40,984 nucleotides of DNA, taken from a virus. Shown piece by piece: positions 1 through 40,984 of this stretch (position 1 is the first letter of the stretch; each line of letters opens with the position of its first letter). The stretch is taken from positions 1 through 40,984 of the IMG/VR virus record IMGVR_UViG_3300019458_000015. One strand, 5' to 3'. The notes under the pieces were generated by a model. The model was not told where the DNA came from. It saw only the letters and a program-made list of their open reading frames with translations, and ran no database searches. The translations under genes and the position numbers were made by a program.

Positions 1-123
1 ACAGCGTCATGGCCCGGCTCATCGCCGCCAGAAAGAACCTGATCAGTTGGATCAGGGTCACGCCATACCCCGAACCAGGGCCGCTGGCCACCGACCGAGA
101 GGATCTCGCCTGATGAAGATTGC
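1..123. repeat. Left copy of a 123-bp terminal direct repeat, identical to 40862..40984. Signature of a circular or circularly permuted 40,861-bp genome.
   Basis: Direct comparison shows bases 1-123 equal 40862-40984. The repeat lies inside coding sequence: the 3' end of CDS 40777..40974 and the first codons of CDS 113..1054. Confidence 0.95.
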
Positions 124-1054
124 CTACAGGCGGAACACGCTCGGGGCTGCGTCCCTGGCAATGGTCCGGACGGCGAACCAGATCATCGCCGAGTATCAGG
201 CGCTCGGCTACACCCTCACGCTCCGGCAGCTCTACTACCGGTTCGTGGCGGCGTCTCACATCCCCAACCAGGACACGGAATACAAGAGGCTGGGGGATAT
301 CATCGGCAAAGCGCGTTACTGCGGGCTGATCGACTGGGACGCCATCGAGGACCGCACCCGGAACAGCCGGGCGAACCCGCACTGGGAAACGCCCGGAGAC
401 ATCATCGACGCGGCTGCCCAGTCCTACGCCGTGGACAAGTGGGCTCGGCAGCCCCGCCGGGTCGAGGTCTGGGTGGAGAAAGAGGCGCTTGCCGGGATCG
501 TCGGGCAGGTAGCCGAAGAGATGGACGTTGCCCACCTCGCCTGCCGGGGCTACATGTCCGCTTCGGAGATGAGGGTGGCGGCGATCCGGCTTATGCGCTA
601 CCAGCGGGCCAACCAGAAGCCGGTCATCATCCATCTCGGCGACCACGACCCGAGCGGGATCGATATGACGCGGGACATCGAGGATCGGCTGGCCGAGTTC
701 CACAAGCACCACGGCTACGACGCCCCGACCGTCAACCGGATCGCTCTCAATATGGACCAGGTCCAAAGCTACAACCCGCCACCGAACCCGGCGAAGTTGA
801 CCGACAGCCGCTGCAGTTCCTACATGGACCGGTTCGGCGATGAGAGCTGGGAGCTGGACGCCTTGCCCCCCGACGACCTCGCCAACCTCATCCGTTCGAG
901 CATCGGAGACTACCTCGATGTGGATCTCTACGCCGAGGACAAGTTGACCGAGGATGAGGGCCGCGAGCAGTTGCTGGCAGCGGCGGCTCGGTGGGACGAG
1001 GTGGTTGCGGCGCTGGGCTCCCCATCTACAAGTTGCGCCGAGGAGACACAATGA
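113..1054 (+). CDS. Stand-alone Spo11/Topoisomerase VI subunit A-like protein (5Y-CAP + Toprim; Mini-A-like).
   Basis: ORF 47..1054 trimmed to the ATG at 113, which overlaps the upstream stop as TGATG. The motifs occur in Topo VIA order: TLRQLYYRFV (YY of the CAP domain), VWVEKEALAG (Toprim Glu), IIHLGDHDPSGIDM (Toprim DxDPxG). Confidence 0.6.
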   Translation: MKIAYRRNTLGAASLAMVRTANQIIAEYQALGYTLTLRQLYYRFVAASHIPNQDTEYKRLGDIIGKARYCGLIDWDAIEDRTRNSRANPHWETPGDIIDAAAQSYAVDKWARQPRRVEVWVEKEALAGIVGQVAEEMDVAHLACRGYMSASEMRVAAIRLMRYQRANQKPVIIHLGDHDPSGIDMTRDIEDRLAEFHKHHGYDAPTVNRIALNMDQVQSYNPPPNPAKLTDSRCSSYMDRFGDESWELDALPPDDLANLIRSSIGDYLDVDLYAEDKLTEDEGREQLLAAAARWDEVVAALGSPSTSCAEETQ

Positions 1055-1242
1055 GAGAGAGCCAATACCAACACCTGGTCAGCGCCAGCCAGCACCTCTG
1101 GCACTACCTGTCCGACTGCCGCGAAGGCGAGCGCATCCTGCCCGGCATCGAGAAAGCTCACGCAGCCGTGCGGCGCCAGCTCGCGAGGCTCGACAAGGAA
1201 CGCGCCGGGCTCGCGCCCTGTGCTCCAGGCAAGAAGCGATGA
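1051..1242 (+). CDS. Hypothetical 63-aa protein.
   Basis: ATG at 1051 is preceded by GAGGAGACACA and overlaps the upstream stop (ATGA). Third-codon-position GC is high. Confidence 0.5.
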   Translation: MRESQYQHLVSASQHLWHYLSDCREGERILPGIEKAHAAVRRQLARLDKERAGLAPCAPGKKR

Positions 1243-1334
1243 CGGGCGGCGATGAAGCAGATCAGCCAGAGCCAGACGGCCACCAGCAGGATCACGCACC
1301 ACACCGTCAGCCAGCGCTCGGTATCGTCGGTCAT
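1158..1334 (-). CDS. Small single-pass membrane protein (58 aa), possibly holin-like or an exclusion protein.
   Basis: ATG at 1334 overlaps the stop of the upstream TPR-like gene (ATGA). A strong hydrophobic helix WLTVWCVILLVAVWLWLICFIAA is present. The first 30 codons have very high GC3. The 3' tail overlaps convergent CDS 1051..1242. Confidence 0.4.
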   Translation of the reverse strand: MTDDTERWLTVWCVILLVAVWLWLICFIAARHRFLPGAQGASPARSLSSLASWRRTAA

Positions 1335-1726
1335 TGCTTCCGGCTCTCCTCGACTTCCGCCTGGGTGAGGCCACGCTCGGTCATTTGGGCTCCTTGATGG
1401 CGAAGAGTTCGAATTTGGTCTAGAAGGGACCATAGTTCTTCGCGCAACTCGGGCGGTGGGTTGCCAGTAAGCGCCATGTGAGCGAGCCTTTCGGCTTCGG
1501 CCGAGTCCCCGATATCAAGGGCGAGGTTGGCGGCACTCCGATACAAGATCGTTCGGGTGGGCTCAAACTCAGGTTTCCCTCTGAATACCTCCGCAGCGGT
1601 CCTCTCTAATAGGAACGCCTCGTAGAAATACTTGTGGGCAACGTCGCGATCACCTCGCTTTCGGGCAAGAAGGGCGAGGTCCGTCAATTCCATCGCCTTG
1701 TTATGACGAGACTGAGCACTTGCCAT
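1331..1726 (-). CDS. TPR-like helical repeat protein (131 aa).
   Basis: Complete ORF with paired amphipathic helices (AHKYFYEAFLLE, ILYRSAANLALDIG, AERLAHMAL). Its 5' half has visibly lower GC than the rest of the genome. Confidence 0.5.
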   Translation of the reverse strand: MASAQSRHNKAMELTDLALLARKRGDRDVAHKYFYEAFLLERTAAEVFRGKPEFEPTRTILYRSAANLALDIGDSAEAERLAHMALTGNPPPELREELWSLLDQIRTLRHQGAQMTERGLTQAEVEESRKQ

Positions 1727-1727
1727 G

Positions 1728-2195
1728 TCAGTTCTGATGCTCCAGGCTGGCGATCCTGTCCTTGAGTTCCGCGATCTGCTCCCCGTTGTGGACGACGTCG
1801 CGCTGGAGCCCGGCCAATTCCACGCGGCACAAGAGGTGTTCCTCGTTGAACCGCTTGACCTCGGCGAGACGCTCTTTCTCCACTGTCTCTAGCTGCCCCC
1901 GCAGCCTGTCGATCGTGGAGCGGTAGTGCTCGCGGATCTTCTCCTCTCGTTGCTCCTCGACCGCGTCCTGGGCGGCCTGGCGGCGGTCCAGCTCGTCCTG
2001 CCTGGCGTCGAATTGGGCGGTGATGGCGAGCACCTCGGCCGCGCTGGGATTGGGCGGGAGTTGATTGGAGAGCCTATCCTGCCGCCGCTCGCGGTCCAGG
2101 CGGTCACGACGCCTCGTCCACCAGGTGAATCCGTGCCGGATAGCCCACTGCAGGCCGAGGGCTGTGGCGATCGCGGCGAATGTCGGGCCATCCAT
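1728..2195 (-). CDS. N-terminal hydrophobic segment plus charged coiled-coil protein (155 aa).
   Basis: Complete ORF. The N-terminus is FAAIATALGLQWAIRHGFTWW, followed by an R/E/Q-rich heptad-like region. It follows a 185-bp intergenic gap. Confidence 0.55.
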   Translation of the reverse strand: MDGPTFAAIATALGLQWAIRHGFTWWTRRRDRLDRERRQDRLSNQLPPNPSAAEVLAITAQFDARQDELDRRQAAQDAVEEQREEKIREHYRSTIDRLRGQLETVEKERLAEVKRFNEEHLLCRVELAGLQRDVVHNGEQIAELKDRIASLEHQN

Positions 2196-2201
2196 AACGC
2201 G

Positions 2202-2207
2202 ATTGTA
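2202..2207 (-). promoter_or_regulatory. TACAAT 6 nt upstream of the ATG at 2195, giving a possible leaderless transcript of the accessory cassette.
   Basis: The - strand reads GAGGGATACAATCGCGTTATG. Confidence 0.25.
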
Positions 2208-2220
2208 TCCCTCTGCGCAG

Positions 2221-2329
2221 CGGCCCCGGCCGCTCGGTTAGGGGCTCCGAGGCCAGGTGGCCGGGGGCTGCGCTGCCGGGTGGGCGGACCGGGTTAAGGG
2301 CCCCTGCATTGCCTGCCCCGCCCGACACC
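2221..2329 (+). repeat. Diverged copy (E0) of the two-hairpin intergenic element. It is in + orientation inside a - strand gene region.
   Basis: The blocks GGCCCCGGCCG, GGCCGGGGGCTGCGCTGCCGGG, TGGGCGGACCGGGT and CCCCGCCCGACACC are collinear with E2/E5. It lacks AGGAG. Confidence 0.5.
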
Positions 2330-2380
2330 TAATAATTCTATCTCCGGCCGGGGACGGCGACGCCTGCTGGAGACGGAAGG

Positions 2381-2965
2381 TCACGCATCCTGTCGGAACT
2401 CCCCAGCTCGCAGCCGGTCGAGGATCTCATGCTGCGGGTCGTCGGCCGCGAGGGGCCGCTCGCACATCTCCGCGTACTCCGGGTCGGCCTGGCGGGCGTC
2501 GGTCGCTCGCTGCTGGATATCGTGCACCCAGCCGCCCACCGAGACGCACCCCTCATCCTCGATCGCGGCCATCCGCGTGAGCCAGCCTGGGTCGTTGGCC
2601 AGCCTGTCGGCCAGCCGGCCCAGCGCCGCCTTGAGGTCGACCTGGCGCTCCGGCAGCGGGCCGTCCCACTCCTCGCCGGTGCGCAGATCCTCGACACAGG
2701 CATATGCCTCGCCCGATGGCCGGATGCTGACCTCAATGTCGAACCCTCCGGTGTGCCATTCTAGCTGCACCCCACCGCACGACGTCGGCACCACCTGCGG
2801 TGCGGGGGCATCCGGCCGCATCACCAGGCAGAGCAGTTCCATCGCATGGCGCACGGCCTCGGGCTGGATCGGCAGCGCCCCGTAGGAGTTCCAGTCGGCC
2901 TTGAGGTCCAGCAGCTCACTCAGCGCCTCCCTGGTAGGCTGCATCCAGCGAGACTGGCAGCTCAT
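2381..2965 (-). CDS. Hypothetical protein (194 aa).
   Basis: Complete ORF. Its start overlaps the portal stop (ATGA). Confidence 0.6.
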   Translation of the reverse strand: MSCQSRWMQPTREALSELLDLKADWNSYGALPIQPEAVRHAMELLCLVMRPDAPAPQVVPTSCGGVQLEWHTGGFDIEVSIRPSGEAYACVEDLRTGEEWDGPLPERQVDLKAALGRLADRLANDPGWLTRMAAIEDEGCVSVGGWVHDIQQRATDARQADPEYAEMCERPLAADDPQHEILDRLRAGEFRQDA

Positions 2966-4875
2966 CTCCTCTGCGACGTCCTCGCCGTGGGCCGACCGCC
3001 TGACGCCTGCTGCGGAGCAGCGCGTTGTAACGTGGATTGGACCCGCGCCAGACGCTCCAGGTTCTCCAGGTCGCTCCGGCTGTCGACGTCATCCTGGCTC
3101 GGCATCGGCGCCGGTTCGGGCTCGCCTGGCTGCAGCGCCGCCTGCTGATCCGCCATCATCGCCTCTTGTTCGGCGGCGGCCACCTGGTCGGCCTGGATCT
3201 GCGGCAGCGCCTTCTGGATGGCGTCCAGCAGCCACTGCTCGTTCATCTCGCGGAAAAACTCCATCTGGAGCGGCAGCGGCAAGTTGAAGATGCCCGAGGC
3301 CATGTAGTCCATCAGCCTCTGCCGCTTGGCGCTGTCGGTGTCGTTGACACTGTCCGCCAGGTCGACGACCACGTCCCGGTCGCCGATGTCGGCGCCCATG
3401 ATCGCCATCACCTGCTGCGCCCGGTCGCGCCCGAACGTCGAGATCAGCCTGGGCTCACGGTAGAGCTGAACTATGTTGACTAGCGCGTGCCTGGCAACGC
3501 GTTCCAGCGCGGCCCGGCCGAGCATCGCCGGCACGTGGAGCCTACTGTCGTCCTGGTCCTGCAGCAGCCCGATGGCGATGCCCGAGCGGACCCCGGTCGG
3601 CACCTGCGCGTTGCTCACCTCGTGCTGCCCCACCACCTGCTGCATCGCAGCCCGCATCATATCGGGCATTCCGATCACCTGTGCCGGGAGCGGCGGCGGC
3701 GTGAACACCTCGGGCTTGTAGGGGTAGTTGTAAGGGATGCGGATGTCCGGGGACGTGCCGATCTCATCCGCGTTGACCCCACTGGCGTTGGGAACCAGCC
3801 AGCCCAGGTTGCCGTGCAGCCGCACGTTGTTGGCGATGCTCGACTGGCTGCGGTTAAGCTCGCGCTGGAAGTCGATCACCATCTCAACCAGCCCCGTCGG
3901 CCACATCCGGTGCGGAACCAGGCGCCACGGGCTCATCGTCACCGGGATCTCGCCGTGGGGGTCCGGGAGCTGGCCGGACTCCCACAGCACGATCCGCTGT
4001 GACGTGATCGCCATCCGGCCCTTGGGCATCCGCTTCGACGGCCGCTCATACTGAAAGAGCAAGGTCGCACACCCCTCGTCGAGCGGAGGGCTGCCACTGT
4101 CGCGGCCGGGGATGAGGTAGCCGAGCGCATCCTCGGACCGCGCGCTGTCGGGCTTCACCTGCCGCCCCACGGCGCCGAACATATCCCGTATCCACCCGAG
4201 GCTGTGCCTGCTCGCGATGATGACCCAGGACGCGTCATCGTAGTCATCCACCGGCTCCGGGAACGTCTGCAGAGGCGTCAGCACGCGGGCGCACTGGTCT
4301 CCCACCGGCGCCAGCATCGCCGTGGGCATTCCAGTGGTCGGGTCCAGCGACGGGACGCGACGCATAATCGACGGGTCCCAGTAGTCGTGGTAGAACGCGC
4401 ACCCGAACACCCCCCGGCTCACATCGGCGAAGTATTCTTTACGCTCCATCTTGTCGAGCTTCCACCAGTGCTCCAGGGTGGCGCTCCCCAGGTTGGCGGC
4501 GTCCATATCCTCCGGCTCGCTCGTGTTCGCCAGGCAGCGCGGCATCGACCGGGTCCGCGAGAGTTTCGCCGCCATCGTGTCGATGTAGCCGGTAACCTGG
4601 TTGTCGGTCAGCCGGGTGCGCCAGCTCGGGATACGGTCCTGGTCGACCAGGCGCTTGGCGGCAGGGTCCCACCGCCGCCACTGCTCACCGACGTAGAACG
4701 CCAGGCAGGTCGCCCAGGTGCGCAGCATCGGCTGCTTGCTGGCCCTCGACCACTCATATCGCTTCTGGACCAGGTCCGCGAGCGACCCCTCGCCTACAGC
4801 GTCAGGCGGCTCGCTCCGGCTGGTGGTCGTCGGCATACTCGTCCTCGAAGGCGCCGCGCTCGTGGATACGCGCAT
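2962..4875 (-). CDS. Portal protein (putative).
   Basis: A 637-aa ORF downstream of the large terminase in the same operon, with size and position typical of a portal. An alternative start at Met14 (4836) has the better-spaced GAGGA. Confidence 0.65.
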   Translation of the reverse strand: MRVSTSAAPSRTSMPTTTSRSEPPDAVGEGSLADLVQKRYEWSRASKQPMLRTWATCLAFYVGEQWRRWDPAAKRLVDQDRIPSWRTRLTDNQVTGYIDTMAAKLSRTRSMPRCLANTSEPEDMDAANLGSATLEHWWKLDKMERKEYFADVSRGVFGCAFYHDYWDPSIMRRVPSLDPTTGMPTAMLAPVGDQCARVLTPLQTFPEPVDDYDDASWVIIASRHSLGWIRDMFGAVGRQVKPDSARSEDALGYLIPGRDSGSPPLDEGCATLLFQYERPSKRMPKGRMAITSQRIVLWESGQLPDPHGEIPVTMSPWRLVPHRMWPTGLVEMVIDFQRELNRSQSSIANNVRLHGNLGWLVPNASGVNADEIGTSPDIRIPYNYPYKPEVFTPPPLPAQVIGMPDMMRAAMQQVVGQHEVSNAQVPTGVRSGIAIGLLQDQDDSRLHVPAMLGRAALERVARHALVNIVQLYREPRLISTFGRDRAQQVMAIMGADIGDRDVVVDLADSVNDTDSAKRQRLMDYMASGIFNLPLPLQMEFFREMNEQWLLDAIQKALPQIQADQVAAAEQEAMMADQQAALQPGEPEPAPMPSQDDVDSRSDLENLERLARVQSTLQRAAPQQASGGRPTARTSQRR

Positions 4876-4893
4876 ACTCCGCCTCTTCGTCCA

Positions 4894-5172
4894 TTATGGT
4901 CGGCACCTGGGGCACGGTGTCCTCGTCTCTCTGGCGTGGAGCAGCCTGGCTAGCTCCAGCGCCGTCTCGCCGTCGATGACCCCGCCGATGAGATCGACGA
5001 GGCCAGTGCTCCAGACCTCCATCGTCAGGCTCATCGTGTCCCCTCGCTCCAGCCTGGCCAGAAGTGGCTGAGTCGGGAACCTGCAGCGCGAGCAGCTATC
5101 AGGCGTGGTGTCGGTCCAGCCCAGGCGCAGCAGTTCCGCGTGCAGAGCCCTACCGGCGTCCTCTGTGGTCAT
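4894..5172 (-). CDS. Small CxxC...CxxC protein (92 aa).
   Basis: Complete ORF with an ATGA overlap to the upstream gene. Contains CSRC and CPRC pairs. Confidence 0.5.
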   Translation of the reverse strand: MTTEDAGRALHAELLRLGWTDTTPDSCSRCRFPTQPLLARLERGDTMSLTMEVWSTGLVDLIGGVIDGETALELARLLHARETRTPCPRCRP

Positions 5173-5555
5173 TCTGCTCGCTCGCTGAAACGGGCAGCGG
5201 TGCCGTCAAGGACGCTCGCGGTCCAGCGGACCATCTGTTCCTTGAGCTGGGTGCCTGGCCGCTCGTCCGTTTCGTAGATGATCTCCTGGGCGATGTGGTC
5301 GTCGACGCCAAGGTGTCGCGCGAATACCTCCATGTCGAATGGGTCCGCGCCGACCTGGCCGCCTTCCTCCACGCTCATGTGCAGCTCCGTGGTCAGACCC
5401 CGGAGCTTCTCGACGGCGTCCTCTCGCGACAGTCCCTGCTCCATCTCCCGGTGGACGTAGAGCGCCCCGAGCGTGCAGACGCAGCCCTCGGCGTCAACGA
5501 CGGCGTCCTGGATGATCCGGTCTTCCTGCTCGATGGCATCACGCAGCTCGATCAT
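5169..5555 (-). CDS. Hypothetical acidic protein (128 aa).
   Basis: Complete ORF with ATGA overlaps at both ends. Confidence 0.6.
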   Translation of the reverse strand: MIELRDAIEQEDRIIQDAVVDAEGCVCTLGALYVHREMEQGLSREDAVEKLRGLTTELHMSVEEGGQVGADPFDMEVFARHLGVDDHIAQEIIYETDERPGTQLKEQMVRWTASVLDGTAARFSERAE

Positions 5556-5812
5556 GTGGTCTCTCCCTCTGTGGGGCAGGGATTCTCCGCGAGCCAGCCC
5601 ACGAATTCATCGACTAGCCCCACTCGATACTCCGGGAGTGCCTGTAGATGCCTCTCTCCTCGCTTGATGTCGTCGATCCGGCGCAGCACCGCGTCTCTCC
5701 ACGCATCCCGGCGGAAACGGAGGGCCTCGACGCGTTTCTCGTCCACTCGCCGTGCCAGGCGGAGGACCAGGTCCGAGAACTCCGCGTCAGTGAGCGGGCT
5801 ATCGGCCGACAT
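5552..5812 (-). CDS. Hypothetical protein (86 aa).
   Basis: Complete ORF. Its start is overlapped by a 20-codon mini-ORF that carries the only strong SD in the region (see findings). Confidence 0.5.
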   Translation of the reverse strand: MSADSPLTDAEFSDLVLRLARRVDEKRVEALRFRRDAWRDAVLRRIDDIKRGERHLQALPEYRVGLVDEFVGWLAENPCPTEGETT

Positions 5813-5878
5813 AGTTCCTGATCGACCCGATGATGAGTCGCTCGCGCTGTCGTGTGGTCATGCTTCCTCCTGGTCCCG

Positions 5879-7375
5879 TCACTCATACCCGTGCTTGGAT
5901 TGCTGGAACCGCTCGTAGGCACGCGTTGCTGCACGTGCGGCTCGGGGGCTCTCGACCGGCTTCTCACGGAGTGCGACATCGTCCTCATTGAAATAGTATC
6001 GCGTTACGTCCATACAGTGGTTGTCCGCATCGCTCGGATGCTCCGGCGCAGCATTCTCCAGCCCGGCCAGGCCAGAGCGCTGGACCTTGTAGCTCCAGTT
6101 CTCCGCCTCCCACAGCCAGGACTTGCAGTGGTCGCAGATCATCAGCCGGTCCGCCGCGAGCGCCCTTTTGACACGCAGCGCACCGGGATCGCCATTATTT
6201 CCGGGCCGGGGGACGAACCAGGATGCGCCAATTGATAGCGCAGCGAGCGTGAACTCTTCGGCGTCCGATGGTGTCTCTTGCCCGACCGATGTGTTGTGCA
6301 GATTGAACGCGGCCGGGTCCATTATTACGTCAACGTCTGGCCCGCCGAGCATCTGCCACTGTGCGTGGAGCATCTGAATATGCTGCTCGGGACGCCACAA
6401 CGCGCGATAGTGCTCGTCGACGAGGTAGGAGATGCTCTCCCGGTCGCGGGCGAACCAGAGAGCGGCCGTCGGATTGCGATACCCAGGGTCGATCATCAAT
6501 CGCCAGCGCCAGTCGAGCGGCGGCGCGAACGGCGCGATGATGTGGCGGTCGTAATCTAGCTCGGAGAGCACCAGTCCGGACAGCTCCGCCATCTCGCCTT
6601 CGAGGCGGACCCGACGCTCTTCGCTCGTATACTCGGACGCCATCATATCGAGCGCGCCCTCTGGCAAAAACGCGTTGTCAACCGAGCGCAATTTGAAGGT
6701 CTCGATGGCAGCGTCGGGGTCGCGCCTCTTGCGTAATAGAGTACGGGCGACCTGGGACCGACCCTCCAGCGATAGGATCGGGGTGAAAGTCATCATCCAC
6801 GTCCCGCGCACGTCGGCCAGGCGGGCCAAACAGCTCGACCAGGTGAGGTAGCGCGTCGGCTCCTCGTCACACCAGATGTGGTCAACCTGGTGGCTCTCAA
6901 AAGCGAGCGGGTCCTGGTCGTACGATTTGAATACGACGCGGCAGCCGTTGCGCAGGCAGAGCGTCCGCGACGCCATCGAGTAGCTGCGGGACCAGCTCCC
7001 GCCGATCAAATTGGACCGAGGCATGAACCGCTTGATGGCCTCCAATTGAACGTGCGGCCTCGTAGGTTCGCCTGGTTTGCTCACCTGGCCCGAGGCGTCC
7101 GGCAGCTCCTGCGACAGGCACCAGATCAGCCTCGCCCGCCGGAAGCGACCCGGCTCGCGGTGGGCGGCGATCATACAGCAACGCACTGCCCCAGCCACCG
7201 TTTTGCCGGAGCGGTTGCCGCCTCGGATGATGACGCCGGGCTTGCGACACAGCACAGCGCGCTGCTGCGCCCTGTTGGCGGGCGACCACCAGGCCAGCGG
7301 GTCCTCGACGGCCCTCTGCTGGATCTCGCCGAGCAGGATCAGGCGGCGCTGCTCCTGCTGCTGCGCCGCGCTCAT
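5879..7375 (-). CDS. terL: Terminase large subunit.
   Basis: Walker A GGNRSGKT, Walker B-like HIWCDEEP, and C-terminal nuclease-type motifs MIDPGYRNP and DADNHCMDVTRYY. 498 aa, directly after a small HTH protein. Confidence 0.9.
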   Translation of the reverse strand: MSAAQQQEQRRLILLGEIQQRAVEDPLAWWSPANRAQQRAVLCRKPGVIIRGGNRSGKTVAGAVRCCMIAAHREPGRFRRARLIWCLSQELPDASGQVSKPGEPTRPHVQLEAIKRFMPRSNLIGGSWSRSYSMASRTLCLRNGCRVVFKSYDQDPLAFESHQVDHIWCDEEPTRYLTWSSCLARLADVRGTWMMTFTPILSLEGRSQVARTLLRKRRDPDAAIETFKLRSVDNAFLPEGALDMMASEYTSEERRVRLEGEMAELSGLVLSELDYDRHIIAPFAPPLDWRWRLMIDPGYRNPTAALWFARDRESISYLVDEHYRALWRPEQHIQMLHAQWQMLGGPDVDVIMDPAAFNLHNTSVGQETPSDAEEFTLAALSIGASWFVPRPGNNGDPGALRVKRALAADRLMICDHCKSWLWEAENWSYKVQRSGLAGLENAAPEHPSDADNHCMDVTRYYFNEDDVALREKPVESPRAARAATRAYERFQQSKHGYE

Positions 7376-8011
7376 CTAGGCGTCCTCGCTCTCCTGCGCC
7401 AGGCCCTGCAGCACCTCGGCAAACTCGACGTCCGGGATGTCGTCAGGGTCGCGTAGAGGCAGCGGTGGTAGCTGGACCTCGACGCCCAGGCTGCGCAGCT
7501 CCGTGACCAGGTCGCCATCGCTCATCGTGGCTCGCTCGGCGGGCTCGCTGTCCTCGACGCCGACGTAGGAGAGGATGCGGGCAGCGGTCTCGCGGGTCTC
7601 TCGGACCCAACTAGGGGTTTGTTTCTCTTCCAACATTTTGACGGCAATTCGCAGCGCTTTATAGAGCGCGTCGAGCGCCTCAGGGACTGTTTTTGCCGTT
7701 TGCTCCTGGACATACAGGCGAGCGGTCTCGGCGCGGATAGCGCGGATCTCGTGCAGCCACCGGTAGATGGTGGCGCGACTGACGCCGTATCGGCGCGCCA
7801 TATCCTCCGCACGGAGGCTGCGTCCGGCCCGCCAGTCGGCGGAAACCAATTTTCGAAACTCCGCCATCGACAGGGCGCGGGGCCGACCACTGGCGAGCGG
7901 CGAGAGTGGGCGGATCGCCGCCCAGCCATCGTCATCGTCCTCTAGGGGGCTGACCACGGGCGAGAGATAGGGGTCGCGCTGGGGCACGTAGGTCTCATCC
8001 ATCTCATCCAT
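7376..8011 (-). CDS. Terminase small subunit-like HTH DNA-binding protein.
   Basis: Immediately upstream of terL (TAG then ATG). Helix-turn-helix RRYGVSRATIYRWLHEI. Acidic N- and C-termini. Confidence 0.55.
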   Translation of the reverse strand: MDEMDETYVPQRDPYLSPVVSPLEDDDDGWAAIRPLSPLASGRPRALSMAEFRKLVSADWRAGRSLRAEDMARRYGVSRATIYRWLHEIRAIRAETARLYVQEQTAKTVPEALDALYKALRIAVKMLEEKQTPSWVRETRETAARILSYVGVEDSEPAERATMSDGDLVTELRSLGVEVQLPPLPLRDPDDIPDVEFAEVLQGLAQESEDA

Positions 8012-8019
8012 ACCCCAGG

Positions 8020-8028
8020 ATTATCCCA
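8020..8028 (-). promoter_or_regulatory. Extended -10-like element (TGgGATAAT) 8 nt upstream of the terS-like ATG. Implies a leaderless or near-leaderless start.
   Basis: The - strand reads TTTGGGATAATCCTGGGGTATG. There is no good -35. Confidence 0.3.
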
Positions 8029-8074
8029 AATCCGGTCGCGGTGGGCGACGACGTTGTCAGGAGCCTGGTCAGGC

Positions 8075-15237: not shown

Positions 15238-15497
15238 GCAGTCTGGAGCAGGCCGTTGTAAAGGCCATCCTAGGGAGGTTGCCGTCGGTATTCCGCGACG
15301 GGTTCACCTACGGGGTCGCCTGGGAAAACGGTCCCGGTGACACCCTGATCGTGGGCTTCTACGCCACCAACAACGGCGCCATCGTGAGTGCCGTGTGGGG
15401 CGACGGTTTCTTCGCCAGGGACAGTGGAGCCTGGCCTCCCTGGGTCAGACAGGCAGCCGAATGCCTGGCTCGCGCCGAGGGCCTCATCGTCGCCTGA
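15234..15497 (+). CDS. Hypothetical protein (87 aa), member 3 of the triplet.
   Basis: ATGA overlap. C-terminus CLARAEGLIVA resembles that of member 1. Confidence 0.55.
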   Translation: MSSLEQAVVKAILGRLPSVFRDGFTYGVAWENGPGDTLIVGFYATNNGAIVSAVWGDGFFARDSGAWPPWVRQAAECLARAEGLIVA

Positions 15498-15510
15498 CTA
15501 CCAGAAGGAG

Positions 15511-15516
15511 TATAAT
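15511..15516 (+). promoter_or_regulatory. Perfect TATAAT 6 nt upstream of the ATG of the HTH gene, giving a possible leaderless transcript.
   Basis: AAGGAGTATAATCCGGGTATG. There is no -35 and no TG extension. Confidence 0.25.
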
Positions 15517-15522
15517 CCGGGT

Positions 15523-15741
15523 ATGGACCAGACCGAGGAGATCCTCACCACCGAGGAGGTCGCGCGAGTGATCGGCATCGGGCAGCGCCGGGTGCTGGTG
15601 CTCATCCAAACGGGCCGGTTCCCCGGCGCGTATCGCAAGGGACGGATGTGGTTGGTGCCTCGCAAGGCAGCAGCCAACTACCGCAAGCTCGACACCAGGG
15701 GTCGCCCCATCGGAGGCCCCTACTTTCAGGAGACACAATGA
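15523..15741 (+). CDS. Excisionase/MerR-type helix-turn-helix DNA-binding protein.
   Basis: LTTEEVARVIGIGQRRVLVLIQTGRFPGAYRKGRMWLVPRKA matches the HTH_17/excisionase-family pattern. TATAAT lies 6 nt upstream of the ATG. Confidence 0.6.
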   Translation: MDQTEEILTTEEVARVIGIGQRRVLVLIQTGRFPGAYRKGRMWLVPRKAAANYRKLDTRGRPIGGPYFQETQ

Positions 15742-16580
15742 CAGAGACACAGGAGAGACAGGAGAGCGCGGCCATCGAGGTTGCTGCTCCCACCAACGGC
15801 GCCCTGGCCCTGCCCGCTCACCCAATCCGGTGGTCGGCGGACCAGATCGCCGTGATGCAGCGGACCATCTGCTCGGAGCTGACGCCGGGCGAGCTGAAGT
15901 TGCTCCTCTACCGGGCCCAGGCGCTGAGCCTTGACCCGCTGGCGGGACAGATATTCGGCATCCCGCGCGGCCAGGGCAGCGACCGGAAGCTCACCATCCA
16001 GGTTGGCATCGAGGGCCTGCGGCTCATCAGCCGACGCACCGGACTGGATGCCGGGAAGACGGCGCCAGAGTGGTGCGGCGCCGACGGATGCTGGCTGGAT
16101 TTCTGGCCGTTCGACTATCCGCCCCTCGCGGCGAGGGTCGGGGTCAGGATCGTCGGGCAGGAGCACATCACGTGGGGCGTCGCCCACTACCGCGAATACG
16201 TCCAGCGGGACAGATCCGGTAAGGTCGTCGCGATGTGGGAGCGGATGCCCGCCAACCAGCTCGCGAAGTGCGCCGAGGCACAGGCACGACGCGCGGCATT
16301 CCCGGCAGAGCTGGCCGGGATCTACTGCCCCGAGGAGATGCCCGTGATCGACGTGACCATCGTCGAAGAGGGGCGGCAGGCACTGCCCGCACCGCGCCCG
16401 GCGACGCGCCCCGCTGCCAGCACGGCAGTCAGCGGCTGCTCGGGTTGCGGGGATCGGATCAGCCCGGCCGTGGCGAAGTTCAGCACGGAGAAGTGGGGCC
16501 GCGTGCTCTGCCTCTCGTGCCAGCAGGCCGCTAAGGACCAGGGGCAGGCACCTCCCGCAGTGGAGCAGGCCAATGCCTGA
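15738..16580 (+). CDS. recT: RecT/Bet-family single-strand annealing recombinase with a C-terminal CxxC...CxxC zinc ribbon.
   Basis: LLLYRAQALSLDPLAGQIFGIP, IQVGIEGLRLISRRTG and ANQLAKCAEAQARRAAFP match conserved RecT blocks. The C-terminus carries CSGCG...CLSC. Confidence 0.75.
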   Translation: MTETQERQESAAIEVAAPTNGALALPAHPIRWSADQIAVMQRTICSELTPGELKLLLYRAQALSLDPLAGQIFGIPRGQGSDRKLTIQVGIEGLRLISRRTGLDAGKTAPEWCGADGCWLDFWPFDYPPLAARVGVRIVGQEHITWGVAHYREYVQRDRSGKVVAMWERMPANQLAKCAEAQARRAAFPAELAGIYCPEEMPVIDVTIVEEGRQALPAPRPATRPAASTAVSGCSGCGDRISPAVAKFSTEKWGRVLCLSCQQAAKDQGQAPPAVEQANA

Positions 16581-16917
16581 AGAAAGGCATATCCTGATCT
16601 CATCCCAGCCACCTCCACTGGCAGCAGGCAATGTTGCGCCGTTCGGTCCGCTCGTGGTCCTGATGTTCGACGGACCGCTCCAGCCAGTCGCCTATCCGGC
16701 CAAGCTGGCGGTGGAGTTGGGTGTCAGGCTCATCCGCTGCGCCGTGCTGGCCGAACGCCGCCTCGACGAGGCGGTGCATTCCGGGGACGAAGCGCCCTGC
16801 GCCATCGACGAGATCGGCAAGGCGCGGGAGGCAGCCCTGGAGCGTGCCGTGGCAGAGAGCGAGGCGCAGGCCCAACGTCCCGAGATCGCCCTGCCGCCGG
16901 GCGTGAGGCTCAACTGA
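16573..16917 (+). CDS. Hypothetical protein (114 aa).
   Basis: Complete ORF overlapping both neighbours by a few nt. Confidence 0.5.
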   Translation: MPEERHILISSQPPPLAAGNVAPFGPLVVLMFDGPLQPVAYPAKLAVELGVRLIRCAVLAERRLDEAVHSGDEAPCAIDEIGKAREAALERAVAESEAQAQRPEIALPPGVRLN

Positions 16918-17684
16918 TGCCCGAGGAGACAGCACTGGCCCCAGTGGACCTCGACCAGGGCTACCTGGAAGATCCGCTCGGGACGTGGCGGGAGCTGCGG
17001 GTGCTGGGCTGGAGCGAGGAGCGCCTGGCTGAATTCCACGCCAGCGGGCTGGTGATCGACGACAGGGAACCCTGGCGCCCTCGCGACCTGGGAGCCCTGG
17101 AGTGGCTCATCGGCAAGATCCGCAGCCTGGAAGACCGGCGGGGGAGGGTCGCCGAACAGGCGGCCCGCCTCCGTGGGCAGCTCACGTCCAGCATCGACTA
17201 CCTGACCGGCATCCTCGAAAGCCCGGAGACCGCCGAGCTGCTCGGGAGCCTGCTGCCCAAGCGGCCCGCTGGCACCTACATCCGCAAGTCGATCGACACC
17301 CTGGAGGGACGCGTTACCCTGCATAAGAGCAGCGCCCGGCTCCAGATCGACGACCGGGACGCTGCGCTGCTCTACGTGGCGGAGCACGCCCCTGACGAGG
17401 TGCGCGACAAGAGCATCCGGGCGACCCTCACCCAGCAGCTCTGGGGCGACCTGGCGATGGAGTATGTCGGCTGGTCGACCCAGGGACAGCGCGAGGGAGA
17501 CAAGGGGACGGCCGTCAAGGTGGACCTGATGCTCGACGGCTGCAAGGAGTGGCTGCTCGGCCAGGTCACGCCCGCGACCACTCCCGAGGGAGAGGTCTAC
17601 GCCCACATCTGCCCGCCAGGGTGCCGGTGGAGCGAGGAACGCGACGACGTAGTGCTGGAAAAGAGAAAGGAGATCGAGCGATGA
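16917..17684 (+). CDS. Hypothetical protein, tentatively Mu Gam-like / Gp157-like recombination accessory.
   Basis: A coiled-coil segment is followed by RKSIDTLEGRVTLHKSSARLQIDDRDAALLYV, reminiscent of the Gam-like core. It sits between recT and rusA. The functional call is weak. Confidence 0.3.
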   Translation: MPEETALAPVDLDQGYLEDPLGTWRELRVLGWSEERLAEFHASGLVIDDREPWRPRDLGALEWLIGKIRSLEDRRGRVAEQAARLRGQLTSSIDYLTGILESPETAELLGSLLPKRPAGTYIRKSIDTLEGRVTLHKSSARLQIDDRDAALLYVAEHAPDEVRDKSIRATLTQQLWGDLAMEYVGWSTQGQREGDKGTAVKVDLMLDGCKEWLLGQVTPATTPEGEVYAHICPPGCRWSEERDDVVLEKRKEIER

Positions 17685-18112
17685 GGGCCCTCGTCTACGG
17701 CCCGCCGCCCACGATGGGCAACAAGGTCGCCTGCGTCACCCGCGACGGCAGGGCCTTCGTCCGTGAGCGGAACGACAACGGGCTGCGGAGCTGGCAGGGG
17801 GCGATGCGCGAAGCGATGCTCGCCGACCAGCCCCCTGAGATGCCGCAGGACGGGATCGCCGTGGCCGTCACGGTCGTCGTGGCCCGGCCGAAAGGGCACT
17901 TCGGCAAGCGCGGGCTGCTGCCGTCCGCCAGGCGGGCCCCGACGGTCAAGCCTGACGCCTGCAAGATCCAGCGGGCGCTCTATGACTGCCTCTCGGGGAT
18001 CTGGTGCCCGGATGACAGCCACGTCATCCAGGTCCAGTTCGCCAAGCGGTATCAGACGCCCGGCGATCCCCTCGACCAGCCACGGGTCGAGGTCTGGGCA
18101 CTAGCACTGTGA
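17681..18112 (+). CDS. rusA: RusA-family Holliday junction resolvase.
   Basis: VKPDACKIQRALYDCLSGIWCPDDSHVIQVQFAKRY matches the RusA core pattern (kPD..n..K...D.l......DDs.v......K). Confidence 0.65.
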   Translation: MRALVYGPPPTMGNKVACVTRDGRAFVRERNDNGLRSWQGAMREAMLADQPPEMPQDGIAVAVTVVVARPKGHFGKRGLLPSARRAPTVKPDACKIQRALYDCLSGIWCPDDSHVIQVQFAKRYQTPGDPLDQPRVEVWALAL

Positions 18113-18435
18113 CCAAGTGTGGCCCGCGCGACGCGCAGGTCGTGCTTGACAACAGCGGCACCTGGACGGCGCTCTGCTACGGCAGGCCGACCATCTGCCC
18201 AGACACGAGGCGGGAATTCTGGCCCCACGGGGCCTTCACCATCGGAGAGATGCGACCAGGCCGCAACGAGAAGTGGGCCTGGAACGCTCTCGACGCGTCC
18301 GGCTGGGGCTACAACTCGGCCGGGCTGCTCGTCTGCCCAGACTGTCTCGATGCCGAGACCGAAGGGGCGCGGCGGGCAAAACTACAGCGGGCACGGCCGC
18401 AGGAGACACGAGACACGAATGATGACCGACACTGA
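18109..18435 (+). CDS. Hypothetical Cys-containing protein (108 aa).
   Basis: GTG start overlaps the rusA stop (GTGA). Contains a CPDC motif. Confidence 0.5.
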   Translation: MTKCGPRDAQVVLDNSGTWTALCYGRPTICPDTRREFWPHGAFTIGEMRPGRNEKWAWNALDASGWGYNSAGLLVCPDCLDAETEGARRAKLQRARPQETRDTNDDRH

Positions 18436-18601
18436 AGAGCAGCTCAACGTTCGCGAAGTGCTCTGCCAGGCGCGAGAACTGAAGCTAGCTGTCTTCTTCT
18501 ACGCCAACCTGGCCATCCTGGTCCTCAACGCGTGGCTGCTGTGGACCGCCTGGATCGCCTGGCGGAACGCAGTGGCGATGACGGGGGTCGGGACTGGCTA
18601 G
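18419..18601 (+). CDS. Small membrane protein (60 aa).
   Basis: ATG at 18419 follows AGGAGACACGAGACACGA. One hydrophobic helix LAVFFYANLAILVLNAWLLWTAWIAW. Its stop shares the CTAG at 18598-18601 with the convergent gene. Confidence 0.5.
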   Translation: MMTDTEEQLNVREVLCQARELKLAVFFYANLAILVLNAWLLWTAWIAWRNAVAMTGVGTG

Positions 18602-21600
18602 AGCCCCCCGAGGGAACCGAGCCCGAGGCCACTGCCCCGGCGCCTGATCCCGATCCCGCGTAGGTATCGATCCCTCGCCGCAGCGCGAGCGTCCTTGATG
18701 GCATCCTCAAGGCGCTCGCGTTTTTTTTCGTCTGGCTGCTGGCCGTAGCCCGGCTTCGCCATCTCGCGCTCGATCTTTGTGCGCACGGCCGACCCGACCT
18801 CGGTCGTCATCTGCCGGAGCTGGGTCTGGGTGAGGCGTCGCTCTTCCCGGCCTTCCTTGAGGTCCGGCCGCAGGGACGACGGCCGGATGCCCAGGCGGGC
18901 CAGCTCGCGGTCTACCGGCTGCGCGTTGGCCCGTGATGCCCGCAGCGGAGAGAGGGCCGCGATCCCGCTCGGGCTGCGCGGGATCGGTCGCCCCAGGTTA
19001 TCCACCCTGGCAGGCAGCTTCTGCGAGAGACCAGGGATGCCCGACTGGATGTATTTCAGGGTCCGCTGGCTGCCCTCGGCGATGCCGTCGAACAAGCTCT
19101 CCGCCTTGCTCTCGTCCAGCTTCGTCTCCCGGAGGTTCGGATCGGTGATGTTCGTGACAAGCCGCTGTGCAGAGACCAGCGGCACGAACCCGCTGGCGGC
19201 ACGCTCGAAGAACCGCTGCCCCCATGTTTCCGGATCGCTGATCGCATTGTTCAGGTCGCGCAGCCCTGTGAGTGCGGTCGTGTCCACCATCGCGCTGCCG
19301 AGCGATGCCCCCACCGTCGCGATCCACTCGCTCGTCGGCTCCTTCTCGTTGCTCTCCCCCCGCTTCGCGAAGGCGGCAGCGATCACCAGCGGCTGTGCCA
19401 GTGGACCGAGGCGCAAGAACTCGACCCACTGGTTTCCGATCTTGACCGCCCACGGCTTCTTGCCCAGGCGGTAGAACTCTTCGCGGTCGGTGGCGTTCTT
19501 CGGAGCGGGCCCGGTGATCCCGCCAGTGGCGCCGTAGGCCAGCAGTGGGATGAGCGCCGCTGTCCCCAGCACGGCACGAGCGGCCAGATCGCTCATCGCC
19601 GCAGTGCCCCGCACGTCCCGCCGCAGGGCACCGACGATCAGCCCGGCTGGGGTGAACTCCAACCCCGCCTTCTGCAGGTAGTAGTTGGTCCGAACGAACG
19701 GCAAAATGACCCGCAGCGGTTTGGCTCCGCCGAGCACGTCCTCTCCAAGATTGGCGAACGCCATGATCCGGCGGAGGACCGGGTCGTCCCGGCCGGATCG
19801 TGACGATACGAACACGCCGTGACTGGCGGCGGCGTCGGCCTGCTCCAGCATCTGCTCCGTAGGTTCGCGCAGCAAGTGCTGGTAGCGCGAGGCGCGGGCG
19901 GCGCCGGAGAGCCCTTCCTGGGTGGCCTGACGGGCAGCCAGGGTGTGCAGCTCGGACGAGCGGATCATCTCCCGGTTGATGGCGTCGACGGCGGCCCGCT
20001 GCCGGAAGCTCTGGTTCCACGGGTTCCACCGGCCGCCCCGGAACTCGCGTCCGCGGCCTGCAGTATCGAGGCGCTCGGCCTGCTGCCGGGTCATGCCTTC
20101 CCGCATCACCTCGGCGGCATCCGAGAGACCGCGTCGGAACCCGACAGCCATTCCCACGATGCCAGGAACCACCTCGGCCATCTCGTAGCCGCGCGCCTGG
20201 CCGGTGACCCTGGCACGGCCCGCCTCGATCCCGGCCCGCAGCGGCGCCACGAGGCCGCGCTCCACCACGTTGTAGGCCAAGGTGCCGAGGAAGTCCTGGG
20301 CGGCGCCCACGGGGCTGGAGAGCAGGTTCGCCTGCTGATAGGATCGCAGGCGCTCGAAGAGCGGCACCTCGTTGGTCCGCCGCAGCAGCCGGGTCAGCTC
20401 GTAGGGGTCGTCGCCTGCACGCGACAGCGCCGCCAGCTCCTGCTCCAGTAGCTCGCGGTCGCCAGCAGCCCGGCGAAGCTGCTCCAGGGCCCGCATCCGA
20501 ATGTCCCGGTTCGGGTCGCGGGATGCACGCGCCATCTCCTGGAACTGGCGCAGGGCCCGGCCCGCCTCGGCGGTAGCGCCACGCAGCGCCAGGTCAACCA
20601 CCTGGAACTCCCGGAGTGCCGTCGCCACCCGCAGGTAGTCGGTCTCACCCCGCTCCGACCGGTCGAATGCCTGCTGGGCACGCCGGAACTTCTCACCCGC
20701 GGACAAGAGAGCCTCGCGCAGCGCGAAGATTTCACTGGCGTTCAGCGCCGTCCCCGGCCGGAGGTTCAGCTTGTCGACGTTGATCCCGAGGCGACGGCTC
20801 TCCTGGCGCATCTGGTCCATCGACTGGACGTTGCGGCGCTGCAGCTCGATCATCGCGCCCCGCTCCTCCACCTGCTGCAGCAAGAGGCTCCGGACCTGCT
20901 CCCCGTTCTCCAGGTTCTCGATGCGGATGTTCCCGGCGTAGGTCGGCTCGCCTTCCCCGGTCCGATACTCCTCGGGCGGCAGTCCGGACGGACGACGCTC
21001 CGGTATGGGGGTTCGCTCGATGGCGGTGCGGCCACCGGCTCGCGATGCGAACCGACCAGCGCTGTCGAGGATCTGCTGTCGCTGCTGCGGGGAGAGGCGC
21101 GACCACACCTGCGGGACGTCGCGGGCTACCCGGTCCAGGGCCTGCGCCGCCGTCATCCCGCCCTCGGCCAGGTAGTTACCGGCCAGCAGGGCCAGGTCCC
21201 GCAGTAACGCCGGGTCGACGCCGAGGCCGCCGGACATCAGGCCAGGAGACTTGATGCGGGCCAGGATGGCGGCCCGGTTGGCCCGGAGCTGTGCAATGGT
21301 CTTCTCGTAGCCCGGCGCCCCCTCGCCGCGCTCGGCGCCACGCCGGCCGCGCAATCTGGATGCTTCCGCTGCGTCTCCGGCAAGGTCAGCCGCTGCCGCC
21401 TGGTCATAGATCGCCTTGATCTGCGGGTCTCTGTCCGTGTAGGCCGAAATGTTGAGTTCCACGGTCCGCCGCCGCTCCTGCGCGATCCCCAGTGCGGCCC
21501 GGTGCATTCGGATCACCTGGTCGCGGGCGAGCTTGTTCCAGTGCGCGATCTCCTTCGACATCGCCTGTGCCCAATCCGGGAACTTGGAGACGCCGCGCAT

Positions 21601-23544
21601 CACCAGCCCAGCGCCGATCCTCGTCCAGTGGGGCAGGCTCTCGCTGATCTGTGCAGCCAGGTCAACCGGGTTGATCGCGGCACCGGCGCCGCCGGATCGC
21701 CCGCGCGGCAGGCGGGCGGCATACTTCTGCTCGACCCCCGCCAGGCCGGTGCGGCCTTCTTCGTAGAGGCTGTCCGCCGCCTCGCGCAGGCGAGTGCCGA
21801 GGTCCATCGGCCCGGCCGTCGGGTCCTGGGGGGCGATGGTGTCCACGTGGACCGGGGTGGCCCGCCCCTTCAGCGTGACCATCTCGCCGTCCACGCCCTC
21901 GACGACGTAGGTTCTGCGGGTCGGGTCGCCGCTGCGACGAGTGATCCTCACCTTCAGGCCCGGTGTGATCTCCGTGGGCTGGACTGGCGTCGTCGGGGGC
22001 CGCGTCTCGGCGATGGCTGGCAGGGCCAGGATCGGCCTGGCGACCTCGGGCGTGACCCCGGACCGCAGCGTGGGACTGTCGGGAGCGGCTCCTGGCGGCA
22101 AGGCCAGCATCGGGCGGATCGGTTCTTCGGTGGGGGGCTGCCCGACACGGACCGTATAGTCCGGGTTGGCCGCTGCCAGCGCTGGCCTCGCCTTTCGGTC
22201 TTCCATCTCTCGCAGGCCAGCGCGCAGCCGATCTATCTCTCGCAGGCCAACGCGTTCCTGAAACCTACCGAGCGCCCCAGGACCCCGCATGGCGCCCCCC
22301 AGGGCCTCGAACCCGGCGCCGAACACCAGGCCACCGACGCCACCAGCGAAGCCGCCCTGCTTTATCCGCTGAAGGCGCTCGCGTGGGGTCAGATCCTCCC
22401 CGATGTCCTGGAAGGCCTGCTCGGTGCCGCCGCCCACAACATTGCCGACGGTGCGAGCGGGAGACAGGAGCCGCGCGGTGATCCTGCCTGCTCCCGAGAG
22501 AGACTCGGCCAACGCAGGCCGGGCCCTGACGGCACCGGCAATCCCTTGCGCCCCACGGACGAATGTCGGGGTGTGGACCCTGGCCAGGGCGCTGGCCCCC
22601 TGACCGAACGCCCTGGCCAGCCCTGCCTTAGCCAGCCCGGCCCCGGCTCGCAGAGCGAGCGCCTCGGCGCCGCCACCCAGTAGCAGGCTCGCAGCCAGGG
22701 TGAAGAAGTCTTCGCTCGCCGCCTGGCTGTATTCCTCGGCAGCATCCACGTCCGCCGCCTTCCTGGCGAACACGTGTCCCAAGGCCTGGCGCTGCAGCGC
22801 CGTCAGCTCCGGGAACGCCCTGCGCAGAGCATCCGGCGTCAGTCGCTCGGCAGCGCGCTTTTCGTAGAGGGCCGTGATCTTTCGGGCCGCCTGGTAGACG
22901 CCGGGGGGGGTGATCATGGCGCCACCGCCCATAAACTTGCCCCCCTCCTCGATAAACAGGCGCTCGGCCTCGGCTTCCGCGGCCGGTCCACGCTTCGCCA
23001 GCAGTGGCGCGATCTCGCGGTCCCAATACCTGTCGAACCGGGGGCGCAGCGACCGGATCTCGGCGAGCTGCCTCTCTCGCTCCGCGTCGTCGTGCGACAG
23101 TTGCAAGGCGCCGCCTGGCGACTTCCGGACCGCCTCCCGGTAGCGGGCCCGCACCTTTTCGGCTGCCTTGTAGCTCTTTCTACTCATCGCCTGGGCGGTT
23201 TCCTGCCCAAGTCGGCCCAGGTCGATGAAGGGCTGATTGACACCAAGTGCCGTGCGGCCCACTCCGGCTATAGGGGCCTTCGGCCTGATTGCACCCCAGG
23301 TCTCGGGATCGAAGACGTCCTGCTGTTGCGGGTCCGCGCGCTGTGAGACCGCTCCCCTGGCACGGATGGCGGCCGGGCTCACGTCCGTGTAACGCGTTGG
23401 CTTGATGGGCGGGCTGTCGGTGACGCGCTTGAACTCAGCCGCTTGGAATGCGGCGATCTCTTCGGCGATCTGATCGGCAGTCTTGTAGCGCGGACGCGCC
23501 GAAGCGATCTCATCCGCCAGTTGATCCGCCGTCTTGTAGGGCAT
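18598..23544 (-). CDS. Very large (1648 aa) helical virion protein, putative internal/ejection (core) protein.
   Basis: Last gene of the late operon after two other Ala/Arg/Gly-rich proteins. The size series 198/534/1648 aa parallels T7 gp14/15/16. No enzymatic motif was recognised. Confidence 0.45.
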   Translation of the reverse strand: MPYKTADQLADEIASARPRYKTADQIAEEIAAFQAAEFKRVTDSPPIKPTRYTDVSPAAIRARGAVSQRADPQQQDVFDPETWGAIRPKAPIAGVGRTALGVNQPFIDLGRLGQETAQAMSRKSYKAAEKVRARYREAVRKSPGGALQLSHDDAERERQLAEIRSLRPRFDRYWDREIAPLLAKRGPAAEAEAERLFIEEGGKFMGGGAMITPPGVYQAARKITALYEKRAAERLTPDALRRAFPELTALQRQALGHVFARKAADVDAAEEYSQAASEDFFTLAASLLLGGGAEALALRAGAGLAKAGLARAFGQGASALARVHTPTFVRGAQGIAGAVRARPALAESLSGAGRITARLLSPARTVGNVVGGGTEQAFQDIGEDLTPRERLQRIKQGGFAGGVGGLVFGAGFEALGGAMRGPGALGRFQERVGLREIDRLRAGLREMEDRKARPALAAANPDYTVRVGQPPTEEPIRPMLALPPGAAPDSPTLRSGVTPEVARPILALPAIAETRPPTTPVQPTEITPGLKVRITRRSGDPTRRTYVVEGVDGEMVTLKGRATPVHVDTIAPQDPTAGPMDLGTRLREAADSLYEEGRTGLAGVEQKYAARLPRGRSGGAGAAINPVDLAAQISESLPHWTRIGAGLVMRGVSKFPDWAQAMSKEIAHWNKLARDQVIRMHRAALGIAQERRRTVELNISAYTDRDPQIKAIYDQAAAADLAGDAAEASRLRGRRGAERGEGAPGYEKTIAQLRANRAAILARIKSPGLMSGGLGVDPALLRDLALLAGNYLAEGGMTAAQALDRVARDVPQVWSRLSPQQRQQILDSAGRFASRAGGRTAIERTPIPERRPSGLPPEEYRTGEGEPTYAGNIRIENLENGEQVRSLLLQQVEERGAMIELQRRNVQSMDQMRQESRRLGINVDKLNLRPGTALNASEIFALREALLSAGEKFRRAQQAFDRSERGETDYLRVATALREFQVVDLALRGATAEAGRALRQFQEMARASRDPNRDIRMRALEQLRRAAGDRELLEQELAALSRAGDDPYELTRLLRRTNEVPLFERLRSYQQANLLSSPVGAAQDFLGTLAYNVVERGLVAPLRAGIEAGRARVTGQARGYEMAEVVPGIVGMAVGFRRGLSDAAEVMREGMTRQQAERLDTAGRGREFRGGRWNPWNQSFRQRAAVDAINREMIRSSELHTLAARQATQEGLSGAARASRYQHLLREPTEQMLEQADAAASHGVFVSSRSGRDDPVLRRIMAFANLGEDVLGGAKPLRVILPFVRTNYYLQKAGLEFTPAGLIVGALRRDVRGTAAMSDLAARAVLGTAALIPLLAYGATGGITGPAPKNATDREEFYRLGKKPWAVKIGNQWVEFLRLGPLAQPLVIAAAFAKRGESNEKEPTSEWIATVGASLGSAMVDTTALTGLRDLNNAISDPETWGQRFFERAASGFVPLVSAQRLVTNITDPNLRETKLDESKAESLFDGIAEGSQRTLKYIQSGIPGLSQKLPARVDNLGRPIPRSPSGIAALSPLRASRANAQPVDRELARLGIRPSSLRPDLKEGREERRLTQTQLRQMTTEVGSAVRTKIEREMAKPGYGQQPDEKKRERLEDAIKDARAAARDRYLRGIGIRRRGSGLGLGSLGGL

Positions 23545-25148
23545 TACTTCAGCCCCAGGCCCTTGGTCGCCGCCTCGGCCTCCTGCTGCGTGTAGGGCTT
23601 CCCTGTCGCCGGGTTCTTCTTGTTGCGCAGGCGCTGGATGACTTCCTGGCGGGTCGGCGGCTTCTCCAGGCCCGGCAGGCCCGGCGGTAGGACAGGGACA
23701 CCTCCACCGCCACGTCGTCGGTCCGGTGCTGTCGCAGCGGGACGTCCACCTGCTGTCGCGCCGGGACTTCCACGGAACTCGCGGGCGAGCTTGAACGCGT
23801 CTTCCCGAGCTGCCTTGGACCGCTTGGCAGCCGCCTCTGCCGCCCTGTAGAAATTGTTCGCGCGGGTGACGTCCTGGTCGTTATACTCGGCGTCGTAGCC
23901 TGCTCTCATCAGGACCTGCTGCATCCCCAGATCGGCCTTCACCTCATCCAGCATGGCCATTAGCTCCAGCTTGGCTGTGTCGTCCAGCACCGAACCCTTC
24001 AGCCGGTTCCGCTCCCAGGCGATGGCTTCGAGAGCGGCCTCGTGGCGCTCGGCCCAGGCTTGCTTCCGCTCAGCCAGGTCCATCCGCCTGTTGAAATTTG
24101 GCTGCTCCCAGTGGCGGTTCGCCGCCTCCAGCCTGTTGAGTTCCGTGCGCCCCTCGTAGTATCTCGTGCGGGCACGCAGCAGGTTGATGCGGTCGGGCCT
24201 GGTCGCACCCAGGTCCGCCGCGCGCTCGCGCTGTGCGTCAAAGCGTGCTTTGGCCCCTGGCAGGGGCTGGCGCATCCAGTCTGGCACTCCGGGCCTGCCG
24301 CCGCCGTAGCTGCCCAGGTCGCCTTCGAGAACGCGCTTTACGGCGTCGAGCCGCGCTCCCATCGGCGGCTCCTGGGCGCGCGGAACCTGGCCCGTCTCAA
24401 GGATCTGCATCAGGGAACGCAGATCCTGATCCGGGAGCTGCACCCCCAGGCGACCGAGCATATCCAGGGCCTGCTCCGGCGTCCCCTCCAGGGCCAGGAA
24501 CTGGGCCACATCCTTCAGTCCGGGGCGGCTTTTCAGCCAGGCCGTCGCTACAGCGGCGCGGTTCCTGCGGTCGAGCAGCGCCAGTTCCCGGCTCTCGCGG
24601 GCGTCCTCATTCGTCTGCAGCCCCTCGAACAGGCTCCCCAGCGCCCGCACTTCGGGGGTCAGCCTGACGCCGCCCCCGGCCAGTCTGGGGACCGGGAACG
24701 GTTGGCGCGGTTGGTCCTTCGGCCCCAGCACGGTAGACCCGTCAAGCAGCCCCAACGTCACCGGAAGCGCCCGCGCGGCGCCGCCTACATACTTCTCGCC
24801 AGCGTTCCTCACCAGGGTCGCCTGGTCCGCTCGCCGGGAGTAGGCATCCTGGACCATCTGGCGAGTCGCCTCACGCTCAGCCTCCTTGCGCCGCTCGGCT
24901 GCCTCATTGCGCCGCTCGGCCGCATACAACTTGTCCTGCTCGAACTTCCGCTCGTCCAGCCCGAACTGCTTCGCCCGCCACTCCTCGGCGCTCTTCTCCG
25001 CCCGCTCGCGGCGAGCCTGCTCCTCGTCGTAGCGCCGCTTCTCCTGGCGCGCCTCGACGCCCTGGATGAGCCCCTGCATCAGGCCCGAGATGGCCCGCTT
25101 CATCGGGTTCTCGTAGGGGCTGTAGCCCCCGACGCCGTGGTAGGGCAT
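23544..25148 (-). CDS. Putative internal virion protein (534 aa).
   Basis: Helical, charged and R/E/A-rich. TAATG/TGATG coupling at both ends. Confidence 0.4.
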   Translation of the reverse strand: MPYHGVGGYSPYENPMKRAISGLMQGLIQGVEARQEKRRYDEEQARRERAEKSAEEWRAKQFGLDERKFEQDKLYAAERRNEAAERRKEAEREATRQMVQDAYSRRADQATLVRNAGEKYVGGAARALPVTLGLLDGSTVLGPKDQPRQPFPVPRLAGGGVRLTPEVRALGSLFEGLQTNEDARESRELALLDRRNRAAVATAWLKSRPGLKDVAQFLALEGTPEQALDMLGRLGVQLPDQDLRSLMQILETGQVPRAQEPPMGARLDAVKRVLEGDLGSYGGGRPGVPDWMRQPLPGAKARFDAQRERAADLGATRPDRINLLRARTRYYEGRTELNRLEAANRHWEQPNFNRRMDLAERKQAWAERHEAALEAIAWERNRLKGSVLDDTAKLELMAMLDEVKADLGMQQVLMRAGYDAEYNDQDVTRANNFYRAAEAAAKRSKAAREDAFKLAREFRGSPGATAGGRPAATAPDRRRGGGGVPVLPPGLPGLEKPPTRQEVIQRLRNKKNPATGKPYTQQEAEAATKGLGLK

Positions 25149-25744
25149 CAGAACTTGATCCCGCGACCGATCCCGAAGCCGATACCAGGGGCCAGGCCGC
25201 CGATGAGGTCGCCAACCCCGAAACTCTGGGCAGCTTCCATCGCCGCAATCTGCTGCTCCAGCTCCTTCCTCCTCATCGCGATCTCGGCTGCGGTTGCACC
25301 CTGGCCTGACATCGACTGCGCCAGTTGGATTGCCGCCTGGCGGTAAGCATCCTGGCGGCGATCCTGCACGTCGTATGCCTGGCTCACCAGTCCTGCTCCA
25401 GCGTTCGCCCGCCCAGCCGCTGCCGTGCCGTAGGCCCCGGCCGCCATGCTGGAGTTGCCCATCCCGGAAGCCGCCATCCGGCGGGCGATGTCCGAGGTGG
25501 CTGCGTTGTAGCCCTGGCCGAGGGCCTCGGTGCGCGGGGCCAGGTAGGCCGAGAACCCCTCGGGCGAGAGTGGCTCGTTCTGCAGCCGCGTCAGGTCCCG
25601 CAGCTCGGCGCGGATCGCCTTGTTGCCGAGTTCGGAGTTCCGGCGGTAGCCGCTGGCGATCCCCGTTGCGCCGCCGTAGGGACGCGCGTTGCCACGTCCG
25701 CCTCCGCCGCCCATCCCCATCCCCATCGGATGCATCGGATACAT
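25148..25744 (-). CDS. Gly/Ala/Met-rich putative internal virion protein (198 aa).
   Basis: N-terminus is MYPMHPMGMGMGGGGG and C-terminus is GGLAPGIGFGIGRGIKF. Position is between the large tail protein and the 534-aa protein. Confidence 0.4.
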   Translation of the reverse strand: MYPMHPMGMGMGGGGGRGNARPYGGATGIASGYRRNSELGNKAIRAELRDLTRLQNEPLSPEGFSAYLAPRTEALGQGYNAATSDIARRMAASGMGNSSMAAGAYGTAAAGRANAGAGLVSQAYDVQDRRQDAYRQAAIQLAQSMSGQGATAAEIAMRRKELEQQIAAMEAAQSFGVGDLIGGLAPGIGFGIGRGIKF

Positions 25745-28158
25745 CAGTAACGCCCGAACCCTTCCAGAACTGCTGTCCTGATCGCGAAAGCCACTTCCTG
25801 TGAGCCGGAGAGCTTCAGGGACGGTGCCCGGCGGGCTGCGTCCGGCGAGATCCGCACTGCCTGGAGGTCAACGGCGCCACTGGCGTCCCGGCCCATCCGC
25901 ACCCGGCGGGTTTCCAGCACGGCACCGTCCTCACCGACCAGCCCTACATCGAACTCTTCGCCCGCAGCGGCGTCCGCGAGTATTGTAGCCTGCTGGGGGA
26001 CCAGCCTCATACCGCCACCCGCGTCGATGGAACGCGTTGTGGCGTGCCAGGCCACTTTGTCCGAGGCGTCCCCGTAGGCGTCGGCACCCGCCGCATCAGT
26101 CCCCAGGAAGTAGACCTGGTTGTCAGTGGCGTCACCGCCCAGGAGCTGGCCGCTGTCGCCGCCACCGCGCCGAAGCCGGATGAAGGAGCGGAATCCCCAA
26201 TTCGTGTAGTAGGTCCAGCCGGGTCGCGCCTTGTTCTCGCCCGGATCCGTCGACCCTCTGACCTGGGTGTCCAGCACCAGGGCCACATTGTTCGCGGTGG
26301 CTCCCGCCGCCGGAAATGAGAGCTGCACCCGCCCCAGGTCGTCGACCTCCATCGCTGCCTGGGACCGGTAAGTCGTAGGGATAGCCCGCAGCGCGTTGTC
26401 CCAGGGCTCGCTGATGACCCAGCTCTGATACTGACCGTCCTCGGTCGCCAGCCGGGGGCTCATCACCCGGACCCCGTCGCGGGCAAAGAAGAAAATGAAG
26501 CCTCCCAGGTCGCATACCGCCCAGCGAGCGTCCAGCCCCACGTTAAGGCGGCGCTTCAGTCGAAATGGGTCGGGATCGCTTGCCAGCCAGCTCGATCCCT
26601 CCAGGGACCAAACAGATTGTTCGCAGAACACGAGCAGGCGACCCTCGTGCGGATAGAGACGCACTCCGATCTCGCCCTGGATGTCGGCCCAGCCTGGGGA
26701 CGCCGGGTCATCCACGTCGGGGATGTATCCGAACTGCTCCGGGAACCCGATCCGGCTGCTGGCCAGGCGCTCGCGGTGCCGGATCGAGCTGACGGTGATG
26801 TCCAGCGCCCACAGGCGACCGCCGTAGGCGGCATAGCTCGTCGCCTTCGGCGGGATCTCTCGCTGTTCCACCAGGCGCACCGAGATGCCGGTTGCGAACC
26901 GGCGGGCCAGCTCCCCGTCATCCATCCGATCGGTGATCGCCACCGAGGCCGCGAAGGCCGCCTCGGCTACGGACAGCGCCCTGGAGAAGGAGCTATCTTC
27001 CCGGAACCGGTAGAGGCGGACCTTGGTGGACCCCGAGGCCCAGCCCGTGGGCAGCGACCCGGTGACCGTGGCCGTAACCCCGGCGAAGATCGTGTCTTCG
27101 TCGATGTCGATGACGGCAACCGACGTCGCCGAGGTCTCCTCCAGATCCACGTCGACCCCATCAATGGTCTCGTAGCGGACGTAGGTGGCGTAGTAGCGGT
27201 AGAACCCGGCGGACATCCGGCAGTGGAGCCTGGCCTGGTCGATTTTCAGGCGGGTAGGAGTGCCATAGGTCGGGTTGTCGCTGCCGATGTAGAGGCAGGC
27301 CCAGCCGAAGCTCAACGTGCGCTCCTCGGGAGCGACCGGGTCCAGGGGGATGAGGACCTGCTCCCAGTTCTTCGTCTCTTGAACCCTGCAGCTCTTCCAC
27401 GCCTTCCAGTCAAGTGCGGAGCTGGGCAGCTCGGTGTCCGCATAGACCCCGAATTTGAAGACCGTCCTCTCCATATTGCTCCTGGCCCACAGTTCGATTG
27501 CCGAGGCCCAGCTCAGGTCCATCCCGCCGCCACGGTCGTGCCAGGCGTAGTCACCCTCGGCACCCTCTGCAGTGGCTTCGAGCTGGAGGTAGCCGTTACC
27601 CTCATAGGGGTAGGGGGTCGTCGAGCCGATACTCGACGTGATCGTCGGCGCAGCGGGGTTGGCATTCACGCTGGTGACCACGGTGCCGCTGTTGAAGCCT
27701 TCCAGAAGCTGCTGGGCCAGCACCAGGGTCAGCCCGGTGGGCGGCGTCGGGGCGACCAGGGTGGAGCCGCTTCCGCTGCCGGTCCACTTCCGCACCGCGT
27801 CGGTTCCGTTGCCGACGTAGACGAGGTCGCCGAACTGGACGAAGTCGGTGTCGCCCGCCACCAACCCGGAAAGGATCGAACTCCAGCCGGGCCCGCTAGT
27901 GTAGCGCCAGACATCCGTCCCGGCCGCCGCCAGGATGGACCGGGTAGCTCCCGACGGGTAGTAGGCCAGACCGCCCCGCATCGGGGCCGCAGCGGGAGCC
28001 GCCGCCAGGCTCTTCTTCCCCCGGCGCACCTTGAGGGAACCACCGTCCAGGTCGACGTTCTGCCCGTCGGAGAGGATGCCGTCGGGCAACTTGGTGGCAG
28101 GCTGGTCCGGGCAGATCCCCAGCCACAGTCCGAAGTGGAACTGGGCCGCCCCTCTCAT
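25744..28158 (-). CDS. Large tail structural protein (804 aa; nozzle / tubular-B-like by size and position).
   Basis: ORF 25744..28404 trimmed to the ATG at 28158, which overlaps the upstream stop (ATGA). Beta-rich sequence. Confidence 0.45.
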   Translation of the reverse strand: MRGAAQFHFGLWLGICPDQPATKLPDGILSDGQNVDLDGGSLKVRRGKKSLAAAPAAAPMRGGLAYYPSGATRSILAAAGTDVWRYTSGPGWSSILSGLVAGDTDFVQFGDLVYVGNGTDAVRKWTGSGSGSTLVAPTPPTGLTLVLAQQLLEGFNSGTVVTSVNANPAAPTITSSIGSTTPYPYEGNGYLQLEATAEGAEGDYAWHDRGGGMDLSWASAIELWARSNMERTVFKFGVYADTELPSSALDWKAWKSCRVQETKNWEQVLIPLDPVAPEERTLSFGWACLYIGSDNPTYGTPTRLKIDQARLHCRMSAGFYRYYATYVRYETIDGVDVDLEETSATSVAVIDIDEDTIFAGVTATVTGSLPTGWASGSTKVRLYRFREDSSFSRALSVAEAAFAASVAITDRMDDGELARRFATGISVRLVEQREIPPKATSYAAYGGRLWALDITVSSIRHRERLASSRIGFPEQFGYIPDVDDPASPGWADIQGEIGVRLYPHEGRLLVFCEQSVWSLEGSSWLASDPDPFRLKRRLNVGLDARWAVCDLGGFIFFFARDGVRVMSPRLATEDGQYQSWVISEPWDNALRAIPTTYRSQAAMEVDDLGRVQLSFPAAGATANNVALVLDTQVRGSTDPGENKARPGWTYYTNWGFRSFIRLRRGGGDSGQLLGGDATDNQVYFLGTDAAGADAYGDASDKVAWHATTRSIDAGGGMRLVPQQATILADAAAGEEFDVGLVGEDGAVLETRRVRMGRDASGAVDLQAVRISPDAARRAPSLKLSGSQEVAFAIRTAVLEGFGRY

Positions 28159-28499
28159 CCCAGCCTCGGGTGGAAGAAGGCTCGCTCTGGCGGCCCGGTG
28201 GGGAACGTCACTTCCTGGGCTGCCGGAGTGGTGCCTCGAATGCGGAGCAGGTATTCGCCAGGAAAGGTCAGGAACGGCGTCAAGAAGTCGGCGGCGATCC
28301 AGGTCCGTGACACCTCGCCATCGACAGCGGAGGTGATCGTTAGCGCGAAGACGTAGGTTGTCCCCGCCGTCAGGTGCTTCAGGACCAGAACGATGCTGGT
28401 CCACCCGGTCAGATTGATCGGCTCGCCGTCGGCCTTCAAGATCGCCCGGAAGGTCGGCTGCAGGTCCTGCAGGACCATCTCGAAGACATAGCTGGTCAT
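28155..28499 (-). CDS. Small beta-sandwich (Ig-like / BppU-N-like) tail protein (114 aa).
   Basis: ADGEPINLTGWTSIVLVLKH...DGEVSRTWIAADFLT...PGEYLLRIR...VTFP resembles N-terminal Ig-like tail-fibre domains. Confidence 0.4.
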   Translation of the reverse strand: MTSYVFEMVLQDLQPTFRAILKADGEPINLTGWTSIVLVLKHLTAGTTYVFALTITSAVDGEVSRTWIAADFLTPFLTFPGEYLLRIRGTTPAAQEVTFPTGPPERAFFHPRLG

Positions 28500-29116
28500 T
28501 AGCAGATCACCACCAGGGAGTATACCGTGGCCACGCCCTCAAGCGAGAACTGCTCCGACGTGACTTCGATGCTGCCGTCACACACCTCCATCGTTGGCGG
28601 CAGTAGCGCGTAGCCGTGGACGAGCGGCAAGATCGGCGGCAAGATGACGGGCGGCGGCAGTGAGAGCGGCGCATAGTAGGTCGTGACCAGCGGAACCACG
28701 ACGGCCGGGACAACAGGCGGCGGGCCGGTCCAGATCGGAGTGTAGATCGCTGGAACGTGCTGGAAGACCGGCGGCAGCGCCAGAGGCTGGTAGTAGCCGG
28801 AAACCGGCGGAACGATGACGACCGGGACGACCGGCGGCGGACCTGTCCACAGGGGAACGTAGGCAGGGTTCGGCGGCGGGTCCGGTGGAAGCGAGAGCGG
28901 CTGGTAGTAGCTGGAAACCGGCGGCACCACCACGGGCGGCACCACCATTGCCAGAACGCCGAACTGGAGGGTGTAATCGCAGCAGCTCTGTGCGGGCCAC
29001 GGATGAGGCTGGGAGAGCGGCTGGTAATACTTGTCGGGGAGGACGACGACCGGCGGCGACGGCGTGGTGAACGGGCAATGGAAGCGGCCCTGGTATTGGA
29101 ATTGGAAAGGCCCCAC
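28499..29116 (-). CDS. Proline-rich tandem-repeat protein (205 aa).
   Basis: GTG start. Four repeats of PPVV..P...YY(Q/A)PL(S/A)LPP, with (V/T)P(L/I)WTG between repeats. Confidence 0.6.
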   Translation of the reverse strand: MGPFQFQYQGRFHCPFTTPSPPVVVLPDKYYQPLSQPHPWPAQSCCDYTLQFGVLAMVVPPVVVPPVSSYYQPLSLPPDPPPNPAYVPLWTGPPPVVPVVIVPPVSGYYQPLALPPVFQHVPAIYTPIWTGPPPVVPAVVVPLVTTYYAPLSLPPPVILPPILPLVHGYALLPPTMEVCDGSIEVTSEQFSLEGVATVYSLVVIC

Positions 29117-29117
29117 G

Positions 29118-29381
29118 TCACCACGCCCTGTTCAATCGCTCCCAATTACGTTCGACCTGCGCCATCCACCGCTCGGTAGGCACGCAGTTCTCGACACACT
29201 CCTTCTTGCCGCAAGTCACCGCCGCGCAGTTGCCGCACCAACTCCGCAGCTTGCCGCTGCCGGTCCGGATCTCGAAGTGCCCGCCACAGTGCGGACACTG
29301 CTTCGTGTCGCTGTAGAGTTCTCGGCCCCCGTCCGTGTAGCGGATGATGTGGCCATCCGGGCGCCTGGCTCCGTGCTCCAC
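29118..29381 (-). CDS. Cys-rich zinc-ribbon-like protein (87 aa).
   Basis: ORF 29118..29504 trimmed to the GTG at 29381, which overlaps the upstream TAG. Contains CPHCGG, CGNC and C..C..C. Confidence 0.4.
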   Translation of the reverse strand: MEHGARRPDGHIIRYTDGGRELYSDTKQCPHCGGHFEIRTGSGKLRSWCGNCAAVTCGKKECVENCVPTERWMAQVERNWERLNRAW

Positions 29382-29839
29382 TATTCCCGGAACAAGATCG
29401 TCCCGCGCAGGATCAACGCGGTGGTCGCGTTGTCGAGCCGGAACCCGATCCCTTCGTTCGCGGCCATCACAGAGACCAGCTCCGAGCCGTAGTAGGCCAC
29501 CCACCGAGTCTGGGTCCGAAGGTTGGCGTTGAACTCCAGCAGCACCTTGCCGGAGACGTAGGATGTCGGCTCGGCAGTATGGGCGTTCTTCGTGATGGTG
29601 AGAGCGGGCGGGTCGGTAGGGTCCAGCGGCGCAGGCGTGACACTGGTCCCAGTCCCATCGTTAGTCGACGCGTATCGCTGAAGCTGGGCTCGCCAGGCGT
29701 AGTCGTTAGGAGACTCCGAGTTCCCGATCACCACATCGTAGATGATGGGCCTGATGTCTGCCTTTGCCGTGAGGGTGGCGCCGCTCTTCGCGCTGGTTCC
29801 GGACGCCGTCAAGACCGGGATAGAGTAGTTCTTGGCCAT
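29381..29839 (-). CDS. Hypothetical beta-rich virion protein (152 aa).
   Basis: Complete ORF in the tail module. Confidence 0.55.
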   Translation of the reverse strand: MAKNYSIPVLTASGTSAKSGATLTAKADIRPIIYDVVIGNSESPNDYAWRAQLQRYASTNDGTGTSVTPAPLDPTDPPALTITKNAHTAEPTSYVSGKVLLEFNANLRTQTRWVAYYGSELVSVMAANEGIGFRLDNATTALILRGTILFRE

Positions 29840-29848
29840 CGTTTGCCT

Positions 29849-31111
29849 CTAGTAAGCTATGACGGGGATCACCGCAGCGTGCGGCTGCGAGAGGCCCGCC
29901 CAGTATTTGTCCGGAGTGGTCACGCCCCCAAACCCGAAGACGCAGAGCTGCGTTGCCGCCGCGTCGTTGGTCGACCACGTAACTGTAACCCCTCCGGGGT
30001 CCAATGTCGTATGATCGGCCTCGGCCTGCACGGTTGGAGGTTCATTGTTGCTCTTGACGTAAACCTTCGTGGTCGACGAGATGGCGTCGGTAGTGCTGTC
30101 CGCCTGGGCGTCGTCGTCGTTGGTGGCGCCGCTCTCCTCACGAGTGCCGTCCGAAGCGCCGAACCCGAGCCGGTTGTCGTCGGTGGTCGCCGCGATCACG
30201 GCTTCCTGCCAACTGGCGATCCCGTAGACGACCGGCGAGAAGCTCAATCCCGAGATTAAGGTCTGGTCGACCGGGGCGCCCCCCGTGCTCTTGTTGACGC
30301 TGCCGCAGACGGCGTTCTTCAGCGCGATGCAGAGCGAGAACCGGTGATTGGCGGTAGAAGGCGCCGTGGTGAGGTTCAGGGTGAACCCGTCCGCATCCAG
30401 CGAGACCCGGTTGCTCCGCTCCGTGACGGAGCCGGTGTTGCTGATGTCGAGGGTGTGACCATCGGTGATCTGGCGCCGCGCCGTGTTGGTGGTGGCCTGA
30501 TTGTCCTGGGAGTTCAGAGCAATGGACCACTCACCACTGCCGGTCATGGCGCCAAGGAACTGACGGATACCGGCCGTGGTCGACGGGGGGCCGGTATTCG
30601 ACGCGCCCACGCCCATCGAGAACACGAACGTCGGGGCCACGCCTGCCCCGGTCTTCGAATGGTTGCCGGTAGAGGTAGGCGACTGCCAGTTGATCAGCCC
30701 GGCGCTGATGTCGGCGCCGCCGAGCGCGATGTAGTGAATGATGGTGGCATTGGCATCGTTCGTTGTCCACGAGAGGGTCCACCCGTCGCTGTCGAAGCTC
30801 GTCAGGTCACATTCAGCGACCAAAGCCCCCGCCGCCGACAGGATGGTCAGGGCCTTCGAGGCGATCCGCTTGTTGCAAACCGAGCTGGCCTGGGCGTCCT
30901 GGCTGGCCATCGCCATCGACCGGAACGCCGAGGAAGAGACGGCCCAGCCCAGCGCCCATTGCAGATCGGCGGCAAAACTCCCGTTACTGGTCCGCCCTTC
31001 GGTCCACATGATGAGGACCTTCGGCGTGAACCCGACGCCGGTGACGGCCTGGCTGGCGGGAGCGCCGCCGGTGGATTTGGCGAACTGGCCTACGCGGCCG
31101 AGCAGCGCCAA
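29849..31111 (-). CDS. Structural protein built from three tandem domains of about 135 aa (putative fibre / receptor-binding).
   Basis: TTG start. The repeat openers are GQFAKSTGGAPASQAVTGVGFTPKV, WQSPTSTGNHSKTGAGVAPTFV and GSVNKSTGGAPVDQTLISGLSFSPVV. Each unit ends in a D(S/A/P)(D/G)G(W/F/V)T(L/V).(W/L)(T/S)T-type motif. Confidence 0.5.
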   Translation of the reverse strand: MALLGRVGQFAKSTGGAPASQAVTGVGFTPKVLIMWTEGRTSNGSFAADLQWALGWAVSSSAFRSMAMASQDAQASSVCNKRIASKALTILSAAGALVAECDLTSFDSDGWTLSWTTNDANATIIHYIALGGADISAGLINWQSPTSTGNHSKTGAGVAPTFVFSMGVGASNTGPPSTTAGIRQFLGAMTGSGEWSIALNSQDNQATTNTARRQITDGHTLDISNTGSVTERSNRVSLDADGFTLNLTTAPSTANHRFSLCIALKNAVCGSVNKSTGGAPVDQTLISGLSFSPVVYGIASWQEAVIAATTDDNRLGFGASDGTREESGATNDDDAQADSTTDAISSTTKVYVKSNNEPPTVQAEADHTTLDPGGVTVTWSTNDAAATQLCVFGFGGVTTPDKYWAGLSQPHAAVIPVIAY

Positions 31112-31459
31112 TCAATTGCTTCTGAAGGCGTTCAGCGCCTTCTGCGCCGCGGCAAATTGCCGGAGCGCCGTCACCGCGGCAGCCGTGGTGGACGCTGCCT
31201 CGATAGCCGTCAGCGCGTTGGTGACTGCCGTCCGCAGTGCCAGGGCCTTGGCCCGCACCCGCACCGGGTCAACGTCGGCGTCGTCGATCTCCTGGGCGGT
31301 AGCGTTCCGGATCACGCCATCCGCCTGGACCACCTGGTAGCCCGCGATAGACGTGCCGTCAGGGATCGGGTGAGCGATCTGCCCCGGCTGGAGCGGGTAG
31401 TTCTGCTCGATAGTCGTGCAGATGCAGACCCGGTTGGCGGTGAGGATTGCGAAGGCCAT
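31112..31459 (-). CDS. Hypothetical protein (115 aa).
   Basis: Complete ORF with a TGATG overlap upstream. Confidence 0.55.
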   Translation of the reverse strand: MAFAILTANRVCICTTIEQNYPLQPGQIAHPIPDGTSIAGYQVVQADGVIRNATAQEIDDADVDPVRVRAKALALRTAVTNALTAIEAASTTAAAVTALRQFAAAQKALNAFRSN

Positions 31460-31752
31460 CAGGCCCCCAGCGGCGGCGTTTCCGGCTCGTCTTCGACCGG
31501 AGCCTCCGCCCTGTCGTGGGTGTAGATGAGGCGCAGCGTCCGCCCATCGCCCAGATGGACGGTGTCCTTGAGATACTTCCCTGACGGGTTGCTCTTCGGG
31601 TGGTAGGGCGGACCGAACTTCTCCTCGATCATCTGCCCGATCTGGCGATTGAGGTCGTCGGCGTCCGGAATGCGCTTCGCCCTCTTCAGGAGCGCCTCGC
31701 CCCGCTTGAGGATGCTGCGCCAGGGCTCAGGGATGAAATCTTGCCAGCCCAT
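31459..31752 (-). CDS. Hypothetical protein (97 aa).
   Basis: ORF 31459..31902 trimmed to the ATG at 31752, which overlaps the upstream TGA. Confidence 0.5.
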   Translation of the reverse strand: MGWQDFIPEPWRSILKRGEALLKRAKRIPDADDLNRQIGQMIEEKFGPPYHPKSNPSGKYLKDTVHLGDGRTLRLIYTHDRAEAPVEDEPETPPLGA

Positions 31753-32111
31753 CACTCGTCTCCCAGCGGCGCCACTTCCGGCTCCGGCTCGGTCTTCTCG
31801 GCGGTCTTCGTGACCGAGGCGCTGGTCACGTGGGTTTCGGCGAAATGCTCCTTGAGCGCCGAGTGGCTCGCCGCCTCGTGCTCGCAGCCGGGGAACGGAC
31901 AACGCTGCTTCGCCCGCGACACAGGGGCGGTTCTGCCGCGCGGAGCATGGGCCACGAACCCGTGCGGAATGCCCAGGCGGGCCAGCTTCAGCGACACGTG
32001 TTCTGCCACCTCGGCCGGGAGCACCACGCCTTCTTCGACCATGATCTCGGCGCCGTCGTAGTTGATTGCGCGGGGAGTTTCGATGCTCTCGACCAGGATC
32101 ATCCCATTCAT
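31752..32111 (-). CDS. Protein with a classical C2H2 zinc-finger spacing (119 aa).
   Basis: ORF 31752..32168 trimmed to the ATG at 32111. CPFPGCEHEAASHSALKEHFAETH fits C-x4-C-x12-H-x4-H. Confidence 0.5.
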   Translation of the reverse strand: MNGMILVESIETPRAINYDGAEIMVEEGVVLPAEVAEHVSLKLARLGIPHGFVAHAPRGRTAPVSRAKQRCPFPGCEHEAASHSALKEHFAETHVTSASVTKTAEKTEPEPEVAPLGDE

Positions 32112-32121
32112 AGTGTCGCCC

Positions 32122-32832
32122 CTACGTCCACATATCTGCCGGGTCGACCGCGATCCGCTGGCTGCCACCGGCGCGGGCCCGCTCGATGATGAGCTTCAGC
32201 TCGTCGGCCTGGCGCTCGCTCTCCGCCAACCAGTGCTGGACACGGACGGCGTCGGCCCGGCCGAAGGACTGCTCTCTCAACGCCATATAGTAGCAGATCC
32301 GGGGCAGCAGACGGTCGTGCTCGGCCTCGGAGAAGTAGGGGCGGGCCGTCCCGTCCGTGATGACACTCGGGTAGACGTAGGCGTTCAGCGCCACGCCGCT
32401 TGCCACGGCCTGGTCGGAGCCGGGGAACATCGCCAGCACCCGACCGGCGGCAGTGGAGAGCCCTTCGGTCACCCAGGCATAGAGCGGCTGCCCGTTCTGG
32501 CCGTCCCGGATGCTGCCCAGGTCCTGGCGGGCGTAGGTCTCCTCGCTGAAGTCGACGTAGGTCCACCGGCCGTCGTAGAGGATCTCCACGGTCTGCCGGA
32601 TCACCTGGATCACTTCCTCGCCCAAGGTCACCAGCGACAACCCGCTGCTTCCCAGCGGCAGCGTGTAGGTCTTGGGGTCGCGGTAGAGCCTGCACCTGGC
32701 TGCCAGCCAGCGATGCCCCCGGTTGAACATCCGGTCCATCACGGACGACGGATAGCTCGGGTCCTCGCGGTCGCCTGGGAGGCCGAACTCCTCCAGGGAT
32801 GCCCGGCGGAAGTCTTCTACGGTCACAGCCAC
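32122..32832 (-). CDS. Hypothetical head-tail connector-sized protein (236 aa).
   Basis: Complete ORF (GTG start) between the capsid and tail genes. The functional suggestion rests on position only. Confidence 0.4.
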   Translation of the reverse strand: MAVTVEDFRRASLEEFGLPGDREDPSYPSSVMDRMFNRGHRWLAARCRLYRDPKTYTLPLGSSGLSLVTLGEEVIQVIRQTVEILYDGRWTYVDFSEETYARQDLGSIRDGQNGQPLYAWVTEGLSTAAGRVLAMFPGSDQAVASGVALNAYVYPSVITDGTARPYFSEAEHDRLLPRICYYMALREQSFGRADAVRVQHWLAESERQADELKLIIERARAGGSQRIAVDPADMWT

Positions 32833-33305
32833 CTCGAATGGTAGCCCGCTGCCACGTCATCGGCGTGCCAGCGGCCGTCACCCTCGCTCTCGCGGCGGAC
32901 CGCCTCGTGGTAGTATTCGGCGCCGTCGCGGATCTGCGCGCCGCGCGCCGCCGCCTTCTTCGCTGCCAGGCGGGAGTTGTAGTCCCGGATGCTCTGGACG
33001 GCCCGGAACCGCTCGGCGGCTCGGATGCCCTGGTTGCGCCGCTTCACCAGGTTGATGCAGATGGCGTCCCAATCGAAGGGCGGCCGGAGCAGCACGCCCC
33101 GGTCATCCGTCAGCACGTCGAGAGGCGACCACTGCGGCAAGTTCCGGTCGTCGAGCGCGGGTCGATAGTGCGGCCCCCAGATTTCCCACTGCTGCAGCGC
33201 TCGGTTGAACGCGACGAACAGGGTGCTGTCGACTGCCCGCACGCGCGAGGTGCCGATCCGGGCGTTACTCTCGGACAGGCTCAGCTCAGGCGGCAGATCG
33301 ACCAT
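32823..33305 (-). CDS. Hypothetical protein (160 aa).
   Basis: Complete ORF whose ATG directly follows the upstream TAA. Confidence 0.55.
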   Translation of the reverse strand: MVDLPPELSLSESNARIGTSRVRAVDSTLFVAFNRALQQWEIWGPHYRPALDDRNLPQWSPLDVLTDDRGVLLRPPFDWDAICINLVKRRNQGIRAAERFRAVQSIRDYNSRLAAKKAAARGAQIRDGAEYYHEAVRRESEGDGRWHADDVAAGYHSRWL

Positions 33306-34154
33306 TTAGACGTAGCCGAGGCACCTCTGCGGACCCCATTCCAGCTTGCGCAGGTAGGAGGCACCGCTGCCGGTGCCTTGTCGGCGGCAGATGAAGCTGG
33401 GCACCAGGAAGTCGCCGCTGTCGAAGACGTGGGGGGCCGCGATGGTTGGCGCGTGGAGCACGGCTGGCCGGACGCCGCCGATCTCGAACAGGACGCCGCC
33501 GTTGCTGGACAGGCGGACCGTCAGCTCCTTCGTAGCTCCGTCCGCCCAAGTCAGCAGGCTGTCCGTGGTCGTCACAGCGCCGCTGTTCTTCCTGACCCTC
33601 GTCTGGATCAGGGCCGTGGCTGCTGACGCCACGATGCCCAGGTAGGCAAAGTCGGTGTAGTTGGCGTTGTAATCCAGAGCCGCGTCGACGGCCTGGACCC
33701 TACGGAACCCGCAGATCACGGTGTTCAGGTCCGACACGTCCACCAGGTTCATTGCGAGCCGGATGTAGGCGTCGTCGGTCCCGGCCTTGAAGTGGCCGCC
33801 CGGCACGTCGCTGTCTACTGCGATCAGAGGCGGGTAGAACTCCCAGCCGTCGTCCGTTGCCGGGGTCCCGTTCTCCAGGTCCATCCCGCTAGCACCCTGG
33901 TTGAAGGTCCAGGCCGGGGTCCCTGGGTCGTTGAAGTAGGTCTCAACAACAGAGATTCCGTCTGTGAGCAGGTTGACGGAGTTGTCGGCGCCCCAGGATG
34001 CGGCTGACCCATCCGCCCTGAAGGCCCGAACCGGCTTCTGGAGAAGGTCCAGGTAGAGCGCGTCGTGGTCCATCTTGACCGGGTTGATCTTCCGGTCGAG
34101 GAACGCGCCGACGCGGCGCAGGAAGCTGTCGGTGACGGATCGTTCGGTGATCAT
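33306..34154 (-). CDS. Hypothetical beta-rich protein after the major capsid gene (282 aa; possible decoration or lectin-fold protein).
   Basis: Complete ORF preceded by AGGAGGGG. Function is guessed from position only. Confidence 0.4.
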   Translation of the reverse strand: MITERSVTDSFLRRVGAFLDRKINPVKMDHDALYLDLLQKPVRAFRADGSAASWGADNSVNLLTDGISVVETYFNDPGTPAWTFNQGASGMDLENGTPATDDGWEFYPPLIAVDSDVPGGHFKAGTDDAYIRLAMNLVDVSDLNTVICGFRRVQAVDAALDYNANYTDFAYLGIVASAATALIQTRVRKNSGAVTTTDSLLTWADGATKELTVRLSSNGGVLFEIGGVRPAVLHAPTIAAPHVFDSGDFLVPSFICRRQGTGSGASYLRKLEWGPQRCLGYV

Positions 34155-34176
34155 CTCTTACCCCTCCTGGGGATGA

Positions 34177-34204
34177 CTCCGGGGCCGGTCGGTCGACCCC
34201 GGAG
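34177..34204 (-). terminator. Stem-loop just downstream of the major capsid gene. Possible attenuator, with no U tract.
   Basis: The 8-bp arms CTCCGGGG (34177-34184) and CCCCGGAG (34197-34204) flank a 12-nt loop, in the 71-nt gap after the capsid stop. Confidence 0.3.
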
Positions 34205-34225
34205 CCTTGGCTCGCCCCTCTGGCG

Positions 34226-35494
34226 CTAGGACGAAAGGGCCGTGTAGCTGATGTCGCCCAGCCGGGTATGCATGTTGCACCGCCTGCTGGCGAGGTTCTG
34301 GCCGGTGAAGAGCCTGCTCTCGAAGGCGTGCTTGCGGTCGGTGTTCGCGAGGAACCTGCTGCCGGTCCGGTCTTCCCACTGGATCTCGTCGATCACGAAG
34401 CGGATGAGGTCGCTCGTCCGCAGGAAGAACACGGCGTGGTCGGCGGCGTAGAAGTCGTCGATCCACGGCACCTTGCCGCCGCCTGGCACCGTCCAGGCGA
34501 GGGACTTGTAGCCGTTGTCGAGCGTCATCTCGCTGGCGTCGAACCGACGGTCGGCAGCGATGAAGTCGGCAGCTACCTGGACGACCTCTGGCCTGGAGAT
34601 GATCGCCTGCGGCGGCAGTCCTCCCTGGACCGTGCGGCTCTTCTGGGCCGCCTTGTCCATCAGGTTCCGGCTCCACGGACGCAGGGTGCCACCCGCGTCC
34701 AGGGTGTTGGCCTTGAGCTTGGTGTTCGTGGACCTGGCCAGGTTCTGGAAGGTTCCGACGTAGTCGCCGTCGTCGACGATCCCCAGGAGACCCATCGCTT
34801 CGACACCCCGACTGTCCTCCGAGAAGAGGAAGTCGTCGTTGTCGATGGTGTTGGTGCAGGTCAGGGTGTTGGTGTCGTAGTTGATCGCCGTGATCGCGTT
34901 GCTGTCCGACGAGAGTGCGCCGCCCGACTTGGCCGTGTAGGCGTCCACGACCTGGCCCACTTCCAGGTTGCGGGCGCCGGGGTAGCCGATGCCGGAGCTG
35001 TCCACGTCGGGGCTGGCATACATCACCGGGTTCACCGTGCCGCCACCGGACTTGCACCGCGCCAGCCACCCCGTGCCGTCGCCGAAGGCATACTGGCGGG
35101 CCAGGTTGCGCCGGGTCGCCTCGACGGCGCCGGAGACCTCGGCTTCCAGGCCGCTGGCGAAGGCCGCGCGGTTGCTCTGCGACTGCCGGATGAATTGATG
35201 GGTCAGCTCGATCACGGCGTAGTGCCAGGCCATCGAGACCCGCATCTGCGGGTAGGACCCGGCCTTCGCCGCAGGCAGAGCCGCGTTCTCTCCCCTCGAC
35301 CCGTAGCCCGCCATTAGGGCGCTCCTGGCCCCGATCACGACGGCGCGCCCGTCCCACCCGGACGGGTTGGTGCTGCGCTCGACCAGCGACAGGAACGCCA
35401 GCTCGCGCTCCACCCAGTTCGCCAGCTCGGCGCTGTCGTAAACGTCTTTGAACAGCCCGTCAAGGGCCGATACACTCGCAACTGCATCCGCCAC
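34226..35494 (-). CDS. Major capsid protein (putative, HK97-fold class).
   Basis: A 422-aa ORF directly after the scaffold-like gene. GTG at 35494 lies 1 nt after the scaffold TAA, with GGAGGGGA upstream. The track start at 35530 would overlap the scaffold gene. Confidence 0.6.
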   Translation of the reverse strand: MADAVASVSALDGLFKDVYDSAELANWVERELAFLSLVERSTNPSGWDGRAVVIGARSALMAGYGSRGENAALPAAKAGSYPQMRVSMAWHYAVIELTHQFIRQSQSNRAAFASGLEAEVSGAVEATRRNLARQYAFGDGTGWLARCKSGGGTVNPVMYASPDVDSSGIGYPGARNLEVGQVVDAYTAKSGGALSSDSNAITAINYDTNTLTCTNTIDNDDFLFSEDSRGVEAMGLLGIVDDGDYVGTFQNLARSTNTKLKANTLDAGGTLRPWSRNLMDKAAQKSRTVQGGLPPQAIISRPEVVQVAADFIAADRRFDASEMTLDNGYKSLAWTVPGGGKVPWIDDFYAADHAVFFLRTSDLIRFVIDEIQWEDRTGSRFLANTDRKHAFESRLFTGQNLASRRCNMHTRLGDISYTALSS

Positions 35495-35495
35495 G

Positions 35496-36446
35496 TTAGA
35501 TCCCCTCCGGCACGGCTGACGCCAGGGCACTCATCACCCGCCGCTCCCGCTCTTCGGGGGTCATCTCCCCGAGCGGCTTGCGGTCGAACGGCGCCGGTGT
35601 CCCCCCGCCGATGGCTACCGGCGGAGTGGCGGCGAGGTCCGACTGCTTCTGGGCGGCATAAGTCCCCAGGATCGTCCGATTGTAGTCCTCGAACCCCCCG
35701 AGAAGCTCCCGCGCCACCCCGTCCAGAGTGGCGTCTATGCCCATCTCGCGAGCGATCCCGTAGTTCGCCAGCAAGGCGCGCTTGAGGCCGTTCCCCAACG
35801 CCGGGTTCTCCAGCACTGGGTAGGTGGTCGCAAGTTGCGCCAACTGGGCGGATAGATCGCCCCGGATGCGCTCGACCTCGGCCTGCTGGCCCTGATGCTG
35901 CAGTTCGCGGAAGCTCGCCTGGAACGTCTCGAACTGCTGCTGCTGGTCCCACAGTGCCCGGTGGAGCGCGTAGACCTCGTCGCTCACGGTCAGGGGGTCG
36001 ACCCCCCTCTCGCGCAGAGCGTCGTGGAACTGCTGCTCCGGGTCGATGGTCGCGGGTATCTCGGGAGCCGCCTGCTGCTGGGAGATCGCCCGCTGGAGAA
36101 CCTCCTGCGGGGTCAGGCCCAGCGTCTGGGCGGCTCCCAGGACCGAACCCCACTGCTCCTGCTGCTCCCGCAGGGCATTGCGCTCCTGCAAGACCTCGCT
36201 GAAGCGAGTGTAGTCTACCGGTCCCGGTGCAGGCTCCTGGGCGGCCGGGGCCGGGGGCGTCCCCTCGGATACCGGCGTCTGGGCCTGCGGGGTGACTTCA
36301 GCAGAGACCGCCTCGTCGGCGAGCCCGCTGAGGTCGTAGGTTCCGATGGCTGCCATCCTCCCGGCGGAGGACGAAAGGTCGGAGCCTGTCGAGGATGCCT
36401 GTCCGGGCGCGGCCCCGGACCCTGGGTCTGTCGCTAACTCGGGCAT
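35496..36446 (-). CDS. Scaffolding protein (putative).
   Basis: 316 aa with a low-complexity P/A/S N-terminus, then a Q/E/L-rich helical region, immediately upstream of the capsid gene. Confidence 0.55.
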   Translation of the reverse strand: MPELATDPGSGAAPGQASSTGSDLSSSAGRMAAIGTYDLSGLADEAVSAEVTPQAQTPVSEGTPPAPAAQEPAPGPVDYTRFSEVLQERNALREQQEQWGSVLGAAQTLGLTPQEVLQRAISQQQAAPEIPATIDPEQQFHDALRERGVDPLTVSDEVYALHRALWDQQQQFETFQASFRELQHQGQQAEVERIRGDLSAQLAQLATTYPVLENPALGNGLKRALLANYGIAREMGIDATLDGVARELLGGFEDYNRTILGTYAAQKQSDLAATPPVAIGGGTPAPFDRKPLGEMTPEERERRVMSALASAVPEGI

Positions 36447-36501
36447 CGTCGTGTGGTGGCCGTGTCGTGTGCCAACGTCTTGTCAGCCGGTGCGGCTGAA
36501 T

Positions 36502-36580
36502 TCTCCAGGCGGGGGCTCGAACCCCGAACTGGCGGGAGGAAGCAGCGCCAGCGCCCCAGCGGCGCCGAGAGAACCAGGAG
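36502..36580 (-). ncRNA. tRNA-like element: canonical T-arm and a 6/7 acceptor stem, but a non-canonical D/anticodon region. It is not a callable tRNA.
   Basis: On the - strand: CTCCTGG (36580-36574), TT, ..., CGGGG-TTCGAGC-CCCCG (36526-36510), CCTGGAG (36509-36503), A. The middle hairpin has an 11-nt loop CTGCTTCCTCC. TATAAT lies about 16 nt upstream. Confidence 0.3.
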
Positions 36581-36596
36581 ACACATCCTTGCGGGC

Positions 36597-36627
36597 ATTA
36601 TAGCGCGGCCCTACGTCGTGTAGCCAA
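36597..36627 (-). promoter_or_regulatory. Promoter-like element upstream of the tRNA-like / antisense element.
   Basis: The - strand reads TTGGCT (36627-36622), a 19-nt spacer, then a perfect TATAAT (36602-36597). Confidence 0.3.
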
Positions 36628-36967
36628 GTAGCGTCCCGTTGACCTGCCCGACAGTCACGGACGGCACGTTCAGGGTGATCGCCTCGTTCTCCCCGGCCAC
36701 GATTGGGATCGGGAACATAATCTCCAGCCGTCCGTTGAAGGGGAACGCAGGCGGGATGTAGTCCGTAAAGATCACGCTCGCGGCGCTCTTGATCGTCACG
36801 GTCAAGGCTCCGGCGTTTCCGAGCGCGCCGGTGTGGACGCTCTGGACCACGAACCCGGTCACGACGTGTCGCTGGTTGGCGACGGCCGCCTTGGTCACCG
36901 TGAGGGCGCCGTTGACCGACCCGGCGGCGGTCTCTGACCAGGTGCTCTGGCGCTGGGTGGCTGGCAT
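36611..36967 (-). CDS. Hypothetical beta-rich protein (118 aa), first gene of the late block.
   Basis: Complete ORF about 100 nt downstream of the promoter-like TTGCCG-17-TATAAA. Confidence 0.55.
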   Translation of the reverse strand: MPATQRQSTWSETAAGSVNGALTVTKAAVANQRHVVTGFVVQSVHTGALGNAGALTVTIKSAASVIFTDYIPPAFPFNGRLEIMFPIPIVAGENEAITLNVPSVTVGQVNGTLLGYTT

Positions 36968-37073
36968 CTACCCGCCGTCCGGCATCGAAAGTCTCCTCGC
37001 GAATGGCGGCGAGCCCCAAGATCCTGGGTAGCTGGGTAGCTGGCTGGGGCCCGCCGCCGTCGCGTCCGCAAGA

Positions 37074-37102
37074 TTTATAGCCGCCTCGGGAGGTGTCGGC
37101 AA
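37074..37102 (-). promoter_or_regulatory. Promoter-like element for the late - strand block.
   Basis: The - strand reads TTGCCG (37102-37097), a 17-nt spacer, then TATAAA (37079-37074), about 100 nt upstream of the ATG at 36967. Confidence 0.4.
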
Positions 37103-37246
37103 CTTCCACGCCGAACCTGGCAGTGGCGAGTTTACACGGCGACATCACCGCCGCACCAAGCTCCGGCCGCGAGGCCGGGGAGTACGCTGAAGGGGTCCGC
37201 TCCGGGTGATGTCCGGTGCGGGCCTCTTCTCGTTCCAGGCAACTGA

Positions 37247-38166
<920 letters not shown>

Positions 38167-38170
<4 letters not shown>

Positions 38171-38844
38171 CCGACCACCACTCGCCGATGCGGGTGGCGA
38201 TAGCAGCGGCCCACACAATGCTGGAGGCCGCGCTCGCTAACCCGAAGCCTGCCAGCACCGCGTTATACAACGCCTGGGAGCTGGCGTTTACTGCCGCAGG
38301 GCTGGCGCCGGAAGACGTGACGAAGGCGGCTGGGATTGCGCTGTTGCGCACCAAATTTTTCCCCACGCCCAGCGAGATAGTGGAGTTCGCCCTGGCCGGT
38401 GACGGCGGGATGGAAGCTCGCGCCGAGCACGCGTGGCAAACCGTGTTCAGGCTCGTCCGAACAGTCCACTCGTCGGGGTCACTGGACCTTCAGGACGTGG
38501 AAGGCGACGGGTGCTGTCTGGCTGCTATCGCGCGGATGGGGTGGCAGCGGATCTGCGAGAAACTGCATCAAGACAACGTGTTGCTCTGGAGGTCCGAGTT
38601 CGTTAAGACCTACACTGACTGCGTCCGAACAAACGAGGAGGTCTCTCGGGTCGCCGGTATGTGCGAGCGCGAGAACGCTGGGCGGTTCGACCTGACGGAC
38701 CCGACGTTGATCGGGCGCCCGGATCGCCTCGGGCCACCGCGCCTGAAGCCCGCACTCCCGGAACCCAAGATGACCGATGAGGAGATACAGGCGGCGCTGG
38801 CTGTCGGGAAGGCCCTGGTTGCCGGAGCAGGGTCCGCGCGATGA
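38167..38844 (+). CDS. Hypothetical protein (225 aa), replication-module neighbour.
   Basis: GTG start overlaps the upstream TGA and is preceded by CGGAGACACACCGTC. Confidence 0.55.
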
Positions 38845-39308
38845 GACCCTACGCCGCCAAGACGGACGTCTCCATCGAACGGACACGCGCGGAAATCGAA
38901 CACCTCATCCGCCGCTACGGCGCTACCGGGTTCGGCTACGCCTGGCTGGGCGGTCAGGCGACCATCTTCTTCCAGATGGAAGGCCACACCGTCCGGCTCT
39001 ATCTACCGATGCCCGACCCGGACGACCCGGAGTTCACTCACACCCCATCCAAACTGCTCCGCCGCAGCGATGAAGCGCGAGAGTCCTGCTACACCCAGGC
39101 ATGCCGCGCCCGGTGGCGTGCGCTCTCCCTGGTCCTGAAGGCCAAGCTGGAAGCGATGCAGACCGGAATCACTACCTTCGAAGATGAGTTCCTGGCCGGA
39201 ATCGTCCTGCCTAACCAGCAAACCGTCGGCGCCTGGGCGAAACCCCAGCTACAGGCCGCGCTCGACGCCGGTAAGATGCCAGCCCTGATGCCGGGGTGCG
39301 AACAATGA
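38841..39308 (+). CDS. Hypothetical protein (155 aa).
   Basis: ATGA overlap. Complete ORF. Confidence 0.6.
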   Translation: MRPYAAKTDVSIERTRAEIEHLIRRYGATGFGYAWLGGQATIFFQMEGHTVRLYLPMPDPDDPEFTHTPSKLLRRSDEARESCYTQACRARWRALSLVLKAKLEAMQTGITTFEDEFLAGIVLPNQQTVGAWAKPQLQAALDAGKMPALMPGCEQ

Positions 39309-39475
39309 CACTTCAGCCTCGCGCCTATCCTGTCGTCGAGCTGGCCGATCCGCAGGGCTGCTCGCGCTGCCAGGAGCCGACACGACACCTGCTCAATGAG
39401 GGCACGCGCCTGATCTGCAGGCGCTGCCTCTCCGAGATCCTGACGGCCGACCCGAGGGAGGAATGCGAGCAATGA
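39305..39475 (+). CDS. Small zinc-ribbon protein (56 aa), not in the ORF track.
   Basis: I translated this by hand: MTLQPRAYPVVELADPQGCSRCQEPTRHLLNEGTRLICRRCLSEILTADPREECEQ. ATGA overlaps occur at both ends. Contains CxxC...CxxC. Confidence 0.45.
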   Translation: MTLQPRAYPVVELADPQGCSRCQEPTRHLLNEGTRLICRRCLSEILTADPREECEQ

Positions 39476-39855
39476 CTGACGAGAAGCTAGCCGAGGTCGT
39501 GGCCTCGCTGGAGGGAGCGGTGCTGGCCCGGATGGCGGAGAACATCCCCATCGACCCGGAGGTGTTTGGCGTATACCGCGAAGAGGGTCGTTGGGTGCGT
39601 GCAAACGAGCAGTGCTCAATGTGCTTGGTGGGATCACTCCTATACGGAGAGGATGCGACGGGACCCGGCGGCATCCGCTCGGCCGCCGCTCTTCTCCTCG
39701 GCATCGACCGTAGTGAACTGATCGCGATAGAGTGCGGCTTCATGGCGCAACTAGAGCACTTTGGCACAGCTCTCTACGCCGCCGGACTCGGCATCCGCGA
39801 GCGCACCATCGGACTACCGGAGCAGGGACAGGCTGGCGGAGAACTGCCGCAATGA
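39472..39855 (+). CDS. Hypothetical protein (127 aa).
   Basis: ORF 39463..39855. I prefer the ATG at 39472 because of its ATGA overlap with the preceding small ORF. Confidence 0.55.
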   Translation: MTDEKLAEVVASLEGAVLARMAENIPIDPEVFGVYREEGRWVRANEQCSMCLVGSLLYGEDATGPGGIRSAAALLLGIDRSELIAIECGFMAQLEHFGTALYAAGLGIRERTIGLPEQGQAGGELPQ

Positions 39856-40175
39856 AATCTCCCCTGGTGGACTGCTCCATCTCGGAACCGCTCATCGGCG
39901 TCGAGCGATCGCTGTTCACGGCCGCGCTTATGCGAGCCATGCTAGCCAAGGACGTGACGCCCGAGGAGCGTGCTGACCAGGCGATCAGGCTATACACCAC
40001 CGCGCTGGAAACGAACCGCAAGATACGGGCGTGCCATCAGGCTGCGTGCGAGGCAAAGGAGGAGATGGATAAGGTGATCAGCCAGTGCAAGCACGAGCTG
40101 TCAGTGCATCACTACAGGAGCTGCGCCGAGGACGATGAGTTCAACCGGTGCCTGGCGTGCGGGAAGGCGTTCTAG
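39852..40175 (+). CDS. Hypothetical protein (107 aa).
   Basis: ATGA overlap. C-terminal CLACG. Confidence 0.55.
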   Translation: MKSPLVDCSISEPLIGVERSLFTAALMRAMLAKDVTPEERADQAIRLYTTALETNRKIRACHQAACEAKEEMDKVISQCKHELSVHHYRSCAEDDEFNRCLACGKAF

Positions 40176-40387
40176 TGGCTGAAGTCCACTACTACTGCGT
40201 TACCTGCAACGCGTGGTTGGATGCGAAGACCCGTATCAAGCCCGCGTCCTGCGGCACCCTGGTCCACCCGAAGCCGCGCGGCACCGGCGCCTGCGGCCCC
40301 ATCTCGCGCGTCGAAGTGGAAGAGGACGACACGCTGCCGTGGGAGCCTCGGGTGAGCGGCCGGTATCGAGGAGGAGAACCAGGATGA
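40175..40387 (+). CDS. Hypothetical small Cys-containing protein (70 aa).
   Basis: GTG at 40175 overlaps the upstream TAG. Contains CVTC. Confidence 0.4.
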   Translation: MAEVHYYCVTCNAWLDAKTRIKPASCGTLVHPKPRGTGACGPISRVEVEEDDTLPWEPRVSGRYRGGEPG

Positions 40388-40512
40388 AGATGTTCGATGA
40401 CCCCATCGGCTACATCAGCGACAGTGAGCTGATCGTAGCCATCGCCGCAGCGGACGTGTGGCCGGGGGGGAATAGGTCTAAACAGGTGGTTCGCCAAGCT
40501 GCCGGATGGTAG
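40384..40512 (+). CDS. Hypothetical 42-aa protein.
   Basis: ATGA overlap, preceded by GAGGAGGAGAACCAGG. Confidence 0.4.
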   Translation: MKMFDDPIGYISDSELIVAIAAADVWPGGNRSKQVVRQAAGW

Positions 40513-40546
40513 CTGCATCACCTGACCGAGCGGCGCCGTCCTGGCC

Positions 40547-40777
40547 GTGCGCTATGGATACAGCCCTGACCGCATAGAGCGCCTCGCCGAACGCGAGGAA
40601 GAATACAACGAGACCTTAGTCGCACATCAACTGTGGGGAAACGAGGTCGATACAAGCAGGGCATTGGCCAACGTCGCCGACGCCGTGGGCCTGACGGTCA
40701 GCGACTACCTGCAACTTCTGAACGACAAACCTGCCGAAGTCGCTAGGTTACTCCGGCTTCACCTGGAGGCGGGCTAA
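40547..40777 (+). CDS. Hypothetical protein (76 aa).
   Basis: Complete ORF with a GTG start. Confidence 0.45.
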   Translation: MRYGYSPDRIERLAEREEEYNETLVAHQLWGNEVDTSRALANVADAVGLTVSDYLQLLNDKPAEVARLLRLHLEAG

Positions 40778-40974
40778 TGCCCACCAATGAAGACCGCAAC
40801 CACTGGGAAAGCATCCTAGAGGAGCGGATCAAGGACATCTCGGCGCTGCAGCTTGAGCTGAACAGCGTCATGGCCCGGCTCATCGCCGCCAGAAAGAACC
40901 TGATCAGTTGGATCAGGGTCACGCCATACCCCGAACCAGGGCCGCTGGCCACCGACCGAGAGGATCTCGCCTGA
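40777..40974 (+). CDS. Hypothetical coiled-coil protein (65 aa). Its 3' end lies in the terminal repeat and is coupled to the Topo VIA-like gene.
   Basis: TAATG overlap upstream. Its stop overlaps the ATG equivalent to position 113. Confidence 0.5.
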   Translation: MPTNEDRNHWESILEERIKDISALQLELNSVMARLIAARKNLISWIRVTPYPEPGPLATDREDLA

Positions 40975-40984
40975 TGAAGATTGC
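40862..40984. repeat. Right copy of the 123-bp terminal direct repeat.
   Basis: Identical to 1-123. Confidence 0.95.

Follow-up and report, generated by a model that had tools for sequence, protein, structure and literature searches.

Type IIB topoisomerases are built from A and B subunits, so what might a lone A-type subunit do in a small phage? The question is raised by a gene in an uncultured, 40.9-kb phage of 67% GC. The window analysed here is the whole 40,984-nucleotide stretch of its IMG/VR record (IMGVR_UViG_3300019458_000015). A sequence-only reading of this DNA had described the gene's 313-aa product as a stand-alone Spo11/Topo VI-A-like protein matching the Mini-A class, and had offered replication initiation, genome end formation, recombination and host DNA damage as possible roles.

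The gene and its position on the record

The ORF carries its three originally reported motifs at the positions and in the order claimed (Table 1). Mechanically, it starts at a TTG codon at position 47; its homologs, however, all begin at the methionine encoded by the ATG at 113, and residues M1 and Y5 are invariant among them. It is clearly no chance ORF, since it matches PHROG 6247 ("DNA topoisomerase") over residues 1-298 at E=9.9e-106, more than 8000 homolog clusters were recovered in one search, and the family profile picks up 11,903 representatives at the 50% identity level.

Translational coupling to the preceding ORF through TGATG, as had been proposed, is real, with the TGA at 111-113 and the ATG at 113-115 (overlap 111-115). 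The gene is also coupled on its 3′ side, via an ATGA. Neither of the two small flanking ORFs has a family match, and the upstream one is not kept beside Mini-A at other loci. An exact 123-bp direct repeat stands at both ends of the window. The assembly is circular or terminally redundant, with 40,861 bp of unique sequence, and an independent ENA contig runs unbroken through the repeat point. Of the gene, which had been said to span the assembly junction, only the first 11 nt fall within the repeat.

Table 1. Features of the Mini-A locus and of the replication and recombination genes of the phage, in window coordinates.
Feature	Position (nt)	Strand	Residues (aa)	Basis and remarks
Terminal direct repeat, 123 bp	1..123 (= 40862-40984)	.		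Exact self-match of the window
Mini-A gene	113..1054	+	313 aa	ORF and sequence; PHROG 6247 match
LRQLYYRF (RxxY/FY motif of type IIB A subunits)	221..244	+	37-44	R38; putative catalytic Tyr42 (nt 236-238)
VWVEKEA (Toprim glutamate)	467..487	+	119-125	E122 (nt 476-478); C-terminal end of strand 115-121
LGDHDPSG (Toprim DxDxxG)	635..658	+	175-182	D177, D179, G182; directly after strand 169-175
NPPPNPAKLTDSR (Mini-A-specific invariant motif)	773..811	+		P222-P224, K228, D231 and R233 (near-)invariant
SWELDAL (T2BI box)	845..865	+	245-251	Signature separating Mini-A from Topo VI and Topo VIII
Downstream ORF	1051..1242	+	63 aa	Overlaps the Mini-A stop (ATGA, 1051-1054); last operon gene
recT	15738..16580
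rusA	17681..18112
O/DnaD-like replication initiator	37247..38170	+		First gene of the Mini-A operon; phrog_9474 E=2.7e-23, phrog_1701 DnaD-like
Upstream helical ORF	40777..40974	+	65 aa	Gene call on ENA contig, translation; 3′ end repeated at 1-113; stop overlaps the Mini-A start (TGATG)

Membership of the Mini-A family

The assignment to the Mini-A class was well founded. The protein shares 48.4% identity over 88% of its length (E=2e-69) with a protein of Pseudomonas phage NP1, which is the Mini-A exemplar of Takahashi et al. ("Ppha" in their Fig. 2; PMC7671362). Its nearest database relative is 69% identical to the 313-aa protein, and family members, mostly 290-340 aa in length, were found in phages of Pseudomonas, Listeria, Salmonella and Xylella. 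Every hallmark of the class that was examined is present: a size of about 300 aa, the RxxY/FY motif, the Toprim glutamate, DxDxxG, the xWELDAL box that defines the T2BI signature of Mini-A (PMC7671362), a viral genome, the lack of a B subunit, and homology to NP1. The Mini-A-defining SWELDAL had been absent from the motif list of the sequence-only reading.

Compared with the family as described (Takahashi et al. 2020, PMC7671362; NP1 / PaMx25 gp51; PHROG 6247), the protein has the same size and motifs and is likewise viral and B-less; there is no difference in kind, and this phage has an O/DnaD-like initiator. By homology and motif content, then, the gene truly belongs to Mini-A, a family described before, and is no new kind of gene. 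Single-sequence searches of Pfam, NCBIfam and PDB returned no match, and neither did the PADLOC defence models. Literature searches turned up no biochemical or genetic study of any Mini-A, and as late as 2026 reviews and preprints describe its function as unknown.

Conserved residues

Conservation was counted across 109 diverse homologs, taken as representatives differing by more than 50%. The sequence-only reading had staked its case on conservation of the YY and DxD residues, and here it was borne out: Y42 occurs in 108 of the 109, the Y41 position is Y or F, and D177 and D179 are present in all 109, as are P180 and G182. R38 is likewise found in 108/109 and both E122 and K123 in 109/109. 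Within the T2BI box, W246 is kept in 105 homologs and E247 and D249 in every one. The residues that carry out Topo VI-A chemistry (R38, Y42, E122, D177 and D179), together with the T2BI glutamate E247, are thus invariant or nearly so. The motif NPPPNPAKLTDSR has no description for Topo VI.

E247 is likely the equivalent of the Top6A clasp glutamate E342, a correspondence drawn without a confident alignment; in M. mazei Top6A, an R102-E342 clasp controls cleavage (PMC13040014).

Four homologs carry inteins exactly at the VWVEKEA motif. Intein insertion at the Toprim glutamate is a pattern typical of important DNA-metabolism enzymes.

Relationship to Topo VI-A and Spo11

Placement of the protein in the Topo VI-A/Spo11 superfamily has only moderate support, and on standard search measures the link is weak. 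Two kinds of search went against it. Profile searches detected neither TP6A_N (PF04406) nor the TOP6A-Spo11 Toprim domain (PF21180), nor indeed any Pfam family at E<=10, and in a comparison search genuine Top6A proteins carried all three Pfam domains. Likewise, a Foldseek search of the Mini-A model against PDB had no Top6A or Spo11 among its best 50 matches (best E=0.02, Rossmann-like noise); a control model of Top6A recovered Top6A at 1e-50 to 1e-22 and Spo11 at 1e-12, and no other Toprim protein. An HMM of 32 homologs found no match among PDB sequences, and Foldseek against BFVD yielded no Top6A/Spo11 match and no close viral homolog.

In favour of the call stands the direct comparison of family profiles. 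When the Mini-A profile was aligned with that of Top6A, hhalign returned a single 196-column alignment with P=9.8e-4, though with a probability of only 22%, in which the tyrosine, glutamate and DxD motifs are paired collinearly: LRQLYYRF with STLREMYY, VWVEKEA with IAIETGG, and LGDHDPSG with FTDGDPWS. Its score of 34.4 exceeds those of column shuffles (16.2±2.8, maximum 25, n=100) and of block shuffles (26.0±2.3, maximum 33.2, n=100). From shallow alignments, hhalign recovered the DxD region only (E=0.022), and when the HMM of either family was run with hmmsearch over sequences of the other, enrichment was marginal, the best real score being 8.2 bits and that of decoys 5.8.

The AF2 model (pLDDT 87.5) is consistent with this alignment. 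It predicts an N-terminal winged-helix 5Y-CAP-like domain, a Toprim domain and C-terminal helices, with helices at 12-31, 37-46 and 54-69 followed by a beta-alpha-beta domain. In the model, LRQLYYRF lies within helix 37-46, putting the tyrosine on the second helix of the winged helix, and E122 ends the first Toprim strand with the DxD after the third, which is the canonical Toprim arrangement. In the hhalign register, 67% of positions have the same predicted secondary structure in the AF2 models of the two proteins, Mini-A and Top6A, versus 30-48% when the register is shifted.

Topo VI subunit A (M. jannaschii 1D3Y, M. mazei 2Q2E/9O0G) thus resembles Mini-A in the order and spacing of R/Y, E, DxD and the T2BI glutamate and in the winged-helix-then-Toprim order of its secondary structures. 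Mini-A, however, is some 70-100 aa shorter, without the N-terminal part that binds Top6B (Takahashi et al., PMC7671362), and has neither a GHKL/transducer partner nor a Pfam TP6A_N or Toprim match; its Foldseek search did not recover Top6A, and it has an extra NPPPNPAK-TDSR motif and C-terminal helices. Topo VIII, a plasmid-borne type IIB enzyme, shares with Mini-A its carriage on mobile elements, the loss of the N-terminal half of the 5Y-CAP domain and a related T2BI box (RVELNAM versus WELDAL; PMC7671362), but it is a demonstrated topoisomerase whose GHKL and transducer B moiety is fused or adjacent. Spo11 (8URQ) is of the same A-subunit type. Unlike Mini-A, it is eukaryotic and works in vivo with TOP6BL and accessory proteins, and its three-dimensional likeness to Top6A is clear (Foldseek 1e-12 to a Top6A model), which that of Mini-A is not.

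Genome context

That no GHKL gene is present, as had been stated, was upheld by a Pfam-level search of every called protein, which gave no HATPase-type match; the 40.9-kb genome accordingly holds no Topo VI holoenzyme of the A2B2 kind with a tandem GHKL/transducer B subunit. The phage had also been described as lacking its own polymerase, primase and helicase. This is correct for the proteins scanned, but the phage does encode an O/DnaD-type replication initiator, which has a (QS)12 linker and internal direct repeats at 37557-37721. The Mini-A gene lies in, and is expressed from, the early replication operon that this initiator heads. In other viruses, Mini-A neighbours include a ligase with Sak4, DNA polymerase, helicase, primase, ThyX and a Cas4-like exonuclease.

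Several of the proposed roles, all of them speculative, can be weighed against this gene content. The presence of recT and rusA was confirmed; a Gam-like gene, also proposed, had no match in the searches and was dropped. Genome end formation by Mini-A was rejected as unlikely because the genome encodes a large terminase and a portal of the P22 type. An SU10 adaptor is also present, and the packaging genes are of the headful type. As the O/DnaD-like initiator heads the same operon, Mini-A is unlikely to be the only initiator of replication in this phage. With its own origin-type initiator and terminase, therefore, the phage does not strictly need Mini-A for either initiation or end formation.

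Proposed mechanism and alternatives

The reading preferred here, to which a probability of about 70% is given, is that Mini-A cuts DNA and probably reseals it, needing no ATP and acting by way of a 5′-phosphotyrosyl link at Tyr42, during phage replication or recombination. By analogy with the biochemistry of Topo VI and Spo11, the protein would act as a homodimer with hybrid active sites, in which the Toprim acidic residues would bind Mg2+ and Tyr42 would attack the DNA, leaving a 5′-phosphotyrosyl link and a free 3′-OH in a reaction free of ATP. The R38-E247 pair would serve as a clasp restraining cleavage. Such partner-less cleavage is conceivable in a genome without a GHKL gene because, in vitro, mouse SPO11 on its own introduces covalent double-strand breaks, cutting without ATP and staying linked to the 5′ end (PMC11922746).

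What such a break would be for is a more tentative matter. In one use, leaned towards here at less than even odds, Mini-A would nick the phage's own circular DNA during its replication, or cut both strands, and stay linked to the break. The break could start or sustain concatemer-forming replication, either by a rolling circle or in a recombination-dependent manner with RecT and RusA, and the concatemers could then feed headful packaging. Against it, a 5′ end blocked by protein would hinder 5′-3′ resection by phage exonucleases.

Nearly as likely, though still doubtful, is a role as an ATP-independent topoisomerase, that is, a swivel or decatenase. Here the Mini-A dimer would nick or cut and then reseal DNA, relaxing supercoils ahead of forks or unlinking daughter circles, so that the phage would rely less on host gyrase and Topo IV. 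T4 and other large phages have a type II topoisomerase of their own, which lends the idea a precedent, and the replication-module context of Mini-A is constant. The full set of cleavage-religation residues is conserved along with the cleavage-restraining R/E pair, and a reversible reaction therefore fits better than a one-way nuclease. Moreover, the E342Q mutant of Top6A is prone to nicking with Mg2+ (PMC13040014). A type IIB enzyme, however, needs the ATP gate of its B subunit to hold the halves together while the DNA gate opens, and no B subunit or second gate was found; nor does the literature report relaxation activity for any Mini-A.

An improbable alternative is that Mini-A is a rolling-circle initiator proper, which would nick a specific origin, stay on the 5′ end and free a 3′-OH primer in the manner of HUH Rep or P2 gpA. 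The chemistry of a 5′-Tyr link and free 3′-OH would suit this, and the hypothesis has been stated for the Asgard skuldviruses, which have no other replication gene. The source phage and most of its relatives, however, have other initiators or full replisomes, and no conserved origin-like repeat or hairpin adjoins the Mini-A gene, the only such repeats being those inside the O-like initiator gene.

Little chance is given, either, to a hydrolytic Toprim nuclease like MksG/JetD or OLD, or to a weapon against host DNA, that would cut without a covalent tyrosine intermediate and so degrade the host chromosome or competing elements. Topo VI-A-like folds act as plain nucleases in MksBEFG/Wadjet (PMC10123090, PMC13040014), and MksG/JetD shares with Mini-A a Topo VI-A-like CAP and Toprim module without Top6B; the lack of an ATPase and of a religation partner for Mini-A would also suit such an activity. 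Yet MksG/JetD is a defence nuclease that works with an SMC-like ATPase complex, and the Mini-A gene, with no PADLOC match, is always found in replication modules and not in host-takeover modules. JetD/MksG is reportedly not reliant on a conserved catalytic tyrosine. The near-invariance of Y42 and R38 in a family of about 11,900 clusters argues against a hydrolytic nuclease, which would not require them.

Least probable is a conventional type IIB topoisomerase with an unrecognisably divergent or host-supplied B subunit: such a "Mini-B" was left open by Takahashi et al. (PMC7671362), and many small ORFs annotated without function surround the gene, including the coupled 65-aa and 63-aa ORFs, but the segment that binds Top6B is missing from Mini-A, no Bergerat-fold match occurs among the called proteins of the genome, the presumably bacterial hosts rarely have Topo VI-B (general background; PMC11302465), and all-versus-all ORF clustering of 80 IMG/VR loci found no conserved partner, with no neighbour cluster common to more than 13 of the 80 and only shadow ORFs overlapping Mini-A itself above that number.

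Returning to the preferred reading of an ATP-free breaking and rejoining enzyme, a bolder form of it can be framed, though it is rather unlikely to hold. Mini-A would be self-sufficient, a B-less dimer held in check by R38-E247 that makes programmed protein-linked breaks and so launches rolling-circle or recombination-dependent replication of the virus. It would then be a viral functional analogue of Spo11 and possibly represent the ancestral state.

Significance

No new principle comes from this gene, which is a clean and typical example of Mini-A in a small genome. The analysis does supply experimental handles for the family, namely the absence of a conserved adjoining partner, the inteins at the Toprim glutamate and the retained R/E pair for cleavage control. 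With about 11,900 clusters at 50% identity, Mini-A is among the largest phage DNA-metabolism families without an assigned activity. A lone Topo VI-A-type activity would bear on how tailed phages form their concatemers or control DNA topology, and also on where Topo VI and Spo11 came from. If the reading of Mini-A as a self-sufficient break-maker is true, the family would be a major class of initiators of phage replication and recombination that has been overlooked.

Gene structure and family membership

The window has a GC content of 67% and carries an exact direct repeat at its two ends, which marks the assembly, 40,861 unique bases long, as circular or terminally redundant. In ENA, an independent contig of 41,002 bp runs unbroken across the window ends. 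The repeat contains the start codon of the Mini-A gene, which encodes a lone Topo VI-A-like product, together with the final 113 nt of the upstream ORF. The sequence-only reading had proposed translational coupling to that ORF and three catalytic motifs in canonical order; the overlap and all three motifs were recovered as described, along with a fourth, SWELDAL, that it had not listed and that is the most diagnostic of the set.

Features of the Mini-A gene and of the surrounding genome
Feature	Window position	Strand	Length or protein position	Remark
Terminal direct repeat	1-123 = 40862-40984		123 bp	exact
Early operon	37247..1242	+		crosses the junction
O/DnaD-like initiator gene	37247..38170	+		first gene of operon
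GCCAGA hexamers and direct repeats	37557-37721			about 11 hexamers in tandem, two 21-nt direct repeats
Upstream helical ORF	40777..40974		65 aa	stop overlaps Mini-A ATG (TGATG, 111-115)
Mini-A gene	113..1054	+	313 aa	next-to-last gene of operon
LRQLYYRF			aa 37-44
VWVEKEA			aa 119-125
LGDHDPSG			aa 175-182
NPPPNPAK-TDSR	773-811		aa 221-233
SWELDAL			aa 245-251	T2BI box
Downstream ORF			63 aa	start overlaps Mini-A stop (ATGA, 1051-1054)
MoxR-like AAA_5 ATPase gene	9852..10997	+
MoxR-like and DUF2201 genes	9852-12205	+
Structural ORF	18598-23544	-	1648 aa	no Pfam match
Structural ORF	23544-25148	-	534 aa	no Pfam match
Structural ORF	25744-28404	-	886 aa by ORF listing, 804 aa as called	no Pfam match

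Searched as a single sequence, the window protein had no match in Pfam, NCBIfam or the PDB sequences. In PHROGs, phrog_6247 ("DNA topoisomerase") matches it full-length at E=9.9e-106, and in a metagenome protein database it matches more than 8000 clusters. At 50% identity, an exhaustive profile search reached 11,903 representatives (E<=1e-3), 2,786 of them with E<=1e-30. Homologs are encoded in 78 GenBank phage records, including those of Pseudomonas NP1 and PaMx25, Xylella Sano, Roseobacter RDJL Phi 1, Brevundimonas Delta, Listeria LWP01 and Pseudanabaena Pam3. The RDJL Phi 1 homolog (L009, 6956-7905) matches in two pieces, where the record has a truncated 208-aa "DNA topoisomerase" and, antisense, the hypothetical gene gp27; a frameshift or mis-annotation in the record is the probable cause.

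Takahashi et al. defined Mini-A as viral and proviral proteins of about 300 aa with RxxY/FY, a Toprim glutamate and DxDxxG, lacking any Bergerat-fold partner and set apart from Topo VI and Topo VIII by a C-terminal T2BI box, xWELDAL (PMC7671362). The NP1 protein used in their alignment figure (PMC7671362) shares 48% identity with the window protein across 88% of the latter's length (E=2e-69). Membership of the window protein, rightly proposed from the raw sequence, is secure, because it carries every defining sequence feature. The gene is thus a further member of a family described in 2019/2020, cited in reviews and already annotated in PHROGs, whose function is still termed unknown or unexplored in the 2024-2026 literature.

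Conserved residues and inteins

Conservation was assessed over 109 sequences, comprising the window protein and 108 representatives with pairwise differences above 50%. E122, K123, D177, D179, G182, E247 and D249 occur in all 109, and R38 and Y42 in 108. Position 41 is Y or F; the second aromatic alone is fixed, and the same holds for Top6A and Spo11. One more block, NPPPNPAK-TDSR (K228, 109/109; D231, 108/109; R233, 107/109), is invariant and has no described counterpart among the Topo VI catalytic motifs.

Inteins typically insert at functionally critical sites of DNA-metabolism enzymes. Four homologs (P0293, P0304, P0351 and P0354; 650-712 aa) carry a LAGLIDADG-type intein of about 360 aa at VE/WVEK in the Toprim glutamate motif, two to three residues ahead of E122. 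It begins with Cys, contains a LAGLIDADG-like GLYLAEG block and ends in HN/C.

Relationship to Top6A and Spo11

The literature makes the link to Topo VI-A look stronger than it is. An HMM built from 32 homologs found nothing among PDB sequences, and hhalign of 32 Mini-A against 30 archaeal Top6A aligned the DxD region alone (E=0.022). Deeper inputs (109 Mini-A against 89 Top6A plus yeast Spo11) gave one collinear alignment of 196 columns, with P=9.8e-4 and a probability of only 22%, pairing TLRQLYY with STLREMYY, VWVEKEA with IAIETGG and LGDHDPSG with FTDGDPWS. The score was 34.4, against 10.3 for the reversed alignment, 16.2±2.8 (max 25.0) for 100 column shuffles and 26.0±2.3 (max 33.2) for 100 shuffles of 12-column blocks, which keep the motifs and scramble their order; part of the score thus comes from the order of the motifs.

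The AF2 model (pLDDT 87.5) opens with a three-helix winged-helix unit bearing Y42 on its second helix. In the alpha/beta domain that follows, E122 closes the first strand and the DxD comes after the third, which is the canonical Toprim layout. Secondary-structure identity with an AF2 model of a genuine Top6A is 67% in the hhalign register and 30-48% in shifted registers, and the Toprim domains match nearly element for element.

Foldseek with the Mini-A model against the PDB placed no Top6A or Spo11 among the best 50 matches (best E=0.02, Rossmann-like noise). A Top6A model used as control recovered Top6A at 1e-50 to 1e-22 and Spo11 at 1e-12, and no other Toprim protein, human Topo II reaching just E=0.12. 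Mini-A thus lies at a greater distance from Top6A than Spo11 does; Foldseek as run is blind to relationships at Toprim-superfamily depth. On our reading, profiles and secondary structure support the assignment as type IIB A-subunit-like, with its 5Y-CAP plus Toprim architecture and catalytic constellation, and Pfam, PDB sequences and three-dimensional matching do not.

Foldseek against BFVD yielded nothing useful. The best match there was a 152-aa protein at 22% identity, with no close homolog despite the 78 GenBank records, and BFVD may lack the family or model it poorly.

Genomic setting and the search for a partner

The operon's first gene encodes an O/DnaD-like replication initiator (phrog_9474, E=2.7e-23; phrog_1701, DnaD-like). 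Its hexamers code for a (QS)12 linker and directly follow two 21-nt direct repeats within the gene, which may harbor an iteron-bearing origin, as lambda O does. A separate plus-strand operon encodes an HTH_17 protein, RecT and RusA, the last two as anticipated; the Gam-like gene also claimed was not detected in the genome. Nor were a polymerase, primase or helicase, in line with the earlier reading.

The packaging genes comprise a P22-type portal and a T4-type large terminase. The large structural ORFs, with an SU10-type adaptor and this portal, point to a virion of podovirus-like type that has giant internal or tail proteins. The gene for the MoxR-like ATPase (phrog_1297) precedes one for a DUF2201_N/DUF2201 VWA-type protein matching phrog_1314, whose PHROGs label, "HNH endonuclease", looks wrong.

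In annotated phages, the gene always lies within a replication and nucleotide-metabolism module. It is flanked in PaMx25 by an ATP-dependent ligase and a Sak4-like annealing protein, with a Cas4-type exonuclease, helicase and primase close by; it adjoins a DNA polymerase and helicase in RDJL Phi 1, follows ThyX in Brevundimonas Delta, precedes a DNA polymerase in LWP01 and closes the early operon in Sano, as it does here. Two carriers are known or annotated as DNA-hypermodifying: PaMx25 (L004; Queuovirinae, queE) and Pam3 (L006; aGPT-Pplase and Nmad5).

Pfam scans and precomputed Pfam matches revealed no GHKL/HATPase or transducer domain in any called protein, as the raw sequence had indicated, and the only ATPases are the large terminase and the MoxR-like protein. 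When all ORFs of at least 50 aa from 80 IMG/VR loci with Mini-A were clustered, no neighbor cluster occurred in more than 13 of the 80, shadow ORFs overlapping Mini-A excepted; there is thus no conserved "Mini-B" beside the gene. Recurrent neighbors, judged by eye from representative sequences, resemble integrase, SNF2/DEAD/UvrD-type helicases, DNA polymerases, primase-helicase, Cas4-like exonuclease and cI-like repressor. Nor are the coupled 65-aa and 63-aa ORFs conserved as partners.

Proposed mechanism and possible roles

To the established family membership, invariant catalytic set, lack of an ATPase partner and replication-module setting, a mechanism modeled on Topo VI/Spo11 biochemistry may be added. 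Mini-A would form a dimer with hybrid active sites of the Topo VI/Spo11 type (PMC12871325), in which E122, D177 and D179 would hold Mg2+ and Tyr42 would form a 5'-phosphotyrosyl link, leaving a 3'-OH. Mouse SPO11 has established that an A-type subunit can perform such cleavage without a B subunit or ATP (PMC11922746). In M. mazei Top6A, R102 of RxxYY and T2BI E342 form an "electrostatic clasp" restraining cleavage, and E342Q is hyper-cleaving (PMC13040014). From the correspondence of KxEQQxxA with SWELDAL, a match below confident alignment, we infer that R38 and E247 are the equivalents. Because both clasp-type residues are invariant, they argue for controlled, probably reversible cleavage over free nuclease action.

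The preferred role, put at roughly 35%, is a protein-linked nick or break, made as a programmed event in the circular DNA of the phage itself, which would start or sustain replication that yields concatemers (sigma or RecT/RusA-dependent) for headful packaging. An ATP-independent swivel or decatenase follows close behind in likelihood. A rolling-circle initiator proper, as put forward for skuldviruses, is improbable, and less likely in this phage because an O-like initiator is present. It is just as improbable that Mini-A is a hydrolytic or anti-host nuclease. Action with a hidden B subunit is very improbable indeed.

By itself, the window gene is no more tractable than the known homologs of cultured phages. 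What is added here, namely the absence of a conserved partner, the active-site inteins, the residues of the clasp and the failure of Foldseek to recover Top6A or Spo11, concerns the Mini-A family rather than the locus.

Follow-up and report, generated by a model that had tools for sequence, protein, structure and literature searches.

tRNA-like structures are known to serve as processing signals for RNase P and RNase Z (PMC4919922). In mascRNA and menRNA (MALAT1, MEN-beta; RF01684) and in the plant mitochondrial t-elements, a non-decoding cloverleaf with a good T-arm resides inside a longer transcript (PMC4919922), and the phage element described here has a similar appearance. However, those RNAs are eukaryotic or organellar, whereas the present element lies 5' of a coding region in a phage late operon, scores 23.9 bits against a family gathering threshold of 42.5 bits, and has its processing predicted. 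Among bacteria and phages, YrlA non-coding RNAs contain modules resembling the T-arm, D-arm and acceptor of tRNA and are modified by tRNA enzymes; the M. smegmatis YrlA, with an acceptor stem of 7 bp, undergoes cleavage by RNase P and acquires CCA (PMC4201824). YrlA is encoded beside the gene for Rsr/Ro60 and carries a Ro-binding stem, whereas PHROG and Pfam scans found no such gene in the DNA analysed here.

Phages provide another point of comparison. In P1 and P7, RNase P releases the C4 RNA from a longer transcript, in whose leader it resides, by way of a tRNA-like acceptor stem; the loops of C4 then occlude ribosome-binding sites (PMC5320573; Hartmann 1995 via PMC4919922). The element studied here shares with C4 the complementarity to ribosome-binding sites, but has it outside the loops. 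C4 uses internal loops, has its targets on its own transcript and acts in lysogenic immunity, whereas here the putative seed would lie in the 5' leader and acceptor strand and would act in trans on many early mRNAs. Rfam gave no C4 match. The CI RNA of phage P4 is grouped with C4.

Cleavage at structured elements located upstream may also free a highly expressed mRNA from its precursor, as in the E. coli thrU-tyrU-glyT-thrT-tufB co-transcript and in the RNase III punctuation of T7 mRNAs, where the end hairpins affect stability. Those systems use genuine tRNAs or RNase III hairpins, in contrast to the single non-decoding tRNA mimic reported here. Overall, tRNA mimics that signal processing or stability are well documented for long non-coding RNAs of eukaryotes, for organelles and for a small number of bacterial non-coding RNAs, but not as a recurrent feature of phage scaffold or capsid leaders. 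Our literature searches for tRNA-like leader elements in phages returned analogues only and no direct precedent.

Genome context of the element

The whole stretch of DNA analysed (the window; 40,984 nt) is a 41-kb, podovirus-like phage genome with 67% GC, for which no DNA-level relatives were found in the phage collection searched. It is of metagenomic origin and corresponds to contig k141_154777 (41,002 nt) of ENA ERZ27251176. Late genes occupy the - strand from 36967 down to 18598 in the order 118-aa gene, scaffold-like gene, major capsid gene (phrog_14242), adaptor gene and a gene encoding an internal virion protein of 1648 aa. A second - strand block contains the genes for terminase and portal. 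The + strand carries replication and recombination genes (replication initiator, topoisomerase-like protein, ATPase, HNH endonuclease, RecT and RusA). No integrase or recombinase domain was detected in the window by PHROG and Pfam scans, and no lysogeny genes were found in it. The genes surrounding the element are listed below.

36611..36967, - strand: 118-aa late gene, upstream of the tRNA-like element
35496..36446, - strand: scaffold-like gene, 316 aa, assigned by synteny and by alignment with the pre-capsid gene of the relatives L001, L003, L007 and L008
34226-35530, - strand: major capsid gene, after the scaffold gene

The start codon of the scaffold gene had been placed at 36356 by the gene caller. 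Since the first 30 residues read from the ATG at 36446 align with the N-terminus of the L003 scaffold protein, we assigned the start to 36446. Therefore, the gap separating the scaffold gene from the 118-aa gene spans 36447-36610 (164 nt, - strand).

Predicted tRNA-like fold upstream of the scaffold gene

In the direction of - strand transcription, most of the gap can be folded into a succession of arms that resemble those of tRNA, followed by a further hairpin and an extended leader region.

36574..36581, - strand: 5' acceptor-like strand UCUCCUGG (register A), pairing with CCUGGAGA at 36509-36502 (7 Watson-Crick pairs and one U.U)
36565..36572, - strand: alternative 5' strand UCUCUCGG (register B), able to pair with the same 3' strand
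36551..36565, - strand: D-arm-like hairpin GCGCC-GCUGG-GGCGC, with a 2-nt overlap with the next stem
36528..36552, - strand: anticodon-arm-like hairpin with a 7-bp stem (GCUGGCG/CGCCAGU) and an 11-nt loop CUGCUUCCUCC (36545-36535)
36510..36526, - strand: canonical T-arm CGGGG-UUCGAGC-CCCCG
36502..36509, - strand: 3' acceptor-like strand, CCUGGAG and one further A, joined directly to the T-stem as is typical of tRNA; no encoded CCA
36483..36499, - strand: hairpin UCAGCCG-CAC-CGGCUGA directly 3' of the tRNA-like fold, without a U-tract
36447..36482, - strand: CA-rich leader without a Shine-Dalgarno sequence, running to the scaffold ATG at 36446

The T-arm has every feature expected of one: a 5-bp stem, the closing pair G53-C61, a UUCRANN loop and an adjoining 3' acceptor strand. 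The earlier note had interpreted two of these structures differently. It described an anti-Shine-Dalgarno-like CCUCC sequence exposed in an 11-nt hairpin loop; both the CUUCCUCC loop and the hairpin are indeed present, but they are better explained as the anticodon-like arm. It also described a stable hairpin as the end of a small RNA. This hairpin is predicted as well, but the T-arm is the better explanation; no U-tract follows the hairpin.

The acceptor-like stem can form in either of two competing registers. Register B, for which ViennaRNA shows a slight preference, is the one used in the minimum-energy fold of longer transcripts. It leaves AAGGAUGUGUCUCCUGG as a weakly structured 5' leader, whose seed would cost about 3.5 kcal/mol to open. 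As a whole, the window element is as stable as GC-matched shuffles (z about 0), and the 54-nt tail has a folding z of -2.4.

Conservation of the element in relatives

Relatives of this phage are scarce. A search among 5.8 billion proteins produced five capsid homologues with more than 40% identity. A capsid profile search added no further close relatives, the scaffold protein search found no homologues beyond the query itself, and the first metagenome scan yielded no confirmed relatives. Gapped DNA-pattern scans returned only tRNAs and unrelated loci.

The relative L001 (52% capsid identity) has the T-arm CGGGG-UUCGACU-CCCCG just upstream of its scaffold gene (8805-8821), identical to that of the window at 15 of 17 positions. 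The sequence GGUGCG after this T-arm pairs perfectly with CGCACC about 60 nt upstream, thereby spanning a 14-bp hairpin. The minimum-energy fold of the L001 element is a three-way junction consisting of a 6-bp acceptor stacked on the T-arm and of a long arm (z = -3.4). The T-arm is the sole sequence conserved between the two gaps, with little in common outside it. On either side of the acceptor stem, most positions are changed between the window and L001, and yet the strands remain paired (6/7 Watson-Crick pairs in both phages). The mismatch is U.U in the window and A.G in L001.

A more distant relative, L008 (31% capsid identity), has CCACG-UUCGACC-CGUGG at 2890-2906, about 100 nt upstream of the scaffold gene. 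Its loop retains UUCGA unchanged, and three stem pairs are doubly substituted in a covarying manner; as the pattern that retrieved this hit required a paired stem, only the position constitutes independent evidence. Two or three lineages carry the element. It is absent from L003, L007 and L088, and thus the module does not depend on it.

The upstream neighbor of the element differs between the phages. In the window it is the 118-aa gene, whereas in L001 an opposite-strand 150-aa gene abuts the element, and the L001 homologue of the 118-aa gene is located far downstream in the late operon. Thus, the element travels with the scaffold gene while the upstream neighbor varies. In the distant relatives L042 and L063, real tRNA genes adjoin the capsid gene.

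Calibration of tRNA-likeness and excluded identities

We asked how specific these tRNA-like features are and which known RNAs they might represent. A sensitive Rfam scan (E <= 10, region 36350-36750) produced a sole match, mascRNA-menRNA (RF01684), with E = 0.012 and a bit score (23.9) below the gathering threshold (42.5). In L001, the T-arm alone matches this family (15.6 bits). At gathering thresholds Rfam gave no matches, and no member of the tRNA clan matched even at E <= 10. C4 antisense RNA likewise had no match at E <= 10 within 36350-36750. Rfam gave no match to YrlA either, and no gene for Rsr/Ro60 is present among the window proteins annotated by PHROG and Pfam scans.

ARAGORN with default settings predicted no tRNA genes. 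A decoding tRNA can be rejected, since its anticodon loop should have 7 nt on a 5-bp stem, whereas the corresponding loops have 11 nt on a 7-bp stem in the window and 4 nt on a 14-bp stem in L001. At a relaxed 80% threshold, with or without introns, ARAGORN did report tRNA shapes in the gaps of both the window and L001. We discarded this evidence as non-specific because the same settings gave 89 calls in the 41-kb window, and shuffled sequence totalling 410 kb gave 634. An attP site or a host tRNA fragment was rejected too: PHROG and Pfam scans found no integrase in the window, and the 21-nt sequence comprising the T-arm and acceptor matches no tRNA in 185,579 representative genomes. In these genomes, the 21-mer gave one chance match, in a Nitrospira coding sequence.

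T-arm-like hairpins are rare outside true tRNAs (about 10 in 1.3 Mb of loci). A T-arm adjoined by a 3' strand that has at least 6/7 Watson-Crick pairs with an upstream segment was found 11 times in 1.44 Mb, compared with 2 times in 1.44 Mb of shuffled sequence. Of the 11 hits, three are real tRNAs, two are the window (which recurs as L087, the identical contig) and one is L001; the others come from two coding-sequence matches, of which one is seen in four loci that overlap. From the shuffles, the chance of encountering this T-arm-plus-acceptor signature in any given 170-nt gap is about 3 in 10,000. The acceptor pairing taken alone, with competing registers, is not significant: with G.U pairs allowed, P = 0.31 for the window and 0.91 for L001. 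The occurrence of two alternative 5' strands has P = 0.04 and 0.61, respectively, in shuffles. We judged both features to be weak as independent statistical support. What tRNA-likeness rests on is the conserved T-arm in a tRNA-like position, the covariance-model score and the robust fold of L001.

Promoter-like signals and transcript ends

Three promoter-like features are found in and around the gap.

36597..36602, - strand: perfect -10 hexamer TATAAT, 8 nt past the stop codon of the 118-aa gene
36622..36627, - strand: possible -35 TTGGCT, 19 nt upstream of TATAAT, within the last codons of the 118-aa gene
37074..37102, - strand: promoter-like TTGCCG-17 nt-TATAAA, located before the 118-aa gene in the divergent region

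As described in the earlier note, TATAAT occupies positions 36602-36597 of the - strand and is followed by GCCCGCAAGGATGTGTCTCCTGG. A TTGACA-like -35 element at 16-18 nt from it is absent, the nearest candidate being TTGGCT at the suboptimal distance of 19 nt. A scanner for sigma-70 consensus promoters accepted neither the TATAAT nor the TATAAA site. One TATAAT per strand is close to what base composition predicts. However, the three TATAA(A/T) sites of the - strand are placed non-randomly, two of them being in the two gaps that precede late genes, and a -10 role of the TATAAT is plausible. If it has this role, transcription would start downstream, near A36590.

There are no terminator-like sites in 36200-37400, and the T-arm is followed directly by CCUGGAGAAUUC, with no U-tract, so that the terminal hairpin was rejected as an intrinsic terminator. 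A promoter and a terminator of its own, which would define a discrete small RNA, are not both present: a -10 element is plausible, but a -35 at 16-18 nt and an intrinsic terminator are missing.

The early-gene initiation motif and its antisense copy

The 5' part of the element coincides with a sequence that has a distinct distribution in this genome.

36574..36588, - strand: GGAUGUGUCUCCUGG, exact complement of the early-gene initiation motif; the + strand reads CCAGGAGACACATCC
14603..14614, + strand: example of an early initiation region, AGGAGACACATC
1041, 9286, 9951, 11067, 12294, 13634, 15728 and 18401, + strand: other motif sites
38153 and 16924: near-copies of the early motif

The complementarity that the earlier note had pointed out is genuine: the - strand segment GGATGTGTCTCCTGG (36588-36574) complements the early-gene motif exactly, and the initiation regions AGGAGACACATC (14603-14614) and CCAGGAGACACA (12292-12303) are both present on the + strand. 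In the window, AGGAGACAC has 10 copies on the + strand and none on the - strand. All but one of these copies precede the start codon of a + strand gene by 0-12 nt, usually behind a C-rich tract. The 10-mer AGGAGACACA occurs 8 times, always on the + strand, compared with 0.02 copies expected from shuffles for both strands together. Seven of the eight serve + strand genes as initiation sites; the remaining one is an orphan at 36576-36585. Because shuffles yield so few copies, a chance origin of the orphan is unlikely (roughly P = 0.01-0.02, a post hoc estimate). The 3' half of the antisense segment is UCUCCUGG (36581-36574), that is, the acceptor-like strand of register A.

Behind the orphan motif, the + strand offers only a 4-codon ORF, TTG CGG GCA TTA TAG (36589-36603), and a real + strand gene at this position was rejected for that reason. 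We also considered a minigene similar to lambda bar at 36576; evidence of + strand transcription is lacking here.

Duplexes between the leader and 52 initiation regions were predicted, and the ten best are exactly the motif-bearing early genes, with energies from -18 to -26.5 kcal/mol. However, random windows of this GC-rich genome give a background of -13.3 +/- 3.1 kcal/mol with the 1st percentile at -21.3 kcal/mol, and therefore only 3-5 targets stand out from the noise. The motif together with its antisense copy was not recovered in relatives: in its available sequence L001 has neither, and the motifs of other relatives differ. Phages with related ATPase genes use extended motifs of their own (AGGAGAATC, GGGAGAATC and AGGAGATCT). 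Since the motifs differ in this way, AGGAGACAC is specific to the present phage, and the pair is untraceable across genomes. The L001 element has no complementarity to the initiation regions of its own contig, which lacks most of the L001 early region.

Possible role of the element and alternative explanations

The T-arm is conserved at a syntenic site, and canonical tRNA, attP and terminator are excluded as identities of the element. The explanation we favor, at a probability of roughly 0.45 and thus tentatively, is that the conserved tRNA-like element in front of the scaffold gene, which cannot decode, acts within the scaffold-capsid mRNA leader as a signal for processing or for stability. 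The gap 36447-36610 would constitute the leader of a scaffold-capsid transcription unit, probably with a -10 element of its own (TATAAT). We infer that a transcript initiated there would enter, about 10 nt past its start, the tRNA-like fold of about 80 nt, then the hairpin and then the CA-rich ribosome-binding region devoid of a Shine-Dalgarno sequence. By mimicking the 'top half' of tRNA, the fold may be recognized by host tRNA enzymes. Candidates are RNase P for the 5' side, RNase Z or RNase E for the 3' side and possibly enzymes that modify the T-loop. Cleavage would free the abundant scaffold/capsid mRNA from upstream RNA and give it a defined, hairpin-protected 5' end, with a stable tRNA-shaped by-product being released. 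The suggestion of the earlier note that a processed leader fragment is involved would fit tRNA-type processing. If host tRNA enzymes do act on the element, the phage would have a simple route to boost or uncouple its most abundant structural proteins, and this would be a case of 'tRNA punctuation' in a bacterial virus.

The antisense proposal itself can be stated as follows: an RNA starting from the TATAAT would pair through its 5' seed GGAUGUGUCUCCUGG with the AGGAGACAC(A) initiation regions of early genes and block their translation late in infection. A processed leader could play this part, or the abundant scaffold-capsid mRNA could do so with its own leader, and the tRNA-like body would act as a stabilizing scaffold or as a maturation signal for RNase P. 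The complementarity is real, unusual and energetically plausible. It is perfect over 10-15 nt of the early initiation regions, involves a 10-mer whose other copies are all early initiation regions, and yields the ten best predicted duplexes. The seed directly follows a plausible -10 element and is cheap to open in the register B minimum-energy fold, and C4 RNA sets a precedent (PMC5320573; Hartmann et al. 1995 via PMC4919922). However, two of the three supporting features, the CCUCC loop and the terminal hairpin, find a better explanation in the tRNA-like arms, and the pairing does not look like a family trait. A terminator and an Rfam match to C4 are missing, and L001 retains the element without the antisense segment or a shared initiation motif in its available sequence, while other phages employ different motifs. 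Moreover, register A half-buries the seed (UCUCCUGG) in the acceptor stem, where RNase P would cut through it, few targets exceed the GC-rich background, and stoichiometric silencing of at least nine mRNAs would demand very high RNA levels. Weighing these points, we consider antisense regulation unlikely. If it operated in addition to processing, one late RNA masking a motif common to many early genes would represent a new type of early-to-late switch. In a combined version, the leader of the scaffold-capsid mRNA, the most abundant late mRNA, would at the same time silence early genes globally by antisense pairing. The first ~17 nt of this leader would pair with AGGAGACAC(A) of at least nine early genes, and the tRNA mimic would switch registers or be cut by RNase P, thereby exposing, releasing or destroying the seed. 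Such an arrangement would tie accumulation of the capsid mRNA to the shut-off of early translation, but we regard it as quite improbable.

The overall tRNA-like shape with a broken anticodon arm, together with the real tRNA genes beside the capsid gene of L042 and L063, might suggest a decaying tRNA pseudogene or a tRNA-derived attP without any function at the RNA level. This is very improbable, because neutral decay would not spare the T-arm, which is kept at 15/17 positions between phages with 52% capsid identity while the rest of the gap is scrambled. In addition, both halves of the fold are present, which is more than a 3' fragment would leave, no integrase or recombinase was found in the window, and the 21-mer matches no tRNA in the 185,579 representative genomes. 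A different kind of relic is conceivable for the orphan motif. The + strand AGGAGACACA at 36576 could be a non-functional orphan or a leftover initiation region of an opposite-strand gene that was lost in a rearrangement upstream of the element, in which case the antisense match would be functionless and the element independent of it. This copy shares its strand with all the others, and a TTG start comes 3 nt after the 10-mer, which is the usual distance, albeit with only 4 codons; the upstream side of the element is a rearrangement joint, judging by the opposite-strand gene of L001 and the different location of the 118-aa homologue. On the other hand, the C-rich tract seen before most of the true motif sites is missing, the 10-mer is perfect where decay would be expected, and a relic cannot be told apart from selection on the acceptor stem. 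The opposite-strand gene of L001 has no homologue in the window and was rejected as the specific source. A recombination joint that retained a relic initiation region would account for the orphan motif just as simply as the antisense model; we rate this as somewhat unlikely.

Under the processing-signal explanation, the acceptor-stem sequence, in which UCUCCUGG pairs with CCUGGAGA, may have given rise to the antisense match to AGGAGACACA incidentally, or the match may stem from such a relic. The tRNA-mimic model leaves the 10-mer match (0.02 expected) as coincidence or relic, and the probability remaining for the orphan motif goes to coincidence with the acceptor-stem sequence.

Translation initiation motifs of early and late genes

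Early genes of the window have strong Shine-Dalgarno (SD) sequences, whereas the starts of its late genes are in the majority translationally coupled, with the SD weak or absent. A subset of the early genes is marked by an extended initiation motif, AGGAGACAC(A), which is specific to the window phage.

Extended initiation motif in the window
1041, 9286, 9951, 11067, 12294, 13634, 14603, 15728 and 18401, + strand: AGGAGACAC(A) sites
38153 and 16924, + strand: near-copies of AGGAGACAC(A)

The motif is usually preceded on its 5' side by a C-rich tract (CCCGCCCC), and its ACAC extension lacks complementarity to the usual 3' end of 16S rRNA. Other extended motifs are found in phages whose ATPase genes are related: AGGAGAATC in L221, GGGAGAATC in L214 and AGGAGATCT in L088. 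The sole + strand TATAAT of the window (15511-15516) sits 5' of the RecT-like gene, in the gap before its start at about 15739; this gene bears the motif, and the TATAAT may represent a middle promoter.

Among the late genes, the scaffold gene lacks an SD sequence and has only a CA-rich leader, CACACGACACGGCCACCACACGACG-AUG (36447-36482, - strand).

Complementarity of the 11-nt loop to sites in the window

The 11-nt loop of the anticodon-arm-like hairpin upstream of the scaffold gene shows good predicted pairing with two gene starts: 39463 on the + strand, which has a GGGAGGAAUG initiation region (-22 kcal/mol), and 31902 on the - strand (-27 kcal/mol). Together with its 3' stem edge (UCCUCCCG, 36534-36541, - strand), the loop is also complementary to CGGGAGGA (36356-36363, - strand) within the scaffold ORF. 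The latter sequence corresponds to scaffold codons 27-31, immediately 5' of an internal AUG that the gene caller took as the start. All three pairings (scaffold ORF, 39463 and 31902) may reflect mere SD/anti-SD similarity.

Leader sequences in related phages

In L008, a relative with 31% capsid identity, the leader (2955-2975) shares the 9-mer CTGCTTCCT with the window leader (36537-36545, - strand). There, CTGCTTCCT pairs with the SD-like GGGAGGUG as the 5' strand of a hairpin about 40 nt 5' of the scaffold start. The corresponding gap of L001, the relative with 52% capsid identity, contains another 9-mer, CACCGTTCG, twice (8696-8704 and 8744-8752). One copy lies within a small hairpin where the opposite-strand gene begins, and the other spans the 5' acceptor strand of the L001 tRNA-like element; the pair could be an operator-like repeat.

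tRNA genes and T-arm elements in distant relatives and unrelated contigs

Two distant relatives (26% capsid identity) carry tRNA genes directly 3' of the capsid gene, as detected by ARAGORN with default settings: Pro-GGG in L042 (5743-5827, 85 nt) and Met-CAT in L063 (5747-5817, 71 nt). These are tRNA or tRNA-like genes that accompany the capsid module in the wider group. Two unrelated contigs, L090 (1335-1470; the same 41.5-kb viral contig as L213) and L130 (3190-3270), have T-arm elements of non-canonical form, each with a long hairpin at its centre. Both elements are located about 30-40 nt 5' of SD-led genes, and the 5' half of the L090 element overlaps the end of an upstream ORF. Leaders that mimic tRNA may be more widespread among phages.

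Gene order

The terminase/portal block of the window is split from the scaffold/capsid block by a replication module of opposite orientation.

Gene blocks in the window
928-8011, - strand: terminase/portal block
37247-40984 and 1-1054, + strand: replication module
18598-36967, - strand: scaffold/capsid block

The terminase-portal-scaffold-capsid order is uninterrupted in L001 and in L088, a relative without the tRNA-like element. The junction between portal and scaffold seems to be a hot spot of rearrangement. Within the replication module, the gene of the replication-initiator-like protein (within 37247-38170, + strand) includes a hexanucleotide microsatellite, which encodes about 11 consecutive Ser-Gln repeats (QSQSQS...).
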